Source of the DNA: a virus
IMG/VR virus record: IMGVR_UViG_3300042566_000510
Location: 13,492-77,491 of that record
Reading direction: 5' to 3' (one strand)
Length of the DNA: 64,000 nucleotides
A model generated the notes under the pieces. The model did not search any database. It saw only the letters and a list, made by a program, of their open reading frames with translations, and was not told where the DNA came from. Within the stretch, counting starts at the first letter, position 1, and each line of letters begins with the position of its first letter. Positions 1 to 64,000 of this stretch are shown here, piece by piece. The position numbers and the translations under genes were made by a program.

Positions 1-1
1 T

Positions 2-85
2 CAAGCCGAGCAGCAGTTCGCAGCTCAGCAAAACGCCGCAGCCTCAGAAGCAGCGGGCGAAGCTCCTGCAACGCAAGGCGAGTAA
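2..85 (+). CDS. 3' end of an upstream phage gene (partial)
   Basis: Open frame QAEQQFAAQQNAAASEAAGEAPATQGE* followed by a terminator. Confidence 0.5.
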   Translation, partial: QAEQQFAAQQNAAASEAAGEAPATQGE

Positions 86-105
86 CACCCAGCAAGATCA
101 CAAAT

Positions 106-131
106 CGCCCTCCCACTGTGGAGGGCGTTTT
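106..131 (+). terminator. Rho-independent terminator
   Basis: CGCCCTCC-cactgt-GGAGGGCG hairpin followed by TTTT. Confidence 0.7.
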
Positions 132-154
132 GTTTGTTTGACAGAAGTAGCAGC

Positions 155-1321
155 ATGAAAATTGACGAGAACCTGAAGCAATTTGCCACCGAGATTCAGG
201 CCGAATACATCGACGCAGCCATCAAGTACGGTAGTTTCCGCAAGGCAGCTCGTCAGCTAAACGTCAACCACAAGACCATTCACCGAGCAGTCATCGCCGT
301 CACCAAGAAGGCGCAGATCCAGGGCTACTCACCCGACCACGACTTCACCCGCCCTGTGCCAGACATGTTCATGGCCAAGGGCGTGTCGACCTACTACAAC
401 AAGGATGGCAAGCCAACAGCCCAGTGGGTCAAGGCAAGTATCAACGACGAGAAGCGCTTCGAGGCCATGAAGGCCGCTGTCGAGGCGTTGTGCGATGAGG
501 TGCCGCGTGTCGAGCCCATCAAGGCGCCAAAGATCAATGACAGCGCTCTGGCCACCGTCTACACCCTGACCGACTCGCACGTCGGCATGCTGGCCTGGCA
601 CCGAGAGGCTGGCGAGGACTGGGATCTCGAGATTGCCGAACGCGTGCTCACCGGATGCTTCCAGGCCATGGTGGACGCATCGCCTGCCGCGGCTACCGGC
701 GTTGTCAACCAGCTCGGCGACTTCCTGCACAGCGATGGCCTGTCGCCAGTGACGCCAACATCTGGGCACATCCTCGATCAGGATGGCCGCTTCAGCAAGG
801 TCGTCGAGGTCGCTGTGCGCATTCTGCGCTCGGTGGTCTCCATGGCCTTGGCCAAGCACAACAAGGTCATCGTGATCATGGCTGAGGGCAACCACGACAT
901 GGCCTCAAGCGTCTGGCTGCGCGTGCTGTTCAAGACGCTGTTTGAGAACGAGCCTCGCGTGACGGTGATCGACACGCCTCTGCCCTACTACTGCATCCAG
1001 CATGGCAAGACCATGCTCGGGTTCCACCATGGGCACCTCAAGAAGAACGACCAGCTCCCAATCCTTTTCGCCTCGCAGTTCCCCAAGGTCTGGGGCGAGA
1101 CGGTCAAGCGCTACTGCCACACCGGGCACCGCCACCACACCGAAGAAAAAGAGCATTCCGGCATCACCGTGATTCAACACCCGACGCTCGCCGCTCGCGA
1201 TGCCTATGCAGCGCGTGGAGGCTGGGTTGCTGAGCGCCAAGTCACCAGCATCACGTACCACATGGACTATGGCCAAGTGGCGCGTCACACCGTTACACCC
1301 GAAATGCTCGGCAGCATCTAA
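155..1321 (+). CDS. Calcineurin-like metallophosphoesterase with N-terminal HTH
   Basis: Motifs DSHVG, GDFLH, GNHD, HHGH, GHRH; N-terminal GSFRKAARQLNVNHKTI HTH; ATG at 155. Confidence 0.8.
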   Translation: MKIDENLKQFATEIQAEYIDAAIKYGSFRKAARQLNVNHKTIHRAVIAVTKKAQIQGYSPDHDFTRPVPDMFMAKGVSTYYNKDGKPTAQWVKASINDEKRFEAMKAAVEALCDEVPRVEPIKAPKINDSALATVYTLTDSHVGMLAWHREAGEDWDLEIAERVLTGCFQAMVDASPAAATGVVNQLGDFLHSDGLSPVTPTSGHILDQDGRFSKVVEVAVRILRSVVSMALAKHNKVIVIMAEGNHDMASSVWLRVLFKTLFENEPRVTVIDTPLPYYCIQHGKTMLGFHHGHLKKNDQLPILFASQFPKVWGETVKRYCHTGHRHHTEEKEHSGITVIQHPTLAARDAYAARGGWVAERQVTSITYHMDYGQVARHTVTPEMLGSI

Positions 1322-1333
1322 ACAGGTACATCG

Positions 1334-4048
1334 ATGACTCTTCTCTCCGTCAAAGCATTCAACGGCCTCAAGCCCATCGTCAAGCCTCGCCTGCTTGGGC
1401 CTGGTGACGCGCAGGTTGCGCAGAACGCGCGGCTGATCTCCGGCTCACTTGAGGCCATGCGCGCGTCGACTACGCTCAAGGCAGCCGCAACTGGCACGCC
1501 CAAAACCATCTTCAAGTACGGCGACGCTTCGAGCGAGACCAACTACTGGCTCGAGTTCACCAATGACACTGACGTCATGCGCTCGCCGATCCCCAACGAT
1601 CAGTGGGATCGCCTGTACTGGACCGACGGCATCGGACTGCCCCGCTACGCTCCGAACTCCATGATCTTGAGCTCGCAGCCATACCCCGGAGCCTCATACC
1701 AGCTCGGCTTACCTGCGCCCAACAAGCCAACAATCGGCTCCTTCTCCGCTGTTCCGGTCTACACGCCTGTCACCCGCGAGTACGTGCTGACCTTCTACAA
1801 CCCAACCTCGACCAAAGAGTCTGCACCAAGCTCCGTGTTCACGGTTCAGGCTGTCGACGGGCAGAAGACTGCCGTATCCAACCTCACCACGAACAACCAA
1901 GGCGACGCCGGCATCACCAAGAAGCGCCTGTACCGAAAGGTCAGTGGCACCTACCGTCGCGTGACTGAGCTTGACCTTTCCGTGACGACCTACGACGACA
2001 CGGCAACCGACGCATCGCTGGCATCGGCAGCGACTCTTTCATTGGCAGTTGGCTCTGCGCCAGCCGCACCAGGCAGGGCTCCGACCGTTACGACCTCGAC
2101 CGTGACGCCAACGGCTGCCGGCATTTCGCGCAGCTACATCTACACCATCAAGAACGTCGCTGTTGGCATGACCGGTGGTGATGGTGGTCAGTACACCGAG
2201 TACTTTGCCGAATCCGCAGCGAGTGCGGTTTACACGGTCACAGCGGACACCACTCAGACCGTGACCATCAGCGGCATGAGTAACACCCTGGGAGGCAGTC
2301 ACTTCCGCGTGTATCGCAAAGACGCGGGTAGCTCGTCGTACCAGTTTGTCGCAGAAGTTCCGGTTGCTCAGACGTCCGTGGCCGACGTGATCGCAGCAAC
2401 AACGCTTGGTGGCGTCTACAGCCCAGACGGCGCGTGGAACTTCTCCCCAAGCGTTGCTCCAACTGGAAGCGTGAACTCTTCGACCGCCAAGTCCACCGTG
2501 TCCCGCGTGTACATGGCGACATACCTAGACGCGTCAGGCAATGAAAGTACGAGGAGCCCAGTGAGCTCCGTGATCAGCGCCGTTGACGGTCAGACCTCGG
2601 TGACCATCACCCAGAGCGAGACAGTGCCAGCCGGTGTCGCCAAGAAGCGCATCTACCGCCAGACTGTGACCGTAACTAACGGCGTGATTAGCGTGAGCGA
2701 TGCAAACTGGAAGCTCGTCATTGAAGTGCCGGCAACCACAACATCCGGCGTCGAGGCTTTGGCTGACGTGTCTCTTGGTGCCGCATACCCAACCGCGCTG
2801 CGCGATTTGCCTGTAGCACCCAATGCAACCCCGACGCTCAACGCCACCATCCCAACGGCGCCAGTTCCAGAGACGCGCACGTACGTCATTACATACGTCT
2901 CGGCATACGGCGAAGAAGGCCCGCCATCGGATGCATCTGACCTAGCGACCATTGATCCCACGAAGAGCGTTACCGTCGACCTCGCTGGATCTCCCACGGG
3001 CAGCTACAACGTCACCCTCAAGCGCATCTACCGCTCATCCACTGTCGGCAACCAGGCTCAGTTCCAGTTCGTCGCTGAAGTTCCTCTGGCTACGAGCTCG
3101 TACGTGGATGAGGTTGACCAGGCCGATCTCGGTGAAGTGCTGCCAAGCGAAGGCTGGGTTGCTCCTCCCGCGGATCTCAAGGGCTTGCGCATGCTGGCCA
3201 ACGGAGCCGCTGTCGGCTTCTCTGGTCGCACCGTGTACCTGTCAGAGCCCAACATGCCGCACGCTTGGCCGCACAAGTACACGATCGACTTTGACATCGT
3301 CGGCATCGCCGTCTTTGGCCAGACCGTCGCTGTGCTGACCAATGCGTACCCGTTCCTGCTGCAAGGCGCTGACCCTGCTGCAATGACGCCGACCAAGCTC
3401 GAGTTCCCGCAGGCGTGCGTATCAAAGCGCTCGATTGTTGAGACCGGAGACGGCGTGCTGTACGCATCCCCTGATGGCTACGTATCAATCGGCTCAGGCG
3501 TCGGGTTGATAACCGCAACCCTGCTATCTCGCGACGGCTGGCAGGCATACGTGCCATCCTCGATGGAATGCTACCTGTACAACGGCCGCATTCATGTCAT
3601 GTACAACACCGGCTCCGTGCGCGGCTGCCTCGTCATTGACCCAACCGGTCAAGGCGCGGTCATGACCACGATGGACATCAACGCCGCCACCGCTGTGAAT
3701 GCTGGCTACTACGATCCAGCGCGAGACATCCTGTACCTCGCTCAAGGCGGAAACATCGTGCGCGTTGACCAAGGCTCGGCGCTCACCGCAACCTGGCGCA
3801 GCAGGCTCTACCGCCTGCCATGGCAGCAGAACATGTCCGTCGCGCAGGTTCGCGCTGCAAGCTACCCAGTGACACTTCGCATCTACGCTGACGGCGTGCT
3901 CAAGACGACAAAGACTGTCACCAGCGCAGAGCACTTCCCACTGGCTGGCGGCTTCCGCGCGCTTGACTGGGAGTTTGAAATCGACACCACCACCGAAGTT
4001 TCGGAGGTGAATATCGCCACCAGCGTTGCCGAGTTGAAAGCCGTATGA
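1334..4048 (+). CDS. Tail tubular/stabilization (nozzle-like) protein with four internal beta-sandwich repeats
   Basis: 904 aa, Thr/Ser/Val-rich; repeats R-x-Y-x-x-T...ES-x-x-S...KRIYR; C-terminal LSEPNMPHAWP and YASPDG motifs; position in tail module. Confidence 0.65.
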   Translation: MTLLSVKAFNGLKPIVKPRLLGPGDAQVAQNARLISGSLEAMRASTTLKAAATGTPKTIFKYGDASSETNYWLEFTNDTDVMRSPIPNDQWDRLYWTDGIGLPRYAPNSMILSSQPYPGASYQLGLPAPNKPTIGSFSAVPVYTPVTREYVLTFYNPTSTKESAPSSVFTVQAVDGQKTAVSNLTTNNQGDAGITKKRLYRKVSGTYRRVTELDLSVTTYDDTATDASLASAATLSLAVGSAPAAPGRAPTVTTSTVTPTAAGISRSYIYTIKNVAVGMTGGDGGQYTEYFAESAASAVYTVTADTTQTVTISGMSNTLGGSHFRVYRKDAGSSSYQFVAEVPVAQTSVADVIAATTLGGVYSPDGAWNFSPSVAPTGSVNSSTAKSTVSRVYMATYLDASGNESTRSPVSSVISAVDGQTSVTITQSETVPAGVAKKRIYRQTVTVTNGVISVSDANWKLVIEVPATTTSGVEALADVSLGAAYPTALRDLPVAPNATPTLNATIPTAPVPETRTYVITYVSAYGEEGPPSDASDLATIDPTKSVTVDLAGSPTGSYNVTLKRIYRSSTVGNQAQFQFVAEVPLATSSYVDEVDQADLGEVLPSEGWVAPPADLKGLRMLANGAAVGFSGRTVYLSEPNMPHAWPHKYTIDFDIVGIAVFGQTVAVLTNAYPFLLQGADPAAMTPTKLEFPQACVSKRSIVETGDGVLYASPDGYVSIGSGVGLITATLLSRDGWQAYVPSSMECYLYNGRIHVMYNTGSVRGCLVIDPTGQGAVMTTMDINAATAVNAGYYDPARDILYLAQGGNIVRVDQGSALTATWRSRLYRLPWQQNMSVAQVRAASYPVTLRIYADGVLKTTKTVTSAEHFPLAGGFRALDWEFEIDTTTEVSEVNIATSVAELKAV

Positions 4049-6135
4049 TCCGCGAAACCCTTGTCCCATCCATCCCAGACATCCGCGACGACAACGTCAA
4101 GGATGTGCTGCGCGCCATCAAGAGCACGCTCGACGTGCGCGAGGGCAACATCGGTGACCCGCTTGACCAAGTTGTCACCATGCGAGAGCTCAGCGCTCTC
4201 AACCTGGTAGACAAGTCCAGCACCAGCACCACTTCGTACGGCGCGACCCTTCCTGTTGGCCCCGTCATTCCAGCGCCAACCGGCGGGTACAACCCGGCCA
4301 CCGACTACACGATTCCACCAGCTCCGACAAACCTGCGCGCAAGGGGTGGCTTCACCAACGTCTACCTCGAATGGGACGGGGCGCCAATCAAGAACCTCGC
4401 GTACACCGAGATCTGGCGCTCGGCAGCCGACAGCCTTGGCACGGCAGTCATGGTTGGAACCACGGCGGCCAACGTCTACGCCGACGCGGCCGCGCCAGAT
4501 ACGGAGTACTTCTACTGGGTTCGCTTTGTATCTGAGGCCAACGTCACCGGCCCGTACAACGGCACCTCTGGCACACGCGCCCGTACGGCCATGGACGTCT
4601 CGGCGGCCATCTCCGCGATTTCAGATGAGATCATAAACAGTCAGCTCTACGCCGATCTTGGTTCACGCATCTCGGCCACCGAGACCGGTATCAAGACCCT
4701 GACCGACATCACTGCCACGAGCGCAAAGAGCGTCAGCACCCTAGCCAGCGTGGTCAACGGTCACTCGGCGGCCATTGAGGTGGCGCAGTCGTCGGTCGAC
4801 GGCTTGCGTGCTCAGTACTCAGTCAAGATCGACAACAACGGGCACGTTTCAGGCTTCGGCTTGTCATCGACCATCACCAACGGCAAGCCCATGTCCGCGT
4901 TCATTGTGCGCGCAGACCGGTTCGCCATTGTGGGCGCAAACAGCACGACAGATCCGCTGGGCACACTTACACCAAGCAAGGTGCCTTTCATAGTACTGAC
5001 AACACCGACAGTCATTGGCGGCAAAACTTACCCTGCTGGCACCTGGATCGACACAGCATTCATTGCCAACGCCACGATTGCCAACGCGCAGATCTCCGAC
5101 CTGACTGCCGACAAGATCACCACCGGCAGCTTGACGGCCTCAATTGGCATTACCACCGGTAAGATCACCGGCGGCGTCAATACAGCCTACGCTTTCGGCT
5201 CGAGCAACTTCGGCACGGGCTTCTACCTCGGCTCGGACAGCGGCGTCTACAAGTTTCGCGTTGGCTCGTACGCAAAGAACATGACGTGGGATGGGACTAA
5301 CCTGTCTGTCACTGGTACTGTCTCAGCCACCGGAGCCACGTTCCAAGGCTTAACCATCACGGACGCCAGCGGTAACGTGCTGCTCTCGTCGGGCGGTGGA
5401 GTGAACGGTGCATACGTGTCTGGTCTCGGTGCGTTTGCTGGTCTTGATGAGATCACCTCTACAAACATCAGCACGTACATTGCCGACGGCGCAATCGGAA
5501 ACGCCCACATCGGTAACTTCATCTCGTCGACGAACTTCAACGGCGTCATCAATAGCAGCGGGCTCATCACCAGTAACGGCACCACAGGCTGGGCGATTGG
5601 TAAGGCTGGAAATGCCGTGTTCCAATCCATCTATGCTCGCGGAGATATCCAGGCCAGCAGCTTAAACGCAGCAACCGGAACCTTTAGTGGCACGCTCACC
5701 TCGTCTGCAATTAACGCGGTGAACACAATCAACGTGGCCGGCAACGCAGTTACTGCCATGTACTACGCCGCAGGCGGTTCTGGAACATTGGCTGCGAACG
5801 AGCAACTCAAGCTTATTACCTCAGTAAGCATCAGCATGCCGACTGGATCGAGTGGCGTTGTGATCAATGCGTTCGTGAACATGAGCGGTTACTACTCTGG
5901 CACAACGGTCTACATTGAAATCAAGCGCAACGACGGGACTCAACTCAGAGGCGTTGGCGTTTCCTTGGTGTCTGGCTTCTATTCGTCATTTGCTATCACG
6001 GCATTTGACCCGTACCCAACATCCACATACCCAACGTACGCCATGTATATCAGTAATCCGACCACCGGCCCTGGATCCAACTCTCCAGCGGACTACAGCG
6101 ATCCATCCATCCAAGCAACAGGCGGTAAGCGATGA
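4045..6135 (+). CDS. Tail tip/fibre protein (FN3-like domain plus TipJ/DUF1983-like domain)
   Basis: PPAPTNL...EIWRS...YFYWVRFV; YSVKIDNNGHVSGFGL...FIVRADRFAI; IANAQI repeats. Confidence 0.75.
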   Translation: MIRETLVPSIPDIRDDNVKDVLRAIKSTLDVREGNIGDPLDQVVTMRELSALNLVDKSSTSTTSYGATLPVGPVIPAPTGGYNPATDYTIPPAPTNLRARGGFTNVYLEWDGAPIKNLAYTEIWRSAADSLGTAVMVGTTAANVYADAAAPDTEYFYWVRFVSEANVTGPYNGTSGTRARTAMDVSAAISAISDEIINSQLYADLGSRISATETGIKTLTDITATSAKSVSTLASVVNGHSAAIEVAQSSVDGLRAQYSVKIDNNGHVSGFGLSSTITNGKPMSAFIVRADRFAIVGANSTTDPLGTLTPSKVPFIVLTTPTVIGGKTYPAGTWIDTAFIANATIANAQISDLTADKITTGSLTASIGITTGKITGGVNTAYAFGSSNFGTGFYLGSDSGVYKFRVGSYAKNMTWDGTNLSVTGTVSATGATFQGLTITDASGNVLLSSGGGVNGAYVSGLGAFAGLDEITSTNISTYIADGAIGNAHIGNFISSTNFNGVINSSGLITSNGTTGWAIGKAGNAVFQSIYARGDIQASSLNAATGTFSGTLTSSAINAVNTINVAGNAVTAMYYAAGGSGTLAANEQLKLITSVSISMPTGSSGVVINAFVNMSGYYSGTTVYIEIKRNDGTQLRGVGVSLVSGFYSSFAITAFDPYPTSTYPTYAMYISNPTTGPGSNSPADYSDPSIQATGGKR

Positions 6136-6440
6136 TTCATTACATCCTAAAAAACCCAGACGGCAGCGTGTTTCAACGCGGCGTATGCGGCGGCGAGAAT
6201 GAGATCCCTCAGATTAATGGGCTAACCCCGGAAGTGATCGAGATGAGCGATCTGCGTCATCCATCAACGCAAGTGCGCGAGCCGACCTACGTCGACTACC
6301 GAGCGCTCGCTTACCCATCCATCGGTTCTCAAATCGACGCCCTTTGGCACGCCATGGACGACGGCTTACTACCCAAAATTGAGCCAATGTACAGCGACAT
6401 CAAGGCAGTCAAAGAGAAGTACCCCAAGCCAACGGCATAA
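6132..6440 (+). CDS. Small tail-fibre-associated protein
   Basis: RALAYPSIGSQIDALWH...IKAVKEKYPK; ATGA overlap with the fibre gene. Confidence 0.6.
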   Translation: MIHYILKNPDGSVFQRGVCGGENEIPQINGLTPEVIEMSDLRHPSTQVREPTYVDYRALAYPSIGSQIDALWHAMDDGLLPKIEPMYSDIKAVKEKYPKPTA

Positions 6441-6509
6441 CATTTAGTTGACGAGTCAGCGATAAGGCACGCACTCGTGTGCGCGTATATCACGACATCA
6501 AAAAAATGT

Positions 6510-6537
6510 CAACAAAATGTTGGTTTTCGGGTAAAAT
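6510..6537 (+). promoter_or_regulatory. Operator CAACAAAATGTTG plus putative -10 (TAAAAT) upstream of the ejection module
   Basis: Palindrome at 6510-6522; TAAAAT at 6532-6537; AT-rich intergenic region. Confidence 0.6.
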
Positions 6538-6545
6538 CGCACGCT

Positions 6546-7037
6546 ATGACCGTTTCCAAAGACCACTCAGCTCCACCCTGGCAACCTGCCGGTGAGGACG
6601 AGTGGTTGTCGCTAATGGCTGGAAACGAGAATGCCGTTCGGTTCCTGCGTGATATTTCATTCTTGTCGCACGTCTACGACGACCTGATCGACAAAGACAA
6701 ATCAGTGCCACAAGACCACGTCCACGCATTGATGTGGAAGGCGCTGATCGCCATCCCGACTAATCCGTTTTACCAGGCGCATCAAGACATGCTGCGCCCG
6801 CTGCTGATTACCGGGATCATCAACTGGCATGGGGCGAACCAGATTGAGGCGCGCGGCGACGTTGAGGAGCTGCACATCTCTCACGCCACGCGGTACTCCA
6901 TTGGCGATATTGCCTTGATGGCAATGGCCCTCACGGGCGGCCAGGAGCACGCGATTAAGAACGCAAGTCGGTGTCGTCTACTGTTTCAAAACGACACCTG
7001 GGAACATTATTTGAAGGAGCATTCTCGTGCTAATTAA
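6546..7037 (+). CDS. Hypothetical helical protein with DDxxD (isoprenoid-synthase-like) motif
   Basis: HVYDDLIDKD; ATG at 6546; overlaps the next gene. Confidence 0.6.
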   Translation: MTVSKDHSAPPWQPAGEDEWLSLMAGNENAVRFLRDISFLSHVYDDLIDKDKSVPQDHVHALMWKALIAIPTNPFYQAHQDMLRPLLITGIINWHGANQIEARGDVEELHISHATRYSIGDIALMAMALTGGQEHAIKNASRCRLLFQNDTWEHYLKEHSRAN

Positions 7038-7905
7038 AGACATATTCAGGCTGATCGTGCCGCAGTTCATGTTTGGATTGCGCCTTGACGTGGGCGGCGG
7101 CGATGCTCCAGCTCCAGATCCTGCGATTGGCGAGGCCGCCAAAGCGAATGCCGCGCTCGGGAAAGAGGCGTTCGACTGGTACAGCAACTACTACACCAAC
7201 ACAGTCGCTCCGATGCAGCAGCGTCAGACTGAGTTGGCCCAGACGCTGACCAATGATTACTTGGACACCTCGGCCCAACAGAAGCAGTTTGCGCAAGACC
7301 AGAATGCGTACTACAAGTCTACGTTCCAGCCTGCCGAGCAGCAGATGGTGCGCGACGCCATGGACTACGACTCCGCGGCCAACATCAAGCGCGCATCTGG
7401 CGAGGCTGCAGCCAACGTCAACCAGCAGTTCAGCAACGCCCGTGGCCAAAGCGCTCGCTTGGCTGGTCGCTACGGCTTGGCATCCACCGCCTTTTCTGGC
7501 CCTGCTGGCGCCTCTGAGCGCGCTCAAGCGCTTGGCGCGGCTGGCGCTGCTACTGGTGCTGCCACCGCCACTAAAGACAAAGCCATCGCGCTGCGCTCTG
7601 GCGTGTCTAACTTCGGTCGCAACATGCCTAACACGTCGGCTCAATACTTTGCAGGCTCCAACGCCTCCAACGCAGGCGCTGGCGCTGCCGCTGGGCAAGG
7701 CTTCAACAGCACCATGGCTGCTGGCGGCTTCATGAACGGAGGCTTCGGTCTTGGCATGCAGGGCAACAGCTCCGCAGGCAGCCTCTTGCTCGGCGACTTC
7801 CAAGGTCGCATGCAAGGCTACGCCGCTGACCAGGCCGCGATTGGCGGACTGATGCAGGGTATCGGCAGCGTTGGTGCTGCCTACGGACTTAAGAAGTGGG
7901 GATAA
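7027..7905 (+). CDS. Internal virion/ejection protein
   Basis: Ala/Gly/Gln-rich, Cys-free; GGG-APAPDP N-terminal motif; C-terminal Gly-rich helix. Confidence 0.7.
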   Translation: MLIKDIFRLIVPQFMFGLRLDVGGGDAPAPDPAIGEAAKANAALGKEAFDWYSNYYTNTVAPMQQRQTELAQTLTNDYLDTSAQQKQFAQDQNAYYKSTFQPAEQQMVRDAMDYDSAANIKRASGEAAANVNQQFSNARGQSARLAGRYGLASTAFSGPAGASERAQALGAAGAATGAATATKDKAIALRSGVSNFGRNMPNTSAQYFAGSNASNAGAGAAAGQGFNSTMAAGGFMNGGFGLGMQGNSSAGSLLLGDFQGRMQGYAADQAAIGGLMQGIGSVGAAYGLKKWG

Positions 7906-7908
7906 CAC

Positions 7909-9870
7909 ATGGGACTCGGACTCGGAGCATTAGGCGGTTTAGCCAAGGGCATTGCCCAAGGTACGCAGATGGCGTGGGATCAGCAAGAGCGCGAGCGCCA
8001 AGCCGCACGCCAAGAGAAGATCGACGCCATGACGGAGGAGAAGTTTGGCCGCGAGAAAAAAGAGTGGGCTGACAAAGACGCCATCGAAAGGGCTACCACC
8101 GACATCATGAGCGCCGGCACGCAGACTCCAGGGTTTGCGTCAGAGTCCTCTTCTGGCAAGTACTTCAATAGAGATCAAAATGAAGCGCAGCAGCTCGCTG
8201 ACCTCAACGCCGCAGCGGACGAAATGGCCGCGGGACCAGCCGGCGACCAAGGCGCATCGCAGCCGCTACAGGCATCTGTCAAGCAGGCAGCATCCGTTGC
8301 TGGCCTTGACGGTAAGTCAAAGCTATTCACCGGGCTGAATGCCGCAACAGAAGCCAAGCAGTATGTCGACAACGGCGACTTCGGAAGCTACGCAAAATAC
8401 ACGACTCTGCGCGACAAGCTGGCCACCATGCCGGGTGGTCAGGAGTATGCCGACAAGTTCTTCCAGCGCATGAAGCTAATGAAGGAGGAAGGCCTTGACA
8501 AGGCTCTCTCATATCTTGACGCCGATCGACCAGAGGACGCCATGCGCGCCGCTCAGTCCGTTGGTCAGTACCGCCCTCCCGAAGGATCAAAGCTGGTATC
8601 AAGGCAAGGCAAGCATTGGCTCACAGGAGCAGATGACAAAGTCTGGAGCCTTGTTGACAAGGATGGGAAAGTCATCCAAGACGACGTTCGCCGGTCAATT
8701 GAAGGTGGCCTGCTCGGGTTCAAGGATCGCGCGACTATCGCTGCCACACTAAAGAAGTCCGAAGACTCCGCAGAGGCTCGCCGCTACGCAGCAGAAATGG
8801 CATTCCAGCGCGGGCTCATGCTTGGCGGAGGGGGCGGAAGGTCTGGAGGGTCTGGCGGATCCGGCGGATCTGGAAAGCAACCATCCGACCCGGCAATGAG
8901 CCTGCTTGAAGATGCGTACAAAGCTGACGCACCAGGCGGCGGGAAGCACACCGGAGCTCAGCTTATTGAGGGTACAGCGATGCTGGACGTCATCCCTAAG
9001 ACCTTGCCGAATGGTACGACATTGTCTGACAAGATGCGCGCCCAGATTGCCTACGACGCATCTGTAAACCCAAACTCCACCACTACGCAAATCAATCCAA
9101 CAACAGGACAGATTGAGCGCGTGTATAAGATGGCGCCACGCCCTAATGCCGCTGGCAACATGATCCCAGCATCCATTCCTGTTGGGGTTTGGAGCGTAGA
9201 TCAGGCGGTATCAGCGGCCTCTACGGATGATGATGCAAGCAAAAAGGTGCGAGCCACGCTAGGCGCGGAGGTTCAAAAGATCACATCCGGATTGCCGCGG
9301 AATGAGCAGCAAAACGTCATTGACTCTGCATTCAGTGAGCGCGCCCGCAGGGAATACATGGGACGCTACCAAGGCGAGATTGCGCGTAGCGTTCAGGATC
9401 TCGACAAGCCGCAAGAGTGGAAGGATGCGTACGTCAAGCAAAACGTCCAAGCTCGTGAGCGATTGATTGACTTGCAGCGCGAGTTTGGCAAGAAGCCAGA
9501 ATGGGTCGAAAAACAAGAGAGCCAAGCGCGCGTGAAGGCTGGCCTCGCCGCCACCGCCAATAGCAACTACACAGAAAGCCAAGCCGCATCTGTCAAGAAG
9601 TGGTTCGGCGATGAAAAGCCAATCATTCCGAGCATCACAAATGCAGCGAAAGGTTTGTACAACAGTGCGGCCGAATCTTTCAAGCAAAGCAATGTGCGGA
9701 GTGAAGACTACATACGGAAAACCGTCGCAGACATCAATAAGACAGGAAGAATTTGGCCGGCTGACGCGTCAGCAATAGCAGCTACATTGAAGAGCAAGCC
9801 GGAGCTGAAGTCCCTCTTTACGCCTGACCAGCTAGAAGCAATTCAAGCCCGCACTGGCGCCCAGTTCTAA
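7909..9870 (+). CDS. Internal virion/DNA transfer protein
   Basis: N-terminal GLGALGGLAKGIAQG followed by coiled coil; Cys-free; position in module. Confidence 0.65.
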   Translation: MGLGLGALGGLAKGIAQGTQMAWDQQERERQAARQEKIDAMTEEKFGREKKEWADKDAIERATTDIMSAGTQTPGFASESSSGKYFNRDQNEAQQLADLNAAADEMAAGPAGDQGASQPLQASVKQAASVAGLDGKSKLFTGLNAATEAKQYVDNGDFGSYAKYTTLRDKLATMPGGQEYADKFFQRMKLMKEEGLDKALSYLDADRPEDAMRAAQSVGQYRPPEGSKLVSRQGKHWLTGADDKVWSLVDKDGKVIQDDVRRSIEGGLLGFKDRATIAATLKKSEDSAEARRYAAEMAFQRGLMLGGGGGRSGGSGGSGGSGKQPSDPAMSLLEDAYKADAPGGGKHTGAQLIEGTAMLDVIPKTLPNGTTLSDKMRAQIAYDASVNPNSTTTQINPTTGQIERVYKMAPRPNAAGNMIPASIPVGVWSVDQAVSAASTDDDASKKVRATLGAEVQKITSGLPRNEQQNVIDSAFSERARREYMGRYQGEIARSVQDLDKPQEWKDAYVKQNVQARERLIDLQREFGKKPEWVEKQESQARVKAGLAATANSNYTESQAASVKKWFGDEKPIIPSITNAAKGLYNSAAESFKQSNVRSEDYIRKTVADINKTGRIWPADASAIAATLKSKPELKSLFTPDQLEAIQARTGAQF

Positions 9871-9903
9871 TCGAGTCAACACAAAGAAATAAGTAGAACC
9901 AGC

Positions 9904-12900
9904 ATGGAATTCAAACCATCAATCTCACCAGAGCAGTTTGACATGATGCAGGGCGGTGGCCAGCCCACCTCGTCCGCCTCTCCGTCTCAGAAGTATGCCG
10001 GAGGATTTGACGCTGCTGCGTCATTCACCCTTGGTGAGGAAGGTGGCTACGTCAAAGATGACGCCGGAGCCGGGGAAACAAACTTTGGCATCAACAAGCG
10101 GGCAAACCCAGACGTTGATATCAAGAGCTTGACCGAGTCTGGTGCGCGCGATTTATACAAGACGCGCTACTGGAATCCGATTGGCGGAGATGAGCTTGCA
10201 AAGCGCAATCCCATTCTTGCAACCATCGCTTTCGACACGGCCATCAACATGGGCCCGACGACCGCCAAGAATTTTTTACGCGCCGCGAATGGAGATCCGG
10301 CAAAGGTTCTCGAGATGCGCGCTGAGCGCTATCGCGATCTGCTTGCAGCCGATCCCAAGAAGTTCGGCAAATACGCAGATGGCTGGCAATCTCGGATGGA
10401 CAAGCTGTATGAGCTTGCAGGGACTCAGCAGCCCGCAGCGCAGCCAACGAATGACTTCAGCGGGGAAGGCTCAACTGCTGGCGGCATCGATTGGAACGCC
10501 AAAGAAAAGGGCTTCGTTGATCGCGCGTCCGAGGGGTTTAAGCGCGGCTTTGATCAGTCCATTGGCTTAGGCCAAGCGGCTGCAGCATTGGTGAACCGCA
10601 CAGTCACTGGTGAAAAGTACAACGAGTTTCAGGATGAAATGTTGCAGGCGGCAGGCAAGCGCATGCAGCCAGAGGGCAGCGCACCTACGCCTCAATTCAG
10701 CGACGTCGTTTCCGGCGGCGCGAACTTTAAAGATTGGCTTGCCGACTCGGTAGGCTACCTTGGATACCAGGCCGTTGAGATGGCGGCCTCGTTCGGTATC
10801 GGTGGACTCATCGGTAAAAACATTGCCAAAGGCGCCGTCAAAGAGGTCGCCGAGGGCATGATTGAGAAAGAGGTCGCTCGACTCGCCGCCACCGACGCAG
10901 CCAAAACTCTCAGCAAGGATGAGATCGGAGCGCTCGCGGTCAAGAACGTCGCCGGCGAGATTGCTGGCAGCATGGCCACATTTGCAAACAATCTGCGCCA
11001 AACGTCTGGCGGCGTCTACATGGAGGCGCTGGACAATGAGGCGAAGACCGGCAAGCCAGCCGACTTAACCAATGCATGGGTCGGATCAATTGGATCAGCA
11101 CTGGTTGACACCGCTGCTGACATTGCTGGCGCTCGAGGCATCTTAGGTAAAGCTGGTAGCGGAAACGCCACGTTTTTGGGCCGCGCTGCAACGCAAGTTC
11201 CGCGTCAGATGGGGATTCAAGGCGGTACGGAGTACCTGCAAAGCAACATCGAAAACGCGGCAGCAGGCACAGACCCGTTCACCGAGAAGGCTCAGATTCA
11301 GGCGTTGAACGAGGGCGCTGTAGGCGCACTTGGTGGCGTCTTTCCAGGTCTTGGGGAGGCTCGCGTTCAACGCGCTACAAACCCTTTGCAGTCAGTCATC
11401 GACCATGCCGAAAAGCCTGGCAGCGTGCTCTCGCGTGCTGTGGTTTCTACCGGCGTTACCGATCAGGCTGCAGCAGCGGCCGCATCAGAAGCCCTGCCTC
11501 CCGCGGCTGACGACCTCGTGCAACGCGTGCGCGACGTCGAAGCCGGCATGCGCAATGGCCCCGTGCTCGACAACTTGCGTGACGACGGCGTTGACACCCG
11601 TGAGCTCCTCAATGACATGCAGCTTGCCCGTCGCACGGACGCGCCACGCGTTGCCCGTGAGGCTGCCCTCGAGCGCATCGAGACGGCGATCCACTTTGCA
11701 AACCAGGACGCGCAACCGCGTGCGCCGCTGGACTCGATCCAGAGCAACCCCGCTTTCGACTTCACTCAACAAGAGCAGGTTGAGCCGCAACAAATCCCTG
11801 ACTTGTCAGCAGTATCGACCGCGCTGCGTGACCCGAATCTGCGCAACACCATTTCTGACGAAGATCGCGACCAACTGCTGTATTTGTACAACATCGCCGG
11901 AAATAGCAAGGGTGATACCGTCGTGCGCACAAATGCCGCACGTCAAGCGCTCGAGATCGTCGGCCGCTATCAAACCCCTGTCGGCACGCCAGGCAGCACA
12001 ACGCCCGCATTGGAGCAGGCTGCGCAAGCGGGTGCTGCTATTGCTACGCCTGCTGAGCAACAAACTGTTGCCGCAGAACCCAAAGAGTTGGACTTCCTGC
12101 AGGCCGTGCCCGAGCCAAAGGTCGGCATCCCTGCCGGCGAAGGTCCGGCCTTTCTGCGTAAGCGCGCTGCTGTAGTCAAGCAACTGGTCGACAACGGCTT
12201 TGAGACCGTCCAGCGCGACAGCAAAGACTTCTACCTCACCAACACCAAGACCGGCCAAAAGTTCAAGCTCGACGGCTCAGCCGATGCTCAGCTCGCTCGC
12301 AAGGCGATCAAGGATCGAGTCGACGCGCTCGCTGCAACCAACGAGAAGAATCCGTCTCAAGCCAAGATCAACGCCAACAACTACAAGAAGTCCGACGTCA
12401 TCGACTTGAACGGCATGAAGATCAAGATCGAGAACGAGCGTGGCGACATCCGCCGCGGCGTCGGTCCTGATGGAACGCCGTGGGAAACAAAGATGGCTCA
12501 CCACTACGGTGAGTTCCAGGGAACGATCGGCGCAGACGGCGACAAGCTCGACGTCTTTATTGGCCAACGCCCTGACAGCAACAAGGTGTACGTGGTCGAC
12601 CAGGTCAATCAGGACGGCTCATTCGACGAGCACAAGGTCATGATGGGCTTCACCTCGAAAGAGGATGCCAGCTCCGGCTATCTGGCCAACTACGAAAAGG
12701 GCTGGACCGGCCTTGGCGCCATCACCGAAATGAGCGTCGACGAGTTCAAGACCTGGGCCAAGTCACGCGCTGCCAAGAAGCCCGCCTCCAGCGTGCTCGA
12801 GAACGCCGCGGCCGCAGGCCAAGATCAATTCACCGAAGAAGAGAAGGCCGAGGAGAAGAGCGGCAAGTTCTTCTACGTCAATGACGGCGAGAAGCAGCAC

Positions 12901-15900
12901 AAGCTCAAGATCATCAAGCCCGGCGAGCTTTCCAAGAAGCCAAGCGCCGAGCGCCCCGGCAATCGTCGCCCTCTGACGCAGGCTGATGCCGCACTCATCG
13001 AGAAGGTCGCTGCACTTCTGGGCAAGAACGTCGTGTTCTTTGAGGCTCAAGAGGGCCGCCTCTCTGACGGCTTCGTACGCCCCGGCCAACCCGACACTAT
13101 CTACGTTGCCACCGAGACCACGGTCAATCCGCTGGCAATCTTTGGTCACGAGTTCTTTCACACCCTGCGCGAGACCAATCCCAAAGCCTGGGACGCCGTC
13201 GCTGCCGTGGTGGGCACCAAGGTCACCGCCGCCAAGCGCTTCCGCAAGGACCGCTACGGCAAGAAGGTTGCCGACGCAAAGGGCGACGCCGCACTCAGCA
13301 CTGAGGTTGGTGGCGAGCTCGAGGAGCTGGTGTCTGACCTGGGCGGCAACCTCCTAAAGGACTCCAAGTTCTGGAAAGAAGTCTTTGCCAAGATCGAAGC
13401 TGACAACGGCGCCGAAGCCAAAGGCATCATCGCCAAGCTGTCGGCCGCCATCCAGAGCGCGATCACTCGCATCGTCAAGGCGATCAACCAGCCAGGCTAC
13501 CGCGCTGACAGCTTCGTCAAGGATCTCGATCAAGTACGCGCTGCGTTCGTGGACGCAATGGCTGCGCACCTCAAGAATGGCGACGTCGAAAAGATGGCCG
13601 CCACCGCGAACCAGAAGATCAAGAAGTCCGAAGATCGCGACGGCCTCACTGTCGAGGGCTATCACTTCAGCAAGGCGCCTCGCACCGTCTTGACCACCGC
13701 CATGTTTGGCACCGGCCTCAAGGGCAGCGCTCGCGAAGACATCAAGAACAACCCAGACCAGCGCCTGCGCCAGCGCCTGTCTTTCTACTTCGACAAAGGC
13801 ACCGGCATCAATCCGGAAGCTGGCGTTGGCAGCATTGCCCACAAGGCAACTCTCACCAACATCTACGACGCCGATGCAGATCCGTTGCGCCTGCGTACGG
13901 GCGATGCACGCGCGTTCGAGTCCAAGGTTCTGGATAACGGCTACAGCGGCTACCTCCAGCGCATGCAAGGCACGCAGTCCGGCCAGGTCATCTTGCTGGG
14001 CAAGCAGACCGTCAAGCCCGAGATTCTCGGCGCTGTTGGCAAGATCACCAACGCCGAAGTGGTGCCAGCTCCCAAGCAGCGCGCCGCTGATGTTGGCGAC
14101 CAGATCATGGCCAACAAAGATCTGCCAGCGGGCGCACTGACGCCGACGCAATGGTCAGAAGCGCTGATGCAGAAGATGCCCGAAGTGGCAGCACAGCTGA
14201 TGGACATCGGCGCCTTCGAGGGCAACGACTCCATGTACAAGGATGAGCTTGTCGCCAAGGCGCGCCAGCTCTCCAGCCAGATCAAGAAGTCTGCCGATCG
14301 CGCACGCGACGAGTACGCCGAAGTCGAAGCCAAATACAAAGGCACCGACGAATGGCTGAAGGCGCCCAACGGCGAGAGCACCAACCTCAGCGAGCGCCAG
14401 TGGATCCAAGTCCGCACGCCTTCATTCAAGAAGTGGTTCGGCGACTGGGAGAAGTTTGCCGGCATGCAAGGCGGCGTTTGGAATGACGCCAAGAACGAAG
14501 TCTCCAAGGCTGTCGACAAGAACGGTGAGCCGCTGGTCGTCTACCACGGCACCAACAAAGGCGGCTTCTCTGAGTTCAACACGCCCGGCGGAGAGAAGCG
14601 CGGAGATCTTGGGATTTTTACCACGCCTAACCTGGAGATGGCGCAGACCTACTACAGCCGTCGAGGCGGAGAAATCGATCTCTCCGACAAGGACCAAGGC
14701 GATCTCGAGGATATCGGCTACCAATTCAAGCCAGGCTTTATCGTCAAAGGAAGCGATGTTGGCTTCTTTGATAGCAAAGAACAATTGCTCGAAGAGGTTG
14801 AACTCGATCCCGGCGAAGAGATTGTCGAGGCATGGGATGTCACCGATCCAAACGGCTACAACGTAGACGGGCCGCGTGATCACTCGTACTACTTTGAATC
14901 GCTTGCCGACGCCGTTGGCACAGTAAACCTAAATATGGCGCAAGAGTCGACGAAAGAGTCTGGCTATTACGCCCTGTTCGCCAACATCCGCAATCCATCC
15001 GAGAGCGACTTTGAGGGCGCCAACTGGGAAGGTTCACGCGAAGGTCAGTACAACGTCATCAATCAAGACGGCGAGCAGGTCTACGACAAAGACGGTAAAG
15101 GTGTCTTCAACTCCTATGACGAAGCCCAGGAGGTGCAGTTCGCCAACCCCGGAACTACGGTCGAAGGCGCGGCCGATCACTACGAAACCACCGATGACGT
15201 GGTTTTGAATGCAAAGCGCTACGGCAACGACGGCGCTTACATGCAGAACGTCGTGGACGCAGGCCCAGGTGGCGGCGCGTACATCGACGAGCCATCCGAT
15301 ATCTTCGTTGCGCTCGATCCATCTCAACTCAAGTCTGCCAACTACAACAGCGGCGAGTTCAGCGTTGACAGCAGCGATTTGCGCTTCTCGAAAGACCGCC
15401 TCACGCGCGAAGATCCGTTCGAGATGTCGACGCGCATCCCAACAGCCAAAGGCAAAGTGGTCGAGGACCATGCCGGAGATCTCCTGATCTCCGACTTTGC
15501 CGCCGGTCAGAAGCAGGAGAAGTGGGTCAACTCGGTGGCCAACCTGGTCGCGCAGTACCCCAACTATCGCGAAGCAGACAGCGCCAAGACGCCAGCCAAG
15601 AAGCTCGAGCGCCTTGTCCGCCATATGGTTGAGAACCTCGTCTGGTTGCACAACCAAGTGCCGGCCGAGACTCGCCAACGCAGCAAGCTGTGGTACGACG
15701 GCGCCAACCGAATTGCCGAGCGCATGTCTCGCAAGTACGAGCTGACGCCAGCGCAATCGTCCGGCATCCTCGCCGTGCTAAGCCCGCAAAAAGACTGGTT
15801 CATGAACGTGAGCCTGGGCGAGCGCGTTGCCTCGATCATGGCTGAGCGCCAGAACTTCCAATGGTCCAAGGACATGGATGCCACGGCCAACCGCATCTAT

Positions 15901-17649
15901 GGTGCGGCCAAGTACCAGGAAGACGTTGACGCCATCCGCGGCAAGTCCCTATCCGACCTGGACGGCAAAGCATACCTGCAAGCCATGTGGGTGCGCACGT
16001 ACGACCAAGCTCACAACTCGAGCTCGTTCAACATCGTGTCACCCGAAGGTGATTCGCTGGCGATCGCCAAGGCCAAGACCGGCAACCCGGTCAAGGTGGC
16101 ATGGGGCGGCAACAGCACCATTGCCAAGGCCATCTCGATCTTCAACGACGGCTCTGCAAGCAACATCAGCGAGCAGTTGGGCACCAAGCACAAGGTGCGC
16201 AACTTCTTCAACAACATCCTGGTGCCAAAGAGCAAGAACGGCCACGTCACGATCGACACGCACGCCGTCGCTGCTGCGCTGCTGCGACCTCTGTCCGGCA
16301 ACTCGCTCGAGGTGATGCAAAACTTTGGCGGCACCTCGAACGCCATCAGTGGTCTACAGGGCACCTATGCTCTGTACGAAGAGGCCTACCGCCGCGCGGC
16401 CGAAGAGCTTGGCCTTCTGCCTCGCGAGCTGCAATCAATCACCTGGGAGGCTGTCCGCGGCCTGTATACCCCGGGCTTTAAGTCACAGTCGAAAAATGTT
16501 GACGCTGTTGATAAAATATGGAATCAGTACAAGAAAGGACGACTGAGCTATGACGGAGCAAAAGAATGGGCACTCGAAACTGCGGGAGGAATTGAGCCTC
16601 CTAGCTGGCTCGGACGCGACCCTGGCGCATATGTTGAAGACGAATCGTCCATTGAGCCTGGAGACGTATCTGGAGATGGAGTATCCGGAAGGGATTCCGA
16701 AGACGCTTTCATCCGAGCAGTGGGCGATGATTCCGGAGCCGCTGAAGAGAGCATCCGACAATCAGGAGACCGAGAAGGACGGGATGAAAGCGGAGGCATT
16801 GCGCCGCTTGCAGGTGCGCCAACTGTTCAAGGCGCGTCCGGGCCAGACCCGCGGCTCGTCCAAGTAGCAAACAAGTACGCCAGCGACAACGGCATCACAC
16901 TCCGCCGCCAGGCAGAGTACGTTGAGGTTGACCCCGAGCGCGCAGCTCGGATCGCGGCCGCCTACGAGGCTATGCCGCACGCCCCGCAAGACCGCAAGGT
17001 CAAAGCAGCATTTGCCAACCTGATCCGCCAGACGCGCGCTCAGTACGACGCGCTGGTTGATGCAGGCTACAAGTTCACGTTCTTCGACTCGAAGAGCGAC
17101 CCCTACGGCGGCAACCCATGGAACGCCATGCGTGACCTGCGCGAGAACCAGCGCATGGCCGTGTACGGCACCTATGACGGCTACGGCACCGAAGGTGTGA
17201 CCAAGAGCAAGGTCGACGACAACCCAATGCTGGCCGACACCGGCCTTGAGTGGGAAGACCAGAACGGCAAGCTTCATCCAGTGCTGGCCAACGACCTGTT
17301 CCGTGCCGTGCATGATGCTTTCGGTCACGGCCTTGAGGGCACCGGCTTCCGCGCTCGCGGAGAAGAGAATGCGTGGCAGGCTCATATCCGTATGTTCACC
17401 GGCTCTGCCAAAGCTGCGATCACCACAGAAACGCGTGGCCAAAACAGCTGGCTGAACTACGGCCCGTACGGTGAAAAGAACCGCGTCGCCAAAGTTGAAG
17501 ACACAGTCTTCGCCGAACAGAAGACTGGCCTGATGCCTGAGTGGACTTGGTCTGAAGGGTTGGCTGAAGACATGCCGACCAAAGACGAGCCCACTTACAA
17601 TCAGCGCGTCAACGCCCTCAAAGATTTGATCTCCTGCCTGAAGAAATAA
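9904..17649 (+). CDS. Giant polyvalent internal virion protein: GH108 muramidase, inorganic pyrophosphatase-like, zincin peptidase, two ADP-ribosyltransferase-like, DUF7178/HhH-glycosylase-like and HDxxGH domains
   Basis: EEGGYV..GETNFGI (GH108); HYGEFQGTIGADGDKLDVF..FDEHKVMMGF; GHEFFH; YHFS..GYSGY; FKKWFGDW..PLVVYHGT..QLKS; WYDGA..LAVLSPQ..VTIDTHA..LQSITW; FRAVHDAFGH..GEENAW. Confidence 0.8.
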   Translation: MEFKPSISPEQFDMMQGGGQPTSSASPSQKYAGGFDAAASFTLGEEGGYVKDDAGAGETNFGINKRANPDVDIKSLTESGARDLYKTRYWNPIGGDELAKRNPILATIAFDTAINMGPTTAKNFLRAANGDPAKVLEMRAERYRDLLAADPKKFGKYADGWQSRMDKLYELAGTQQPAAQPTNDFSGEGSTAGGIDWNAKEKGFVDRASEGFKRGFDQSIGLGQAAAALVNRTVTGEKYNEFQDEMLQAAGKRMQPEGSAPTPQFSDVVSGGANFKDWLADSVGYLGYQAVEMAASFGIGGLIGKNIAKGAVKEVAEGMIEKEVARLAATDAAKTLSKDEIGALAVKNVAGEIAGSMATFANNLRQTSGGVYMEALDNEAKTGKPADLTNAWVGSIGSALVDTAADIAGARGILGKAGSGNATFLGRAATQVPRQMGIQGGTEYLQSNIENAAAGTDPFTEKAQIQALNEGAVGALGGVFPGLGEARVQRATNPLQSVIDHAEKPGSVLSRAVVSTGVTDQAAAAAASEALPPAADDLVQRVRDVEAGMRNGPVLDNLRDDGVDTRELLNDMQLARRTDAPRVAREAALERIETAIHFANQDAQPRAPLDSIQSNPAFDFTQQEQVEPQQIPDLSAVSTALRDPNLRNTISDEDRDQLLYLYNIAGNSKGDTVVRTNAARQALEIVGRYQTPVGTPGSTTPALEQAAQAGAAIATPAEQQTVAAEPKELDFLQAVPEPKVGIPAGEGPAFLRKRAAVVKQLVDNGFETVQRDSKDFYLTNTKTGQKFKLDGSADAQLARKAIKDRVDALAATNEKNPSQAKINANNYKKSDVIDLNGMKIKIENERGDIRRGVGPDGTPWETKMAHHYGEFQGTIGADGDKLDVFIGQRPDSNKVYVVDQVNQDGSFDEHKVMMGFTSKEDASSGYLANYEKGWTGLGAITEMSVDEFKTWAKSRAAKKPASSVLENAAAAGQDQFTEEEKAEEKSGKFFYVNDGEKQHKLKIIKPGELSKKPSAERPGNRRPLTQADAALIEKVAALLGKNVVFFEAQEGRLSDGFVRPGQPDTIYVATETTVNPLAIFGHEFFHTLRETNPKAWDAVAAVVGTKVTAAKRFRKDRYGKKVADAKGDAALSTEVGGELEELVSDLGGNLLKDSKFWKEVFAKIEADNGAEAKGIIAKLSAAIQSAITRIVKAINQPGYRADSFVKDLDQVRAAFVDAMAAHLKNGDVEKMAATANQKIKKSEDRDGLTVEGYHFSKAPRTVLTTAMFGTGLKGSAREDIKNNPDQRLRQRLSFYFDKGTGINPEAGVGSIAHKATLTNIYDADADPLRLRTGDARAFESKVLDNGYSGYLQRMQGTQSGQVILLGKQTVKPEILGAVGKITNAEVVPAPKQRAADVGDQIMANKDLPAGALTPTQWSEALMQKMPEVAAQLMDIGAFEGNDSMYKDELVAKARQLSSQIKKSADRARDEYAEVEAKYKGTDEWLKAPNGESTNLSERQWIQVRTPSFKKWFGDWEKFAGMQGGVWNDAKNEVSKAVDKNGEPLVVYHGTNKGGFSEFNTPGGEKRGDLGIFTTPNLEMAQTYYSRRGGEIDLSDKDQGDLEDIGYQFKPGFIVKGSDVGFFDSKEQLLEEVELDPGEEIVEAWDVTDPNGYNVDGPRDHSYYFESLADAVGTVNLNMAQESTKESGYYALFANIRNPSESDFEGANWEGSREGQYNVINQDGEQVYDKDGKGVFNSYDEAQEVQFANPGTTVEGAADHYETTDDVVLNAKRYGNDGAYMQNVVDAGPGGGAYIDEPSDIFVALDPSQLKSANYNSGEFSVDSSDLRFSKDRLTREDPFEMSTRIPTAKGKVVEDHAGDLLISDFAAGQKQEKWVNSVANLVAQYPNYREADSAKTPAKKLERLVRHMVENLVWLHNQVPAETRQRSKLWYDGANRIAERMSRKYELTPAQSSGILAVLSPQKDWFMNVSLGERVASIMAERQNFQWSKDMDATANRIYGAAKYQEDVDAIRGKSLSDLDGKAYLQAMWVRTYDQAHNSSSFNIVSPEGDSLAIAKAKTGNPVKVAWGGNSTIAKAISIFNDGSASNISEQLGTKHKVRNFFNNILVPKSKNGHVTIDTHAVAAALLRPLSGNSLEVMQNFGGTSNAISGLQGTYALYEEAYRRAAEELGLLPRELQSITWEAVRGLYTPGFKSQSKNVDAVDKIWNQYKKGRLSYDGAKEWALETAGGIEPPSWLGRDPGAYVEDESSIEPGDVSGDGVSGRDSEDAFIRAVGDDSGAAEESIRQSGDREGRDESGGIAPLAGAPTVQGASGPDPRLVQVANKYASDNGITLRRQAEYVEVDPERAARIAAAYEAMPHAPQDRKVKAAFANLIRQTRAQYDALVDAGYKFTFFDSKSDPYGGNPWNAMRDLRENQRMAVYGTYDGYGTEGVTKSKVDDNPMLADTGLEWEDQNGKLHPVLANDLFRAVHDAFGHGLEGTGFRARGEENAWQAHIRMFTGSAKAAITTETRGQNSWLNYGPYGEKNRVAKVEDTVFAEQKTGLMPEWTWSEGLAEDMPTKDEPTYNQRVNALKDLISCLKK
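16489..16517 (+). promoter_or_regulatory. Internal sigma70-like promoter inside the giant gene
   Basis: TCGAAA-17 bp-TAAAAT with extended -10 TG, in a local AT-rich patch; AAGGA RBS at 16535-16539. Confidence 0.5.
16550..16867 (+). CDS. Nested +1-frame gene inside the giant protein gene (candidate immunity/partner protein)
   Basis: Own promoter and RBS; protein-like sequence MLKTNRPLSLETYLEMEYPEGIPKTLSSEQWAMIPEPL; main frame becomes D/G/S/R low-complexity over much of this stretch. Confidence 0.6.
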   Translation: MTEQKNGHSKLREELSLLAGSDATLAHMLKTNRPLSLETYLEMEYPEGIPKTLSSEQWAMIPEPLKRASDNQETEKDGMKAEALRRLQVRQLFKARPGQTRGSSK

Positions 17650-17655
17650 AGAACC

Positions 17656-20600
17656 ATGGCCCAATTCTCAAACTGCCTCCAGATCGTCAACAACATGCCT
17701 GAGCGCGACCAGGAGGCTCTGCTGAGTCGACTGGATCAGCTCCAAGCTCAAGGCCTGTCAGCCAAGGAGGCGCAGCTTCAGGCGGCCATTGACGTGCTGG
17801 CGCAGGTTGAGCGCGAGGGTCAAGTTCGCAAAAGCGCAGACCGCACCTGGAGCGGGGACGGGTATCGAGCCCTGAACTACAACCCGCCAAAGAATGCAAC
17901 GGTTGCCGATGTAGTCCGATACGAAAGCGAAGAGCTTGGCAATGCAGACATTGGAGAGATGGCCGATGAGTCCGCCAATCAGCTCGGCATTGACCTTTCT
18001 GCGATCCCAGCGTCCGATGCGATCTGGGTGACGCACACCGTAGAGCAGGCAATGCAGTACGGCGAGCGCTCAGACATTGATAAATACCCCGTCAACGGCT
18101 GGCTGATCCTGGCCGACCTTGGCGACGAGGGCGCGCTACTCCTAAATCCCAAGCATGCTCAAGGCATCCTCAAGTCCGTCGACCGCCCTCAGTTCTACAG
18201 CCAGCTTCAGCGCTCAATTGAGCAAGTGCCCGAGCGCCTGGCAACCATGGCTGCGCCAGCATGGAAGCAGTGGCTCACGGCCAACGCCTCTAAGCTCGGC
18301 ATCAAGGCCGACGAGCTCGAGTGGTCCGGCATCAAGGACTACCTGGACCTGCAGGGCAAGGCCAAGCTCAATAAGGCTGATCTCTCCTCCTACCTCGACG
18401 ACAGTGGCGTCAAGATCTCCGAGGTACAGCTTGACGATGCTGATGCCAAGCGTTCGCGAGCAGACAAGGAGGCTGCAGCAAACAAACTTACGCGAGCCAC
18501 CTTGGAGCTCCGCGAAGCTACGCCAAACATTCGTCAGCTGGATGGCGCCAACCTCACCGGATGGGCCGAAGATGCCTATGCCGGCGATGAATTTGCACAG
18601 CGGAAGATCCAAGCACTTAGCCTGGATGACAACGCCATGGCTGCAGTGCGTGAATATGGCCGCGTCGCAGCCGAATTTAACGAGGTTCATAACACTCGCA
18701 ATTCACCGGCAACCAAGTACGGCCAGTACACCCTGCCAGGTGGTGAGAACTACCGCGAGGTGCTGATCACGCTGCCGGTAACGCCAAAAGATGGCGCCAC
18801 CATTCAGCAGGCGTCATCTGGTTTCTGGCGTGTCACATTCAAAAATGGCGACACGGCAATGTTCAAGACGGAGTCGGAGGCTCGCGCAGCGGCTGGCGGA
18901 AGCGATGCGTACACATCAAGTCACTGGGACCAGAAGAACATCCTTGCCCACATCCGCGTCAACGACCGAGTCGCACAAGAGCCTGGCTTCATTGTGCGCA
19001 ACACCCGCTCCGGCAACCGCAGCGAAGTGTTTGCAACCCGCGAGCAAGCTGAGGACTACCAAGCCAAGATGCCTGCGTCCTTGAAGACGGAAATCGTTGA
19101 GCAGCCTCGCGAAGTAAAAGTTCTCTTCGTGGAAGAAGTTCAATCGGACTGGGGCCAAGAAGGTAAGAAGAAAGGGTTCGCCGGCCAGAATGGCGCGCCT
19201 TTGTCTGAGCAGGAATACAAGCGCGCTGCCGAGCTGCAAAAGCGTGACCGCCTTGGCGGCGAGCCCTTGAGCGCCACTGAGCGCGCAGAGTTTGACGCGC
19301 TGATGGCCCGTCACACGCGAGCTCATGAGGGACTGATGGTTCCCAACGCCCCCTTCGTCACCAAGACCGAAGGCTGGCTCAACCTCGCGCTCAAGCGCAT
19401 CGCCATGATGGCCGTCGAGGGTGGCTACGACAAGGTGGCTTTCGTCAACGGCGAGCAGTCGGCTGACCGCTACAGCCTGGAAAAGCAAGTCGATGAGCTT
19501 TCCTACGAGCCAACAGCCAAGGGCTACTACATCAACGTGATGGCCAGCGGTCGCAACATCAAGAGTGGCGACTTCACGAAGAGCGAGCTCGAGGACATTG
19601 TCGGCAAAGAGATTGTCCAAAAGATGGACGCTCGCGAAGGCAAGGTCGAGGGCACGCCAGGGGCTCCGGACTACGAAGATTTGAAGGATATTCGCACTCT
19701 GAGTGGCGACGGTCTCAAAGTCGGCGGTGAAGGCATGAAGACCTTCTACGACAAGCTCGTGCCACAGGCTCTCAACAAGCTGCTGCCTAAGCTGGGCGGT
19801 GAGAAGCTGGGCGCCGTCGAGATCGACGTGCAAGGAACCGGCCTGCAGACTCGGTACGAGTACCAAGGCCCAGAGCTCAAGCGATCCGAGATCGATGCAA
19901 TTGCAAGGTCAGGCGATTTCTCTGTATCGATTGAGCGTCAGTTGCGCGAAATCGGTAGCTTTGTGGAAGTCGGAGTGCCCATGGCGGAGGCGGTGCAAAA
20001 GTATGGCTCCATCTCTGCGGCTGAAGCGCTCGGCGGCAAGCTGGTGCCAATGAAGAATGCGATGTCCGCGCAACCAGGCTTCGACGTCACAGACAAGATG
20101 CGCGAGACCGTGTCTGCCGGTGTGCCGCTTTTCAGCCGTGATCGCCAGACAGAGACGCCTGAGTTTAAGAAGTGGTTTGGCGACAGTAAGGTGGTGGATG
20201 CTGAGGGTAAGCCGCTGGTGGTTTATCACGGGACTGGCGGCGACTTCGATTCATTCGATGCCGCTCGCTCGGGCCAGAACTACGCTCGACGTGGCGGAGA
20301 AAAAGGCTTCTTCTTCACGAACAGGCCAATTCCCGCTGGCGTGTACGCCGAACAGGCGAGCGGAGCCTTCTTTGGTGACGAAGAGAACCCTCGCTTCGGC
20401 GACGGTACGGCCAACATCATGCCGGTGTACCTGTCGCTGCAGAATCCCTACGTCCGCAAAGCGACCGGCTCTCCTGACAAATGGTTCGATTCAAACCACA
20501 GCGCCTTGCTGGCTGCCGCCGAAAAAGCTGGCGCTGACGGCATCATTGTTAATGGCGGCAAAGGATTTGAGATCCGCAGCGTTTACATCGCATTCAGCCC

Positions 20601-23418
20601 CACCCAAATTAAATCCGCCACAGGCAACAACGGCCAGTTCGACGCGACCAACCCAGACATCCGCAAGTCTGCCGACCGCCCTTGGTTCGACGACCTGAGT
20701 AAGCTTAAGGTCACAACCAACTACCAGCTCGGCGACTTGCTGAAGACCAGCAAGAAGCTGTCTTGGTGGGATCGCACCATCGGCACACAGTACAACCTGG
20801 CGCAGAAGCACCCGCAGTTCAAGCGCGTGTTCGACGCTGTGCAGCGCTTCATCAACGACGTGTCGCTCTACGCCACCCGTGCTGCCGACCTGGCGCCAAC
20901 CTGGCTGCCAAAACTGGATGGCATTTCGGACATCAACCCGTTCAGCAAGAATTTCAAGCGCCCAGTTTCCGCGGAGGACGTCAAGGCTTTGCGTGACCCC
21001 ATCTTTGGCGGCACGCTCAAGTACACCCGCGACGAAAACGGAGAGCTGATCGAGTCGGATGATGTGTCCACTGCAGGCGTGGTGTTCACCAACGAAGAGC
21101 TGCGCACAAACTTCGGCTTGAACGATCGCCAGATCGGCCTGTACCGCGAGTTCCGCAAGTCGGTCAACAAGAGCATTTCAGACTTGGCCGTATCGGATTC
21201 GCTGCGCTACCTCGGTAAAGATGGCGAAGGCGTGCGCCAGCGAGCGCTTGACGCCGCCAATCTGGATGACGCACTAAATGCCATGGTTGCTCACCTTGAT
21301 CAGTTGATCGCTCAGCAGCCGGAGCGCGCAGAGGTACTTGAAGATAGTAAGCGCGTCATCAAAGAGAAGGCGGGCCAGGCCATCGGCGCAATGTCACGCG
21401 GTTACGCACCTTTGTCTCGCTTTGGTGAGTACACGGTCTACGCTACCGGCGAAGGGCTCGAGGAACCCATCTTCTTCATGTTCGAGAATGAGCGCGATGC
21501 AAACGTGCGTGCTCGCGAATTACAACGCGAATTCCCAGACGCCAACATTGAGCAAGGAACGATGAGCCAAGAGAGCTACAAGCTCTTTAGCGGCGTGACG
21601 CCAGAATCGCTTGCCCTGTTTGGCGAGGCTCTTGGGCTCGAGGAGTCCGGCGCCGACACCAAGTCGCAGGCATTCCAGATGATGCTGAAGATGGCCAAGG
21701 GAAACCGGTCCGCCATGAAGCGCATGATTGAGCGTAAGGGTATTGAGGGCTTCAGCGAAGATGCTGGTCGCGTGCTGGCTGGCTTCGTGTACAGCAATGC
21801 GCGTCAGATCTCGACCAACCTGCATGCCGGAGAAATCGCACGCAGTGTCCAAGAAATCGATCAGCGAAATGGCGACGTTAAGGACCAAGCTGTCCGTTTG
21901 ATGGAATACGTGCAGAACCCACGCGAAGAGGCTCAAGCCTTACGCGGCCTGATGTTTACGCAGTTCATCGGTGGCTCTATCGCTTCGGCCATAGTCAACA
22001 TGACTCAGCCGTTCACCATGACCCTGCCTTACCTGAGTCAGTTCGACGGCGCCACCGGTGCCGCCTCTCGCATGGCCGACGCAGTGAAGCTGGCCTCTCG
22101 CGGCATTCGCAATGACGACGACCTCAAGGCTGCACTCAAGCGCGGAGAGGATCTCGGGATTGTTAGTCCGCAGGAAGTGCATCAGCTCATGGCTCAGGCT
22201 CAAGGCAAGGGCAAGCTGCAAACCGGCGACGGCACCAAGATGGGCGACGCTGCGGCCAAGGTGAACAACGGCCTAGCCAAGCTTGGTCTGGCGTGGGGCA
22301 AGGTGTTCTCGGCTGCCGAACAGTTCAACCGTCGCGTGACCTTCATCGCTGCCTACAAGCTGGCTCGCGACCAAGGCATGGCCGATCCAATGGCTTTCGC
22401 TGAGAAGGCCATCGCTGAGACGCAAGGCGTGTACAACAAAGGCAACAAGCCAAACTGGGCTCGCGGCGCAGTGGGCGGCACCTTGTTCACGTTCAAGCAG
22501 TATTCAATCGGCTACCTCGAGTTCTTGCGCCGCATGTGGGGTAACGGACCAGAGGGCAAGAAGGCCGTCGGCCTCGCGCTTGGCGTGTTGTTCCTCATGT
22601 CTGGCTTGGGCGGCATGCCTGGCTCCGACGATCTGGATGACGTCATCGACGGCTTCATGCAGCGCGTGCTCGGCCGTAGCTTTGACAGCAAGCAAGCGAA
22701 GAAAGAGTTCTTCGCCAGCATCCTGGGTCAATCCGGCGCTGAGTTTGTGATGAGCGGACTGTCTGGCTTGCCAGGCATGCCAATCGACTTCTCCGGTCGC
22801 ACGGGTCTAGGCAACATAGCTCCAGGCACTGGCATCTTCACCAAGAAGCGCGACTACGCCCAGGACTACAAAGAGGTGCTTGGCCCTGTCGGCACGCTGG
22901 CAACAAATGCAGGATCTTTCCTGGCAAACTTTGCGGCCGGCGAGTTCGGCAAGGCTGCGGAATCGGTTGCGCCGGTTGCTGCGCAGAACGTCATCAAGGC
23001 AATCGACATGGCGCAGATGGGCTTCTATCGCGATGCTAAGGGCCGCAAGGTCATTGACACAACGCTGAGCGAAGCCATCCTCAAGGGTGCAGGCTTCCAG
23101 CCACGTTCGGTCAGTCAGATCCAGCAAGCCACCGGCGAGCAGCAGGGTCTCATCGCGCAGAACCGTTTGGCATGGCAGGAGATCCGTGATCTCGCTGTTG
23201 CCGGTCGCGTCGAGAAGGATGAGGCCAAGCTTGCAGAGGCGCGCCGTCGCTTTGGCCAGTGGAATCGCAACAACCCTGACAGCCCAATCCGCTGGAATCA
23301 AGAGTCCATCAACAGCGGCGTCAAAGAAGCCAACAAGCCAAAGGCTGAGCGCATCGCTGATGCTGCGCCCAAGCAGATCCGCGGCACAGTCAAGCGAGAA
23401 CTTGAGAAGGCCGACTGA
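17656..23418 (+). CDS. Second polyvalent internal virion protein: ART-like cassettes, EEVQSD domain, C-terminal PLxRFG domain
   Basis: GYRA..IWVT..QYG; YREVLITLP..FVEEVQSDW..PNAPF; FKKWFGDSKVVDAEGKPLVVYHGT..QIKSATGNNG; GYAPLSRFG. Confidence 0.8.
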   Translation: MAQFSNCLQIVNNMPERDQEALLSRLDQLQAQGLSAKEAQLQAAIDVLAQVEREGQVRKSADRTWSGDGYRALNYNPPKNATVADVVRYESEELGNADIGEMADESANQLGIDLSAIPASDAIWVTHTVEQAMQYGERSDIDKYPVNGWLILADLGDEGALLLNPKHAQGILKSVDRPQFYSQLQRSIEQVPERLATMAAPAWKQWLTANASKLGIKADELEWSGIKDYLDLQGKAKLNKADLSSYLDDSGVKISEVQLDDADAKRSRADKEAAANKLTRATLELREATPNIRQLDGANLTGWAEDAYAGDEFAQRKIQALSLDDNAMAAVREYGRVAAEFNEVHNTRNSPATKYGQYTLPGGENYREVLITLPVTPKDGATIQQASSGFWRVTFKNGDTAMFKTESEARAAAGGSDAYTSSHWDQKNILAHIRVNDRVAQEPGFIVRNTRSGNRSEVFATREQAEDYQAKMPASLKTEIVEQPREVKVLFVEEVQSDWGQEGKKKGFAGQNGAPLSEQEYKRAAELQKRDRLGGEPLSATERAEFDALMARHTRAHEGLMVPNAPFVTKTEGWLNLALKRIAMMAVEGGYDKVAFVNGEQSADRYSLEKQVDELSYEPTAKGYYINVMASGRNIKSGDFTKSELEDIVGKEIVQKMDAREGKVEGTPGAPDYEDLKDIRTLSGDGLKVGGEGMKTFYDKLVPQALNKLLPKLGGEKLGAVEIDVQGTGLQTRYEYQGPELKRSEIDAIARSGDFSVSIERQLREIGSFVEVGVPMAEAVQKYGSISAAEALGGKLVPMKNAMSAQPGFDVTDKMRETVSAGVPLFSRDRQTETPEFKKWFGDSKVVDAEGKPLVVYHGTGGDFDSFDAARSGQNYARRGGEKGFFFTNRPIPAGVYAEQASGAFFGDEENPRFGDGTANIMPVYLSLQNPYVRKATGSPDKWFDSNHSALLAAAEKAGADGIIVNGGKGFEIRSVYIAFSPTQIKSATGNNGQFDATNPDIRKSADRPWFDDLSKLKVTTNYQLGDLLKTSKKLSWWDRTIGTQYNLAQKHPQFKRVFDAVQRFINDVSLYATRAADLAPTWLPKLDGISDINPFSKNFKRPVSAEDVKALRDPIFGGTLKYTRDENGELIESDDVSTAGVVFTNEELRTNFGLNDRQIGLYREFRKSVNKSISDLAVSDSLRYLGKDGEGVRQRALDAANLDDALNAMVAHLDQLIAQQPERAEVLEDSKRVIKEKAGQAIGAMSRGYAPLSRFGEYTVYATGEGLEEPIFFMFENERDANVRARELQREFPDANIEQGTMSQESYKLFSGVTPESLALFGEALGLEESGADTKSQAFQMMLKMAKGNRSAMKRMIERKGIEGFSEDAGRVLAGFVYSNARQISTNLHAGEIARSVQEIDQRNGDVKDQAVRLMEYVQNPREEAQALRGLMFTQFIGGSIASAIVNMTQPFTMTLPYLSQFDGATGAASRMADAVKLASRGIRNDDDLKAALKRGEDLGIVSPQEVHQLMAQAQGKGKLQTGDGTKMGDAAAKVNNGLAKLGLAWGKVFSAAEQFNRRVTFIAAYKLARDQGMADPMAFAEKAIAETQGVYNKGNKPNWARGAVGGTLFTFKQYSIGYLEFLRRMWGNGPEGKKAVGLALGVLFLMSGLGGMPGSDDLDDVIDGFMQRVLGRSFDSKQAKKEFFASILGQSGAEFVMSGLSGLPGMPIDFSGRTGLGNIAPGTGIFTKKRDYAQDYKEVLGPVGTLATNAGSFLANFAAGEFGKAAESVAPVAAQNVIKAIDMAQMGFYRDAKGRKVIDTTLSEAILKGAGFQPRSVSQIQQATGEQQGLIAQNRLAWQEIRDLAVAGRVEKDEAKLAEARRRFGQWNRNNPDSPIRWNQESINSGVKEANKPKAERIADAAPKQIRGTVKRELEKAD

Positions 23419-23446
23419 CCGACTCTCCTCTGCGTCGCATTGCCAC

Positions 23447-23475
23447 AGGCCCACCCTTCGGGGTGGGTCTTTTTT
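23447..23475 (+). terminator. Rho-independent terminator ending the late operon
   Basis: GGCCCACCC-ttcg-GGGTGGGTC followed by T6. Confidence 0.85.
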
Positions 23476-23549
23476 CATTGGCGTGGCGAAAAAACAACGG
23501 TTCCGCAAATCACCTCCGCACGCCGGTTCGGTTCTCATTAGCATCGGTG

Positions 23550-23666
23550 ATGCATATTCTTTCCGGCATTGCCATTCTTATCGGCCTACTCGCCATCGCG
23601 GCCACTCACACTCTTGCGGCGATCATTGTGTTCGGCCTGCTGTACCTACTCTGGCGGTCGTGCTAA
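23550..23666 (+). CDS. Small hydrophobic membrane peptide (38 aa)
   Basis: MHILSGIAILIGLLAIAATHTLAAIIVFGLLYLLWRSC; no clear RBS. Confidence 0.35.
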   Translation: MHILSGIAILIGLLAIAATHTLAAIIVFGLLYLLWRSC

Positions 23667-23679
23667 GCTATTGGACTGT

Positions 23680-23751
23680 GGTGCGGTGGCCGAATGGTAA
23701 GGCACCAGTCTGCAAAACTGCGTCTCGTGGGTTCGATTCCCTCCCGCACCT
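23680..23751 (+). tRNA. tRNA-Cys (GCA), no encoded CCA
   Basis: Acceptor GGTGCGG/CCGCACC; anticodon loop CTGCAAA; T loop TTCGATT; U73 discriminator; one mismatch each in the anticodon and T stems. Confidence 0.85.
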
Positions 23752-23755
23752 ATCC

Positions 23756-24286
23756 TCACACCGTGCATCCCTCGTGCAGCTCGCGCTTGGCCTTGATGTA
23801 TGCCAGGTGCGCAAGCTCGGGCGTGTCATGCATGCCAAGGAAGCGCCGCTTCCCCTTCACAAAAATCCTCGCCATGTAGCGACCGGATGGGTCTGGCGTC
23901 ACGCCCATCAGTCCTGAAGTGTTGTTGCGATATGCTGAGCGTTTATTCTCCGAGTTCACGCGCGGCGTTACGTCTCGCAAGTTCGACATTCGATTGTCGG
24001 TCTTCACCCCATTGATGTGGTCAATCTGCCCGGCCGGAAATTCTCCGTACACGTACAGCCATGCAACGCGATGAGCGGTCAGTTGATGTCCCCTCGCCCA
24101 GATCTTAAGGTAGCCGGCACTAGCCTTTTTCTCCGCCCTGGCTCCCGCCTTGTGCGGCCGCTCTCCCCACCCATCGGTGCGCCAGCGAAACTCGCCGGTC
24201 TCTGGGTCGTAGATGAGGATTGACCGAACCCACTCTGCTGTGACGGGCGGTTTTGTGAGGTGAGTGTGTAAGTTCTTGGTTTTCAT
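23756..24286 (-). CDS. HNH homing endonuclease with AP2-like C-terminus
   Basis: YDPETGEFRW..AHRVAWLY..IDHINGVKTDNRMSNLR..LGMHDTPELAHLAY. Confidence 0.9.
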   Translation of the reverse strand: MKTKNLHTHLTKPPVTAEWVRSILIYDPETGEFRWRTDGWGERPHKAGARAEKKASAGYLKIWARGHQLTAHRVAWLYVYGEFPAGQIDHINGVKTDNRMSNLRDVTPRVNSENKRSAYRNNTSGLMGVTPDPSGRYMARIFVKGKRRFLGMHDTPELAHLAYIKAKRELHEGCTV

Positions 24287-24294
24287 AGCGTAGT

Positions 24295-24312
24295 ACGGCC
24301 TGCAAAGCCGTT
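24295..24312 (+). other. Putative attP core equal to a tRNA-Cys anticodon arm
   Basis: ACGGC-CTGCAAA-GCCGT isolated anticodon stem-loop in the intergenic region upstream of the integrase. Confidence 0.6.
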
Positions 24313-24410
24313 GAAGTTTTCAGCCAGTATAACTCAATCCCTGCAAATTCAAAGACTTATTTACGCGAGTCCGACCTCGCACGCCTCGCTCAGCCCTCAT
24401 TCCGGCTTAA

Positions 24411-24500
24411 AAACCACACGTTTTTGTGGTTGAACCACACGTAAACTTCCTTTCTTTCCGCTGACGGCGTAAGCTAAACCACACCTCACCACAACCACAG
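24411..24500. repeat. AACCACAC repeats (putative integrase arm-type or Xis sites)
   Basis: AACCACAC at 24412, 24433, 24477; AACCACAG at 24493; inverted TGTGGTT at 24425. Confidence 0.65.
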
Positions 24501-24509
24501 AGGGTGGCC

Positions 24510-25649
24510 ATGGGCGTCCGTCAGACCCCGAGCGGGAAGTTCGAGCTGCGCATCACGCACCGTCTGTTGCCGAAGGCGGTGTACCTCACCTTCAACAACG
24601 AAGACGCTGCCAACGCGTACGGCGCGCAAGCACGCGAGCTCCTCGACTCTGGTGTTGTGCCGGCCGGACTGGTCGATGAGAAGAAGGTGCCAACGCAAAC
24701 GCTGCACTCAGTGATCCGCGCATGGCAGGCGCACGGTCAACTCTCCACGGCTGATGACGAGATCCTCGACGTGCTGACGGGAGAGATCGGCAAGACCAAG
24801 CTGTCCGAGTTCACGTACGCCTGGTGCGAGCAATGGGTGCGCGATATGAAGCTCAAGGCCAACCTGGCGCCCGGCACCATCCGTAAGCGCATCGGCGCCC
24901 TCGCCCGCTGCGTTGACTGGGAACTCAGGAAGACGCCGGACCTGCTGGTCGGCAACCCCTTGCGCTCACTTCCGCGCGGATCAGCCACCTACAGCGCCAA
25001 GGATGCAGCGGAAGCGAAGAAGCTGGGCAAGAAGGTGCGGCAGGACGCAGTGCGTGATCGGCGCCTGCACAGTGGCGAGCATGAGCGAATCATGAAAGCG
25101 CTGGCCGGCGAAAAGCGAGAGGACCGTCAGCGGCCGCTCGAGCCCGATGAAGACCTGCGCGACCTGTACCTACTGATCTTGCATACAGGTATTCGACTGC
25201 GCGAGGCGTACACCATTAAGCGTGAACAGGCCGGCGAACGCGTGCTGCGCATCAGCAGCTCGAAACAGTGGCACGGGCGGGAAGCCTGGCGCGATGTGCC
25301 CATGGTCAAAGAGATCCGTCAGATGATGGCCCGTCGTGCCGCTAAATCAAAGCCAGGAGCGCTTGTTTTCCCTTGGTGGGACGGAGACCCCCAAGAGCTC
25401 GACAAGGTCACCACGCGGCTCTCTCGTCGCTTTGGCTTGCTGTTCAACTACGCAGGTTGCGTAGACTTGACTGAGCACGACTTGCGTCACGAGGCGACGT
25501 GCCGTTGGTTTGAGATGCGCGACAAGAGGGGTGGCTGGCTTTTCCGCGAAGCTGAGATCGAGAAGATCATGGGCTGGGCGCCGGACAGCTCAATGGCCAA
25601 GCGCTACGCATCATTCCGAGCTGAAGACCTAGCCGAGCGTCTTGACTGA
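24510..25649 (+). CDS. int: Tyrosine recombinase (integrase)
   Basis: HTGIRLRE, HDLRHEA, IMGW..MAKRY catalytic motifs. Confidence 0.93.
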   Translation: MGVRQTPSGKFELRITHRLLPKAVYLTFNNEDAANAYGAQARELLDSGVVPAGLVDEKKVPTQTLHSVIRAWQAHGQLSTADDEILDVLTGEIGKTKLSEFTYAWCEQWVRDMKLKANLAPGTIRKRIGALARCVDWELRKTPDLLVGNPLRSLPRGSATYSAKDAAEAKKLGKKVRQDAVRDRRLHSGEHERIMKALAGEKREDRQRPLEPDEDLRDLYLLILHTGIRLREAYTIKREQAGERVLRISSSKQWHGREAWRDVPMVKEIRQMMARRAAKSKPGALVFPWWDGDPQELDKVTTRLSRRFGLLFNYAGCVDLTEHDLRHEATCRWFEMRDKRGGWLFREAEIEKIMGWAPDSSMAKRYASFRAEDLAERLD

Positions 25650-25877
25650 CGGGAGGGCTGGAGGTGTGCGCCGCTTGCTCATGATCCGCTTGGGCTCGCG
25701 TCGGTCACGCGCCTCCTCGAGCGCCTTCTGATTCAGGCGATCACGCAGCGCATCGGCCGGAATGATCCAACTCCGGCCAAATTTCACACCCGGCAGGTCG
25801 CCATTGTTCAGGCGCTCTGCCACGATCTCTTCCGTGCAGCCGAGCATCTCGGCCACCTGGGTGACGTTGTAGATCAT
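25629..25877 (-). CDS. xis: Excisionase-like HTH protein
   Basis: YNVTQVAEMLG..LPGVKFGRSWIIP; convergent with int. Confidence 0.75.
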   Translation of the reverse strand: MIYNVTQVAEMLGCTEEIVAERLNNGDLPGVKFGRSWIIPADALRDRLNQKALEEARDRREPKRIMSKRRTPPALPSVKTLG

Positions 25878-26527
25878 ATCCATTCGCTGCCAGTCCACCG
25901 CTCATCAAATTTGTTTCTTTTGCGGCAGTTGAATACCGCCGGAATGACTGAAAGGTTGCTCCAAATGTGAAGGCCGCACACCTCTTTTCCTGCAAGCGGA
26001 GCAATGTGGTCGACATCCCACTGAAATCCGAACATCAGAGATCTGGCCTTAGCAAGGCGAGATGCCTCCGCTTCCACAAGCCGAGTGAACTCATCGCGCC
26101 ATGGCTTTGCCGCGGAACGCCGTTGCGCCCTATCTCTTCTTCTTGCGGCGGCAATAATGTCTCCATTTGACCGTTTGTACTCGCGATTTCTTTGTCGCGC
26201 AAAATCCCGGTTTTTGTAGTACCACTTGAGTGCGTTCTCTTGCCTCCTTGCGAGTCTTTCTTCCTTTGGTGCAGGTATCCGCGGCTGACGTGGGTTGATT
26301 GGTTTTCCAGCGGCCACCAATACTGCCTCGTATCTCAATCTGCGGCGCGCCGACTCCTCTGCTTTTTGCCCCTGCGTGGCCGACTGCCTAGCAACTGCAT
26401 CGCAGCTTTTGCAGCGGCGGCTTTGGCGGCCATGTCCTTTTGACGCAAATTGGAAAAGAGGTTTCTGCTTGTGACACACTGAGCAGGCTTTTGTGTCGCA
26501 TCCGTCGATATTGGATTCAAAATTCAT
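25874..26527 (-). CDS. HNH endonuclease with N-terminal zinc finger
   Basis: CSVC..CKSC; DVDHIAPLAGKEVCGLHIWSNL..NCRKRN. Confidence 0.85.
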   Translation of the reverse strand: MNFESNIDGCDTKACSVCHKQKPLFQFASKGHGRQSRRCKSCDAVARQSATQGQKAEESARRRLRYEAVLVAAGKPINPRQPRIPAPKEERLARRQENALKWYYKNRDFARQRNREYKRSNGDIIAAARRRDRAQRRSAAKPWRDEFTRLVEAEASRLAKARSLMFGFQWDVDHIAPLAGKEVCGLHIWSNLSVIPAVFNCRKRNKFDERWTGSEWI

Positions 26528-26760
26528 TTTGGCTCTTCAATGCGTAGGATCAGGCTGCGGTCCTCCTCGCGCACTCCATAGCCGGGGAATGTTTCCTGGT
26601 GCCGCGTCCAGCCTCCGGCGCAGTCGTAGAAGGCGCCAACCTTGATGCTGACGGCTAGGCTCTTCTTCTGAAAGCTCGCAAGCGCATTCTTCTCGAAGTC
26701 ACACTCCGGCGTCAGCACGAGCTGCACAACGCCGTCCTCAATGTAGATAGCCGTCTTCAT
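26524..26760 (-). CDS. Hypothetical protein
   Basis: Translationally coupled ORF in the early operon. Confidence 0.65.
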   Translation of the reverse strand: MKTAIYIEDGVVQLVLTPECDFEKNALASFQKKSLAVSIKVGAFYDCAGGWTRHQETFPGYGVREEDRSLILRIEEPK

Positions 26761-27125
26761 TTGCCTCCCAAATCTGTCTTCATCGCCGCCATAACTGCGT
26801 TCCGGCGGCGTGCGTGCATGGAGTCGCTCATCTTTAGCGCCTCATCAAGCTCAGGCTCTGGAAGTTCACCGGTCACCTTTGCTGTCATGCTAGAGATGAT
26901 CATAATTACGGTCTCCGTCATTGATCGATATTTATCCGTGTTCTTGGGATCGAGATGGATCAGCGACGAGAGCATTACGCCGACTAAGTCGCTCAGCTCC
27001 AACGCTTCAAACTGATGTGCCACAACATTGGCAAACGCCTTGCCTTTGACGGCAGACGTCGACTTCATCATCTCGTTGAGATCTTGGGTTAGATCCCTTG
27101 CCATTTTTTTGATTTCATCATTCAT
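26757..27125 (-). CDS. Hypothetical protein
   Basis: Coupled ORF, helical. Confidence 0.65.
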   Translation of the reverse strand: MNDEIKKMARDLTQDLNEMMKSTSAVKGKAFANVVAHQFEALELSDLVGVMLSSLIHLDPKNTDKYRSMTETVIMIISSMTAKVTGELPEPELDEALKMSDSMHARRRNAVMAAMKTDLGGK

Positions 27126-27336
27126 TACCGGACTCGCTTTCCTTCAAGATCCCGCTCAGCATCAGCCACCCGAGTAGCAGCGCCACGAGCGTGTTGATCA
27201 CAGGGCTGATCACAAACGCAGCGCACACGGCAACATCGCCATACCCAATGTATCGCTCGCGGCGCAAGCCCTCGTAGAGGACGTGCGCAACGAAGATCAT
27301 TGACACCAAGTAAATTGCAACAGCTACCCAGAACAT
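27118..27336 (-). CDS. Small membrane protein
   Basis: Two hydrophobic segments; PVINTL motif. Confidence 0.6.
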   Translation of the reverse strand: MFWVAVAIYLVSMIFVAHVLYEGLRRERYIGYGDVAVCAAFVISPVINTLVALLLGWLMLSGILKESESGNE

Positions 27337-27575
27337 CAGTACGCCTTCACCATCTTGAACTTAGGGATGATGCTCTTGGACATGTGCGACCCGAATGACG
27401 GCGCGCTCAGGAGCTCCGTTAGATGGCTCGGCTGCACGCCGGCGTACTCGTAGGTCTTGCCGGTCTTGAAGCGAATGTGCAGCGACTTGGTGTTGGTGTC
27501 GTAGTGATAGCTCTCGACGTTGCTTGACTTGACCGGCTTAAACGCCGGAGCCTTTGTTGTGTGTTTTGTTGTCAT
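27336..27575 (-). CDS. KTSC domain protein
   Basis: PVKSSNVESYHYD..LHIRFKTGKTYEYAGV..APSFGSH. Confidence 0.85.
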   Translation of the reverse strand: MTTKHTTKAPAFKPVKSSNVESYHYDTNTKSLHIRFKTGKTYEYAGVQPSHLTELLSAPSFGSHMSKSIIPKFKMVKAY

Positions 27576-27578
27576 GAT

Positions 27579-27743
27579 TTACTTCTTTCCCATTTGAAAT
27601 CCACGCCAGCATGTAAAGCATCGCCATTTGCCGGGACTCATCTCAACCCCGTTTGATGGCTCCTTCTTGTCGCCGCACCGCGAGCACTCCTTGAGCGCTC
27701 GCGTGTTCTTGGCAGTGCCTGGCAGAACGATCGGTGTATTCAT
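27579..27743 (-). CDS. Small zinc-finger protein (54 aa, not in ORF track)
   Basis: MNTPIV..CSRC..WRCFTCW; fills the gap between coupled genes. Confidence 0.55.
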   Translation of the reverse strand: MNTPIVLPGTAKNTRALKECSRCGDKKEPSNGVEMSPGKWRCFTCWRGFQMGKK

Positions 27744-28204
27744 CAGACGCAGTCGCCCAGGTATGGGGCAACCCAGCCTGGTGGCTTTCCAATCTTCTTG
27801 CCGTCAATCAGCACAGGCTTTCCGTCCACCAGCTTGGCATCGTTTGAGAACAGAACACGTCGGTCTGCTTCGTCCTTGTCAAACCTGGCCATGTAGGCGA
27901 CGCCGTTGCCGGTGACTTCGCCATCGCACAGCGCGTCCAAGAGCTTCACGCGGTCCTTGATGCGGATGCCAGTGGAGCCTTGCTTGAGGCGATGGGCCAG
28001 TCCCTTGAGGCGCGTGGAGCACAGCTCGAGCTGGTCGTTGTCTGATGGAGATCCTGCGATGATGATCTCGTCGAGCTGCTCGCACAACTCCTCAAGGTGG
28101 CAGCCGAACTGCACGGACAGGTTGGTTTCATTCTGCACCTTGCCGCAGGCTTCGAGCCAGCCGGCAGTGCGTTGGTAATTTGTCTTGTCGGATTTCAGGG
28201 TCAT
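27743..28204 (-). CDS. MazG-like nucleotide pyrophosphohydrolase
   Basis: HLEELCE..LLDALCD..VLFSNDAKLVDGKP..KIGKPPGWVAP. Confidence 0.75.
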   Translation of the reverse strand: MTLKSDKTNYQRTAGWLEACGKVQNETNLSVQFGCHLEELCEQLDEIIIAGSPSDNDQLELCSTRLKGLAHRLKQGSTGIRIKDRVKLLDALCDGEVTGNGVAYMARFDKDEADRRVLFSNDAKLVDGKPVLIDGKKIGKPPGWVAPYLGDCV

Positions 28205-28536
28205 TTTTGTGTAGCGAGCGCCAAGCGCTCGGCGATGTTGTGAATGGTGGAATTGAAGTACCTGCGCACGGCGTACTGACGAATCATTGAAGCGGCCGTG
28301 TAAACCCAGCCTCCCCAGAAATTCGCCTCGGCCGTAACCGTGGCGCCATTGGTCATCAAGGGGAACATCACCACGTTTATCAGCATGTTGATGCTGAACC
28401 CGATAACGATGTTCACCCACGCCTCGATGATTGCGCCGCGTGGAGTTTGCCCTGACCCTGTATTGTCCGCGTAAGTCATGGCCGTAAAGCCAACGACGAA
28501 CGCAAACGAGACAAAGCCAAGGGCGGTAAGCGTCAT
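28201..28536 (-). CDS. Phage membrane protein
   Basis: QT..IIEAWVNIVIGFSIN..SMIRQYAVRRYFN. Confidence 0.65.
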   Translation of the reverse strand: MTLTALGFVSFAFVVGFTAMTYADNTGSGQTPRGAIIEAWVNIVIGFSINMLINVVMFPLMTNGATVTAEANFWGGWVYTAASMIRQYAVRRYFNSTIHNIAERLALATQK

Positions 28537-29174
28537 TGCGCAGGCCCGGTTGCGAGCGCGTTTGACTCGGCGATCAAGCGGGCGTCATTCTCGCGAGCTG
28601 CATGCTCTCGCATGCCGATGTCAACCCCGTACTCGAGCGCCATATCAACCGCATACTTCAGGTCTGCAATTGACCCGCGGTTGTCAATGACGTAGTCGTA
28701 CGGCAGCGTGTCGACGAGAGACTCGCTGGCATGCGCACGCACAGCCTCGATGCCTGGGCGCAGGATCTTCCACACGACGCCGCCTTGAGCCTTAACCCAA
28801 GCAGCTTCGTTTGGAAAGCGCACGTCACTGATGACAACGCCGGGACTGCCGAACTTGCGGAACAGTGCAATGCGTGACTCGGCGATCTTCAGCCAGAAGT
28901 CGGGGTGAAGCGTGCGGCCCCACTCTGTGCCCAAAAGCTGGGCCATCTGGCGATAGCTTGCGCCGAGCTCGGGGATCTCACGCTCCTTGAGTTCGCGCTC
29001 GGTCATCCACTTCTCGTCAACGCCTACGCTGTCCAACAGCTCGCGCAGCATGTCCCGGATAGGGTCAGCAAACGCGATGCCGTCGTACCCGTGGCGGGCG
29101 TCGAGGATCTCGCGAACTGTATCCTTGCCGCTTCCGGCCACGCCTGTCAGGCCGATCAGGAGGGGCTTGGTCAT
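28533..29174 (-). CDS. Deoxynucleoside monophosphate kinase
   Basis: GLTGVAGSGKDT P-loop; FADPIR; LGTEWGR; ISDVRFPNE; HASE. Confidence 0.88.
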   Translation of the reverse strand: MTKPLLIGLTGVAGSGKDTVREILDARHGYDGIAFADPIRDMLRELLDSVGVDEKWMTERELKEREIPELGASYRQMAQLLGTEWGRTLHPDFWLKIAESRIALFRKFGSPGVVISDVRFPNEAAWVKAQGGVVWKILRPGIEAVRAHASESLVDTLPYDYVIDNRGSIADLKYAVDMALEYGVDIGMREHAARENDARLIAESNALATGPAQ

Positions 29175-29371
29175 AGCTCCTCCCATTTTTCATAGTAGTA
29201 GCTGCCGCGGACGCGGCCATCATCCTGCAGCACAATGATTCCACCGTGGTTCTCAACAATACGGCGACCATTGATCGTCTTGCTAGTGCCAAGCTGAAGA
29301 TTCCCATTGCTATCAATCAGCAACACGTCTGGTTGCTTAATGCCAAGGAGGCGCAAGATAAACTTCTTCAT
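29171..29371 (-). CDS. Hypothetical protein
   Basis: ATGA-coupled ORF. Confidence 0.55.
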   Translation of the reverse strand: MKKFILRLLGIKQPDVLLIDSNGNLQLGTSKTINGRRIVENHGGIIVLQDDGRVRGSYYYEKWEEL

Positions 29372-29841
29372 GCATCCTCCCGCATAACGGTTTCTGACTC
29401 GGTGCCTTGCGATACCCAACCCGCTGTCGGGCTCATTCCGTTGCCGCCGGGATGGCCGGCAACCGGGACCGCGACCAGACGCTGCACGGTCTCGCGCACA
29501 GCGTTCGGCTTGAACACGGTGTACAGCGCATCCTTGTAGGCGGCAGCGCTGGCCTCGGAGACTTTCTTCTCCCAGATCGCTTCAGCACCTTTGTTTGCCA
29601 AGTCAGCCATGCCAGCGATATGCTTTTCCTGCTCATTAACTCGTGCAGTCAGGCGCAGGATCTCAGCGCTCTTATCGCTGTTGGCAGCGAGAGCAGCGTC
29701 GTAACGCTTCTGTAGCGCATCGCGCTCATCAAGCGTTTTCTTCAGGTCATCCTTCAGCTGCTTGATGCCATCGAGCGCATCCAGATTGAAGGTCTTTGAC
29801 TCGACCAGGTTGTCGATTTGTTTCAGTAGATCCTGGCTCAT
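29368..29841 (-). CDS. Coiled-coil hypothetical protein
   Basis: Coupled ORF. Confidence 0.65.
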   Translation of the reverse strand: MSQDLLKQIDNLVESKTFNLDALDGIKQLKDDLKKTLDERDALQKRYDAALAANSDKSAEILRLTARVNEQEKHIAGMADLANKGAEAIWEKKVSEASAAAYKDALYTVFKPNAVRETVQRLVAVPVAGHPGGNGMSPTAGWVSQGTESETVMREDA

Positions 29842-30731
29842 GCTTCCTCCTCGATCTGAATTTCACCATCCATGGCCAGGACCAGGTCGTCAATGAGCTC
29901 ACCAATGAGCTTGGTCGCCAAGAAGACATCCGAGTCGAATGCGTCGTCATGCTCAGCGCTCATGTCGTCTTGGGCGTCGAGGCAGATCTTCTTCAAAACC
30001 ATACCTTCATTTATGACGAATGAGGCGTGCTTGGAGCGAACGCCCAGCTTGGTCACGCTCTTGCCTTGCTTCAGGTGATCACGCACTGCATCGATGTCCA
30101 GCGAGTGATTCTTGAAGGACGCCTTCGCCTTCGACTCGTCATGCGCCTCGAGCTCACACTCGCGACCGGCCTCGAAGTCGGCGATGTCGCCATCCTCATC
30201 CAGCAGCAAGTTGTGCATGAATGTGTTGGGGTGCTTTACCGTGCTGAGCATGGACAGTGTGAAGCCGGAGCGCACAAGCATGGTCACCACCTCGTCAGCC
30301 GATGCTCTTGATGCGGTGTTGAGCACAACGCGCATGGCCAGTGGATCGATCCAGACCATCACGTCCTTGCGCTTTGGAAAGGCCTTTGGCAACAGGTCAA
30401 ACTTTGCAGCCTCCTTGATTTCGCGGCGCTCCTTCTTTCCTGGCTTGCGACCTGTAGTAGCTTCGATGCGAGCAGCTTGCGCGTCGACAGCCTTGATCAA
30501 CTCGCTGGCCGGCACAGACTTCGTCTCAATGGCGAGGCGAGCGATGTGGTGACCGCCGATTGCCTCGATGAACGCGCCATGCTCGATGCCGCGTGAAGGC
30601 ACCCACCCCACAGACTTCTCTTGGGATGCGCCACACGGAGCGAACTCCTCGCTTTCCATGGCTTGTTCAGCCGCTGCGATGCCGCCGTCAGGCAGCTTCG
30701 TCAGCTTGTAGATGATTGCGTTGCTAAACAT
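29838..30731 (-). CDS. rdgC: Recombination-associated protein RdgC
   Basis: MFSNAIIY..FAPCGASQEKSVGWVP..LLPKAF..HLKQGKSVTKL. Confidence 0.9.
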   Translation of the reverse strand: MFSNAIIYKLTKLPDGGIAAAEQAMESEEFAPCGASQEKSVGWVPSRGIEHGAFIEAIGGHHIARLAIETKSVPASELIKAVDAQAARIEATTGRKPGKKERREIKEAAKFDLLPKAFPKRKDVMVWIDPLAMRVVLNTASRASADEVVTMLVRSGFTLSMLSTVKHPNTFMHNLLLDEDGDIADFEAGRECELEAHDESKAKASFKNHSLDIDAVRDHLKQGKSVTKLGVRSKHASFVINEGMVLKKICLDAQDDMSAEHDDAFDSDVFLATKLIGELIDDLVLAMDGEIQIEEEA

Positions 30732-30751
30732 ATTTAGATCTCGTTTTACTC

Positions 30752-31093
30752 TCAGGAAATACGCAGGATCTGAACCTTCTGGTCGCGGATCGTTGTGGTG
30801 TAGTTGCCTTTGCCAAAAAATCCGTTAGCAGATCCTCCGATCGCAGCGCGAAATGCAACGACCGATGTGCCGTCTGGCGCTGCGAACTCTCTAGCATCTC
30901 CAATCTTCATATCCTTAAGGCTGTTGATGTAGCCAGTTGACTTGGCAAAATTGTTTTTGCGCGTGAACTTCTTAGGTGCAACTACCGCCAGATCGCCGTA
31001 CTCTCTACCGTCGGGCGCAATGATTTTGTACCTGCAACCCGCAGCGTCGATCATTGCAATTCCGCGGATCATTGTCTTTTCTTTGATTTCCAT
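30752..31093 (-). CDS. Hypothetical protein
   Basis: ORF with plausible RBS. Confidence 0.6.
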   Translation of the reverse strand: MEIKEKTMIRGIAMIDAAGCRYKIIAPDGREYGDLAVVAPKKFTRKNNFAKSTGYINSLKDMKIGDAREFAAPDGTSVVAFRAAIGGSANGFFGKGNYTTTIRDQKVQILRIS

Positions 31094-31208
31094 GATGTAC
31101 TTCCTTTGATACTTAGTCGGCCTACTCGCTGCGTCTGGTGCAATTGCTTGGCGCTTGTTACGGCGCACCACCAGCATCCGCTTTTGGCCTATTTGTTACG
31201 CCACTGGC

Positions 31209-31652
31209 TTACGCCTGTGGTTCTTTCGCGCCTTCGCTGGCGTTTGTGTCGTCGTCGGTAGCTTCGATAGCGCCGGTGGTATCACCTTCGTTGCTGGCGC
31301 CGACCAGACCAGTCTCCGAGGCGGAGGCGCCGTCGGTCTCAGCGAATGGCCCGTTGCCGCCTTGCAGCTGCTGCTCGAGTTGCTCGGTTTTTGCCGCCTG
31401 GCCGATCTGGTATTCCATCCATGTCGCATGCGCATGGTCTGGCTTGTTGTCGCCAGGCTGCACAAACACGACACTGCTGCGCGGTTGCCAGTTCCCGTAG
31501 GCGTCACACACGCTCAGGTTAACCAGGCGGTCGTTGTGAATGCCAGCAATCATGGCCGGCAGAGGCTGCCCGTTCAGGCGCGCAATGCCGTCGTGCTCGG
31601 AAGCGTGGAAGTGGATGATGCGTCCTGGGGTTAGGGGGATGACTTTAGTCAC
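31209..31652 (-). CDS. Hypothetical protein with acidic tail
   Basis: GTG start after AAGGA; PGRIIHF..LPAMIAGI..VNLSV. Confidence 0.6.
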   Translation of the reverse strand: MTKVIPLTPGRIIHFHASEHDGIARLNGQPLPAMIAGIHNDRLVNLSVCDAYGNWQPRSSVVFVQPGDNKPDHAHATWMEYQIGQAAKTEQLEQQLQGGNGPFAETDGASASETGLVGASNEGDTTGAIEATDDDTNASEGAKEPQA

Positions 31653-31785
31653 TGGGTTTCCTTTCGGTGGTTGGTTATTTTTTTTTGCACTGAGAGCCAG
31701 AGGCAGAGCACCAGCCCAGACAAGAAGCCCAGGACAAACGCTCCGAACAGCCACTCAGCGATAGAGCCAAAGCTGATGGTGGCGA

Positions 31786-32289
31786 TCATTTCGCGCCAAC
31801 AGCCTTTGGCAGAGGGAATGGCACTTCAAGCGTGGAGGCGCAGGAGCCGTCTTGAGCCTTGCCTGGATGCTTGGACCAGTTGTCCACGGGGGCAACCATC
31901 ACGCAGCCTTGTGTCGCACTGACGGTGCTGCACATCACAGTTGCCTTCTCGACCTGCAGGTTCTTGGTCTTACCCTCTTCGCGATCAGTGCGCATGAAGA
32001 CAACCTCGGCCCAGCCGTCGCCTTGTGGGCAGGTGGATGAGTGCGTGGTGTCCGCCTTCACGACAGATTCCCAGCCTTGAATGCGTGGGTTCTGGCGCTG
32101 ATACTCGGCAGCTGCAGCGCCGGCATTGGAGCGGCCCTGTGCGCGCTGCTCTTCAACGGTTTGGAAGGAGAAGGCTTTGTCTTTGGTGACGCTGCCTGAC
32201 TCTTTCATAGCCTGCTCAACAGGCTTCTCACCGCAAGCGGCGAGCAGTGCGATTGCCAAGGCAATCAGGGGGTACATGAGTTTTTTCAT
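31786..32289 (-). CDS. Lipoprotein
   Basis: MKK-hydrophobic-LAAC lipobox; CPQGDGWA and further Cys residues. Confidence 0.75.
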   Translation of the reverse strand: MKKLMYPLIALAIALLAACGEKPVEQAMKESGSVTKDKAFSFQTVEEQRAQGRSNAGAAAAEYQRQNPRIQGWESVVKADTTHSSTCPQGDGWAEVVFMRTDREEGKTKNLQVEKATVMCSTVSATQGCVMVAPVDNWSKHPGKAQDGSCASTLEVPFPLPKAVGAK

Positions 32290-32330
32290 GGTTGGGTTTT
32301 CCTATGGTTGGTTGAGAGAAATCGTTGACT

Positions 32331-32843
32331 TCAGAAGGGAATGTCGTCGTCCATGTCCTCGAACCCACCGCGGCTTTGCGCTTGGGGTTGCTGACGTGGA
32401 GCCGCGTTTTGTTGCTGGCGAGGCGCGTTGTTGTAGCCGCCGTTGCCTTGTTGGCGTGGAGCCTGCTGCTGACGAGGAGCCGCTTGCTGCTGTCCGCCGT
32501 CACCCTGCTCGCGCCCACCAAGGAGCTGGAGCTGCTCGACGACGATGTCGCAAGTGGGCTTTTCGACGCCATCTTTGTCGGTGTACTTGCCGTACTTCAA
32601 GCGGCCTTCGACGTAGATGGTCTTGCCTTTGGTGATGTACTCGCCGGCGATCTCAGCCAGGCGCTCATAGAACGTGAGGCGGTGCCACTGAGTGTCCTCA
32701 ATGACTTCGCCGGACTGCTTGTCTTTGCGCTTGGATGATGTGGCGATGCTGACGTTGGCAACGGCTGCGCCGCTGGGTAGGTATCGAACTTCTGCATCGC
32801 GGCCGGCATTGCCGATCAGGATGACTTTGTTGACTGATGACAT
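32331..32843 (-). CDS. ssb: Single-stranded DNA-binding protein
   Basis: SVNKVILIGN..YVEGRL..DDDIPF C-terminus. Confidence 0.97.
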   Translation of the reverse strand: MSSVNKVILIGNAGRDAEVRYLPSGAAVANVSIATSSKRKDKQSGEVIEDTQWHRLTFYERLAEIAGEYITKGKTIYVEGRLKYGKYTDKDGVEKPTCDIVVEQLQLLGGREQGDGGQQQAAPRQQQAPRQQGNGGYNNAPRQQQNAAPRQQPQAQSRGGFEDMDDDIPF

Positions 32844-32860
32844 TTCGTAGGGGTCTTTCT

Positions 32861-33067
32861 TTAGTAGTACGAGGAGAGCTGGTTGTGCATCGACATGACA
32901 TCACCCAGTTTTGGATTGCTTGCGTTCGCGACCTTGCAGGCTTTGACCACGAGCTTCTTGAATGCGACGGCGTTGTCGTATGACCCGCCGTTCACACTTG
33001 GTGGTACACGCTTGAGCATTTCCTTGATGCGCGAGCGGTAGTAATCGAGTTGTTCCTTGGTGTCCAT
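32861..33067 (-). CDS. Hypothetical protein
   Basis: Directly downstream of an operator-containing promoter. Confidence 0.6.
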   Translation of the reverse strand: MDTKEQLDYYRSRIKEMLKRVPPSVNGGSYDNAVAFKKLVVKACKVANASNPKLGDVMSMHNQLSSYY

Positions 33068-33073
33068 GGTGTT

Positions 33074-33102
33074 TATTATCGCAACATTTTGTTGGCTGTC
33101 GA
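33074..33102 (-). promoter_or_regulatory. Leftward promoter with operator in the spacer
   Basis: Minus strand TCGACA-gCCAACAAAATGTTGc-GATAAT. Confidence 0.65.
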
Positions 33103-33112
33103 GCAAAAATCT

Positions 33113-33334
33113 TCAATCGACAGCCGTTTGTTGTTTTTTCACGACGCTGCGAGTTGCTTCGTTGTACGCGTCCTTCAGCTTGAGGTAGAACCCGCGCACA
33201 GACATCGGCTCATTGATCACGCGGTCCGCGTTCTTGATACGCGCCAGCACGAGCTCGCGGTCGATGGTTTCCGCGTTGGCTGACATTTCAAACTTGGCCA
33301 GCTTTCTGAGCTGTTTGGCCTTCTTGGCATTCAT
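33113..33334 (-). CDS. Hypothetical basic protein
   Basis: MNAKKAKQLRKLA N-terminus. Confidence 0.65.
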   Translation of the reverse strand: MNAKKAKQLRKLAKFEMSANAETIDRELVLARIKNADRVINEPMSVRGFYLKLKDAYNEATRSVVKKQQTAVD

Positions 33335-33444
33335 GTGTTACTCACTTTCTTTAATGTGGCGCTTACGACATACGCCGACGGTGCCGCCCGGTGACCCCCG
33401 GGCCTTCATCCCCGCTACGCAGAGATGCCGTCCGATTCAAGCAT

Positions 33445-33720
33445 TCATCGCACGAGCTCAACCTTGTTGGGCAGCACTCGATACTTGTACAGACCGTTGC
33501 CGTGATACTCCTTCTCCACGGTGTGCGCGCCGAAGCGCGGCTTGCGGAGGTGGCGAAGCTGGGCGCTCACGCTTGCCGCTGGATCCCCCGTCTTCTGAGA
33601 GATCTCATCCAGCGTGCGCCATTGCCGGTCGTTCACTGCATTCCACACGCGCAGCAGTTGCCCGGTCAGACGCACGTCATCGCGCATGGGCTGGTAGTCA
33701 GATCCGTTGAAGCGATCCAT
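33445..33720 (-). CDS. Winged-HTH protein
   Basis: WRTLDEISQKTGDPAASVSAQLRHLRKPRFG. Confidence 0.7.
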   Translation of the reverse strand: MDRFNGSDYQPMRDDVRLTGQLLRVWNAVNDRQWRTLDEISQKTGDPAASVSAQLRHLRKPRFGAHTVEKEYHGNGLYKYRVLPNKVELVR

Positions 33721-33723
33721 GGC

Positions 33724-34689
33724 TTAGTCCTTGTACGAAAGTGAAATTGATTTGAATGACCAATTTGAATTAATACTGCGCACCACCACACCTTCGCCCT
33801 GCTTGCCGTTCTCATACACGACGGCATCGGCAAGCATGCGCAGCTGATCGGCGTCGACGTACCCATGGCCAGACGCAGAGATCTCGGCCATAGGAATGCC
33901 CAGCGAATCGCAGAAGTGAACCAGCGCACCGAAGTGGCAGCGCTCGCGGCGATTGATGTCATACAGCGTGAAGGCGCGAATCTCGAGGTCGTCGTAGCCG
34001 CATGGGTTGCCTTGGATACCCGGGCCGCAAACCTCAAACTGAAGGGCAAATCCCGACGTCATCAGGTCTAGGTCGAACTTGCGAGCGGCCTGCCAGTACA
34101 CGTTGCTTGCGCCGCTGTCTGAGAACTCCTTGAGCTCAAGGTTGCGGCTGCACACATGCAGCTCACCCTCGTCGTCGACCCATGCCGTGCAGCTCGTGCC
34201 GTCGTACTTGACGGTGGCGACCCAATCCCAGCCGAGCATGAGCTCGCGCAGGTCGCGAACGCGCTGGAAGTTGGGCTCGTCAGTCTTGGGGATGAAGCTG
34301 GGGAAGTTGCCGCGGACCTCTCCGGCAATCTGTGCTGACACAGGCTTCTCGTACTTGGTGACACCTAGCACGTCGCCGACTTCAAAGCCCGGCTCCAGGT
34401 TGGCCTCAATGCCAACAGCAGGAATGATCAAGCACTCGCTCGGCACGCCCTTGAAACGGGCCATGCGCACGCGCCACTTGCTCTTCTCCATGAATGCCCA
34501 GCGCGGATTATCCGTGGGCAGTAGAGCGTCCTGCAGGAAGACGACAACCGCATCGCCTTCGTTGATCTCCTTGCTGACAACGCCGGACCATGAGCCCTCG
34601 TCGCCACAGTCGACCTGCGCCTGCTGAATACGGTCTGCACCGTCGATTGGTTTGATGGCCGATACGCGGCCTGCTACTGCGAGTTTCAT
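33724..34689 (-). CDS. RNA ligase (Rnl2 / DRB0094-like)
   Basis: N-terminal PIDGADRI; FIPKTDE; motif I KYDGTS; QFEVCG; EGVVVR; FKSIS. Confidence 0.88.
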   Translation of the reverse strand: MKLAVAGRVSAIKPIDGADRIQQAQVDCGDEGSWSGVVSKEINEGDAVVVFLQDALLPTDNPRWAFMEKSKWRVRMARFKGVPSECLIIPAVGIEANLEPGFEVGDVLGVTKYEKPVSAQIAGEVRGNFPSFIPKTDEPNFQRVRDLRELMLGWDWVATVKYDGTSCTAWVDDEGELHVCSRNLELKEFSDSGASNVYWQAARKFDLDLMTSGFALQFEVCGPGIQGNPCGYDDLEIRAFTLYDINRRERCHFGALVHFCDSLGIPMAEISASGHGYVDADQLRMLADAVVYENGKQGEGVVVRSINSNWSFKSISLSYKD

Positions 34690-34699
34690 GGTGTCGCCC

Positions 34700-34999
34700 T
34701 TAAACGAATTGCTTTACGATCCAGCCAAGGCCGACAGCGACCAACGGCCCAACCACCGGGGCGATCAGCTTTTCGTGCCACCCGAGGTTATCGTCCTCTT
34801 TCTTGGTCTTGCTGAAGCGCAATGCTCCGAGTGTCAGACCAATACCGATCGCAAGCGGGATGCTGATCTCTCGACCCCCAAGCGGGACGATGAACCATCC
34901 CCACAGCGTGGATACCGCCCACCCGTATTCGATGAGTAATCCCGCGAGGGCTGCCAATACCGCGAGGGTGATGATGGTGTAAAGAAATGCTTTTTTCAT
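34700..34999 (-). CDS. Membrane protein
   Basis: LWGWFIVPLG; three hydrophobic segments. Confidence 0.65.
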   Translation of the reverse strand: MKKAFLYTIITLAVLAALAGLLIEYGWAVSTLWGWFIVPLGGREISIPLAIGIGLTLGALRFSKTKKEDDNLGWHEKLIAPVVGPLVAVGLGWIVKQFV

Positions 35000-35664
35000 G
35001 CTGTTGCTCTTTCTGCTTCTGCTGCTTTTTTTGCTGCTAGTTTCTGAATCTCCTTGACGGTGACATTCACCTCTGCAAGGAACTTACTCACGCCGGCGTC
35101 GAGCTCGGCAATGATCTTGTCGTCCCAGTGGACGCGGCTGATGTGTAGCTGGAGCGACTCTGGCATGTCTTCGCAGTACGACACAAAGTCATTCCAGCGG
35201 CGACCTGAGACCCACATCTCGCCGTACACCTGCCATTTGTATTCGGTTGGTGGCATACCGTCCGGCAGGTTTAGGTACTCCCAGTGAATCGCTGGGATTG
35301 GGCACTTGAACTCAACCATTCCATCGCTGCCAACGAGACCATCTGGAGACACGCCGGCAGCTAGGAACTTGTGCTTGATGAAGTCAATCTCTTCAACGAT
35401 GGCGCCGGTGATGGATTCGTACCGCATGCGTGCAATGGGTTCAAGCTCCTTGCCGCGCTCAGTGTGCTTGTTGCCGGTGAAGCCGTCGGAGATCACCTTG
35501 CCGTTGTAAATCTCCAGCGCTATGCGCATGCGGTAATTGCGACGCATCGTGGACTCTGCGTTGCCTTTACCCTGGGCCATGACGTCAGCGAAGTGACTGC
35601 CGGTGGCTCGTCCGCGGCGCAGCTCAAACCACTCTGGTGAGCCTTGGGTGATGATGTCGGTCAT
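34996..35664 (-). CDS. YqaJ/lambda-type exonuclease
   Basis: QGSPEWFELRRGRATGS; SPDGLV..EFKCP; YKWQV. Confidence 0.93.
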   Translation of the reverse strand: MTDIITQGSPEWFELRRGRATGSHFADVMAQGKGNAESTMRRNYRMRIALEIYNGKVISDGFTGNKHTERGKELEPIARMRYESITGAIVEEIDFIKHKFLAAGVSPDGLVGSDGMVEFKCPIPAIHWEYLNLPDGMPPTEYKWQVYGEMWVSGRRWNDFVSYCEDMPESLQLHISRVHWDDKIIAELDAGVSKFLAEVNVTVKEIQKLAAKKAAEAERATA

Positions 35665-36038
35665 GCGACCTCCTTGTCGGTGATGAATGACAGATCGAAG
35701 CCGCGAGCGAAGAACCCGTACTTCTTTTCGATAGCAGCCTCGATCTCTTTCTTGATCGTGGCGGCGCGCTTAGTCCTCTCGGTGTAGAGCCTGTACGTGA
35801 CACGGGTGCCGTACACGCTGTCGTTCGCGTTGAGGCGGATGCTGGGCTTTTCAAGGCATACGTCCCAGTCGCACTTCTCCTTGCGGATCGATGTGAATGC
35901 GTAGTCGTCAATTGCGATGTACCTCTCGTTCTCGCCAATGACGTTGAACTCCCGGGCTTCAAACTTCTTGTCGGAGCCAAAGACCCCTGGACTGGAAGGA
36001 TCGGCGACCTCGACGCAGTAGTAGTTGATCTTCTTCAT
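35661..36038 (-). CDS. Hypothetical protein between recT and exo
   Basis: ATGA-coupled at both ends. Confidence 0.65.
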   Translation of the reverse strand: MKKINYYCVEVADPSSPGVFGSDKKFEAREFNVIGENERYIAIDDYAFTSIRKEKCDWDVCLEKPSIRLNANDSVYGTRVTYRLYTERTKRAATIKKEIEAAIEKKYGFFARGFDLSFITDKEVA

Positions 36039-36994
36039 CCCGCGCTGCCTTCCTTGACTTCAGCGTCGACAGCGCTGGCCTTGCTCTCCAAGAACGCCTT
36101 GCGTGCGTTGACCACATCCTTGAAAGCTGCGTAGCCATCGCGGTCCTTGGCCTTTGAGGCGGCGTCTGTACCAGTGCGCCATACGCCGCTCAGCTCTTCC
36201 AGCGTCTGCGCCTTGTTGGCCTTCTCGATCCATGCCGTACGGTCGAAGATCGGCTTGTCTGAACCGGCTGCCGGTGCAGCGTTGCGCTGGTTGATCTCGT
36301 GCAGACCTTCCTCGCCATCCGTGTTGAGGTGGTGGATGGCCTCGTCCAAGCGATCGGTCTTTGGCCAGGTTTTGTAGGCGCGTTTGATGACCGTCTTCTT
36401 GGCCATCTCAGCCCAGTCCGTCACCCATGGGCAGGACTTCTGCTTGTTGATCCATGCCTTCCAAGCGCTCGAGCGGTCACGAATGTCGTTGACATCGCCG
36501 ACACTCATGGCCTCAGTCAGGTAGTCGCCGTCCGCGGTCTTGACCACCACGTACACACCGACCGGCTCGCCGCGGTCTTTGCTGAAGGGGTTGAACTGGT
36601 GCTCTGGCGGTTTATCAAAACCATTCAATGCGAAGCCGTCATTCGCGTAAACCACTGCAGCCTTGGCCCATTTGATTGAGCCTGTGGCGGTTGCCAGGTC
36701 GATCAACCCCATGTACGAGATGTCGAGGCAAATCTTGCCGTCGCGTGGCACCAGGTACGCCTGCTTCTTCGCCGGGTTCAGCGAGATGCCAATCGCGGCC
36801 ACGTTGGTCACGGCGTTGATGACGGACTGGCGATTGCCCGTGGCGAGCTTCAGCGCGTAATCGTTCTGCTGGAGAACCTGGATCGCGAACTCAGCCTCAC
36901 GGTCGAAGTTGATGTTGCGATCAGATAGGACGGCATCGAACGCATCGCGTGCGCCGTAGATGTCGCCGGTGATCAGTGCGAGTGCGTTGCTCAT
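36035..36994 (-). CDS. recT: RecT family recombinase
   Basis: GISLNPAKKQAYLVPR..ISYMGL..EMAKKTVIKRA. Confidence 0.92.
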   Translation of the reverse strand: MSNALALITGDIYGARDAFDAVLSDRNINFDREAEFAIQVLQQNDYALKLATGNRQSVINAVTNVAAIGISLNPAKKQAYLVPRDGKICLDISYMGLIDLATATGSIKWAKAAVVYANDGFALNGFDKPPEHQFNPFSKDRGEPVGVYVVVKTADGDYLTEAMSVGDVNDIRDRSSAWKAWINKQKSCPWVTDWAEMAKKTVIKRAYKTWPKTDRLDEAIHHLNTDGEEGLHEINQRNAAPAAGSDKPIFDRTAWIEKANKAQTLEELSGVWRTGTDAASKAKDRDGYAAFKDVVNARKAFLESKASAVDAEVKEGSAG

Positions 36995-38175
36995 GCGGCC
37001 ACCTTTTGATTTTCGGACAGGGTTGCGGCGGCGCGCAGGATGTACTGCTCGGCCTCCTCGGGGCCGATGTCGAAGGCTTCAGCCACGATTGCAACAACGG
37101 ACGAGGCGTGAGCCAGCTCAGCGTCTTCGCAAGCGCGGGCCTCGGCAGCTTCACGCTCAGCGCGCTCTGCGGCGGCCTTGGCTTCTTGCTCGCGGCGGGC
37201 GGCCTCTTCGGCTTCGCGCTGCGCCTTGATCTGAGCGTCAATAGCTGCCTGCTTCTCAGCCAGCTCCTTGGCTTGCTCATGCAGCAGAGCCTGGGCTGCA
37301 TTCTTCTCAGCCTCAAAGGCGTCTTGCTGTTGCTTCTGGAAAGCTTCACGCTCGGCAGCCTCGCGGCGCGCCTTGGCGTTGGCTTCGTCGATTGCAGCTT
37401 GAGCCTTGAGCGCAGCCTCTGCTGCTGTGCGTGCGACAGCGGCTTCCTGCTCCTGGCGTTGACGCTCAAGCTCGGCGGCTTGTGCGGCTTGCTCGGCGCG
37501 GATACGGTCCAGCTCGGCACGCTCAGCGGCCAGGCGTGCGGCTTCTTCTTCGCGAGCAACGGCCGCGGCCAGCAACTCATTCAGCTTGGCCAGCGATGTG
37601 GTGTATGCGTTCTCGGCGTGAGGGCGGTATTCCTCAAATGACTCATCAATCTTGGTCACCTCGAGCCCAAATATAGCGCTCTTGATTTCGGCCGGCTTCA
37701 TCGTGGCGCACTGCAATGGCAGGTTGGCAATAGCGTCAATGCGAGCACGCAGCGCGTCCACGCGCTTTTGCTCAGCAGCAACCTTCTCCGCTTTAATGCG
37801 CTCTTGCTCAGCGTCCCATGCGTCGCGAACTTTGAAGAGACGGTCTTCTTCCTTCTCAATGATTCCGATCAGGCGGTTCTCTTCGGCGATCACAGCCTTG
37901 GCAAACTTGGTGGCGTCGTCGCGCGCAGTCTTCGATACCTTCTGAATCGTGGTGCGCGCTTTCTGCAGCTCCATTGCTGCGCCGTGCGCCTGCTCGCGGC
38001 CAGCCTTGTCCTTCACGAGGACGATGTCCTTGTGCTTGGTAGCAAGCTCCTTGAGGTGCTCTTCGGTCTTGGTGCTGTTCAGTGCAAGCGCGGCGCGCTC
38101 CTCGACCGGCACGAGGGCGGTTGACTGCTGAACGTCTGAATCCGCGGCGGCCGCGGTGGTTGATGTGTCTGTCAT
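36991..38175 (-). CDS. Long coiled-coil protein (first gene of the recombination operon)
   Basis: A/E/Q/R-rich heptads; GGAG RBS. Confidence 0.75.
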   Translation of the reverse strand: MTDTSTTAAAADSDVQQSTALVPVEERAALALNSTKTEEHLKELATKHKDIVLVKDKAGREQAHGAAMELQKARTTIQKVSKTARDDATKFAKAVIAEENRLIGIIEKEEDRLFKVRDAWDAEQERIKAEKVAAEQKRVDALRARIDAIANLPLQCATMKPAEIKSAIFGLEVTKIDESFEEYRPHAENAYTTSLAKLNELLAAAVAREEEAARLAAERAELDRIRAEQAAQAAELERQRQEQEAAVARTAAEAALKAQAAIDEANAKARREAAEREAFQKQQQDAFEAEKNAAQALLHEQAKELAEKQAAIDAQIKAQREAEEAARREQEAKAAAERAEREAAEARACEDAELAHASSVVAIVAEAFDIGPEEAEQYILRAAATLSENQKVAA

Positions 38176-38222
38176 AAATGCTCCTAGAGGTTTGAAAAAA
38201 TATCTGCAGAACAGATGGTTGG

Positions 38223-38250
38223 ATTATGCAACATTTTGTTGGCGCGTCAA
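38223..38250 (-). promoter_or_regulatory. Leftward promoter with operator in the spacer
   Basis: Minus strand TTGACG-cgCCAACAAAATGTTG-CATAAT. Confidence 0.75.
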
Positions 38251-38281
38251 CAAAAAAATAAAGCCCGAGCGATTCGCTGGG

Positions 38282-38482
38282 TTATTTGATTCGCAGAGGG
38301 ATGACGCGCGACTTGACTGCATCAAGCTCAGCTTGCAGGCGGTTGATCTCGTCGACGGCGTCTTGCAGATTGAAGGCGACCTTGTACATCACCTCGCGCA
38401 TCTCCTGCTCATAGGTAGCGCGTGCCGCGTTCATCGTCGCGTCGGCGCGCACTTGTAGCTTGGCTGCAACAGGGTTCGTCAT
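38282..38482 (-). CDS. Hypothetical protein
   Basis: Coupled ORF. Confidence 0.6.
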   Translation of the reverse strand: MTNPVAAKLQVRADATMNAARATYEQEMREVMYKVAFNLQDAVDEINRLQAELDAVKSRVIPLRIK

Positions 38483-38703
38483 GACATGGCCTCCCCATCG
38501 GTGGCGAAGTCAATTGCCTCGATCATCATCCAGAACCCACGTATCTCGCTGGCCACCAGCGTCCATGCCGGGCTGTACATCAGCACCGCCGGCACGTAGC
38601 CCATTGAGGTGGGTGGCGCCGCGTGTGAGACGCGCCTGTCTGGGTCAATGCCGCGGAGCTCACAGAGTTTGCGCGCGGCTTTTTCGATTTGTTCTTCGGT
38701 CAT
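38479..38703 (-). CDS. Hypothetical protein
   Basis: Coupled ORF. Confidence 0.6.
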   Translation of the reverse strand: MTEEQIEKAARKLCELRGIDPDRRVSHAAPPTSMGYVPAVLMYSPAWTLVASEIRGFWMMIEAIDFATDGEAMS

Positions 38704-39134
38704 AGATCATCCTTTAATTCATGTTGCTTGAAAATGTAATGACCGCCGCGGCGCGACTGCACCCAGGTCAAACCCCAGGCCATCGAGTTGCTTTTCAATG
38801 CGTGGATGATTGACTCGTTGCCAGACCATCCTGCAGTCGAGATGAAGTACAGCTTGCCGCCATCCTTGTCGTAATCGTCGTCCTTCTCGTCGAGATCATT
38901 GGCGTCTACCTCGGCCCAGCCCCAGCTACGCAGGTGCCAGATGTCCTTGATGAACTCGAGCAGGCCCGTGGTATCGAGCCAGTGCCATTTCTCAATGAGC
39001 TCGAGGGCAGCGTCGGTTGGATAGCCGTCGTCGTCAGTCAGCTCCTCCTGCATTAGGCGAGCCTTGAGCTCGGCCCATGCAGCCTTGTCAGCCTCGAGCT
39101 TACGACTCATTTCTTCATGGTCGAATCGCTTCAT
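38700..39134 (-). CDS. Phage hypothetical protein
   Basis: DDDGYPT..STAGWSGNESII..SRRGGHYIF. Confidence 0.7.
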   Translation of the reverse strand: MKRFDHEEMSRKLEADKAAWAELKARLMQEELTDDDGYPTDAALELIEKWHWLDTTGLLEFIKDIWHLRSWGWAEVDANDLDEKDDDYDKDGGKLYFISTAGWSGNESIIHALKSNSMAWGLTWVQSRRGGHYIFKQHELKDDL

Positions 39135-39412
39135 TGATCAACACCCTCTGGGTCCGGCTTGTAGATCGTGTTGAGTGTCTCAAAGCTGCCGTCGTCATTG
39201 CGCTTTTGCACAGCGCTTGTGCGCACCGGTAGCGTGCCCAGGTAAGGGTGATCAATCGCGCTCACGTACGCGACGGTGTACTTACTCCCGACGTCGAAGT
39301 GAGCCTCTCCCGAAAAATACACAACAGGCTTGTTATGTTGATTTTTGTCCGAAATGTGTACACGTTCTTCGGACGTGTCGCCGGCATCGACATGTTGGTT
39401 TTCCATGATCAA
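39131..39412 (-). CDS. Hypothetical protein
   Basis: DHPYLG..VRTS..FETLNTIY. Confidence 0.6.
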   Translation of the reverse strand: MIMENQHVDAGDTSEERVHISDKNQHNKPVVYFSGEAHFDVGSKYTVAYVSAIDHPYLGTLPVRTSAVQKRNDDGSFETLNTIYKPDPEGVDQ

Positions 39413-39843
39413 ATCTTTCTCCTCCAGTAGAGGGAGGTCTCCAACCCATACGGGCTGCTTGGCTCATACATCTTGAAGCCGCAGGCGATGAGCGAGTTCG
39501 CCGAGGCTGGATTTTCTGAGGTGTCCGACAAGAGCCACTTGTAGCCAAGCTGCTTGGCCTTTGTGATTCGCACACGGATGAGCCGTTTCTGCAGCCCTTG
39601 CCCCTGGTGCTGCTCAAGCACTCCGGCGCGGGATAGGTAGCCCGTCTCCTGCCAGCGTCTGCTGGGCACCATGCCGGCGTATCCGATCGGAATGCCTGCG
39701 TCGGTATAGCAAAGCCACCACCACCCCTCGCTGGGCTTTTGCGGCACGTCGTACGGCAGCGTCTGCAACTGCAGGCGGGCGATGATTGCCCAGATCTCTG
39801 GGTCTTTGGGGTTGACTTGGCGCACTACATATTTCACGGCCAA
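39409..39843 (-). CDS. GNAT acetyltransferase
   Basis: AGVLEQHQGQGLQKRLI motif A; NPASANSLIACGF. Confidence 0.85.
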   Translation of the reverse strand: MAVKYVVRQVNPKDPEIWAIIARLQLQTLPYDVPQKPSEGWWWLCYTDAGIPIGYAGMVPSRRWQETGYLSRAGVLEQHQGQGLQKRLIRVRITKAKQLGYKWLLSDTSENPASANSLIACGFKMYEPSSPYGLETSLYWRRKI

Positions 39844-39846
39844 GCC

Positions 39847-40257
39847 TTACATCAATCCGCTCCACGGGTTGGCCAGCTTTGATGTTGGTCGCTTCCCTGT
39901 TTTGCTGAACCCAAACTTCTCCATCATCTTCGGGGCGGTGTAGTAGTACGTCATGTGAACGCTCTGCCCGAACTTGATCGCAATGTCATTGCAGGTCACG
40001 CCCTTCGCCCTGAGCTCGCACATTTGCTTGGCAATCTTCTGGCGCCCGGCAACAAGCGTCTTCCACTCGCCCGTCTGGCGCTGCTCCCATTTGGCAATGT
40101 CGCTCTTGGCGTAGCTGAATGCTCCTGGCGGGAGCTCTCGCGTGGTGAATCGGTGACCGCAATCGCCGCACGCGCGGCGCCTCGAGATGATGCCCGTGTC
40201 AGCTGTTCGGGTTGATAGCACGCTACTGTCAGGCGCGTGGCACTTCGGGCACTTCAC
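39847..40257 (-). CDS. NrdR-like zinc-ribbon protein with C-terminal HTH
   Basis: MKCPKC..VLSTR..RRRACGDCGHRFTTRE; no ATP-cone; C-terminal GVTCNDIAIKFG. Confidence 0.75.
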   Translation of the reverse strand: MKCPKCHAPDSSVLSTRTADTGIISRRRACGDCGHRFTTRELPPGAFSYAKSDIAKWEQRQTGEWKTLVAGRQKIAKQMCELRAKGVTCNDIAIKFGQSVHMTYYYTAPKMMEKFGFSKTGKRPTSKLANPWSGLM

Positions 40258-40400
40258 TGCCCATCAAACTGCTGCTTGCAGTTCGCCTCGCACTCACACA
40301 CGCAGCCGTTGCGGCCACTCATCACACATAGCGAGAGCACGAAAACTCCCGCGGTAGCCCCTACGATTAGGGCAAATACAAGCCATAGCCAATGAACCAT
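40254..40400 (-). CDS. Small membrane protein (48 aa, not in ORF track)
   Basis: AGGAGG RBS; MVHWLWLVFALIVGATAGVFVLSLC. Confidence 0.6.
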   Translation of the reverse strand: MVHWLWLVFALIVGATAGVFVLSLCVMSGRNGCVCECEANCKQQFDGQ

Positions 40401-40424
40401 TTGAACCTCCTAAGTTGTGCGCTT

Positions 40425-40463
40425 ATTATGCCAACAGTTTGTTGACTGCACAACGTATTGTTG
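40425..40463 (-). promoter_or_regulatory. Leftward promoter with two operators
   Basis: TTGTGC-17-CATAAT; CAACAGTTTGTTG at 40432 and CAACGTATTGTTG at 40451. Confidence 0.7.
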
Positions 40464-40475
40464 CTGTCGTGCGAC

Positions 40476-40506
40476 AAAAAAAAGAGCCCGCCGAAGCGAG
40501 CTCTTT
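40476..40506 (-). terminator. Rho-independent terminator ending the ncRNA transcript
   Basis: Minus strand AAAGAGCTCGC-ttcg-GCGGGCTCTTTTTTTT. Confidence 0.85.
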
Positions 40507-40685
40507 GCGCGTTCCCTGCATTCGTCCCTGGATGAAGACCGGAGGCCCAAGTTTCGATGGCATGCGGGGCTGGTCCCTAGTGCGCTATCTAGGGTCAAGG
40601 TCGCCTCTTGTGTCGTCTGTTGGTGGCTCCGTTAATTTTTGAGCGCGGGCTCCGACGGAACAGCGGAGGTAGAACAATATTCACA

Positions 40686-40775
40686 CCAACACGACTGAGG
40701 ACTGCCGCGAATTCCCTCCGCAAGGCGGATTAACTGCCTCGCCAGACAGTGTTTCGCAATCCTCATGCGTGTTGG
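40686..40775 (-). ncRNA. Multibranched structured RNA module
   Basis: CCAACACG..TGAGGA / TCCTCA..CGTGTTGG closing stem with internal hairpins. Confidence 0.5.
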
Positions 40776-40938
40776 CCCGGGAGCTACCCGGGTACTACGC
40801 CACGTCTCTCCGTGATGTCTCTGCCTTTTCCGACCAAGCGCAGCAGTTTGGCTTTCGTTTCGTTCGAGTTTCGACTATCGGCCTCTACTCCAGCCTCTCG
40901 TAGCGGCAGGTGACGTGATGACACTTGTACTTCGCGCC

Positions 40939-41052
40939 ATCAAGTCTTTGCACGCTGTCTGCAGTTACTGCTAGACACCATCCCTCGCATGAAAAATTAC
41001 CCATGCCAATTGCGTTTGCAACCGCAGTTCAGGCGACATGCAAAGACTTGAT
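40939..41052 (-). ncRNA. Cloverleaf RNA module
   Basis: Perfect 14-bp closing stem ATCAAGTCTTTGCA/TGCAAAGACTTGAT enclosing three hairpins. Confidence 0.55.
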
Positions 41053-41222
41053 AGTCCCCGTCTTCCCGGGGTGCCAGAGACCTGTTGGCCGGTGCTCCTC
41101 GCGCTCTAGTGATATGGCCCAATTGCAAAGCCCGCCCCAGGACAGGTCGCCTGGCGAGTGACACCCTTCATGGACATTTAGAGGCCGTCTTGAAGGATGA
41201 AGTCATCCAGCCTTTTTTTTGT

Positions 41223-41311
41223 TGATGGTGGCCTGTACTGATCTCAGGCTTTTCGTTAGGCGGCAATGCGGCCTGTTCGCTTGGGCGCATCAGCCTGCGC
41301 ATTCACCATCA
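41223..41311 (-). ncRNA. C4-antisense-RNA-like cloverleaf
   Basis: Minus strand GATGGTGAATGCGCAGGCTGATGCGC..GCCTGAGATCAGTACAGGCCACCATC; resembles the C4 family from memory only. Confidence 0.6.
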
Positions 41312-41424
41312 CATCAGCGGGCCGGGCTTGATTCCGGCTATCGACTTGTCAAAATCCCAAAGTGCAGAGTCGTACGTACTCGGGGATCTCTCTGTGCGTG
41401 CCCTTCCACGCCGCCGCTGATGTG
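41310..41424 (-). ncRNA. tRNA-like RNA with long variable middle arm
   Basis: 11-bp closing stem CACATCAGCGG/CCGCTGATGTG; D-like arm CGTGGAAGGGCACG; T-like arm GCCGG-AATCAAGC-CCGGC. Confidence 0.55.
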
Positions 41425-41550
41425 AGGGTCCAGTTCTGTTCTCTGGCGTCATCTGCTTAGCACATTCACCCGCAGCTTAGGTGTCTAGGAGTCCCGGCTT
41501 TGCGCCGGGCCGCATGTGCAATACGGCTAATGGCTTGCGAAAGCGCTCCC

Positions 41551-41589
41551 AGTATAGCAACTATTTGTTGGTCTGCAACAGTTTTGTTG
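41551..41589 (-). promoter_or_regulatory. Leftward promoter with two operators driving the ncRNA cluster
   Basis: TTGCAG-16-TATACT; CAACTATTTGTTG at 41558; CAACAGTTTTGTTG at 41576. Confidence 0.65.
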
Positions 41590-41827
41590 CAAGTTTATGT
41601 GCGGATGCGATTCCAAGCGTCGGGCAATCGCACATCGAACCTGACCCTACGTACGCGAACTCACGGCCTCCGTAGTGAACCGCCGCGATGATGCCGACAA
41701 TCTTCCCCTCGACAGCCTCTTTCAGCAGCGCCTGCAGATGCTGCACCGTCTTCGGGTCACGCTGCTTTTCTGCGAGCCGAATTACGGTTGCCGGACCTTG
41801 CTTTGGTGTGCGTTGTTTCTTTACCAC
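41561..41827 (-). CDS. Hypothetical protein downstream of the repressor
   Basis: LQALLKEAVEGKIVGIIAA; GGAG RBS. Confidence 0.6.
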   Translation of the reverse strand: MVKKQRTPKQGPATVIRLAEKQRDPKTVQHLQALLKEAVEGKIVGIIAAVHYGGREFAYVGSGSMCDCPTLGIASAHKLATKLLQTNK

Positions 41828-42239
41828 GGTCTCCTGCGCTTTCTTTGTCGTTGAACGGGCGTGTTGTGCTTTCCTTCACGCGCTCCGGCATTGCAACGGC
41901 ATCACCAGTCAGAGCCCTGAGATGCATGTCAACAAGGTCGCCTATCAAAGCTTTGGCTGGCGGCGGGAGGCGTGAGATCTGTAGCAGTAGAGCAACGTCA
42001 TTGGGATCAATCATCCCTGAGATTTGCGACCGCTTTTCAGCGGCCCTTGAGCCCTCGGTCCAATCAATGTTGAAGCTCAGCGCGGTCTCTAGCGCGTTGG
42101 TCTTGGACTTGCCTGGGAAGCTGCGTCCGTTCTCCCAGTGCCTGATCGACTGGGCGGAAGTGCCTAGACGTTTGGCTAGTTCGTTGACCGTAATACCTAA
42201 CTGCTCTCGGCGCAGCTTGATCTGATCCTTGACCTTCAT
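41757..42239 (-). CDS. XRE-family HTH repressor (CI-like, no S24 peptidase domain)
   Basis: IKLRREQLGITVNELAKRLGTSAQSIRHWENGRSFP; at the divergence point with operators upstream. Confidence 0.8.
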   Translation of the reverse strand: MKVKDQIKLRREQLGITVNELAKRLGTSAQSIRHWENGRSFPGKSKTNALETALSFNIDWTEGSRAAEKRSQISGMIDPNDVALLLQISRLPPPAKALIGDLVDMHLRALTGDAVAMPERVKESTTRPFNDKESAGDRGKETTHTKARSGNRNSARRKAA

Positions 42240-42365
42240 GTCGACCCCTGGTTGAAAACGAAAGGTCTAGCAACATCGAATATACACAACAAACATTTCG
42301 TTGACAAGCAAGGCAAAACATCACGACAATCCACCGCAACATCTTGTTTTTTTGGAGGACTAACT

Positions 42366-42686
42366 ATGAACTGCAAACCTGGCGATCTCGCGATCGTCAT
42401 ACGCTCACGACATCCTGCGAACGTAGGACTAATCGTACAGGTGCTGCACGCATACCAGACTGGCGAGAAGGGGATTCTCAGCCTGGACAAAGGGCACCTA
42501 TGGTTGTGTACGACAGCTGGTTCACCACTGTTGATGACCAGCGCATGGGGCGTAGGCGTTCACCGCCTTGATACATGCCCCATTCCGGATGACTGCCTGC
42601 GACCACTTCCGCCTGAGCAAAATGTTGACGACACCTCAGACTGTGTTGTGAAAACACAACACATCGGCGAGCCAGTCGCGGCGTAA
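42366..42686 (+). CDS. Hypothetical protein
   Basis: GGAGG RBS; MNCKPGDLAIV..IPDDCLRPL. Confidence 0.7.
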   Translation: MNCKPGDLAIVIRSRHPANVGLIVQVLHAYQTGEKGILSLDKGHLWLCTTAGSPLLMTSAWGVGVHRLDTCPIPDDCLRPLPPEQNVDDTSDCVVKTQHIGEPVAA

Positions 42687-42724
42687 AGCGCGAATTGAAA
42701 GCCCTACGAAAGCGGTCGGGTAAT

Positions 42725-42762
42725 CAACATTATGTTGCGTTGCAAACATTTGGTTGTAGAAT
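42725..42762 (+). promoter_or_regulatory. Rightward replication-operon promoter with two operators
   Basis: CAACATTATGTTG at 42725; AAACATTTGGTTG at 42744; TTGCGT-16-TAGAAT. Confidence 0.65.
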
Positions 42763-42945
42763 CCGCACCGTCCCCTTGGCGGGGGAGGGAAAAAGAGCAA
42801 GCCCAAGCCGGAATCCTGCAGGTTGCTCGCCTGTCCGCCAACGCCAGCGCAATGCTGGTGAGGATTCCGACTTGGGCTTTTGTACTTCCGGACACCGGAA
42901 GGGAAAGAAAGATGTGAAAAAAGAGATCGTTCAGGTGGGGTCAGG

Positions 42946-43776
42946 ATGAACTACTACCCACACCACATTGGAGACTTCGATCGCGCCACACGTCACCTGA
43001 CGCGAGTTGAGCGCAGCGTGTATCGAGACTTGATCGATGTGTACTACGACACCGAGCGCCCGCTGACGCTCGATCAGAAGGCGTTGTGTCGTTTGATCAT
43101 CGCCCGTACTAACGAGGAGGCAACGGCCGTTGCGCAGGTGTTGAGCGAGTTCTTTGACGAGACGCCAACGGGCTGGTACCACGCCCGCTGCGAAGAGGAG
43201 ATCGCCCACTTCCGCGCCAACAAAGGGCAAAAGGCTGAGGCCGGAAGGAAATCTGCGGCGGCTCGAGCACTCCGAAAGCAACAGGCGATCAACGGCTGTT
43301 CAACGGGCGTTGAGCAAACGTCTAACGGAGCTCCAACTAACCAAGAACCAGGAACCAATAACCAAGAACCAGGAACCACTACCCCGACCCCGTCGGATGT
43401 GTGCGGCCCATCAACGGATGATCATCTGGCTGATGGGTTCGATGATTTTTGGGAAGCATGGCCAAGCCATCACCGTAAGGCGGACCGGGCTAAGTGCCTG
43501 AAGTACTGGCGCGCAGAGAATCTTCACCAGTGCGCGGCTCCCGTTGTTGCCAGCGTGGAGGCTTGGAAGCAGTCCGCGCAATGGACAAAAGATGGTGGCG
43601 AGTACATCCCGGCTCCGCTGCCATGGCTGCGCAAGCGAGTGTTCGAGGCGCCAGCGCCAGCCGCTGCCTCGGCTGTCCTGCCGTTCAACCGCCAGGTCGC
43701 TCAGGAGCAGCGAAACCAAGACGCCGTCGACCAGTGGCTCGCTTCGCAACAGGGGGTCGTCTATGAAGCCGAGTGA
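42946..43776 (+). CDS. Replication initiator, YdaU/DUF1376 family
   Basis: MNYYPHHIGDF..HLTRVERSVYRDLIDVYY; FDDFWEAWP..YIPAPLPWL. Confidence 0.85.
   Translation: MNYYPHHIGDFDRATRHLTRVERSVYRDLIDVYYDTERPLTLDQKALCRLIIARTNEEATAVAQVLSEFFDETPTGWYHARCEEEIAHFRANKGQKAEAGRKSAAARALRKQQAINGCSTGVEQTSNGAPTNQEPGTNNQEPGTTTPTPSDVCGPSTDDHLADGFDDFWEAWPSHHRKADRAKCLKYWRAENLHQCAAPVVASVEAWKQSAQWTKDGGEYIPAPLPWLRKRVFEAPAPAAASAVLPFNRQVAQEQRNQDAVDQWLASQQGVVYEAE
43290..43378. repeat. Probable origin iterons within the initiator gene
   Basis: 11-bp periodic CAACGG-like units at 43290-43337 and two copies of TAACCAAGAACCAGGAACCA (43338, 43359). Confidence 0.65.
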
Positions 43777-44422
43777 CCAACAGAAGTTTGGCGCCCTGCT
43801 CCGCGACGTCATGGCGTTTTACAAGCAGGACGTCAGCCCATTCGCTTTGTCGGTCTGGTGGCAGGCATGCGAGCGCTACGACCTCGAGCAAGTGTCCAAG
43901 GCTCTGACCCGCCACGCCATGGATCCCGAGCGCGGCCAGTTCCCGCCAAAGCCTGCCGACCTGGTGCGCCAGCTTGCCGGCACAGCAACTGACCGGGCGA
44001 TGCTTGCATGGGGCAAGGTCATGGAGGCCATGCAGCGGATCGGCCAGTACACCGACGTCGTCTTCGATGACCCCGCAATTCACGCCGTCATTGAGGATTT
44101 GGGTGGGTGGTCAAAGGTCTGCCGGATTGAGATGAAAGACCTCTCGTACCTGCAGCACCGCTTCACCGAATCGCACCGCGCCTACAGCAACAGCGAGACG
44201 TTTCAGTACCCGCGAAAGCTGATGGGTGACCGCAGCCCAGACAGCGAGTACGCGAAGCACGGGCTGCCACCACCCAAGCCTGCTGTGGTTGGTGACGTCG
44301 AGCAGGCTCGGTTGGTCTATCAAGGTGGCCAGATCGGTGGGAAGTCAAGCATCTCGCACGGGCTGATTGGTCTCACCGACATGCTTGTGAAGCGGCTCGA
44401 GGATCACAGCGATGCTGCGTGA
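43763..44422 (+). CDS. Helicase-loader-like replication protein (DUF6475-like)
   Basis: GQFPPKPADL..AWGKV..VVFDDPAIHAVIEDLGGW; follows the initiator. Confidence 0.75.
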   Translation: MKPSDQQKFGALLRDVMAFYKQDVSPFALSVWWQACERYDLEQVSKALTRHAMDPERGQFPPKPADLVRQLAGTATDRAMLAWGKVMEAMQRIGQYTDVVFDDPAIHAVIEDLGGWSKVCRIEMKDLSYLQHRFTESHRAYSNSETFQYPRKLMGDRSPDSEYAKHGLPPPKPAVVGDVEQARLVYQGGQIGGKSSISHGLIGLTDMLVKRLEDHSDAA

Positions 44423-44588
44423 GCGCTGCAACTTCGAGGAGCTCGAGGCTCATCGCATCCTTGACATGGCTAAGGCTGGTGCGGACGTGCCAGTCTCAAC
44501 AATAAGCTGGGCGCTCTTCGTGCTCGGCGATGGAATCGGAATTGTTCAACTACGAGGTGACTTATGCAACCACATCAAAAACGCGTGA
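44412..44588 (+). CDS. Small hypothetical protein (58 aa, not in ORF track)
   Basis: AHRILDMAKAG..ISWALFVLGD. Confidence 0.5.
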   Translation: MLRERCNFEELEAHRILDMAKAGADVPVSTISWALFVLGDGIGIVQLRGDLCNHIKNA

Positions 44589-44770
44589 TCGATGAAAAGA
44601 AGGAGCTCGACGATAAGATCGAGGCCTTAACCAACTTCATCGGAACACCAACGTACCACTCAATCACGCACCAGGATCAGTTCCTTTTGCGTCGTCAGCT
44701 CGTGGCCATGAGTGAGTACTCCGCCATCTTGCGCGAGCGCATCGACTTGTTTGGGATGGTCGATGTCTAA
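44564..44770 (+). CDS. Small phage protein
   Basis: QKRVIDEKKELDDKIEAL..QLVAMSEYSAILRERI. Confidence 0.75.
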   Translation: MQPHQKRVIDEKKELDDKIEALTNFIGTPTYHSITHQDQFLLRRQLVAMSEYSAILRERIDLFGMVDV

Positions 44771-45122
44771 GGCGAAGTCCATCATCGTCTGCGGAGGACG
44801 AGACTACAACGACATGCGCGCAGTCTACAAAGCCTTGGATGCAATGGCTGCCAAGAGCGAGATCGCAATGATCATCCAGGGTGGCGCTGATGGCGCCGAC
44901 AAGATGGCCCTGGCCTGGGCATTCCAGCGCTGCGTGCCATGCCTGAGCGTGCCGGCCGACTGGGGGCAGCACGGCAAAGCGGCCGGCCCGATTCGCAATC
45001 GCAAGATGCTCGAGTACGTGGTCGACGGTGTTGTCGCTTTCCCTGGTGGAGACGGCACGGCCGACATGATTCGTCAGGCCAAGGAGGCGGGCGTTCCCGT
45101 ATGGGAGCCGTACCGTGGCTGA
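44763..45122 (+). CDS. SLOG/YspA-like (DUF2493) protein
   Basis: IIVCGGRDY; GGADGAD; GKAAGPIRN; AFPGGDGT. Confidence 0.85.
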   Translation: MSKAKSIIVCGGRDYNDMRAVYKALDAMAAKSEIAMIIQGGADGADKMALAWAFQRCVPCLSVPADWGQHGKAAGPIRNRKMLEYVVDGVVAFPGGDGTADMIRQAKEAGVPVWEPYRG

Positions 45123-45447
45123 TACTGACCGAGAGCTGATGGATCTAGCCGCGAAGGCGGCTGGGGCCAAAATGACGGACTACTCTGACAACACTCCCGA
45201 CCACTGGATTTTTCCAAACGCGCACGGCTACTGGGTCAGGTGGAGCCCGCTTGAGGATGACGGCGACGCGTTGCGGCTGGCGGTAAAGCTGGGTCTGAAA
45301 GTTGAGATTTACAGCCGCCGGATGGAGCCATTCACACGAGTGCCGGTGGTGATTGGTGGTGTTGAGGAAGAGCATCGCGATAATCCGTTCAAAGCAACCC
45401 GCCGCGCCATTGTCAGGGCTGCTGCTGAGATTGGGAGGGCAATGTAA
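45115..45447 (+). CDS. Phage hypothetical protein
   Basis: WSPLEDDGDALRLAVKL..ATRRAIVRAAAEIG. Confidence 0.75.
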   Translation: MADTDRELMDLAAKAAGAKMTDYSDNTPDHWIFPNAHGYWVRWSPLEDDGDALRLAVKLGLKVEIYSRRMEPFTRVPVVIGGVEEEHRDNPFKATRRAIVRAAAEIGRAM

Positions 45448-45971
45448 TGGCTGCAACCAATCAACTCGACATTGACCTGCTCAGGTCGATGCTGCACTAC
45501 GACCCGGAAACGGGGATCTTTACATGGAGGTCAAAGCCATCCAAACAGATCAAGATTGGCGATGTTGCTGGCTGTCTTGGTGATCATGGCTACATCCTGA
45601 TCAGGCTCCGGGGAGTGCTGTACAAGGCTCACCGCCTTGCCTGGTTCTACGTCTATGGAGAATGGCCGACGGCAGAGGTTGATCATATCAACGGCAAGCC
45701 AGCGGACAACAGGCTGTCCAATCTTCGCGAGGCGACGCGCAAACAAAACATGGAGAACCGCGGCCTAAACGCGAACAACTCCACAGGATTTCGCGGCGTG
45801 ACTTTCACCAAGAGACTGAACAAGTTCAAGGCTACCCTGCGGCATCACTGGAAGACGCACAATCTCGGGCACTTCGACACCGCCGAAGAGGCAGCTGCTG
45901 TCGTGTCGGCCAAACGCGCAGATCTATTCACTCACGACGATGGTCGGGATCGCGGAGTGATGCATGGCTGA
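45447..45971 (+). CDS. HNH homing endonuclease with AP2-like domain
   Basis: YDPETGIFTW..AHRLAWFY..VDHINGKPADNRLSNLR. Confidence 0.9.
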   Translation: MAATNQLDIDLLRSMLHYDPETGIFTWRSKPSKQIKIGDVAGCLGDHGYILIRLRGVLYKAHRLAWFYVYGEWPTAEVDHINGKPADNRLSNLREATRKQNMENRGLNANNSTGFRGVTFTKRLNKFKATLRHHWKTHNLGHFDTAEEAAAVVSAKRADLFTHDDGRDRGVMHG

Positions 45972-46437
45972 AATCCTGATGATCCGGCAGCCTGGCGGTT
46001 CTCTCATTCCCGCAACAGACGAGGACGCGGAAGCTCTGCGGAAGATCAAGGCGGGCGAAGCAGTTCGGGTTGACGTCAAGAAGATCCGCAACTACAAATT
46101 CCTTCAAAAATTCTTCACGCTTGCCAAGTTCGCTTTCGACATCTGGGCCGACACCATTCCTCCGCAGGAATACAAAGGCGTCGAGGTGCGACCAAACTTC
46201 GACCGGTTCCGAAAGGACTTGATCATTCTCGGCGGCAGGTTCGACGCGGTGTACAACGCCCGAGGCGAGGTGCGCGTGGAGGCTAAGTCCATCAGCTTTG
46301 CCAGCATGAGCGAGGAGGAGTTCGAGAAGCTCTACTCGGACACCATCGACGTGATCCTGCAGAAGATTTTAACGAGCTCGAGCATGACGGAGGAGCAGCT
46401 GCGAGGGCATGTTGAGGAGGTTCTTCGCTACACATAA
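45964..46437 (+). CDS. DUF1367/NinB-like protein
   Basis: RNYKFLQKFF..FDRFRKDL..AKSISFASMSEEEFEKLY. Confidence 0.8.
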   Translation: MAEILMIRQPGGSLIPATDEDAEALRKIKAGEAVRVDVKKIRNYKFLQKFFTLAKFAFDIWADTIPPQEYKGVEVRPNFDRFRKDLIILGGRFDAVYNARGEVRVEAKSISFASMSEEEFEKLYSDTIDVILQKILTSSSMTEEQLRGHVEEVLRYT

Positions 46438-46521
46438 TTGTTGCGCATCAATAAAGTACTTCCCGCGATGTTGTTTTTATGGTACAAACTGTTCCATCGC
46501 AAACAAATTGTTGGAATGTAG

Positions 46522-46803
46522 ATGCTCAAAAAAGAACTAATCGAACGAACCGCCTACGTCTCTGGCCAGTCCAATGGCGTGGTGCGGTCTGTCTTGGACG
46601 CTGCCGCGGCCGTCGTCAAGAAAGCGATCTCCAAGGGAGACAGCGTCATGCTTGCCGGCCTGGGTAAATTGCACACCGTGCAACGCGGTGAGAAGCGTGC
46701 GAGAAACCTGCACACCGGTGAGACGGTCATGGTCCCTCCCCGCAAGGCTGTCATGCTGCAGCCCAGCGACTCATTGGTCGACGCCGCAAACAGCAAGCAG
46801 TAA
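46522..46803 (+). CDS. HU-family DNA-binding protein
   Basis: KKELIE..GDSVMLAGLGKL..ARNLHTGETVMVPPRK. Confidence 0.9.
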   Translation: MLKKELIERTAYVSGQSNGVVRSVLDAAAAVVKKAISKGDSVMLAGLGKLHTVQRGEKRARNLHTGETVMVPPRKAVMLQPSDSLVDAANSKQ

Positions 46804-47186
46804 TGGCAGCACCGCAGTTCCCCGCCTCAATCCGCAAGGTTAGGTCAAAGTACGGCGCCACGCGCGTCCAAGTCGACGGGCATACCTTTGCGTCGAAAGC
46901 TGAAAGTAAACGCTTCCTGCAGCTCAAAGAGCTCGAGCGCCTTGGCCAGATTGACAGTCTTGAGTTGCAGCCGATGTACGTGCTGGCTCCTGGTGTGCGG
47001 TTCTCCACGGCAACCCGCGCCACACCAGCCCTACGCTACCAGGCCGACTTCCGCTACCGCGACCACCTTGGCGAGCTCGTTGTTGAAGACGTCAAAGGCG
47101 GCCCTGTGACGGAAGGGTTTCGCATCAAGAAGCACCTCATGCTCGCAATCCATGGGATCGAAGTGAGAGAAGTGAGGGTTCGATGA
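46803..47186 (+). CDS. DUF1064-family endonuclease
   Basis: KYGA..DGHTFASKAE..YQADFRY..VEDVKG. Confidence 0.85.
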   Translation: MAAPQFPASIRKVRSKYGATRVQVDGHTFASKAESKRFLQLKELERLGQIDSLELQPMYVLAPGVRFSTATRATPALRYQADFRYRDHLGELVVEDVKGGPVTEGFRIKKHLMLAIHGIEVREVRVR

Positions 47187-47698
47187 AAGAGAGCAACCGA
47201 CCATCAGCCCTCGAGCGCTTGAGCACGGCGATCAACTCTTCGGACTTGACCGTCGACGCGGACCACCGCACTGATGCCGACTACATCATTAGCCTCGGCA
47301 TCGCCGGGTCGCGCCATTCAAAGGTCGCGTCACCAATGATGCGATTGCACCTCAGCGGCACGAACACCAGCCTGAAGGCTGCATTCGACGCGGTGCTCAG
47401 CCTTGTGAAGCGCATGAACGCAAAGCGCAACTGGCGCCTCAATGGTCAGTCGCTTACCACCGTTTCGCTGCAAGCCTTGTCGCATCACGTCGCGCCAACA
47501 TGCACTTGCTGCAAGGGCCGCAAGTTCGAGCTGCAGGACGGTACGCCTGTGCTGTCAACCAAGCCGTGCCGTGTGTGCGGCGGATCCGGACGTCGCCCAG
47601 TCCAAAAGAAATTTCGCGAAGAGATCAACCATGTGGTCACGGCTCTTGAGTCGATCGACGACGTCACCGAGCGTGCCGTAGCAAGGCTTGTCCGATGA
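47183..47698 (+). CDS. Q-like antiterminator with zinc finger
   Basis: CTCCKGRK..CRVCGGSG; position at the end of the nin region. Confidence 0.6.
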   Translation: MKESNRPSALERLSTAINSSDLTVDADHRTDADYIISLGIAGSRHSKVASPMMRLHLSGTNTSLKAAFDAVLSLVKRMNAKRNWRLNGQSLTTVSLQALSHHVAPTCTCCKGRKFELQDGTPVLSTKPCRVCGGSGRRPVQKKFREEINHVVTALESIDDVTERAVARLVR

Positions 47699-47717
47699 TC
47701 GGCAGCAAAGGTAAACA

Positions 47718-48158
47718 ATGACAACGATAGTATTCAAGGACGGTGTGATGGCCGCGGACCGCATGGTCTGTAACGGCACATGCAAGATCGGCGAGCGAAC
47801 CAAGATCTTCAAGATCAACGGGCACCTGGCTGGGTTCGCTGGCAACCACGATACGGCCGCCGTTTTGCAGAACTGGGTGGAGCACGGAGCCAAAGAGGAA
47901 GAGTGGCCGTTTGATGAGAACGACCAGGCCGCCGTCATGCTTGTGACTCCGGACGGAAGGATCCTCGTGTACGAGCGCTACCCCTTCCCAGTTCTGATGG
48001 AGAACGACTTCTATGCCATCGGCTCTGGCAGCCCGTACGCCCTAGCAGCAATGCACCTTGGCTGCTCAGCAGAGCAAGCGGTAAAGACCGCATGCGAGCT
48101 TGACGTCTTCACTGGTGGCGAGGTTGACACGCTGTGCTTGAACGAAAAAACTCACTGA
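47718..48158 (+). CDS. Ntn-hydrolase/HslV-proteasome-like peptidase
   Basis: N-terminal MTTIV..AADR; AIGSGSPYALAAM; DVFTGG. Confidence 0.8.
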   Translation: MTTIVFKDGVMAADRMVCNGTCKIGERTKIFKINGHLAGFAGNHDTAAVLQNWVEHGAKEEEWPFDENDQAAVMLVTPDGRILVYERYPFPVLMENDFYAIGSGSPYALAAMHLGCSAEQAVKTACELDVFTGGEVDTLCLNEKTH

Positions 48159-48652
48159 AGCGCTCAGGCTTCAAGCGCCCGGTGATGGAGCGCAAGCCGG
48201 TAGTCCACAAGCCTCTGGATCCAAAGCATCGTCGCGTCGTCAACACGGGCCCGGTTGAGGGTGAGGTTCAGCCAATACAGAAGAACCCGCCTGGCAGAAA
48301 CCAGGCGTACCGAGATTTGGCCAAGGGCAAAGAGTGCATGCTGCGCGTTCCTGGTGTGTGCTGCCGTAACTCAGAGACGACCGTGCTTGCGCACAGCAAC
48401 AGCATGGCGAACGGAAAGGGAATGGGGCTCAAGGCGGACGACGCCATTGGCGCCGTCTGGGCCTGCTACACCTGTCACATGTGGGCAGACCAGGGGAAAG
48501 CTCCCCGCGAGCTCAAGGACGCCGCATTTGATCTCGGCGTTAAGCGCATGGAGACTCAGCTAGAGCAGATCATTGCCGACCCGCAGGCAAAGCCACGCGA
48601 CCGCAGTGCGGCCGAGTGGGCGTTAGAGCGCATCAGGGCTGTAGCCTCGTAG
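48134..48652 (+). CDS. DUF1364/YbcO-like nuclease
   Basis: CMLRVPGVC..TTVLAH..GMGLKADD..ACYTCH. Confidence 0.8.
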   Translation: MLERKNSLKRSGFKRPVMERKPVVHKPLDPKHRRVVNTGPVEGEVQPIQKNPPGRNQAYRDLAKGKECMLRVPGVCCRNSETTVLAHSNSMANGKGMGLKADDAIGAVWACYTCHMWADQGKAPRELKDAAFDLGVKRMETQLEQIIADPQAKPRDRSAAEWALERIRAVAS

Positions 48653-48895
48653 CAGGCGAGGCAGAATCTCGTGGGACGGGATTGAGGTGTGCGCATAGAC
48701 GCACAGACCGCCGGTCAACTCGCGGCGAGTGTAAACGTGATCGATGACGGAAATAGTCACTGCGTTGTCATCGCCAGCAAGAAGTTGCGGAAGCGGTGGC
48801 TTTTCGAGAATTCGGTAACGAGGATGCTCATTAAGAATGGGCCTCCGCTGGCCGTCCACGGGTCCGCCGATCAACAGGTAAGATTTTGAGCTCAT
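48623..48895 (-). CDS. Hypothetical protein
   Basis: LIGGPVDG motif. Confidence 0.6.
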   Translation of the reverse strand: MSSKSYLLIGGPVDGQRRPILNEHPRYRILEKPPLPQLLAGDDNAVTISVIDHVYTRRELTGGLCVYAHTSIPSHEILPRLLRGYSPDAL

Positions 48896-48897
48896 GG

Positions 48898-49095
48898 TTA
48901 ATCCTTGAATCTTGGTAGTGCAGCCCAGTGCGTCCACTCGTCCACCTTGCGGTAGATGCTCAGGTGTGCCACGCCGTACTTGCGGTTGATGAGTAAGAGC
49001 TTGACGCCAGAGGGTGGCGTCTGCTCGGTGATGGGTATCCAGCGCACGTCGGTATCAACCGCGGCCGCTCGGTCTGAGGTGGTCTTGATGGTCAT
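48898..49095 (-). CDS. DUF551-like small protein
   Basis: WIPI..WTHWAALP. Confidence 0.65.
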   Translation of the reverse strand: MTIKTTSDRAAAVDTDVRWIPITEQTPPSGVKLLLINRKYGVAHLSIYRKVDEWTHWAALPRFKD

Positions 49096-49364
49096 GCCTG
49101 GCCCTCTGATCGCATCGCGCGAGCCAGATGATCGGCCATATTTGCAGCGGCCAATGATCCGTCAGACTTGTTGCGCTCCAATGCTGCAGCCACGTCGCAA
49201 GCCTGGGCGCACTCTTGGCGCGCACGTTGCATTCCCTCTTGCACCCCTGCGGTCACCATATTCAGCACATGTTCGTACAGCGTCTCAGCCTCCTCGCTGG
49301 AGACCGAAATACCAAGGCGAGCCGACAACGCGCGGGCTAATGAGATTGGTTCGTGGTCGCTCAT
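49092..49364 (-). CDS. Hypothetical protein
   Basis: ARQECAQAC motif; coupled. Confidence 0.55.
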   Translation of the reverse strand: MSDHEPISLARALSARLGISVSSEEAETLYEHVLNMVTAGVQEGMQRARQECAQACDVAAALERNKSDGSLAAANMADHLARAMRSEGQA

Positions 49365-49464
49365 AAAACACCCCATGGAATCACGCGATAGCGCTTGTTG
49401 TTGATCTTCACGTACAGGCCAGGTTTGTTGAAAAACCGGGCTGACTGCCAATAAATCTTAATGT

Positions 49465-49638
49465 TCATGCGCCCTCCTGCAGGCGTTGCTTCGCCTTCAC
49501 AATGCATTTGTCACAGATGTGGCGCATACCATCTGTGGTGCTGACCATCTTCTTTGCCTTGCTCTTAGGGGTGCCGCAGAACGAGCACTTTGGCTCCAGC
49601 TCCTTCGGCTTGTCGAACGGTATTACTACTCCTGTCAT
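49465..49638 (-). CDS. Stand-alone ClpX C4-type zinc-finger protein (57 aa, not in ORF track)
   Basis: CSFCGTPKSKAKKMV..HICDKCI; ATGA overlaps at both ends. Confidence 0.75.
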   Translation of the reverse strand: MTGVVIPFDKPKELEPKCSFCGTPKSKAKKMVSTTDGMRHICDKCIVKAKQRLQEGA

Positions 49639-50315
49639 GCTGCGATTTCTTTCTGCTCTGCGGCCTTAGTCTCGTCGTACAGTTGAATGCCCCAAGCAAT
49701 CGCGTAGCAGCACCAGAGGAATTGGAAGGTGAACTCTTTACAACCCCACTCCCACGCGTCCTCAAAGTTGAAGTCGGCATTTCCACCGTCGAACGCTAGG
49801 GCGCTGTCAATAGCGCGAATTTCGCCGTCGCCCGCGTTGCACAGTACCTCGCCTTCAATTTCAGCCCAGAGCGCGTTCTTCAGAGCGGTGAACTCTGCAA
49901 TCTCGTCTGGCTCGGCCTCGCCGTCTTCTGGAGCTTCGCACTCGACCCAATTGTCGAAAGCTCGCTTGACGTTTTCGCGAAAGCGCTCTTCGCTGAATTC
50001 TTGGAATCCGTCGTGCGCACGCAGCTTCTCGGCCCAGTACTGCGGGTTGATACCGAGCTTTCTGCCCTTGCGGAGCGCATACTCGCGATCCGTGCGGAAG
50101 AACTCGAACATGTCCTCGAGGCGACGGAACACGTAGGTGCCGCAGTCTCCGTCAATACACAGCGTGCCAGGCCATGTGATGAGGTCGAACCAGTAGACCC
50201 CCTCGCCTGGGCGCTTGAACCGAATATGGCGGTGGACGCCGTCATCACGGATGATGTGCATCTCGTGGCCGGCAAGGTCTTTGAGCACGCGCTCTTCAGT
50301 GCAGGCGTACGTCAT
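49635..50315 (-). CDS. Phage hypothetical protein
   Basis: FDLITWPGTLCIDGDCGTYVFRRLEDMFEFFR..YWAEK..FLWCCYAI. Confidence 0.8.
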   Translation of the reverse strand: MTYACTEERVLKDLAGHEMHIIRDDGVHRHIRFKRPGEGVYWFDLITWPGTLCIDGDCGTYVFRRLEDMFEFFRTDREYALRKGRKLGINPQYWAEKLRAHDGFQEFSEERFRENVKRAFDNWVECEAPEDGEAEPDEIAEFTALKNALWAEIEGEVLCNAGDGEIRAIDSALAFDGGNADFNFEDAWEWGCKEFTFQFLWCCYAIAWGIQLYDETKAAEQKEIAA

Positions 50316-50566
50316 GCCGATGGCTCCTCATCCAATCCGCACCACTCCTTGGTCTGCGCGGCGAACTCAAAGTCGGGAGACTTGAAGGCTTCCTCTGGCG
50401 TGGTCGATGTGCAACCCCAGATGCGGTCGGTCAAATCGAAGTAGCTGTAGCCATGCTCACCGATTGGCTCTCCGGTTTCCGGGTCGAGCGTGCGAGTCTT
50501 GTACACGCCGCTACTCGTCGGCAGTACGTTGGGCGGAGACATCTCCGTGGTCTTTGCGTTGGTCAT
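50312..50566 (-). CDS. Hypothetical protein
   Basis: Coupled ORF. Confidence 0.55.
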   Translation of the reverse strand: MTNAKTTEMSPPNVLPTSSGVYKTRTLDPETGEPIGEHGYSYFDLTDRIWGCTSTTPEEAFKSPDFEFAAQTKEWCGLDEEPSA

Positions 50567-50739
50567 TTGTGTTGGCTCCATTCCTTGTCAATCATTGCTC
50601 GCACCCACGGGCTCATCCCTTCAGGCGCAAGCTTCTCGAGTTTCTTGCGGTGCTCTTCGGTGAGCACAATATTCACGCGTGCGGTCACGCCTTGAACGCC
50701 GTCGATTGCTCGGCGGCCGCGTCGGTTTTGTTGTTTCAT
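50563..50739 (-). CDS. Ribbon-helix-helix-like protein (58 aa, not in ORF track)
   Basis: RVNIVLTEEHRKKLEKLAPEGMSPWVRAMID. Confidence 0.6.
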   Translation of the reverse strand: MKQQNRRGRRAIDGVQGVTARVNIVLTEEHRKKLEKLAPEGMSPWVRAMIDKEWSQHK

Positions 50740-51011
50740 TTGAGACCTTTTTGAAAGCGGCTGCGTCGGTTGTGCTTTTGAAAAGCGTCAGCGATCCGCT
50801 CTGGGTTGAGGCCAACCTTTGCGCACCAGAACTGGAGCGGCTGAGAGGCTGGCGAGAAGAAAAACGAATCGCCATCAAGCCATGCTTGCGCAAATGTTGC
50901 GGCGACAAGATGAGCCTCTGGCATTCCCGAGACGGAGTGGTCCATCCAGCGCAGCACTATCTTCCTGAACTGCTCATGCGTTGCCGTCAATGGCTTTTGT
51001 TCCGTGGTCAT
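50736..51011 (-). CDS. Hypothetical protein
   Basis: Coupled ORF. Confidence 0.6.
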   Translation of the reverse strand: MTTEQKPLTATHEQFRKIVLRWMDHSVSGMPEAHLVAATFAQAWLDGDSFFFSPASQPLQFWCAKVGLNPERIADAFQKHNRRSRFQKGLK

Positions 51012-51220
51012 TACTTCCCTCGGTACGTTGCGTGGTTCGGGCTGATCTCGCACACCAGGTCGTAGTTCCCCATGGCCAGCGGCTTCTTTGCCTTGGTGTT
51101 AATGGTCAACACAAGCCCGTAACTTTTAGCCAAGAGCACAAGCGCGGCGGCTTTGTCAGCCAGGCCGTTGAGCACTTCTCTTGCGTCGTCTTCTGTCTCG
51201 ATTTGGTCTACTGGTTTCAT
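51011..51220 (-). CDS. Hypothetical protein
   Basis: GLVLTI..PLAMGNY. Confidence 0.6.
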   Translation of the reverse strand: MKPVDQIETEDDAREVLNGLADKAAALVLLAKSYGLVLTINTKAKKPLAMGNYDLVCEISPNHATYRGK

Positions 51221-52044
51221 GCAGCCTCCTGTGTTAATTCGGCCAGCGCAGCGGTGCATACGTCAACCTTCTTTTGATAGTCGACGAGCTGGTACTCCAG
51301 CGATTTGCGAGCCGCCGCATTCACGTCGTCGGTGATCTGCTGCGGAACGGGTATGCCGTACTTTTTGCAGTTGGCGATCAGCTCTCTGGGGTAGCTGCGT
51401 TTTTCCTCATCGGACAGGTACTCATTCACCATGGCTTCCGTGATTTCCTTGGCCTTGGCCTGTGCCTCTTCAAGACCGCAGCAGGGAATTACCTTGGCAG
51501 TTTTGCTGTCGTTGTAGCGATTGTTTTTGTCGCGGTAAGTGACGCTCCAGCGAATCTTCTTGTCGTACCCGCGGCTTGGGTAAAGCTGCAGCAGGCCGTA
51601 GTTGTAGTAGCCGCTGTAGCCCTCGAGGGTCTCGTCTACCGAGATGATCTCGAGGTCAGGTCGGTAGTCGTGGATCGCCACGTAATGCGTGACCTTGCCC
51701 GACAAAAAATTGTCAAGGTCGGCCAGCTCTTCGTGCAGCTTGATGCGATCCTTGCGGGCGCGCTCCTCGTTATCGAATGCGTAGCGCTCGGTGCGCAGCT
51801 CCGCAATCTCGGCACGCAGGTCTGATAGCCTCTTCTCGGCAGCCGCAGTCTCTGCGTCCAGTTTTGGCTTCGGCGGTGTGCGGAATACGCGCTTCCATGT
51901 TGTCGCCTCGCCGGAGCTCGGACCGTACTCGTCGTCCTCATAGATGGGCCGTACGAAGTACTCGCCCATGGATTGCGCGATGAACTCAGCTTCTTCGCCG
52001 TGTTCGCTGTAGACGGTGTCACCTTGTTTGAATGTGGCGCTCAT
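51217..52044 (-). CDS. Hypothetical protein
   Basis: 275 aa; AGGAG RBS. Confidence 0.75.
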   Translation of the reverse strand: MSATFKQGDTVYSEHGEEAEFIAQSMGEYFVRPIYEDDEYGPSSGEATTWKRVFRTPPKPKLDAETAAAEKRLSDLRAEIAELRTERYAFDNEERARKDRIKLHEELADLDNFLSGKVTHYVAIHDYRPDLEIISVDETLEGYSGYYNYGLLQLYPSRGYDKKIRWSVTYRDKNNRYNDSKTAKVIPCCGLEEAQAKAKEITEAMVNEYLSDEEKRSYPRELIANCKKYGIPVPQQITDDVNAAARKSLEYQLVDYQKKVDVCTAALAELTQEAA

Positions 52045-52086
52045 ACGTACTCCTAAATGTTTGTTAGTGCTACTGCTTGTTGCTCA

Positions 52087-52113
52087 CCGGGCCTAAAAAA
52101 AAGGCCCGGCTTT
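52087..52113. terminator. Hairpin/terminator
   Basis: CCGGGCCT-A7-AGGCCCGG. Confidence 0.5.
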
Positions 52114-52116
52114 CAA

Positions 52117-52356
52117 TCATGCAGCTTGAGTCGTGGGGCGAAAGATGCGACCGTGTGAGCTGTCGTGGCGTGACTCGAGCTCTTTCACTTTGGCTTGGGC
52201 ATCGGCTTCTGCGGTTGGTCCGCTGAAGGCTTGATAACCAACAAAGTGCAGGCCGGCGTACTCGGCGACGACGGTGTTGCCGTTGGCCAACTGGCGAGGG
52301 ATGTCGCGCTCGACGGCTTCGTTGTTCTGGCGGTTAATGACTGACAAATCTTGCAT
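52117..52356 (-). CDS. Hypothetical protein
   Basis: ORF with RBS. Confidence 0.6.
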   Translation of the reverse strand: MQDLSVINRQNNEAVERDIPRQLANGNTVVAEYAGLHFVGYQAFSGPTAEADAQAKVKELESRHDSSHGRIFRPTTQAA

Positions 52357-52369
52357 GATATTTTCTTTC

Positions 52370-52942
52370 TTAAGTCCATGAATCCTCAGTAATGAGGCGA
52401 TTGCTTTTTTGCCTGTTCACGAAGGCCAGGCAAGGCCTTAAATTGTGGTGGCTGTGCAGCCCGCATACGCGCTCGCTTTGCAGTGGGATAATGTGATCAA
52501 CATCAACATCAAACCCTGCTTGTCGAAATTCATGGGCAAGCTCGTAGATCTCTCTGATCTCCTGCTGGTTTGCCCACGACGGCGTTGCTGTGATCTTTGC
52601 TGATCGCCTTGCGGCGACATGCGCTTGGTATATGTGTCGGTTTCTTTGTACGTGCTGCCTGTTGTACTCCTTCACTTTTTCTTTGTTGAGTTTGACGTAT
52701 TTCTGAACGTACTTGACGTACTTTTGTTTGTTGTTATTGGCCCACTGCTTTCTCTTGGCGCGCAAGTTTGTGATTGCCTCGTCGCTTAGCGCTTGGTATG
52801 CCAGGCGCGATCCGTTGTTGACGCAGACTTTGCAGTACGACCGCAGACCATCCTTCTTTTGCGCGTCTTTGCCAAAGAGATTTAATGGCTTCTCTTCGTT
52901 GCATCGTTGGCATGTTTTCAGGTCTTGCATGTCATGCTCCAT
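52370..52942 (-). CDS. HNH endonuclease with zinc finger
   Basis: CQRC..CKVC; ATPSWA; DVDHIIPLQSERVCGLH..NL..NRQKSN. Confidence 0.88.
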   Translation of the reverse strand: MEHDMQDLKTCQRCNEEKPLNLFGKDAQKKDGLRSYCKVCVNNGSRLAYQALSDEAITNLRAKRKQWANNNKQKYVKYVQKYVKLNKEKVKEYNRQHVQRNRHIYQAHVAARRSAKITATPSWANQQEIREIYELAHEFRQAGFDVDVDHIIPLQSERVCGLHSHHNLRPCLAFVNRQKSNRLITEDSWT

Positions 52943-53389
52943 TCAGGCGAGTGCGAGCTCCCCGTGGTGGCTGCGCTGATTGGCCTTGGCTAAGCGAGCG
53001 AGGCCAGACAAGAAGTCGAAGCGGATCTGATCAGCGCGGTCAACTGGCAGACCGTGGCGGCGACCCTCAACAGCGCGGATCAGGTCGGACACCTCCTTGG
53101 TGCTGGTGACGCCGGAGCGAATCAGCGGGGCAAAAGGTGCGATTTGAGCTGCAGCTTGTTGTGCAAGCGCTTCGCGGCGGCGGGCAATGATCGCTTCGGA
53201 CGCCGTGTCCCAGGCTTCATCATGCGTTGCGTGAGATGTCACGCTGCCGTTTGTGTGCAGCAGTTCATAGGTGCGATCCCATCCGCCGGCGTTGTTGGCG
53301 ATCTCGCGGATCTGGATGACGTAGGGGTAGATGTCGCCCACGCTGTGCTTCTGAATGCTGCTACCGTCGTTGCTGTGTCCTTGATACAT
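52943..53389 (-). CDS. Hypothetical protein
   Basis: AGGAG RBS; downstream of a TTGACA promoter and operator at 53404. Confidence 0.65.
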   Translation of the reverse strand: MYQGHSNDGSSIQKHSVGDIYPYVIQIREIANNAGGWDRTYELLHTNGSVTSHATHDEAWDTASEAIIARRREALAQQAAAQIAPFAPLIRSGVTSTKEVSDLIRAVEGRRHGLPVDRADQIRFDFLSGLARLAKANQRSHHGELALA

Positions 53390-53488
53390 TTTCGTTCTCC
53401 TAAAAACAGTTTGTTGCGATGGGTGAATTATTACACAAGAAATTAACCTGTCAAATCATGCGCAATAATTCCCCTGCATTTTGGTGGG

Positions 53489-53995
53489 TTATTTCTTGCC
53501 CAAGTGAAAGAACGGATTCGAGTAGTCCTTCCAAACTTCGTTGGCGCGGATAGCTTGGATGGTTGACTGGTTGCAGCCAAGGCGCCGTGCGACGGCTCGG
53601 CCAGACTCTGGCGAGTTGCGGATCTCGTCGATCTGTTCTTGCGTGAAGCGTGAGGCTTTGCGCTTTGACTGCGCGATCTTCGCGTTGCGCGTTGGCCGGC
53701 GCGCATAGCCCGTAGTCTTCGCGGCGCGCGTGATAAGTTGCCTCCTATTCATGCGAATAACGTGAGATGGGTTGACGCACAGCGGGTTGTTGCACGAAGT
53801 TGTTGCGACGTCGCCTTCGCGCATGCAGACGTCGCGAATCTCGAGAATCACGCGCCGCACAGCTAAGATCTTTCGCGAACCAGGCAGGCGCATGACCGGC
53901 CTGCCATTAGTGTCCTTTGACCCGGTCCAGTACCAGCAGTCCCCGAACTCCTCCGACTTCTCTTGCAGGAATGAGATGATTTTGTCCAGAGTCAT
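53489..53995 (-). CDS. Degenerate HNH-like protein with C-terminal HTH
   Basis: CWYWTG..CNNPLCVNPSH; GRAVARRLGCNQSTI. Confidence 0.7.
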   Translation of the reverse strand: MTLDKIISFLQEKSEEFGDCWYWTGSKDTNGRPVMRLPGSRKILAVRRVILEIRDVCMREGDVATTSCNNPLCVNPSHVIRMNRRQLITRAAKTTGYARRPTRNAKIAQSKRKASRFTQEQIDEIRNSPESGRAVARRLGCNQSTIQAIRANEVWKDYSNPFFHLGKK

Positions 53996-54168
53996 CAGTG
54001 GCACACCTCCGTGCTGCTCTTCGTATGAGCCGGCTTCACGCATGGCTCTGCTTTGCGCCAGTACTGAACGTCCATGATGACTGTGACTAGGGCAATCGCC
54101 GCGATGGCGTACAGCAGCCAGTGAGTGTCTTCTTTGAGTTGTTGAAAATCGCAGCTCATGCTTACTCC

Positions 54169-54450
54169 TTAATATCCATTGATAAATTCAATTGCCTGAC
54201 GAATGAGGCTGCCCAGCAGCCATGCGACAAACATCGCCAAATGGAGGGCGACCGTTATGGAAAGCGTCGCCAACAAGGGGATAAGCAGACCCCATCGTGA
54301 TCCCGTCACCTCGACTGCCAGTAGGCACAAAAAGGTGCCAATCGCCACAATCGCCAAGCGGTCGACGATGCGTTGGTATCTGTAGTGGTGGCGGCTTGCT
54401 GGGTTGTCGATGCTTGTGCAGTATCTGATTCTGTATTCGTGGTAGGTCAT
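54169..54450 (-). CDS. Membrane protein
   Basis: Two hydrophobic segments. Confidence 0.55.
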   Translation of the reverse strand: MTYHEYRIRYCTSIDNPASRHHYRYQRIVDRLAIVAIGTFLCLLAVEVTGSRWGLLIPLLATLSITVALHLAMFVAWLLGSLIRQAIEFINGY

Positions 54451-54668
54451 ACGTTTTTCTCCTTGTGTAATTTCCGCTTCTCGAGCTTGGGGAATTTGTC
54501 GATTGTGCTTGCGACAGGCTCGTCAGGGTTCGCCTCGCGCAGCCTTGCCTTGGCGCCGTAAAGCTGCCCGTTTTCTTTGGCCTTCTCTTCGGACCTGATG
54601 GTGGCCAGGAAGTCTGGCATATACGTTTTCACGTAATCGGGATGGAAGGCGTTGATTTGTTTTGTCAT
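54447..54668 (-). CDS. Hypothetical protein
   Basis: Coupled ORF with GGAG RBS. Confidence 0.55.
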   Translation of the reverse strand: MTKQINAFHPDYVKTYMPDFLATIRSEEKAKENGQLYGAKARLREANPDEPVASTIDKFPKLEKRKLHKEKNV

Positions 54669-54883
54669 GTGTTCTCCTTGGATTTTGCGTCGATGCACTC
54701 TTTACATATGAATTTCATTGGACCTCCAGCCCACGTCTTGATGTGCCCGCCAATGGTTGATTTGTCTTTCTGACATTTCCAACACATCTGCTTTTTCCTG
54801 CTGCGAATTTGCTTTAGAAAAACATCTGGCAATCCCGCATTGAGATTCTCTGCAACAACATTTTTTGCTCCTTGTCCTCTCAT
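54665..54883 (-). CDS. Small zinc-finger protein
   Basis: CWKC..ICKEC. Confidence 0.6.
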   Translation of the reverse strand: MRGQGAKNVVAENLNAGLPDVFLKQIRSRKKQMCWKCQKDKSTIGGHIKTWAGGPMKFICKECIDAKSKENT

Positions 54884-54886
54884 GTC

Positions 54887-55486
54887 TTACTCCTTTATGC
54901 CGTGGACGGCTTCTGCTTTAGTGATTACGAATTGGGCAATTGCAAGCCAACGCTTTGCTTCAGTCAAAGCATCAGGTGCTGCGTCGATGTATTTAGCAAT
55001 CCACTTCAGTGTTTCCAGCAACTCAATGTTGATCTCCGTCAGCGGCTTCTGTGATGGTTGTGGTTTGGTGTAGAGCACTGGAACCCAGACATCTGGTATA
55101 GCTCGGCCCATGGCAACATATTCAAAGGGCCAGTGCAGGCGCTCAATCCAATCTTCTCTCAAGACCATGCTGCCGTTGACCTGCCACGCCACAGACTCAT
55201 CCTGCTCTTGCTTCTGTGGTGATTGTGGTGTGGTGTAGAGTAGATGTTCGCCATCGGAAAGACGGCTTAATCCAAGTTCCCATTCCCATAATTCAGCGTG
55301 TTGATCGCCTCCTTTGCGCCATGTGCGAATCGTCGCCACAGGCTCACCCTGCTCTTGCTTGGCTAGTGCTTCTTCTAGGGCTTTTTCGACTGCGTTGTAT
55401 TTCACGCATTCCGCTTTACTCAACTTGTAATTGCCAGAATGATTCCTTAACGCCTCAAGCGCCAGTGTCATTGCTTCTTTACTCAT
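54887..55486 (-). CDS. Modular EPVA..LYTxP cassette protein A
   Basis: Two QEQxExVA..LYTxPQ cassettes. Confidence 0.75.
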   Translation of the reverse strand: MSKEAMTLALEALRNHSGNYKLSKAECVKYNAVEKALEEALAKQEQGEPVATIRTWRKGGDQHAELWEWELGLSRLSDGEHLLYTTPQSPQKQEQDESVAWQVNGSMVLREDWIERLHWPFEYVAMGRAIPDVWVPVLYTKPQPSQKPLTEINIELLETLKWIAKYIDAAPDALTEAKRWLAIAQFVITKAEAVHGIKE

Positions 55487-56277
55487 GGTCGCTCTCTATT
55501 GAATCGTTAATCAACTGCTGCTTCACCAGCTCCAAGCATCCAATCACAGTCGCCATGTACAGCGACTCGTCGTACTTGTGAATCAGCTCCAGCATTTCAT
55601 CGACCAATCCGCCAGCTACCTTGCCTTGGTTAATTATCATTTGTTCTTCTCCTGTAGCGCCTGAATCGTTGCACGTTGAATGGCTTCGCCGTATTTGATG
55701 CTGTTCATCGGGGTGTACTCTTGCACGCGACCACGAAGGGATACCAGCTCATCGTCCGTCAGCCCTACCCACGACTTCTGTGATGGTTGTGGTTTGGTGT
55801 AGAGGGCGCGAACTTCCCAGCCAACCGAACTGTCACGCCACCATTTTGCATCGGCTTCGTTTGTGTTTTTCCATTTATTTTCTGTTTCTGTTGGGTGCCT
55901 CTTTTGCCATTGCGCCACAGGCTCATCCTGCTCTTGCTTCTGTGATGGTTGTGGTTTGGTGTAGAGAGACGTTATCTCCCATCCATCAAAAGCGTCAGGC
56001 TCTCCATTAAAGCTCAACTCATGCAGCGGCTTTCCTGTCACACTTCCTGTTGGGTGGTATCTGAGGTACGCCAATGGGGGTTGTTTAACTGTTTGTGTTG
56101 ACCGTGTCTCGGCATGTAGAGTAATCAACTGATTTATTTCTGCTTTTACCTCACACCACGTAACCTCATCAGCAGAGAATCCGCGCTTGCTCCAATCTTT
56201 GAAACGGCGATACATCTGCGTAACGATTTCATCGGCGCGACTGTCATCCCACGCCACAGGCTCACCCTGCTCTTGCT
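55046..56277. repeat. Two families of coding repeats flanking variable cassettes
   Basis: 30-mer CTTCTGTGATGGTTGTGGTTTGGTGTAGAG at 55046, 55775, 55937 (variant at 55211); 26-mer CGCCACAGRCTCAYCCTGCTCTTGCT at 55187, 55334, 55913, 56252. Confidence 0.9.
55479..55640 (-). CDS. Small hypothetical protein (53 aa, not in ORF track)
   Basis: MATVIGCLELVKQQL; overlaps both neighbours. Confidence 0.6.
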   Translation of the reverse strand: MIINQGKVAGGLVDEMLELIHKYDESLYMATVIGCLELVKQQLINDSIESDHE

Positions 56278-56437
56278 GTAATACTTTTGGTGGTGTCGGC
56301 GACATTGATGTCGTCGACTTGTGACCACCCAACGCTTGGTCAATCGCCGCAAGGGCTTCGTAGATTGACTGGTTGCTCGCGCGTTTGTTTGATAGCGCTT
56401 TGCGCGCCAGGTGCAGCGCTTCGTCTTTGGTGGTCAT
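55637..56437 (-). CDS. Modular EPVA..LYTxP cassette protein B
   Basis: MTTKDEAL start; two cassettes; WVGLTDDE C-terminal module. Confidence 0.75.
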   Translation of the reverse strand: MTTKDEALHLARKALSNKRASNQSIYEALAAIDQALGGHKSTTSMSPTPPKVLQQEQGEPVAWDDSRADEIVTQMYRRFKDWSKRGFSADEVTWCEVKAEINQLITLHAETRSTQTVKQPPLAYLRYHPTGSVTGKPLHELSFNGEPDAFDGWEITSLYTKPQPSQKQEQDEPVAQWQKRHPTETENKWKNTNEADAKWWRDSSVGWEVRALYTKPQPSQKSWVGLTDDELVSLRGRVQEYTPMNSIKYGEAIQRATIQALQEKNK

Positions 56438-56528
56438 AGCGGCGCGTCCTCGTAGTTGTCTGGGTTGAATTTCGGAACGCGATTGCTGCGGTCCAGTGGG
56501 TTTGGGTAGGGTGGGAATGGCCAGGTGT

Positions 56529-56774
56529 TCATGCTTTACCTCTTGCTCGGATTGCTTCAGCGCAGTTTGTTGTTGCCCACCATGAGTTACCGGCAACAGC
56601 TTGTTTGTCTTTTTCTTCATCACAAATGGCAGCACACGCCTCACGCTCTTCTGCGCGCGCATGCTCGAGGAGCTGGTCAAGCATGCGGTAATCGATGAAG
56701 AAGTGATTGCTCCGCGATGGCAGCCGCAGGCCGGCAAGGCTGGCCCATTCGATGAGTTCTTGTTTACTGCTCAT
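56529..56774 (-). CDS. Hypothetical protein
   Basis: EREACAAIC..CAEAIRARG. Confidence 0.65.
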   Translation of the reverse strand: MSSKQELIEWASLAGLRLPSRSNHFFIDYRMLDQLLEHARAEEREACAAICDEEKDKQAVAGNSWWATTNCAEAIRARGKA

Positions 56775-57067
56775 GCAGCCTCCACTTTGGCGATGGCGGC
56801 GCGGGCAACTTTGATGCATGCCCATGCTTCGCACTTTGATGCATCGCCGTATTGGTCTTTGGCATGCTGCTGATTGAATTCGATGATCTTCTGGAGTGCA
56901 TGCAACAACTCAGGCGCGGCGGCGATCAGTCGGGCGTTGGCTTCTTCGCCATACACCCGTGCAATCACGTTACCTTTGATATCCCACACGTTGAACAAAC
57001 GCTTCTCAACATACGGAATCCCTTGATTTGTGAACCAAGGCCCAGAGGTGTGCTTCAGTAATTCCAT
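56771..57067 (-). CDS. Phage hypothetical protein
   Basis: HTSGPW..ANARLIAAAPELL. Confidence 0.75.
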   Translation of the reverse strand: MELLKHTSGPWFTNQGIPYVEKRLFNVWDIKGNVIARVYGEEANARLIAAAPELLHALQKIIEFNQQHAKDQYGDASKCEAWACIKVARAAIAKVEAA

Positions 57068-57209
57068 GGCTTGGCTCCCAATGCGGCCGCGCGGGCCTTT
57101 GCTGCTGGCTTGCTGTCGTAGTAGCCCTCGGTCTCGGATCCGACCAGGCTGGGTGTGCTGGTGATGATCAGTTGCCAGCGGCCGCCGGACTTGAAGATGT
57201 GTGCGTATT

Positions 57210-57476
57210 TCATGGGGTCTCCTGCAGTAAGTGATTGATGGCCTCTTGCTCGAGGCGCTCTTGGTCTTCTTCGGTCAGTAGCTCGAGCAGATCCGCATCG
57301 GCCTGTTCGCCGTACTCGTCGAGCAGGTCAAAGGCGATCCACGGCCCCTCGCCTGGCGTCCAGTTGTCTGGGTGGCCAGTGCGGCAGGCTGGTTCGCCGG
57401 CGTCAAAGTCGGTAATGCCCAGCTTGACCGGGATGCCGATGAGCTCGGCGTTGATGATCTCGATGTACTCGCTCAT
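57210..57476 (-). CDS. Acidic hypothetical protein
   Basis: GHPDNWTPGE motif. Confidence 0.65.
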   Translation of the reverse strand: MSEYIEIINAELIGIPVKLGITDFDAGEPACRTGHPDNWTPGEGPWIAFDLLDEYGEQADADLLELLTEEDQERLEQEAINHLLQETP

Positions 57477-57691
57477 GACAGAGCCTTTAGGCGGCTGTTG
57501 GCGGCGAGAATCTTGCGAGCTACCTCGGAGGTGAGGAAGTGGGTGCGCTTCATGCGGGAGTACGAGTTGTGGCTGATGCCGGCTGCACGACAGGCTGCAC
57601 CAACTCCGCCGTGAACGCGCTCGAGTTTGTCGAACAGGGTGATGAAGGCTGGCACCTTTGACTGGATGATTTGATTTACTGCTGCTGGCAT
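57473..57691 (-). CDS. Cro-like HTH protein
   Basis: GGVGAACRAAGISHNSYSRMK; GAGG RBS. Confidence 0.55.
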   Translation of the reverse strand: MPAAVNQIIQSKVPAFITLFDKLERVHGGVGAACRAAGISHNSYSRMKRTHFLTSEVARKILAANSRLKALS

Positions 57692-57698
57692 GACGTCC

Positions 57699-57935
57699 TC
57701 ACAGTCCAATGATGTTGCGTGCGCCGGCGAGAACTTTGCCGGCTTTGGCGCGGCGACCCTCGGCCAGCAGGGCATCCGCATGACGGGCGCCGCCAACGGC
57801 TGCAGCCCAGAGTTCATTGCGACCGCTGAGCGGAACAGCCTCGAGCGCTGCCAGTGTGTCGTTGATCTTGCGCAGCAAGCCGCCGCCGGTGCGCTCAGAG
57901 ATGGCGTAGCCGCCGTGTGTTGTGTTTGTTTGCAT
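57699..57935 (-). CDS. Hypothetical protein
   Basis: AGGAG RBS. Confidence 0.65.
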   Translation of the reverse strand: MQTNTTHGGYAISERTGGGLLRKINDTLAALEAVPLSGRNELWAAAVGGARHADALLAEGRRAKAGKVLAGARNIIGL

Positions 57936-57956
57936 GGTGAGCTCCTAGTTGGTTGA

Positions 57957-58124
57957 TTAGTTGTGGCAGAGACCGGCGTCGATGAGTGAAACAGCGAGGC
58001 GGCCATAGGCGCCCTGCAGCTTCCACACCCAGCCCTTGTCGATGCCGTCTTGGATGAATTCGATGATCTGATCTTCGTCGAGCAAGCCGCTCTCGAAAGC
58101 GATGAGTTGGTCAATGTTGGGCAT
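57957..58124 (-). CDS. Small phage protein (55 aa, not in ORF track)
   Basis: AGGAG RBS; IAFESG..WKLQGAYGR..LIDAG. Confidence 0.7.
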   Translation of the reverse strand: MPNIDQLIAFESGLLDEDQIIEFIQDGIDKGWVWKLQGAYGRLAVSLIDAGLCHN

Positions 58125-58154
58125 GTTGGGCTCCTAAAAGGTTGATTGCTGATG

Positions 58155-58280
58155 AAAATAATTGTTGCGTCATAAAACATTCTCGTCAACCAATACCCGA
58201 CTGAAGCGTGTGGTTACCCGAGTAAAGTGTGGGGAATTAACAACATATTGTTGCGTCACCACAACACTTTGTGGTATAGT
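58155..58280. promoter_or_regulatory. Divergent promoters (leftward early, rightward late) with operators
   Basis: Left TTGACG-17-AACAAT; right TTGCGT-18-TATAGT with extended TG; CAACATATTGTTG at 58241. Confidence 0.65.
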
Positions 58281-58458
58281 CGCGCACGCGCTCGGCATAA
58301 GTCGTGCGCACACAAGAATTACAAGCCAGTGGCTCCACCTTTGAGGGCGGAGCTACGTCTATACATAGGGGATCGGCATGAAAAAGCGCGAAGGCGATGG
58401 ATATGCCATCCCAACCAGCGATGGAATCACTTCCGACCTGAACCCCGTAGCGATTTAA

Positions 58459-58529
58459 CGCAGACAATCAGGGTATCGGCAGGCCTCATAAGCCCAGCCT
58501 CGGAGTTTCGAGTACTCCGTCTGCAACCA
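58459..58529 (+). tRNA. Degenerate tRNA-Met(CAT)-like RNA
   Basis: C1:A72 mismatch with GCAGAC/GTCTGC acceptor and ACCA end; loop CTCATAA; T arm GGAGT-TTCGAGT-ACTCC; D arm reduced. Confidence 0.5.
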
Positions 58530-58562
58530 ACAATCCCCTAACCGCGTCAGTGGTCTGGGGCG

Positions 58563-58586
58563 AAAACCCCGCTTCGGCGGGTTTTT
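58563..58586 (+). terminator. tR'-like terminator before the lysis genes
   Basis: CCCGC-ttcg-GCGGG followed by TTTTT. Confidence 0.8.
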
Positions 58587-58602
58587 CATTTAAGGCCTTC
58601 CC

Positions 58603-58812
58603 ATGAACTTGATCGACAACTGGAAGGCAGTTGCGACCAAGGCATGGAGCATGCGACTGGTGCTGCTGTCTGCTGTGCTATCCGCTATTGAGGTTGCTCT
58701 GCCCTACTTCGATGGAGCCATGCCTCGCGGCGCGTTCGCCATCCTGGCTCTGGTGGTGTCGGTGTCTGCTGCGATTGCACGGTTAGTCGCCCAACCGAGG
58801 TTGCACGAATGA
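58603..58812 (+). CDS. Holin
   Basis: Two TM segments; LIDNWK..AWSMRL..RLVAQ; precedes the endolysin. Confidence 0.8.
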   Translation: MNLIDNWKAVATKAWSMRLVLLSAVLSAIEVALPYFDGAMPRGAFAILALVVSVSAAIARLVAQPRLHE

Positions 58813-59279
58813 CAGCCAAGAGAATCGGCATCGCCGCAGCGATTGCGACTGCTATTGCAATACCAGCCGAGGGCTTGAGGCAAGTCGCCTATTACGACCC
58901 GCCAGGTGTGCTCACCGTGTGTTACGGCAGCACTACCAACGTGGTCCCAGGCAAGGTGTACAGCCTGCAGGAATGCAAGGCACGGCTTACGGCCGACATG
59001 CTTTCCGCTGTGGAGCAGGTTGATCGGTGTCAGCCAGGGCTGCCAGAGAACGTGCTCGCTGCTTTCGGTGATGCTGTCTACAACATGGGTCCAACCATTG
59101 CATGCGACACCAGCCGCTCAACAGCAGCTAGGTTGCTGAAGGCGGGAGAGATCGCCGCAGCTTGCCAACAGCTCCCAAGATGGGACAAGGCTCGAGTTGC
59201 CGGCCAGATGGTCAGCTTGCCTGGCCTAACCAAACGCAGGGCCGTCGAGAAGGCGGTCTGCCTCGGGGAAGCGCAATGA
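58809..59279 (+). CDS. Endolysin (GH24 lysozyme, SAR-like N-terminus)
   Basis: EGLRQVAYYDPPGVLTVCYGST; LPGLTKRR. Confidence 0.92.
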   Translation: MTAKRIGIAAAIATAIAIPAEGLRQVAYYDPPGVLTVCYGSTTNVVPGKVYSLQECKARLTADMLSAVEQVDRCQPGLPENVLAAFGDAVYNMGPTIACDTSRSTAARLLKAGEIAAACQQLPRWDKARVAGQMVSLPGLTKRRAVEKAVCLGEAQ

Positions 59280-59776
59280 TTATTCCGCCGCAGCTCGCGT
59301 TGTACGCAACGCAGGTGTGGTTCAAGGTTGCCGCAGTCGCACTGATCGTGCTGGCCATCTTCGTTGGTGGCTATCACTTCGGATCGAAGTCGACCCAGGC
59401 AGAGTGGGACAAGCAGATTGCCGTTCAAACCCAAGAGCGTCTGGCTGCTGAGCAGTCGGCCCGCAAAGAGGAGCAACGCCGTGCAGAAGAATCCCGCCGT
59501 GTGGTGGACGAGCTGGCTCAACGTGAAGCTGTATCCCGCACTCGCGCTGCTGCTGCTGAGCGGACTGTTGTCAGCCTGCGCAACGAGGTTGCCCGTCTCA
59601 ACGCCCGTCCAGCCCCCGGCAATGCCGAAGCCGCCGGCTACGCTAATGAAGCCCGTGTCGCCCGAGAGTTACTCGGGGCGTGCGGCAAAGAATACGGGGA
59701 TCTGGCAGCAGAAGCTGACGGACTCCGCGACCAAGTAACCGGCCTCCAGGATTGGGTGGTCCATGTCACACAGTGA
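59276..59776 (+). CDS. i-spanin (Rz-like)
   Basis: N-terminal TM followed by coiled coil. Confidence 0.8.
   Translation: MIIPPQLALYATQVWFKVAAVALIVLAIFVGGYHFGSKSTQAEWDKQIAVQTQERLAAEQSARKEEQRRAEESRRVVDELAQREAVSRTRAAAAERTVVSLRNEVARLNARPAPGNAEAAGYANEARVARELLGACGKEYGDLAAEADGLRDQVTGLQDWVVHVTQ
59523..59738 (+). CDS. o-spanin (Rz1-like), nested lipoprotein
   Basis: GTG start; LLSAC lipobox; Pro-rich; embedded out of frame in Rz. Confidence 0.75.
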   Translation: MKLYPALALLLLSGLLSACATRLPVSTPVQPPAMPKPPATLMKPVSPESYSGRAAKNTGIWQQKLTDSATK

Positions 59777-59783
59777 GGGCTGC

Positions 59784-60146
59784 ATGCCTCCAGAAACCGA
59801 CCTGGCTGTAGCCATAGCAAAAATTGAAGCCATCTCAGGTGATATGGCAGAGGTGAAGGCGACCATGAGAGAGCTGGCCAGCGCCGTCTCCAAGCTCGCC
59901 GTTATTGAAGAGCGCCAGTCGTCGACCAATGAGTCAATCAACCGGGCCTTCAAAGAGATCAACAAGCTTACCGAGAGGATCGGATCCCTCGAGCAGGCTC
60001 AGCCAATTCAAAAGCAGTCCAGCGACCTAGTCCAGACTGCCGTCAAGTACATCGCCGTCGCCCTCTTGGGTGCTGTGATCTCCGGACTGTGGAGACCAGC
60101 TCCTATGGCGCCGACACAAACACCGCCCGCCATCGTGGGCAAGTAA
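59784..60146 (+). CDS. Coiled-coil protein with C-terminal TM
   Basis: KLAVIEERQ..AFKEI..TM segment. Confidence 0.7.
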   Translation: MPPETDLAVAIAKIEAISGDMAEVKATMRELASAVSKLAVIEERQSSTNESINRAFKEINKLTERIGSLEQAQPIQKQSSDLVQTAVKYIAVALLGAVISGLWRPAPMAPTQTPPAIVGK

Positions 60147-60149
60147 GCA

Positions 60150-60299
60150 ATGAACACACAGAATAACCAACCATCCAACATCGACGGCAGCGAGTTGCGC
60201 GATGCGCACGCTGAGCTCGACTTGGACTCCGACGCCCCAATGACTCCCGCCTGCCCGCTTAACCGTGGTGACGGTGAGATCTGCGAGGCGTGCCAGTAA
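60150..60299 (+). CDS. 49-aa acidic peptide ending ACPL..CEACQ (not in ORF track)
   Basis: Fills the gap between two genes; C-terminus resembles the class I RNR alpha tail. Confidence 0.6.
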   Translation: MNTQNNQPSNIDGSELRDAHAELDLDSDAPMTPACPLNRGDGEICEACQ

Positions 60300-60308
60300 G
60301 GCGCTGCT

Positions 60309-60800
60309 ATGTCTGGTGAGGCAGATAAGAAGCACGTCGACTGGGAGCTAATCGAGAAGGATTACCGAGCCGGCATTAAGACGCTGCGTCAGATTGGCGG
60401 AGAGTGTGGCGTTTCGCACACTGCCATCATGAAGAGGGCTGACAAAGGAAACTGGACTCGCGTCGCCACACCGGCGCCGACCATGGAGCGATCCATATCA
60501 GTTACTGATGTCGCTGACGAGTTCAAGACTCCTGGGTTTGTGTACGTGATCTTCTTCCACACAGGATCGGAGACCTTCTACAAGATTGGCTTGGCCAATC
60601 ACCTGGATGGGAGACTGAAGTCGCACCAATGCTCGAACCCGTTTGAGGTGCGCGTTGCCATTGCGTACTTCGTCCCCAACATGCGCGTTGAGGAGCGTAC
60701 GCTGCACCAGCTGTTCGCTGCCAAGCGAGTTCGCGGAGAGTGGTTCACGCTAGAGCGTCATGACCTGGAGGCGATTGCTAAGCGATCGTTGCTGGCATGA
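60309..60800 (+). CDS. TerS-like HTH fused to a GIY-YIG (T5orf172-like) nuclease
   Basis: VDWELIEKDYRAG..WTR then GFVYVI..YKIG..RLKSHQ..EERTLH..RVRGEWF. Confidence 0.8.
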   Translation: MSGEADKKHVDWELIEKDYRAGIKTLRQIGGECGVSHTAIMKRADKGNWTRVATPAPTMERSISVTDVADEFKTPGFVYVIFFHTGSETFYKIGLANHLDGRLKSHQCSNPFEVRVAIAYFVPNMRVEERTLHQLFAAKRVRGEWFTLERHDLEAIAKRSLLA

Positions 60801-61432
60801 GTGATAAGGATCAGAAGGTTATCGACTGGGAGGTCATAGAGAAGCACTACCGTGCTGGCCTCAAGTCACTGCGTACCATCGCAGAGGAGAGTGGCGTCAC
60901 TGAAGGAGCAATCCGTAAGCGCGCTAAGCGTGATCAGTGGACGCGCAATCTCGATGAAAAGATTCAGCAGCGAGCCAAGGAGAAGGTACGCAAAGAGGTG
61001 GTACGCAAGCCTGGTACGCAGCTAACAGCAACTTCCGAGAAGGAGGTTGTTGAGCAGTATTCCGACGTCGTCGCTTCCGTGGACATGATCCAACGGGAGG
61101 ACGTGAAGCTGGCCATCGACAACAGTCGCAGCCAATTGAAAGAGCTGGTTGGCTTGGGTGATCCCAAGTTCGCCGAGGCTTTGGTCTGGTTGGGTGAGCA
61201 ATACGACGAGTCCGGCCCGACAGCCAACGGTGGCTGGAAGAACGACAAAGCCAACGAGCTCTATCAGTACATCATCTCCTTGGCCGGTCGAGTCAAGATG
61301 TCCAAGGAGATCGCGGCGAGCCATGGTGTTTACCTGCCGCTGCAGCGCAAGATCTTCGGCTTGGATGCCGAGAAGAAGTCCGCTGGTGAGTTTGAAGAGA
61401 TGCTGCGCAATGTTCAGTTGCAGGCTGACTGA
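60797..61432 (+). CDS. terS: Terminase small subunit
   Basis: IDWEVIEKHYRAG..GAIRKRAKRDQWTR; directly precedes TerL. Confidence 0.8.
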   Translation: MSDKDQKVIDWEVIEKHYRAGLKSLRTIAEESGVTEGAIRKRAKRDQWTRNLDEKIQQRAKEKVRKEVVRKPGTQLTATSEKEVVEQYSDVVASVDMIQREDVKLAIDNSRSQLKELVGLGDPKFAEALVWLGEQYDESGPTANGGWKNDKANELYQYIISLAGRVKMSKEIAASHGVYLPLQRKIFGLDAEKKSAGEFEEMLRNVQLQAD

Positions 61433-62973
61433 TGGCTGGCGGATCTCTGAACGCTGAGCAGCAAGCCAAGCTTCTGCTGTTGAACAACAACCTCGAGGTC
61501 TACTCGGCACACTGTCTGAGGATCCTCGATAAGGTCGGCACGAAGCTGCCGTTCATATTTAACCAAGCGCAACGCTACGTGCATGAGCGCTTGGAGCGCC
61601 AGCTCGCTGAGACGGGCATGGTGCGAGCTTTGATTCTGAAGGGTCGTCAGCAAGGGATCTCCACCTATGTGGGTGCGAGGTTCTATCACAAGACCTCGAT
61701 GACCTTTGGTCGCCGCGCTTTCATTGTGGCGCACGAGATCAAGGCGACGAACAACTTGTTCTCGATGGTAAAGCGTTACCACGACAACAACCCGATGCCG
61801 ATCAGCACTGGCGCGACGAACGCGCAAGAGTTGATCTTTGACAAGCTGGACAGCGGCTACAAGCTGGCCACCGCAGGCACTGACGACGTCGGCCGATCGA
61901 ACACCGCGCAGCTGCTGCACGGCTCAGAGTTCGGCTTCTGGCGCAACGCAGCGATGCACTTGGCCGGTCTGGGTAACACTATTGGTGACTTGCCCGGGAC
62001 TGAGGTGATTCTCGAGTCCACGGCCAACGGTCTGGGCAATCAGTTTCACGCCATGTGGCAAGAGGCTGAGGCTGGCAAGGGCGACTACATCGCCATCTTC
62101 GTGCCTTGGTTCTGGCAGGTTGAATACCGCGCCCCGGTTCGCAAGGACTTTGAGCTAAGCACCGAGGATCGCGAATACCAGCAAGCCTACGGGCTTGACA
62201 TGGAGCAAATGCAGTGGCGGGCTAATAAGATCGCCACTTACGGTCGCGGCCACGAATGGCTGTTTGACCAGGAATATCCGGCCACTGCCGCTCTGGCGTT
62301 CAAGACGTCGACGATGAACCCGCTGATCAGCCCCAACGCTGTGATCCGGGCGGCGACTACTGACTTCCGTGAGCGCTCTGGCCCGCTGATCATTGGCTGT
62401 GACCCGGCCGGTGACGGTGAAGGCAAGCACGACCGCAGCGCGATTGCATTCCGCCAAGGGCGTACATGCCCCCGCCTCGAGTGGTTGCCGTCAGACTACA
62501 GCCCGATGCAAATCGCTGGTCGCTTGGTCGAGATCTGGAATACACACCAGCCCGACGCGATCATCATCGACAAGGGCGGTCTCGGCGCTGGCATCTATGA
62601 CCGCTTGGTTGAGATGAACGTGCCGGTGATTGGCATCAACAACGCCGAGAGCGACACCGTTGACCCGGATCGCTACGAGAACGTGCGAGCTGGTATGTGG
62701 TGGCGCATGGAAGAGTGGTTCCACGACTTCCCCTGCCGCATCCCGAACGATCCGGCTTTGATCTCTGACGTGACTGCGCCTCAGCCTGAAGTGCATTCGA
62801 GCGGCAAGAAGTTGCTCGAGGCCAAGAAGAAGATGCAAAAGCGTGGCATCCGTTCACCAGACGGTGGCGATGCGCTGGCGCTGACGTTTGCGGTGCCCGT
62901 GGCTCCGCGACAAAAAGAGACCATCGGCTTGCCGCGTGGCTCATACAGAGCGCCGACCAGCGCAGGGTACTAA
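61432..62973 (+). CDS. terL: Terminase large subunit
   Basis: LKGRQQGIST Walker A; LHGSEF; ESTANG; GCDPAG; SPDGGDALAL. Confidence 0.95.
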   Translation: MAGGSLNAEQQAKLLLLNNNLEVYSAHCLRILDKVGTKLPFIFNQAQRYVHERLERQLAETGMVRALILKGRQQGISTYVGARFYHKTSMTFGRRAFIVAHEIKATNNLFSMVKRYHDNNPMPISTGATNAQELIFDKLDSGYKLATAGTDDVGRSNTAQLLHGSEFGFWRNAAMHLAGLGNTIGDLPGTEVILESTANGLGNQFHAMWQEAEAGKGDYIAIFVPWFWQVEYRAPVRKDFELSTEDREYQQAYGLDMEQMQWRANKIATYGRGHEWLFDQEYPATAALAFKTSTMNPLISPNAVIRAATTDFRERSGPLIIGCDPAGDGEGKHDRSAIAFRQGRTCPRLEWLPSDYSPMQIAGRLVEIWNTHQPDAIIIDKGGLGAGIYDRLVEMNVPVIGINNAESDTVDPDRYENVRAGMWWRMEEWFHDFPCRIPNDPALISDVTAPQPEVHSSGKKLLEAKKKMQKRGIRSPDGGDALALTFAVPVAPRQKETIGLPRGSYRAPTSAGY

Positions 62974-62985
62974 GGATGGGATCTG

Positions 62986-63303
62986 ATGGCGGATGAGTAT
63001 CAAGACTCCTGGAAGAGCGGAATGCTCGAGCCAGGCAACATCGACCTGGCCAAGCGTCCGGTCGTGAAGAACAAAGACGGATCCATCAGTACCGTTCGCT
63101 CGATGAGCGTTGGCTTTGATGGCAAAGAAGTTCTGATCCCAACGGTGCATGACAGCGGCCGGATCATGAGCGACAACGAAGCCATCAAGGAATACCAGAA
63201 GACAGGCCGTCACCTCGGCATGTTTGACACCCCAGACAGCGCGACCCGGTACGCCGAGCAGTTGCACAACGATCAGGCCAAACAATACGGCGCTGAGAAG
63301 TAA
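62986..63303 (+). CDS. Hypothetical protein
   Basis: GNIDLAKRPVVKNKDGSISTVRSMS..LIPTV..HLGMFDTP..LH. Confidence 0.7.
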   Translation: MADEYQDSWKSGMLEPGNIDLAKRPVVKNKDGSISTVRSMSVGFDGKEVLIPTVHDSGRIMSDNEAIKEYQKTGRHLGMFDTPDSATRYAEQLHNDQAKQYGAEK

Positions 63304-63312
63304 GGAAACACC

Positions 63313-63567
63313 ATGGCAGAAACCACCAACGAATACACCGACGCTTGGCACGAGGGCGAAGAAGGTCATCCCGTCGAGAACGCGGTGGCTGCTGCTGCCA
63401 AGAAGGTTGCGACGACTGAGCGCGATGAGTACATCACCGCCTACGCCGACATCGATGCCGGTCAGTCAGTGAATGGCGAAGACCTTAAAGACGTCAAGCT
63501 CAAAAACAAAAAAGGCTTAGCCGTCGACAAAGACGATCAAGCCGCCGAAGAGAATAAAAAGGATTAA
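63313..63567 (+). CDS. Acidic hypothetical protein
   Basis: AAGGA RBS. Confidence 0.65.
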   Translation: MAETTNEYTDAWHEGEEGHPVENAVAAAAKKVATTERDEYITAYADIDAGQSVNGEDLKDVKLKNKKGLAVDKDDQAAEENKKD

Positions 63568-63570
63568 GCC

Positions 63571-63942
63571 ATGGCCATGAAAGACCCCGGTAAGCTGTTT
63601 CTGACACTGCGCAACAGCGCAACCGTCGCCCACATCATGCACTTGGGCGCCATCGGTAACGGCAGCTATGCCCGCCACAAGGCGCTCAACGAGTACTACG
63701 ACGCCATCGTGCCATTGGCCGACCGCTTCGCCGAGGCTTACATGGGTCTGTGTGACGGCGAGCGCATCAAGTTCGGCGCTGCCAGCTTCAAGCTCGAGAC
63801 CGATCCCACGAAGATGCTCAAGACCATTCGTGCTGAGGTCGAAGCTGCACAAAAAGAGTGTGGCGACTCGATGATCATTCAGATCCTGGACGACGTCAAA
63901 GAGCTCGTCTGCGACACGATTTACCTGTTGACACTCAAGTGA
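63571..63942 (+). CDS. Ferritin/Dps-like four-helix protein
   Basis: HIMHL..SYARHKALNEYY..DRFAEAYMG..TIYLL. Confidence 0.75.
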   Translation: MAMKDPGKLFLTLRNSATVAHIMHLGAIGNGSYARHKALNEYYDAIVPLADRFAEAYMGLCDGERIKFGAASFKLETDPTKMLKTIRAEVEAAQKECGDSMIIQILDDVKELVCDTIYLLTLK

Positions 63943-64000
63943 GCGCAGTAGAACAAACCGAATACGCACTGGCCGCTGCTGACCAGTTGCGCGACGAAGC

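Follow-up and report, generated by a model that had tools for sequence, protein, structure and literature searches.

A Ser-x-Asp-Arg peptide recurs at the cassette joints of two giant phage proteins and may mark the processing sites of an effector polyprotein

The window, the stretch of 64,000 nucleotides analysed here, comes from a phage genome of 77.5 kb and contains two giant genes that lie among the late and virion genes; they are flanked by genes for an internal virion protein, for a tail fibre and for structural proteins of the virion, and the portal and capsid genes are upstream. The two products, P0001 and P0002, together carried GH108, InPase, two ART-PolyVal, DUF7178 and PLxRFG domains, the content expected of polyvalent proteins. 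Residues 1-1245 of P0001 formed a motif-free N-terminal carrier with a GH108 lysozyme (41-117), a long helical region, an InPase (820-953) and a zincin-like domain (approximately 985-1238). The carrier was followed by four cassettes bracketed by a short peptide motif and then by a conserved C-terminal tail. The features were as follows.

9904..17649, plus strand: giant protein 1 (P0001, 2581 aa)
12856..13617, plus strand: zincin-like domain (P0001 985-1238)
13618-13638, plus strand: junction 1, IKKSEDR, zincin to cassette E
13639..14280, plus strand: cassette E (~24 kDa, no known family)
14281-14301, plus strand: junction 2, IKKSADR, cassette E to cassette F
14302..15378, plus strand: cassette F, ART-PolyVal with an insert (~41 kDa)
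15379-15399, plus strand: junction 3, LRFSKDR, cassette F to cassette G; 30 HSP ends in bin 1830
15400..16752, plus strand: cassette G, with DUF7178 inside (~50 kDa)
16753-16773, plus strand: junction 4, IRQSGDR, cassette G to cassette H
16774..17646, plus strand: cassette H and conserved tail ...YNQRVNALKDLISCLKK (~32 kDa)
17656..23418, plus strand: giant protein 2 (P0002, 1920 aa), a 59-aa conserved leader, three cassettes, then the PLxRFG (tail-700) module
17824-17844, plus strand: junction 5, VRKSADR, leader to cassette J; 40 HSP ends in bin 60
18166-18186, plus strand: junction 6, ILKSVDR, cassette J to cassette K; DNA homology to relatives starts at its codons
18187..20124, plus strand: cassette K (~72 kDa, no Pfam match in P0002), which holds the internal QSADR
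19456-19470, plus strand: internal QSADR inside cassette K, not at a junction
20125-20145, plus strand: junction 7, PLFSRDR, cassette K to ART cassette L; F and D invariant, S and R at least 90%
20146..20658, plus strand: cassette L, ART-PolyVal (~19 kDa)
20659-20679, plus strand: junction 8, IRKSADR, ART cassette L to PLxRFG module; 194 HSP ends in bins 1000-1019
20680..23415, plus strand: C-terminal structural module with PLxRFG domain (~100 kDa)

The giant genes occupied the same genome position as the genes for the PLxRFG proteins of Pseudomonas phages F116 (p59/p60) and H66 (gp60), and the C-terminal module of P0002 shared 44-45% identity with the C-terminal ends of F116 p60 and H66 gp60. 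According to its GenBank annotation, H66 gp60 was found in the virion by mass spectrometry, and by analogy P0001 and P0002 are probably packaged as virion proteins of an uncultured F116-like phage. However, H66 gp60 had no S-x-D-R sequence, F116 p60 had only one related joint, TPDILFSRSGLR, where its ART part meets its PLxRFG part, and the multi-cassette array with a repeated motif was not seen in these two cultured relatives. Megablast against cultured phages gave no match and cassette K had only two weak matches among them, so that there was no directly applicable proteomic literature. Sequence searches of the PDB with cassettes E, G, H and K also gave no match.

An earlier note on this DNA had described eight similar motifs at domain junctions. 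All eight heptads and an internal QSADR were recovered in frame; the positions given for four of the junction heptads were exact, while those of the other four were about 3 nt too high. The eight S-x-D-R copies joined modules that are unrelated to one another, namely the zincin, two ART-PolyVal domains, DUF7178, PLxRFG, the leader and unknown folds. The sequence S.DR occurred nine times in P0001 and P0002, compared with 1.04 times on average over 20,000 shuffles of the residues (maximum 7), and the heptad [ILVMF]x[KRFQY]SxDR seven times against 0.054 by shuffling (maximum 2). None of the other convincing genes in the 77.5-kb genome carried the heptad, and the sole other S.DR in a long open reading frame, PFSKDR in a frame of 319 aa, lacked the heptad context. 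The internal copy was, as previously described, away from the junctions: the sequence NGEQSADRY was kept within the conserved fold of cassette K and no homology block ended at residue 602.

The junction DNA was only partly conserved. Five serine codons (TCC, TCT, TCG, TCA and AGC) were used at the junctions, the mean DNA identity of the 21-nt core was 55% and the exact runs shared within the genome were 5-13 nt. Because serine was encoded by both TCN and AGC codons and the core was only 55% identical, selection acts on the protein rather than on the DNA, as the earlier note had proposed. A 2A-like skipping sequence, an RNA element and OmpT-type dibasic sites were ruled out since the DNA was not conserved and many copies lacked a dibasic pair.

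The same short peptide recurred at eight joints, in what appear to be accessible linkers. Three of these (junctions 1, 7 and 8) were modelled with AF2: junction 1 had a pLDDT below 50 and no secondary structure, junction 8 was coil with a pLDDT of 43-46, and junction 7 bordered a stretch of low confidence and immediately preceded the first helix of cassette L. A conserved motif in a flexible linker needs a common reader, which is not necessarily a protease, and the peptide could instead be a connector that stays uncut, for example a repeated signal by which a binding partner docks or packages the protein at the capsid interior, the portal or the ejection channel. Alternatively, its Ser or Arg could be the target of a kinase or of the ART modules. 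The ART modules do adjoin motifs that contain both Arg and Ser, and giant proteins of the N4 type are ejected uncut (PMC5512222). We consider this explanation unlikely, because the carrier half of P0001 would equally have to be packaged but lacks the peptide even at its internal joints, a peptide that recurs wherever two independent enzymes meet, as in a polyprotein, is better explained by release than by docking, and there is no identifiable partner.

The motif extended, in a more general form, to the relatives of these proteins, some of which are prophage-like, as in Stutzerimonas. Across approximately 300 relatives, [ILVMF]-x-[KRFQY]-[ST]-x-x-R was enriched 4 times (697 observed against 161 expected in 177 proteins), and S.DR itself was observed 301 times against 76 expected (121 proteins). 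The Ser and Arg were fixed, while positions +1 and +2 differed by clade; Asp at +2 was specific to the clade of this phage, and Ser-x-Glu/Ala/Pro-Arg or Phe-Ser-x-x-Arg was found elsewhere. The retention of Ser and Arg where the flanking linker and domains had diverged to 30-40% identity indicates that there is selection on the peptide.

The earlier note would have been contradicted if the cassette boundaries of homologues had fallen elsewhere, but they coincided with the motif. In P0002, 67% of the internal BLAST HSP ends were within 12 aa of one of its four motifs, compared with 5% expected, and in P0001 the corresponding values were 20% and 4%. The DNA homology to three related loci (L007, L080 and L010) began at the motif codons, and the window shared 39 identical nucleotides with L080 across one junction. 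Single-linkage clustering of the motif-cut segments chained the ART and other cassettes into one cluster and was therefore used only qualitatively. Since relatives differ in cassette content with breakpoints at the motif, and recombinational variability was raised by Iyer et al. for some polyvalent loci (PMC5512222), the peptide might be mainly a recombination junction, either coding microhomology or a linker copied with each insertion, that has no biochemical role. This seems very unlikely given the poorly conserved junction DNA, with its short shared runs and two serine codon families, the survival of Ser and Arg amid diverged sequence and the lack of silent or orphan cassettes: a tblastn search of the genome with 307 related proteins gave one marginal HSP outside both giant genes, which ruled out an intragenomic cassette store. 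Cassettes have been swapped between phages at the motif. A dedicated cassette-swap system was unsupported because the DNA microhomology was weak and the genome had no spare cassettes, and the earlier suggestion of microhomology for cassette exchange is only weakly supported.

The HEFFH sequence of P0001 (H1082, E1083 and H1086; nucleotides 13147-13161) was located in a domain that AF2 modelled with a mean pLDDT of 76 as a helix, three strands, the HExxH helix and later helices. The two histidines and the glutamate, as well as E1141 and D1145, were invariant in 182 of 182 homologues, no naturally inactive zincin was present among them, and from its sequence the domain looks active. The family comprised 539 representative clusters. 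There was no Pfam match at E up to 1, MPTase-PolyVal included, and no match to PDB sequences; Foldseek against the PDB found nothing below E 0.07, and VIA-align, which matched only the terminal helical hairpin with Z at most 7.8, gave no tie to a solved peptidase. The structural neighbours in BFVD were pieces of phage polyvalent proteins and one IrrE-like fragment, the ESM Atlas gave only leads to LPD23/LPD1, and a related-locus search with the zincin returned one locus only. The first motif had been said to follow the HEFFH domain directly, and IKKSEDR was indeed found at the zincin C-terminus. In relatives down to approximately 40% identity, [KR][KR]-[ST]xxR followed the last zincin helix, and the first motif copy was approximately 160-168 aa past GHExxH, where the zincin domain ends.

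The distribution of the motif was strongly polar with respect to the zincin. In 51 proteins, the density was 0.15 per 1000 aa upstream of the zincin and 2.6 downstream, while in 188 proteins the values were 0.23 and 1.73, respectively, compared with 0.36 in shuffled sequences. The downstream density was higher in 135 of the 147 untied proteins, with a sign test that is inflated by kinship. This polarity could simply mean that additions of cassettes are invariably made on the C-terminal side of a conserved carrier. An association between the zincin and the motif, drawn from 80 metagenome loci, is suggestive, being confounded by kinship and by zincins that possibly lie beyond the 10-kb flanks; in 37 metagenome loci, there were 0.72 motifs per 1000 aa with a zincin and 0.26 without (Mann-Whitney p = 0.009, inflated by kinship). 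The zincin-positive loci L024 and L033 had few recognisable motifs. A survey of gene ends falling naturally at the motif gave nothing decisive.

The other candidate proteases were also considered. PHROGs and Pfam searches over the portal-to-tail genes found no protease, one of an unrecognised type being possible, and S.DR was absent from the head-module proteins and the other identified structural genes of the genome. Processing by a prohead protease of the T4 gp21 type was consequently dropped, and the zincin was left as the only protease candidate seen in the genome. It could nevertheless be an effector directed against host proteins, a role that Iyer et al. also allowed for MPTases (PMC5512222), with the peptide processed by a different enzyme, either an unrecognised phage protease or a host protease of the envelope or cytoplasm that acts after ejection. 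In accord with this idea, a few motifs persisted in some zincin-negative loci and the junction peptide lay outside the cleft of the zincin in the AF2 model. We nonetheless regard it as improbable for several reasons, 1) no second protease was found in the head module or neighbouring genes, 2) the heptad is absent from all other phage proteins, 3) the first motif is fixed at the C-terminus of the zincin itself over a wide divergence and 4) the +2 residue shifts with the phage clade, which is less expected if the reader were a conserved host enzyme. A serine at the motif centre is an atypical specificity determinant for a zincin, which speaks against the zincin as the reader of the peptide.

Several known systems resemble parts of this arrangement. 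The MARTX toxins of Vibrio and its relatives carry a strain-variable effector array in one polypeptide, the unstructured linkers between effectors are cut by an internal protease after delivery, and the effector repertoires change by recombination. MARTX is, however, a secreted bacterial toxin with an inositol-hexakisphosphate-activated cysteine protease that cuts after Leu, whereas the phage proteins combine a zincin with a Ser-x-x-Arg peptide and would be carried by a virion into a bacterial target. The prohead proteases of T4 (gp21, acting on internal proteins and Alt) and of phiKZ and SPN3US cut injected enzymes, including an ADP-ribosyltransferase, at a short consensus during or after packaging. 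These sites are common to capsid and scaffold proteins, whereas the head proteins of the present phage lack the motif and no prohead protease was found. In polymorphic toxins, a short conserved peptide (VENN in CdiA, PxxxxDPxGL in Rhs) divides a constant carrier from one exchangeable C-terminal module; the junctions are homologous at the DNA level and orphan cassettes lie close by. By contrast, the giant proteins have many serial modules, the DNA homology at their junctions is weak and the genome has no orphan cassettes.

The polyvalent proteins described by Iyer, Burroughs, Anand, de Souza and Aravind in 2017 (PMC5512222) are the closest in kind, sharing with P0001 and P0002 the giant multi-enzyme virion proteins, the late-gene region, ART-PolyVal, InPase, lysozyme and an HExxH domain. 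That study proposed, on other grounds, that the MPTase carries out self-processing. No cleavage site, linker or junction motif was named there, whereas here a defined peptide was found at all of the cassette joints that lie on the C-terminal side of the zincin, and the zincin family, unlike the MPTase hub, has no matching Pfam model. A literature search found no paper that described a junction motif of such proteins or that mapped their cleavage. The N4 vRNAP, ArdC and TraC1, which carry related domains, are reportedly packaged or transferred uncut (PMC5512222), which counts against processing.

Taken with the evidence above, the junction peptides are best explained as the processing sites of an injected effector polyprotein that is cut by the zincin of the same chain, a reading to which we assign a probability of roughly 0.5. 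That they are cleavage sites is partly supported by the unrelated folds, the flexible linkers, the selection at the protein level and the polarity relative to an invariant zincin. The motif, its place at the junctions, the selection on the protein, the polarity and the intact catalytic residues were observed, and cleavage as such, with its enzyme, bond and timing (inside the head or after ejection), is inferred. The two genes of this F116-like temperate podophage would encode one virion-borne effector polyprotein split over two chains, in which the motif-free carrier (lysozyme, helical region, pyrophosphatase and zincin) would be followed by unrelated enzyme cassettes and finally by the PLxRFG structural module. 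The cassettes would be joined by flexible linkers, each with one recognition peptide consisting of a hydrophobic residue, Arg/Lys/Leu, Lys/Phe/Gln and Ser-x-Asp-Arg. The first cut would be made by the zincin at its own C-terminus, and cuts at the remaining junctions, in protein 2 as well as in protein 1, would follow, giving products of approximately 133, 24, 41, 50 and 32 kDa from protein 1 and 7, 12, 72, 19 and 100 kDa from protein 2.

Whether and where polyvalent proteins, which are among the largest and commonest unexplored phage proteins, are cut has been a question since 2017, and a defined junction peptide beside an intact zincin gives exact positions at which to test the Iyer/Aravind proposal. 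A broader generalization, offered tentatively, is that phage polyvalent proteins may be true self-processing polyproteins with a lineage-specific junction code, in which the hub zincin would read a linker peptide, here [ILVMF]-x-[KRF]-Ser-x-Asp-Arg, the protease and code would co-evolve, and the common code would make cassettes exchangeable. If so, the code would be the bacterial-virus counterpart of the MARTX toxins and RNA-virus polyproteins and would explain the reshuffling of anti-host effector sets between phages. The peptide is also a rule by which thousands of giant metagenomic proteins can be split into modules, several of them without a known family. Because all the joints share one selected linker peptide, recombinants broken at the joints should remain functional, and cassette gains and losses would consequently end at the motif. 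A given cassette was found at differing positions in relatives, bracketed by the motif every time.

The window covers bases 13492-77491 of an IMG/VR phage genome of 77,491 bp bounded by 127-bp direct terminal repeats, and encodes two giant proteins among the following features.

Features of the giant proteins and their setting (window positions)
9904-17649: ORF of protein 1 (P0001), 2581 aa
P0001 residues 41-117: GH108 lysozyme (Pfam)
P0001 residues 820-953: InPase (Pfam)
P0001 residues 985-1238 (12856-13617): HExxH domain, zincin-like (the zincin), HEFFH = H1082/E1083/H1086
P0001 from residue 1538: ART-PolyVal (Pfam)
P0001 residues 2071-2185: DUF7178 (Pfam)
17656-23418: ORF of protein 2 (P0002), 1920 aa
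P0002 residues 848-995: ART-PolyVal (Pfam)
Upstream of the giant genes: SU10-type portal, scaffold-sized ORF, 327-aa major capsid protein; internal virion protein, tail fibre, virion structural proteins
Downstream of the giant genes: integrase
Near the genome end: large terminase

The Pfam domains found in the two proteins are signature domains of polyvalent proteins (Iyer et al. 2017, PMC5512222). Over its C-terminal 912 residues, protein 2 was 44-45% identical to the giant virion proteins of the Pseudomonas phages F116, H66, LKA5 and phiC725A, and the same region matched NCBIfam NF032893 (PLxRFG domain, E = 4e-175); judged by these resemblances, the source is an uncultured phage related to the F116-like temperate podophages. 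No nucleotide-level match to cultured phages was found for this genome. The ORF immediately preceding the giant genes (7909-9870; 653 aa) had no PHROG or Pfam match.

The S-x-D-R repeat described in the earlier note was present in nine copies in the two proteins, while 1.04 were expected and the maximum in 20,000 shuffles was 7; some of the coordinates first assigned to it were exact and others about 3 nt high. The heptad [ILVMF]x[KRFQY]SxDR occurred seven times against 0.054 expected. Eight copies, including PLFSRDR, which falls outside the heptad pattern, were located at joints between modules, in the order zincin, cassette E, ART, DUF7178 cassette and cassette H in protein 1, and leader, cassette J, cassette K, ART and PLxRFG in protein 2. 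No copy was found in the other convincing genes of the genome. In the AlphaFold2 models, junctions 1 (zincin/E) and 8 (ART/PLxRFG) were without secondary structure and had pLDDT values under 50; junction 7 (K/ART) bordered a stretch of low confidence and directly preceded the opening helix of the ART cassette. The ninth copy, NGEQSADRY (protein 2 residue 602; 19456-19470), was not a joint, as the earlier note had remarked: it is embedded in a conserved fold, never coincides with a homology breakpoint and lacks the hydrophobic-basic context of the junction copies. Relatives retain it as a component of the cassette K fold, and it may be a functional motif of that cassette. Cassettes E (13639-14301), H (16774-17646) and J (17845-18186) had no Pfam match, and no solved relative of E or H was found by sequence. 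Cassette K, a 72-kDa module, has the conserved blocks EEVQSDWGQ and GGEGMKTFYD.

The motif was also enriched in related proteins. Among the best 120 of 1716 matches to protein 2 residues 1-1030, 301 S.DR copies were observed and 76 expected; close relatives carry 4-11 each, with a consensus of about [DN]-I-[RT]-K-S-[AVR]-D-R. Further relatives were added by a zincin search (56) and from the representative library (130 more distant ones). In distant lineages the Ser and Arg were kept, while position +2 was Glu, Ala, Pro, Gln or Val and the residue preceding Ser was Arg or Phe. The general pattern [ILVMF]x[KRFQY][ST]xxR occurred 697 times in 177 proteins (161 when shuffled), and one distant locus had six F-S-x-x-R copies against 0.4 expected. 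The motif is absent from H66 gp60; in F116 p60 (locus L006, 8429-13378) the only related joint, DILFSRSGLR, connects the ART and PLxRFG parts. F116 is a cultured phage, so cutting could be tested at this joint. Ahead of its ART module, F116 p60 has two HExxH motifs, HELQH and HEMIH, and the protein has no more than one junction-like peptide (TPDILFSRSGLR).

Cassette boundaries in the homologues coincided with the motif, a result in favour of the earlier note, which had listed non-coincidence as refuting evidence. Of the 885 internal BLAST block ends in protein 2, 596 (67%) fell no more than 12 aa from one of the four junction motifs, compared with 5% expected, and none was at the internal copy; in protein 1, 20% were near motifs (3.9% expected). 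The leader, ending ...EREGQxRK-SADR, was followed by cassette J, an ART module or other modules, depending on the phage, and J occupied array position 2, 3, 10 or 11, always bracketed by the motif. DNA similarity between the window and three related loci (L007, L080 or L010) was nil before the I-L-K-S codons and near-complete from them on. In a 4095-aa relative, P0130, the zincin protein was fused to cassette K exactly at this motif. These sequence comparisons clearly indicate that cassettes are exchanged between phages at the motif, as the earlier note proposed; the DNA microhomology it invoked was weak. The closest relative, L005 (IMGVR_UViG_3300035703_000055; 65% identity from zincin to cassette H, about 1600 aa), has an extra cassette of ~130 aa (L005 positions 14780-15170) between cassette H and the conserved tail; with DIRKSPAR delimiting it, this is a clean gain of one cassette at a junction.

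The peptide could be viewed as a pure recombination junction, but this explanation is weakened by several observations, 1) the DNA is poorly conserved, the 21-nt junction cores having a mean identity of 55%, 2) Ser and Arg persist where all surroundings have diverged, and 3) the phage genome has no spare cassettes. Moreover, the Ser codons at the eight junctions were mixed (TCC, TCT, TCG, TCA, AGC) and the longest common exact runs were 5-13 nt, so an RNA or DNA element, or microhomology, is unlikely to be the conserved entity; the selection at the protein level suggested earlier agrees with these values. Exchange at the motif is best explained by selection, chimaeras being viable only when the break lies within a common functional linker.

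In the zincin, the H, E and H, together with downstream E1141 and D1145, were invariant in 182/182 aligned homologues, and its family comprised 539 representative clusters (1.84-billion-protein library, E ≤ 0.001), nearly all within proteins of 1000-5000 aa. Searches found neither a Pfam or NCBIfam model for this family nor a solved relative. An AlphaFold2 model from a 36-sequence alignment (mean pLDDT 76) had a helix, three strands, the HExxH helix and then more helices, the topology of the zincin-like core described in PMC5512222. Structural neighbours in BFVD were pieces of phage polyvalent proteins. Fold searches were dominated by the C-terminal half of the domain, a long helical hairpin.

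The motif was distributed asymmetrically about this domain. In 51 zincin-bearing proteins the general motif had a density of 0.15 per 1000 aa on the N-terminal side of the zincin and 2.6 on the C-terminal side; in 188 proteins the values were 0.23 and 1.73 (0.36 shuffled), and downstream density exceeded upstream in 135 of 147 untied proteins, a significance inflated by relatedness. The joints of the carrier (lysozyme, helical region, InPase, zincin) lack the peptide, so by its distribution the motif does not appear to be a generic domain linker. The first copy, reported in the earlier note to follow the HEFFH domain, lies 160-168 residues past GHExxH, directly behind the last zincin helix, and was retained as [KR][KR]-[ST]-x-x-R in zincins with identities as low as about 40%. 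Among 37 metagenome loci that extend 9 kb or more upstream of cassette K, motif density averaged 0.72 per 1000 aa in 16 with a zincin match and 0.26 in 21 without (Mann-Whitney p = 0.009), a comparison confounded by kinship and by zincins that may lie beyond the flank. Some zincin-positive loci had few recognisable motifs.

A short selected peptide in flexible linkers at every joint of independent enzymes, starting from the C-terminus of an intact protease domain in the same chain, is placed as polyprotein processing sites classically are. The junction peptide is therefore a candidate processing site, with a probability of about 0.5 for processing in general, and self-processing is favoured, in which the zincin would cut its own chain at the junction peptides. 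Another protease might instead read the site; no prohead protease was found with PHROGs and Pfam among the portal-to-tail genes, leaving the zincin as the only protease candidate in sight. Against self-processing, the linker was not docked into the zincin cleft in the AlphaFold2 model, and the related MPTase proteins N4 vRNAP, ArdC and TraC1 are reported to travel uncut (PMC5512222). The peptide might also be an uncut docking or modification motif. If processing occurs, protein 1 would give five products of 133, 24, 41, 50 and 32 kDa and protein 2 five of 7, 12, 72, 19 and 100 kDa; cutting immediately ahead of the invariant Ser would yield uniform Ser N-termini. The polyvalent architecture and the idea of MPTase self-processing were already published (PMC5512222), with no mention of a junction or linker motif, and none in such proteins was found elsewhere in the literature searched. 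The junction peptide makes the old proposal testable at exact residues.

The last ~18 residues of protein 1 (YNQRVNALKDLISCLKK; 17593-17646) are conserved as the extreme C-terminus of 25 zincin-bearing relatives, regardless of the preceding cassette. Protein 2 begins with a 59-aa leader (MAxFSNCLQIVN...AQVEREG; 17656-17832) that is as conserved and is set apart by the junction motif from what follows; tail and leader each have a conserved Cys. The fused P0130 has neither tail nor leader. The tail and leader look like a matched docking pair joining both chains.

Follow-up and report, generated by a model that had tools for sequence, protein, structure and literature searches.

Genomic context of the two giant proteins

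The window analysed here is a stretch of 64,000 nt from a virus genome (IMG/VR record IMGVR_UViG_3300042566_000510, positions 13,492 to 77,491). The features around the junction of its two giant genes, P0001 and P0002, are listed in Table 1. The virion-module genes are arranged in the order 292 aa, 653 aa, 2581 aa and 1920 aa and adjoin genes for a tail fibre and an internal virion protein. Family searches with the 653-aa protein returned no match. P0001 is composed of a GH108 muramidase domain, InPase, HExxH, ART-PolyVal, DUF7178 and a conserved C-terminal domain, followed by a short tail that reads ...NALKDLISCLKK; GH108, InPase, ART-PolyVal and DUF7178 were identified as Pfam matches. P0002, for which the ATG at 17656 is the earliest possible start, consists of an N-terminal module, an ART-PolyVal domain (Pfam) and a C-terminal PLxRFG-type region. 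The PHROG search gave the DarB-like phrog_10089 and PLxRFG-type homologues. Judged by their domain content, both proteins are large polyvalent proteins, and the gene order and family names make it most likely that they are packed into the head and injected into the host.

Table 1 Features of the ejection-protein genes and of the P0001/P0002 junction (positions in the window)
Feature	Position	Strand	Remarks
First small ejection / internal virion protein, 292 aa	7027..7905	+	phrog_8003 virion structural protein, E 6.5e-46; Cys = 0
Second ejection-type protein, 653 aa	7909..9870	+	between first ejection protein and giant proteins; Cys = 0
P0001, giant polyvalent protein, 2581 aa	9904..17649	+	Pfam matches; single Cys = residue 2578
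P0001 C-terminal docking helix (putative), residues 2565-2581, TYNQRVNALKDLISCLKK	17596..17646	+	AlphaFold2
Cys2578 codon TGC, sole Cys of P0001	17635..17637	+	
TAA stop and 6-nt spacer (AGAACC)	17647..17655	+	no clear Shine-Dalgarno sequence; both ORFs in one frame
P0002, giant polyvalent protein, 1920 aa	17656..23418	+	Pfam and PHROG matches; single Cys = residue 7
P0002 N-terminal three-helix docking module (putative), residues 1-63	17656..17844	+	AlphaFold2; ends in linker VRKSADR
Cys7 codon TGC, sole Cys of P0002	17674..17676	+	MAQFSNCLQIV...

Cysteine content and position

Counting in the translations confirmed the central claim of the earlier note on this DNA, namely that the two giant proteins contain only two cysteines in 4,501 aa and that these lie at the facing ends, as Cys2578 of 2581 residues in P0001 and Cys7 in P0002. 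The span 17635-17676 extends exactly from the first Cys codon to the second. The two upstream ejection proteins (292 aa and 653 aa) are free of cysteine, as had also been claimed, and so is the tail-fibre-like protein encoded at 4045-6135. If one Cys per protein is presumed and placed at random, both would come to lie so near the facing ends with a probability of about (4/2581)x(7/1920) = 6e-6.

Conservation among homologues

The terminal Cys positions recur across hundreds of homologues and several unrelated module families, and within terminal modules that otherwise diverge, no feature of either protein is better conserved than the terminal Cys. Among 116 complete P0002 homologues, 80 have exactly one Cys, which falls at residue 4-13; another 24 lack Cys altogether. 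The first 13 residues of the P0002 homologues hold 84 of all 134 cysteines; non-terminal Cys accounts for 0.018% of residues, compared to 1.6% in the non-structural ORFs of the window. Homologues of the P0001 C-terminal domain contain 48 cysteines in 341,888 residues, 31 of which are found within the last 8 residues. A Cys in the last 8 residues is typical of those that end at most 200 aa past the shared domain (23/25), and a C-terminal Cys is missing from most of those that continue beyond it (87/95). The tail motif [ST/A/E]CL[KQRG]K is conserved.

The P0001-type tail is found only at C-termini and the P0002-type module only at N-termini, and neither ever occurs inside fused relatives. These fused relatives, single chains of 2000-5000 aa, are essentially devoid of Cys. 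Cys-free examples are BD1 gp16 (2986 aa) and the giant proteins of Pag-Yong1 (2772 aa) and Mel-JY33 (4012 aa), several IMG/VR ORFs of more than 4000 aa, and proteins of Burkholderiales prophages. A split, Cys-tipped polyvalent pair was not found in any cultured phage of the phage collection, where the cultured relatives are fused.

Pairing of the terminal cysteines across genomes

A lack of co-conservation of the two cysteines had been named beforehand as a result that would refute a tether between the giant proteins. The proposal survived this test: in IMG/VR, GTDB and GenBank loci, the Cys were paired in 15 of 15 genomes with both termini readable, at 17 junctions in total (window, G005, G010, L002, G001, G002, G003 with two junctions, G004 with two junctions, L145, L146, A-4L, G006, G007, L200 and L228). 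In G006, G007, L200 and L228 the Cys-paired genes are 3.7-5.9 kb apart with tail-fibre genes in between, and a signal at the level of DNA or translation is therefore ruled out. Where three proteins form a chain (G004, G003), Cys is found at the C-terminus only in the first, at both ends in the middle one and at the N-terminus only in the last, a layout that fits head-to-tail rather than like-end pairing. The terminal module types travel together: CLKK is found with NCLQIV or SGCM, KKCMG or RECLG with MSLTTC, and INCD with M..C.Y.F. Against the tether stand some split relatives without terminal Cys, namely L030/32/33/44/45 (...RRKNK-stop/MSYDSQ...) and L075; their downstream proteins are candidate partners.

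A ferritin-like gene is located exactly between the partner genes in five lineages.

The in-frame arrangement of the two ORFs raised the question whether programmed read-through takes place or a nonsense mutation has recently split one gene. An in-frame gap behind a TAA stop is present at the P0001/P0002 junction and at five further direct junctions. Both ideas were dropped, since only 7 of 14 direct junctions are in frame and the Cys pair persists in genes that are kilobases apart. Junctions that speak against a shared frame are those of G010 (4 nt), A-4L (5 nt), LPP-1 (2 nt), TR020 (14 nt), CHP58 (5 nt) and Pf-WMP4 (overlapping). Protein trans-splicing by a split intein, which would need ~100 aa of N-intein behind the junction Cys and ~35 aa of C-intein ahead of the +1 Cys, was rejected because 3 residues follow Cys2578 and 6 precede Cys7.

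Predicted structure of the junction

The junction was modelled with AlphaFold2 as a read-through fusion with an artificial linker, from only three sequences. The prediction is a confident helical bundle, a compact four-helix model (pTM 0.62) with a helix at residues 2565-2581 of P0001 and another at residues 1-13 of P0002 (pLDDT 77-93), and both Cys lie inside helices. For the P0002 N-terminal module, helices are predicted at residues 1-13, 16-31 and 36-63 (pLDDT 87-93). A recurrent S-x-D-R linker is found directly behind the N-terminal module; in P0002, the motif is located at residues 59-63. The earlier note had placed both Cys in amphipathic helices. The helical part of this statement agrees with the model, while the hydrophobic moments of the two terminal helices (0.37 and 0.34) speak only weakly for amphipathicity, being reached by 14-16% of shuffles and not significant against them.

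A proposed disulfide tether and its alternatives

A precedent for a covalent link between ejection proteins is known from cyanopodophage A4. Cryo-EM of its pre-ejectosome pair gp27-gp26 (Anabaena phage A-4L, PDB 9K2V/9K3A, PNAS 2025) revealed that the C-terminal helix of gp27 sits in a cleft of gp26 and that a Cys1715-Cys5 disulfide joins the two proteins (PMC12002296). The best explanation for the locus described here, taken as a whole and considered probable, is that docking modules and an intermolecular Cys2578-Cys7 disulfide join P0001 and P0002 head to tail. Both proteins would have been purged of Cys, each keeping one within a terminal module dedicated to docking. The P0001 C-terminal helix (2565-2581) would dock on the P0002 N-terminal helical module (1-63), and the intermolecular disulfide between Cys2578 and Cys7 would form once the particle has reached oxidising surroundings. 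A point against the bond is that particles are assembled in the reducing cytoplasm, which would leave only the time after release for its formation. Inside the capsid, the P0001 and P0002 chains would be held 1:1, head to tail, and the predicted disulfide-linked peptide is ...DLISCLKK joined to MAQFSNCLQIVNNMPER or its Met-processed form.

Such a tether would be the post-translational equivalent of the fused 3500-5000 aa chain encoded by related phages. With less certainty than the bond itself, it may hold the packed pre-ejectosome together, and P0001 may draw P0002 through the tail by means of it; its role could be either ordered ejection or simply stabilisation of the packed pre-ejectosome. 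In the host, the link would be undone by reduction in the cytoplasm or, as an equally open alternative, by proteolytic cleavage at the S-x-D-R linker. The earlier proposal of helix docking plus a disulfide, ordered ejection and release in the reducing cytoplasm is partly supported by these results.

Other explanations for the two cysteines were considered. The modules might dock non-covalently with the two Cys jointly binding a metal (Zn or Fe), or the Cys might form a thioether or Lys-Cys bridge. A joint metal site, to which each chain could contribute one Cys, would agree with the ferritin-like gene between the partner genes of five lineages, but such a gene is absent between P0001 and P0002 in the window. 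Moreover, no His, Asp or additional Cys is conserved alongside either Cys in the module families, and a plain disulfide was modelled in the A4 cryo-EM structure; this explanation is regarded as unlikely. Any exposed single Cys can also dimerise in an oxidising medium, and the choice of partner is not readable from sequence alone, so that P0001 might be bonded to P0001 and P0002 to P0002 as homodimers instead of a head-to-tail chain. Like-end bonds are nevertheless very unlikely given that the Cys always occur as a facing pair, that three-protein chains bear them at facing ends only, that particular C-terminal module types come with particular N-terminal ones, and that the A4 bond is a hetero bond.

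Lipidation, by prenylation of the CaaX-like CLKK or acylation of a lipobox-like N-terminus (ISGC, LTAC), could aid insertion into the host membrane. CLKK does have the geometry of a CaaX box (Cys and three residues) and some of the N-terminal motifs resemble a lipobox. The C-termini CEL, CPL, CP, CD, CQF and C, however, are not CaaX, the mere 3-8 residues before the Cys are far too short for a signal peptide, and the Cys pairing would be left unexplained, which makes lipidation highly improbable. The ORF at 6477-7037 had been considered as a prenyltransferase; it has no Pfam family match and the idea was dropped. Hardly credible at all is chance, or a neutral by-product of very low Cys content. 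Low Cys in ejection proteins is already known (PMC11445570) and a single Cys in each protein could lie anywhere, but the window probability calculated above stands against it, and it is contradicted by the recurrence in hundreds of homologues and several unrelated module families.

Wider implications

The proposed head-to-tail disulfide bears on two problems of podophages, the storage of proteins that are thousands of residues long and their ordered passage through a narrow tail. If true, a conserved, sequence-readable covalent tether would explain the purging of Cys, the action of split genes as one chain and the order of the proteins, and it would offer a simple rule by which partners of ejection proteins could be annotated in metagenomes. 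As small, orthogonal and covalent connectors, the terminal modules could also allow foreign cargo to be loaded into phage heads.

A broader generalisation is put forward tentatively and with less than even confidence. One-Cys terminal docking modules might be a general, exchangeable coupling system of protein-injecting tailed phages, by which giant proteins split into two or three genes, adjacent or not, are nevertheless delivered as one covalent thread. Cognate module types would set the chain order, the cargo would be freed in the host by a switch that is either redox-driven or proteolytic, and in some lineages the ferritin-like gene would help to form or control the bond. The A4 bond would then be one instance of a rule across Saffermanviridae, crAss-like phages and polyvalent-protein podophages.

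Comparison with known systems

The main text of the A4 paper describes one bond in one phage and is silent on how widespread it is (PMC12002296). In A4, the sole Cys of gp27 is Cys1715 of 1717 residues and the sole Cys of gp26 is Cys5. Five further Saffermanviridae phages retain a Cys pair of the gp27-gp26 type at ~25% identity. As in A4, where the genes are arranged as A-4L gp29, gp28, gp27 and gp26, two consecutive giant proteins follow two smaller ejection proteins in the window; the sole Cys of P0001 likewise lies near the C-terminus in a predicted helix and that of P0002 within the first ~10 residues. In contrast to the A4 proteins, P0001 and P0002 carry polyvalent effector domains, and their terminal modules, a CLKK helix and a three-helix module, are of another type. 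The lytic domain is part of gp28 in A4 and is located at the N-terminus of P0001 here. Homology of P0001/P0002 to A4 gp27/gp26 was not detected in any of the comparisons: BLASTP gave only E-values of 0.14-0.68, a phmmer search of the PDB, 9k3a_A included, found no match, the two pairs have no PHROG in common and the hhalign probability was 0.3%. The pair described here would thus function as in A4 without being counted among its family, and the A4 precedent may be analogous, or homologous at a distance beyond detection. A Foldseek search of the PDB with the C-terminal 900 aa of P0002, for which the AlphaFold2 model is poor (pLDDT 55), gave no match at E<=0.001.

Cys at facing ends is also seen in the giant virion cargo / RNA-polymerase proteins gp47, gp50 and gp49 of crAss001. 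The sole Cys of gp47 is residue 2339 of 2341, gp50 has Cys5 and Cys2404 of 2412, and Cys5 is the only one in gp49. MAKRC of G004 and MSKHC of A4 gp26 are similar to the crAss-like N-terminal motif, which is M-[AS]-K-[KR]-C. Differences are that crAss001 belongs to another phage order, and that its proteins are different ones with gp47 encoded on the opposite strand; a bond between their facing Cys would be putative.

The ejection proteins of Schitoviridae (N4 gp50, DEV gp71-gp73) are almost Cys-free, which is ascribed to their passage through the oxidising periplasm, and the few Cys found are put down to annotation errors (PMC11445570). These giant ejected proteins are thus Cys-depleted like P0001 and P0002, but a terminal Cys pair is not reported there (PMC11445570). 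Large polyvalent proteins with ART-PolyVal, InPase, LPD domains and PLxRFG, including P1 DarB-like proteins, occur in phages and conjugative elements and are represented among the relatives by single fused chains of 2000-5000 aa; in the literature searched, neither docking modules at the termini nor Cys pairs are described for them.

In polyketide and non-ribosomal peptide synthases, short cognate helical modules connect the C-terminus of one protein to the N-terminus of the next and set the order of the chain; these docking domains are lost upon gene fusion. The comparison is an analogy: docking in these synthases is non-covalent, and their domains are unrelated in sequence to the terminal modules of P0001 and P0002.

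Terminal cysteines and genomic context

The translations of P0001 and P0002, the two giant proteins of the window, contain a single cysteine each, located at the facing ends as the earlier note had seen (Cys2578 of 2581 in P0001 and Cys7 in P0002). The interval singled out there spans exactly from the first Cys codon to the second. By position alone, the chance of such a facing-end placement is about 6e-6. Cysteine makes up 1.6% of residues in the non-structural ORFs of the window, and the two ejection-type proteins upstream of P0001 have none, again as noted. The 292-aa first ejection protein thus differs from its counterparts in BD1, Mel-JY33 and G006: in several relatives, this small protein starts with M-C and has no further Cys, which may be a further terminal-Cys contact.

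The source virus record (IMG/VR) comprises 77.5 kb and has direct terminal repeats. The virion module of the window encodes terminase, portal, major head protein, tail proteins, internal virion protein and tail fibre, followed by ejection-type proteins of 292 and 653 aa, the two giant genes and an integrase. According to gene order, P0001 and P0002 occupy the usual place of ejection proteins in podophages; based on their domain content, they are classed as large polyvalent proteins. The C-terminal domain of P0001 is widely conserved. Its InPase domain (residues 825-960) matches residues 629-761 of the 'gp19 Portal' chain of PDB 9b41 (E 9e-33), so that this domain can be borne by a portal protein. 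Since a tyrosine integrase adjoins the giant genes directly downstream, the phage is probably temperate. The closest prophage relatives are found in Burkholderiales (Polynucleobacter, Rhodoferax, Polaromonas, Variovorax, Comamonas).

Coordinates of features in the window and in related genomes (G) and loci (L)
Feature	Source	Position	Details
P0001	window	9904-17649 (+)	2581 aa; GH108 muramidase, InPase, HExxH motif, ART-PolyVal, DUF7178
InPase domain	window	12370-12760	in P0001
[KRFQ]-S-x-D-R sites	window	13621-20680	P0001 residues 1241, 1462, 1828, 2286; P0002 residues 59, 173, 601, 826, 1004
Cys codon to Cys codon	window	17635-17676	
TAA and spacer	window	17647-17655	
P0002	window	17656-23418 (+)	1920 aa; ART-PolyVal, PLxRFG-type C-terminal region
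Tyrosine integrase	window	24504-25649	
M-C ejection protein	L103	8369-8872	BD1 gp14
M-C ejection protein	L105	7727-8227	Mel-JY33
M-C ejection protein	L122	6367-7473	G006
Ferritin-like gene	L098	10035-10538	G004
Ferritin-like gene	L094	~7334-7830	
Ferritin-like gene	L145	5865-6350	
Ferritin-like gene	L146	5628-6119	
Ferritin-like gene	G003		between B and C
Fused giant with C-x5-C-x3-C	L111	437-12223	residues 1870-1880

Pairing of the cysteines across genomes

The co-conservation put forward as a check was found at every junction with both termini readable: the C-terminal Cys of one giant protein is matched by the N-terminal Cys of another in 17/17 junctions from 15 genomes. Split relatives without terminal Cys are few (the L030 group and L075), and their neighbours are putative partners. 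C-terminal and N-terminal module types match up as cognate docking pairs would, which is suggestive only, given a small sample of related genomes.

The P0001 and P0002 ORFs share one frame and are separated only by TAA and a short spacer. Same-frame junctions are also present in L100, L002, L093, L098 and L125, with spacers of TAA plus 3-12 nt overall. No clear Shine-Dalgarno sequence was found at these six junctions, which, together with the short spacer, suggests termination-reinitiation coupling. The in-frame state occurs at only 7/14 junctions and is therefore probably not selected. A DNA-level or translational explanation of the Cys pair is ruled out by G006, G007, L200 and L228, where both Cys are kept although the partner genes lie 3.7-5.9 kb apart with tail-fibre genes in between. 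Pairing of like ends is disfavoured by G004 and G003, which encode a series of three proteins: the first has a C-terminal Cys only, the middle one a Cys at both ends (MAKRC...NCPL*) and the last an N-terminal Cys only. At sequence level, this series fits head-to-tail pairing.

In five lineages with C-termini of the INC[DK]* or CP* type, the partner genes directly flank a ferritin-like gene that encodes 161-174 aa (E 1.8e-19 for Pfam Ferritin). This gene may be connected with the oxidation of the Cys pair, or its product may be packaged as cargo. The window lacks such a gene between its giant genes.

Of the best 120 P0002 homologues (1056-3360 aa), 116 are complete. A single Cys, located at residue 4-13, is found in 80 of these, and 24 are Cys-free. 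The first 13 residues hold 84 of all 134 Cys; outside the N-terminal stretch, Cys accounts for 0.018% of residues. Several N-terminal module types occur (MAxFxNCLQIV, MSTLKISGCMxVV, MSLTTCLKK, MAxxC[TS]YxF). The homologues of the P0001 C-terminal domain (n=120) contain 48 Cys in a total of 341,888 residues, 31 of them within the last 8 residues. A C-terminal Cys is present in 23/25 homologues terminating <=200 aa past this domain and absent from 87/95 extending beyond it. Fused giants lack Cys. This was seen in Octadecabacter virus BD1 gp16 (2986 aa), in one protein each of Planktothrix phage Pag-Yong1 (2772 aa) and Microcystis phage Mel-JY33 (4012 aa), in several IMG/VR ORFs >4000 aa and in the majority of Burkholderiales prophages. 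In some fused proteins (L111, P0106, P0107, L169), the only Cys residues form an internal C-x5-C-x3-C cluster, which is probably a small metal site within an inserted domain.

Terminal modules and proposed tether

Both terminal modules, comprising the final ~20 residues of P0001 and residues 1-63 of P0002, were found at termini only, and neither was detected inside fused relatives. They are dedicated end pieces and not leftovers of a severed domain. An AlphaFold2 model of the junction (read-through fusion of the ends, three sequences) predicts four helices: P0001 2565-2581 and P0002 1-13, 16-31 and 36-63 (pLDDT 77-93, pTM 0.62). Both Cys lie within predicted helices, as previously proposed; the amphipathic character also claimed for these helices is only modest.

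The core of the head-to-tail disulfide tether idea is strongly supported by co-conservation and an experimental analogue. Such a tether is best read as a covalent, post-translational replacement for gene fusion. The terminal modules would dock inside the procapsid, and the disulfide would form when the particle reaches oxidising conditions. The tether could serve mainly to keep the packed core stable, in line with the 'mortise-and-tenon' view of Anabaena phage A-4L (A4; PMC12002296), or to draw the next protein through the tail. Release might occur by reduction or by cleavage at S-x-D-R linkers. These are ~40-fold enriched in P0001 and P0002 (9 observed, about 0.2 expected; [KRFQ]-S-x-D-R 4 and 5 times, respectively, about 0.1 expected per protein), and one copy (P0002 residues 59-63) lies immediately behind the N-terminal docking module. 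Together with the HExxH motif of P0001, the linker sequences suggest self-processing of the injected chain.

Comparison with known systems

In A4, cryo-EM has shown the C-terminal helix of gp27 docked into a cleft of gp26, with a disulfide between Cys1715 of gp27 and Cys5 of gp26 (PMC12002296). Cys1715 is the only Cys of A-4L gp27 (1717 aa) and Cys5 the only one of gp26 (1114 aa). The pair is kept in five more Saffermanviridae phages at about 25% identity; the main text of PMC12002296 treats the disulfide as a single bond in a single phage. The terminal-Cys rule is obeyed by crAss001 gp47, gp50 and gp49. For ejection proteins of N4-like phages, Cys suppression is documented, with no terminal pair (PMC11445570).

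Since no similarity of P0001/P0002 to A4 gp27/gp26 was detected by BLASTP, phmmer, PHROGs or hhalign, they are regarded as functional analogues of the A4 pair that lie outside its protein families. There are hints of a bridge to the A4 group: the ending of the A4-group phage LPP-1 (...PCEL*) resembles that of G004 (...NCEL*), an N-terminal M-x-K-x-C is common to the A4-type and polyvalent-protein groups, and the G004 middle protein includes the P0001 C-terminal domain (66% identity). This kind of link is known from one published structure, and its probable occurrence in polyvalent-protein phages would be a new variant, of which no description was found. The arrangement there differs from A4 in its modules, in non-adjacent genes and in three-link chains.

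Follow-up and report, generated by a model that had tools for sequence, protein, structure and literature searches.

In bacteriophage T4, the stable RNAs known as species 1 and species 2 are interleaved with tRNA genes, carry tRNA-like ends, and are co-transcribed with the tRNAs and cut by the tRNA-processing enzymes. The C4 RNA of phages P1 and P7 and the CI RNA of P4 are small, tRNA-like phage RNAs that are cut from a longer transcript and whose specificity is set by variable loops. DicF RNA, which is encoded in the dicBF operon of prophage Qin, is made from a repressor-controlled early-left operon. In an mEp460-like prophage, sRNA-17 has been seen by Northern blot in the lysogen (PMC7719688). 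The put RNA of HK022, a lambdoid phage without N, is encoded directly after PL (putL) and again after PR (putR); it binds RNA polymerase at the beta' zinc-binding domain, suppresses termination and pausing, and consists of two stem-loops arranged in a V, with a triplex (PMC9378689). Phage tRNA clusters and the early leaders of prophages are usually annotated as empty or are given spurious small 'hypothetical proteins'. Here we argue that one such stretch, in the early-left region of a freshwater phage, appears to be a self-contained noncoding transcription unit, namely, a chain of independently folding RNA modules with a pseudoknot as its conserved heart.

The window, i.e., the whole stretch of DNA that was analysed, comprises 64 kb out of a 77.5-kb virus record that ends in direct terminal repeats; DNA of this phage and of relatives of the stretch is present in lake and freshwater metagenomes, and the sequencing runs listed for the stretch included none of RNA. 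The phage is temperate, as follows from its integrase, HTH repressor, RecT and replication initiator. An N4-like identity, which was first taken from blast hits, is ruled out by the integrase, the repressor and RecT. The noncoding unit lies in the early-left region, directly 3' of a cI-like HTH gene and a small ORF and on the same strand. The relevant genes are located as follows:

24504-25649, integrase.
36994-36035, RecT.
42239-41757, minus strand, HTH cI-like gene.
41827-41561, minus strand, small conserved ORF just ahead of the unit.
42880-43776, DUF1376 replication protein.

All coordinates of the unit are given on the minus strand, which is its sense strand. It is bordered by these elements:

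41551-41578, minus strand, sigma-70-like promoter TTGCAG-16-TATACT (-35 at 41578-41573, -10 at 41556-41551).
About 41544, minus strand, transcription start, inferred from the promoter position and unmapped.
41589-41576 and 41570-41558, two operator-like palindromes, CAAC-N5/6-GTTG, over the -35 element and the spacer.
40473-40506, minus strand, intrinsic terminator with an 11-bp GC-rich stem (40506-40481), a UUCG loop and a U8 run.

Despite diverged flanks, the relatives L019 and L017 share the promoter block at 85% identity. The palindromes are plausible operators of an early regulator because the next leftward promoter bears the same pair (40463-40451 and 40444-40432) and because the window holds 12 of them vs 2.6 expected, a number that none of 100 shuffles reached. 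The unit so delimited is about 1.05-1.07 kb long and has a dense predicted fold. Its longest minus-strand ORF is 55 aa, ten small ORFs from both strands gave no PHROG match at E<=0.1, and alignments of the unit with its relatives show indels of 1-2 nt. A sequence-only reading of this DNA, which preceded our analysis, had described a leftward promoter with two operators, a strong terminator and no convincing ORF between them, and in all these respects it was borne out. No terminator separates the repressor operon from the unit.

Within the unit, apart from the pseudoknot, the following elements can be distinguished:

41306-41428, minus strand, module 1, with a 15-bp closing stem (z -3.55).
41222-41313, minus strand, module 2, a degenerate tRNA-like element (z -2.57).
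41087-41162, minus strand, conserved block that follows the pseudoknot and contains two or three hairpins.
41056-41071, minus strand, first GRRAGA-hexaloop hairpin, CCCCG-GGAAGA-CGGGG.
40936-41056, minus strand, module 3, closed by a stem of 18 bp that encloses three hairpins (z -5.62).
40800-40815, minus strand, second GRRAGA-hexaloop hairpin, UCACG-GAGAGA-CGUGG.
40685-40776, minus strand, module 4, closed by a long stem with interruptions around a variable interior (z -5.03).
40623-40683, minus strand, conserved block, 97% identical in L017.
40514-40569, minus strand, 3' domain, a stem CGCAU../..AUGCAG around CAUCGAAACUYGGGC and GGGACGA.

Here, the z values compare stability with that of 200 dinucleotide shuffles. 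All four modules, which the sequence-only reading had recognized as closed multibranch structures, are present in the minimum-free-energy fold, with z from -2.6 to -5.6, and the spacers between them have z of about 0; the hairpin motif that it had seen twice corresponds to the two GRRAGA-hexaloop hairpins. In module 1, a D-like hairpin (GCGUG..CACGC) and a T-like one (GCCGG..CCGGC) accompany an interior that is hypervariable. The closing stem and the two hairpins, the latter being the tRNA-like D and T arms of the sequence-only reading, are kept in five phages, the T-like hairpin with compensatory changes, and the interior varies from about 55 to 130 nt and shows no similarity across the five-sequence alignment. 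Module 2, the 5' strand of which overlaps the 3' strand of module 1, consists of a closing stem (UGAUGGUG/CACCAUCA), a 4-bp D-like arm and a T-like hairpin. Homologues of modules 3 and 4 are scarce; of module 3, L017 and L018 retain only fragments of the arms. The block at 41087-41162 is about 90% identical in at least nine relatives, with a few pairs showing compensatory changes; in the 3' domain, compensated pairs of the stem can be found by eye in a three-phage alignment, and the two words that it encloses are invariant. The GRRAGA hairpin has a covarying stem of 4-5 bp. Of 66 loci, 38 have it at a distance of 74-190 nt on the downstream side of the pseudoknot, and around the pseudoknot in these 66 loci it was found 45 times in the sense orientation vs twice in the antisense one. 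The long closing stems of the modules are almost invariant between relatives, so that the case for their pairing is one of thermodynamic stability only, and they could, instead, be DNA recombination arms.

The layout of the locus, with an HTH gene, a promoter and 0.95-2 kb without ORFs followed by early genes, is shared by the relatives L016-L019, along with the arms of modules 1, 2 and 4 and the core block. The order and number of these parts differ: in L019, the core block precedes module 1, and module 4 is present in two copies with the same arms. Across the relatives, the unit ranges from about 0.65 to 2 kb. This plasticity bears on the possibility that the unit is one large RNA acting as a whole, like GOLLD or ROOL, as its size of about 1.07 kb, its dense fold and its adjoining tRNAs in the relatives might suggest. 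However, module order, number and content change between close relatives, which a single fixed architecture would not tolerate; furthermore, the length varies as described, neither the GOLLD nor the ROOL model finds a match, and the pseudoknot also occurs alone. Hence, we consider a single large RNA very improbable.

The slot occupied by module 2 links the unit to tRNA arrays. In L026, this slot holds an RNA with a canonical T-loop and a canonical D-arm, in which a GAAA-capped arm replaces the anticodon arm and which scores 41.5 bits on the Rfam tRNA model (gathering score 29), and in L018 it holds a true tRNA-Gln that ends 12 nt before the pseudoknot. In the unit of the window, no tRNA was found by ARAGORN or by the Rfam tRNA model (RF00005) at E<=10. 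Given the score in L026 and the lack of a match in the window, module 2 is to be seen as tRNA-derived or tRNA-like, not as a tRNA. In both L026 and the window, the pseudoknot follows the tRNA-like 3' end by about 10 nt, behind an A-rich linker. Further sequence variants were obtained by comparing the stretch with freshwater metagenome DNA contigs that are 95-99% identical to it elsewhere. Specifically, in runs X2 and X4, which come from two studies, 72 different letters stand in place of the interior of module 2 (41222-41284), with the arms conserved; in run X3, a canonical tRNA D-arm abuts position 41304, in the module-2 slot; and in run X2, module 4 has intact arms and an interior full of indels. 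These comparisons lend good support to the notion that conserved scaffold arms are combined with fast-changing interiors in a locus that swaps parts with tRNA arrays, and the flanking modules belong with phage tRNA clusters.

The gap between modules 2 and 3 contains an H-type pseudoknot of 51 nt (41213-41163, minus strand), made up of the following parts:

41213-41208 with 41187-41182, minus strand, helix S1, 6 bp.
41198-41192 with 41169-41163, minus strand, helix S2, 7 bp.
41207-41199, minus strand, loop 1, GAUGACUUC.
41191-41188, minus strand, loop 2, AAGA.
41181-41170, minus strand, loop 3, CUAAAUGUCCAU.

The sequence-only reading does not mention this element. Among the copies from blastn and exact-word scans, the base preceding CUGG and the one following GACGG vary together as Watson-Crick partners. 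In a gapless alignment of 50 sequences, pairing in S1 (consensus 5'-NGNCUG/CGGN'CN') amounts to 99%; of its six pairs, three show changes in both partners, and one is an invariant U-G pair. Its covariation of 0.426 was reached by none of 500 shuffles (0.10), and slid partners attained at most 0.128; for S2, in an alignment of 57 sequences, the covariation is 0.441 vs 0.143 in shuffles, again with none of 500 reaching the observed value. It is because S1 and S2 cross that the element is classed as an H-type pseudoknot. The loops conform to GA(U/A)GA(C/G)UU, (A/G)AGA and ..AAAUGUC.., a near-invariance that is partly imposed by the search patterns. In a looser scan, only two loop types were found, with linked differences across all three loops: type 1 (GAUGACUU with AAGA) is represented by 53 distinct cores, and type 2 (GAAGAGUU, mostly with GAGA), typical of enterobacterial prophages and mEp390, by 35.

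A covariance model of the pseudoknot, R1, gives the window copy 77 bits (E about 2e-21) and the next-best match 10 bits, which makes the pseudoknot single-copy in the window. According to R1, it is also single-copy in RiverRider, Pokken, mEp390 and one E. coli chromosome; no second copy on the PR side was found, and neither HK022 nor P1 contains a match. Rfam 15 yielded no match to the pseudoknot in the window or in those loci of the relatives that were searched, and nothing describing the motif was found in the literature on tRNA-like prophage RNAs, large phage RNAs and put-like pseudoknots. As judged from sequence comparison, the view that the pseudoknot is a new phage RNA family outside Rfam, maintained under strong selection, is well supported.

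Other explanations of the core were tried and rejected. A small ORF (MTSSFKT...) is incompatible with indels of +2 nt that shift the frame and leave the downstream nucleotides conserved. A sigma-70, sigma-54 or ECF promoter is contradicted, on inspection by eye, by poor hexamers, indels in the 'spacer' and the single copy. A closing stem GGCUGG/CCGGCC around the core block, proposed by RNAalifold, is unsupported inasmuch as it shows no covariation and competes with the covarying S1.

Covariation had been put forward in the sequence-only reading as a check on the folds; it is apparent in the pseudoknot and in the GRRAGA stems but not in the near-invariant long closing stems. This distribution is relevant to the most skeptical interpretation, under which the region has no function as RNA and consists of decayed remnants of tRNA arrays or of DNA inverted-repeat cassettes, be they MITE-like or recombination arms. 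The region does take the place of tRNA arrays in relatives, and invariant closing-stem arms do flank swapped interiors. However, such remnants or cassettes would not account for the compensatory changes, G-U intermediates and strong strand bias of the pseudoknot and the GRRAGA hairpin, nor for the invariant U-G pair in S1, an orientation that is always that of local transcription, and the exact framing of the unit by a promoter and a terminator. We find this interpretation scarcely credible.

The pseudoknot is widespread among phages. In a blastn comparison with phages, only a 53-nt core (41215-41163) found matches, at 89-93% identity, in N4-like phages of Xanthomonas and Stenotrophomonas. In RiverRider, PB119, Paxi, Piffle and Pokken, the core is located in an unannotated gap of 630-920 nt, inside or after a tRNA array and on the tRNA strand. 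Exact-word scans recovered the core from 8 IMG/VR contigs, 11 metagenome contigs and, out of 185,579 species genomes, from a single one, where it lies on an Ottowia chromosome next to similar RNA words; this copy is probably prophage-borne. Among 400 sampled genomes of Ottowia's class, none contained the core, and these counts led us to dismiss the pseudoknot as a host gene. A search pattern with one strand freed retrieved 59 loci and, with parts of the loops also freed, at least 120 per scan; altogether, the family comprises at least 164 phage loci, among which there are 88 distinct cores.

The spacing between the pseudoknot and upstream tRNAs raises the possibility that it is a small self-cleaving ribozyme, or a nuclease site, that separates an upstream tRNA or tRNA-like RNA from the rest of the transcript. 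Indeed, HDV-like 'theta' ribozymes adjoin phage tRNAs, and the pseudoknot is separated from the upstream tRNA-Gln by 12 nt in L018 and from the upstream tRNA-like 3' ends by about 10 nt in L026 and the window. A compact pseudoknotted fold with near-invariant loops and covarying stems, scattered over unrelated phage contexts as small ribozymes are, would also fit. Nevertheless, Rfam ribozymes give no match at E<=10, helices corresponding to P3 and P4 of HDV-like folds cannot be accommodated by the order of the strands, and most of the pseudoknot loci have no tRNA nearby, which makes cleavage at this site a rather unlikely function.

In 11 of 20 sampled loci, the upstream gene on the same strand encodes an HTH or an HTH and peptidase-S24 repressor, and in mEp390 and an E. 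coli prophage the motif is found in a gene-free stretch of ~750 nt between the annotated repressor and the early-left genes (the records of PB119 and mEp390 annotate a CDS over the pseudoknot). At L011, L013, L020 and L024, the pseudoknot occurs by itself, some 100 nt ahead of a protein-coding gene. ORF calls around the other loci, which are noisy, defined no conserved downstream partner genes. Of 97 loci, 12 have a terminator within the 1.5 kb that follow the pseudoknot, according to a strict scan; elsewhere, the motif thus usually looks like part of an mRNA leader, so that a role in cis stays conceivable.

Given its position after PL, put-like antitermination is the main rival explanation: the pseudoknot, together with its neighbours, would be a cis-acting leader that modifies the polymerase or blocks Rho and so permits read-through of early-left terminators, an analogue of put working without N. 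In many temperate phages, the pseudoknot comes after an operator-bearing promoter of the PL type and after the repressor gene; the annotated records of mEp390 and the E. coli prophage show no N-like gene there, the window has a strong terminator downstream of the pseudoknot, L011 and L013 place it alone in the 5' leaders of protein genes, and loops that hardly vary from one distant host to another would suit contact with a host machine that is universally conserved. Yet there is one copy per genome, with none on the PR side, whereas HK022 has both putL and putR; HK022 itself has no R1 match, and the fold of put, two stem-loops with a triplex, is different. Moreover, the genes after the terminator of the window have their own operator-covered promoter, downstream terminators are scarce (12 of 97 loci), and the motif also occurs in the tRNA arrays of N4-like phages, where such regions are transcribed by phage-encoded polymerases. 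On the whole, antitermination in cis seems unlikely to us, if less so than a site of cleavage.

In the sequence-only reading, the unit was taken for an array of small RNAs with scaffold arms and variable arms serving as guides or decoys, and module 2 was called C4-like. Of this proposal, the promoter-to-terminator unit, the separate modules and the combination of scaffold arms with variable interiors hold, but antisense guide arms find no support. The longest complement found elsewhere is 13 nt, compared to 12-17 nt for shuffles, in a search that covered the 64-kb window out of the 77.5-kb genome; for the leader at 42763-42945, a proposed target, pairing was no better than in shuffles. The relation to C4 found no support either: a cmscan of 40200-41900 against Rfam at E<=10 returned only nine weak matches, mostly terminator-driven and none of them C4, with no match at the gathering level and with C4, tRNA, GOLLD, ROOL and DicF all absent. 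The roles in immunity, silencing of competitors or decoying that had been suggested for these RNAs are purely inferential.

The explanation that we favor, and in which we place about as much belief as doubt, is that of an operator-controlled transcript that is cut to stable small RNAs acting on host components or defences. A long transcript would be made when the repressor is absent and the operators are free; since no terminator intervenes, read-through from the repressor operon could be another source. Host RNase P, RNase E and RNase III would cut this transcript at the acceptor-like and long closing stems, yielding tRNA-like scaffolds with variable interiors, a pseudoknot RNA and a terminator-ended 3' RNA. 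Early in infection, these small RNAs would act as decoys or binders on conserved host components or defences; base-pairing to phage messages is not the mode envisaged. Host factors or defences are suggested as the targets by the rapid turnover of the interiors, the link to tRNA and the lack of antisense targets in the window. As for the pseudoknot, its single copy and its near-invariant loops across distant hosts, in both temperate and lytic carriers, fit either intrinsic cleavage or binding of a universally conserved partner. In a bolder version of this proposal, which is tentative and open to considerable doubt, the pseudoknot would be a new functional class of RNA, which either cleaves itself as a ribozyme or binds, as an aptamer, a universally conserved host protein or a nuclease of the defences, and would form, with the fast-evolving tRNA-like scaffolds, an RNA-only counter-defence cassette that is spread across unrelated phage families, among them lambdoid temperate and N4-like lytic phages.

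The locus suggests that regions commonly annotated as empty hold a widespread RNA with loops near-invariant from enterobacterial to xanthomonad and freshwater phages. The exchange of the interiors of tRNA-like scaffolds between near-identical phages is the pattern to be expected of an arms race. For RNA biologists, the pseudoknot offers a small and well-defined motif, of 51 nt with two helices and two loop types, and it marks a candidate RNA-based early function that could be deleted in the cultured phages Pokken, RiverRider and mEp390.

With regard to the known systems, the unit falls outside the C4, tRNA, DicF, GOLLD, ROOL and put families. It shares with GOLLD and ROOL the association with phages, the adjoining tRNAs and hundreds of nucleotides of dense structure, but matches neither model and has a modular, shuffled architecture instead of a fixed one. 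Like DicF and sRNA-17, its RNAs would be noncoding products of prophage DNA, but no match to DicF (RF00039) was found in the window or the relatives. From C4 of P1 and P7, it is set apart by the lack of any match to the C4 model at E<=10, by the absence of the pseudoknot from P1 and by the failure to find a complementary target in the window. With put of HK022, it has in common a structured RNA just after PL with strongly conserved nucleotides; unlike put, it contains an H-type pseudoknot in one copy, which is also found in the tRNA arrays of lytic N4-like phages. Finally, T4 species 1 and 2 RNAs resemble it, by description, as noncoding RNAs tied to phage tRNA clusters, although here the phage is temperate, the promoter is covered by operators, there is no canonical tRNA, the interiors are hypervariable, and the center is a pseudoknot of a family that is not known to be linked to T4. 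By analogy, the closest functional counterparts of the unit would be the stable RNAs of phage tRNA clusters.

The promoter and operators of the RNA unit, the gene-free stretch at 40476-41589 (minus strand), overlap the end of a gene, since the stop codon of the small ORF that lies upstream falls within operator 2. The C-terminal part of this ORF is kept in a related phage locus, L026 (..KLSQKLL*), and the ORF product has no match in Pfam or PHROG. The features of the window that flank the RNA unit, together with others more distant from it, are as follows.

Features of the window outside the RNA unit
41561-41827, minus: small ORF of at most 88 aa, counted from GTG, with the cI-like gene on one side and the RNA unit on the other
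within 40254-40470, minus: second operator-covered promoter, immediately 3' of the RNA-unit terminator
within 40254-40470, minus: strong ribosome-binding site and then a 48-aa hydrophobic ORF, after the second promoter
40257-39847, minus: NrdR-like zinc-ribbon protein, after the hydrophobic ORF
39843-39409, minus: GNAT acetyltransferase, after the NrdR-like protein
23680-23751: tRNA-Cys, adjoining the integrase
9904-23418, plus: back-to-back pair of giant ORFs (2581 and 1920 aa)

More CAAC-N5-GTTG palindromes are found in the window at 33082, 38229, 42725, 58241 and other positions, and one of them adjoins the promoter-like site 38250-38223. These palindromes look like the mark of a regulon of early promoters with one common operator type.

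Within the RNA unit, the words CCAUCA and UGAUGG recur at the module borders, and the UGAUGG word at 41306-41313 is common to the 3' strand of the module 1 stem and the 5' strand of the module 2 stem; hence, adjacent modules may fold in a mutually exclusive manner.

PB119 (L003 2426-2515) and mEp390 (mEp390_036; L082 2699-2941) each have a CDS annotated as a "hypothetical protein" that overlaps with the pseudoknot; both CDSs are probably mis-annotated RNA. The enterobacterial leader carries a different module (L058, about 3222-3320, minus strand), in which the hairpin GCCGG-UGGAAGC-CCGGC precedes a long stem, CACAAC..GUUGUG. This module has matches in 1376 of 5426 complete E. coli genomes, and no record among the matches listed annotates it. 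In the N4-like phages (L001, L003-L006), the gap between tRNA-Gln and tRNA-Arg contains, besides the pseudoknot, further common conserved blocks, such as the hairpin CAGAUGUAGUCC..GGACUGCAUCUG and the T-arm-like GGUUCGAUCC words directly upstream of the pseudoknot; the conserved blocks suggest additional, uncatalogued RNA modules.
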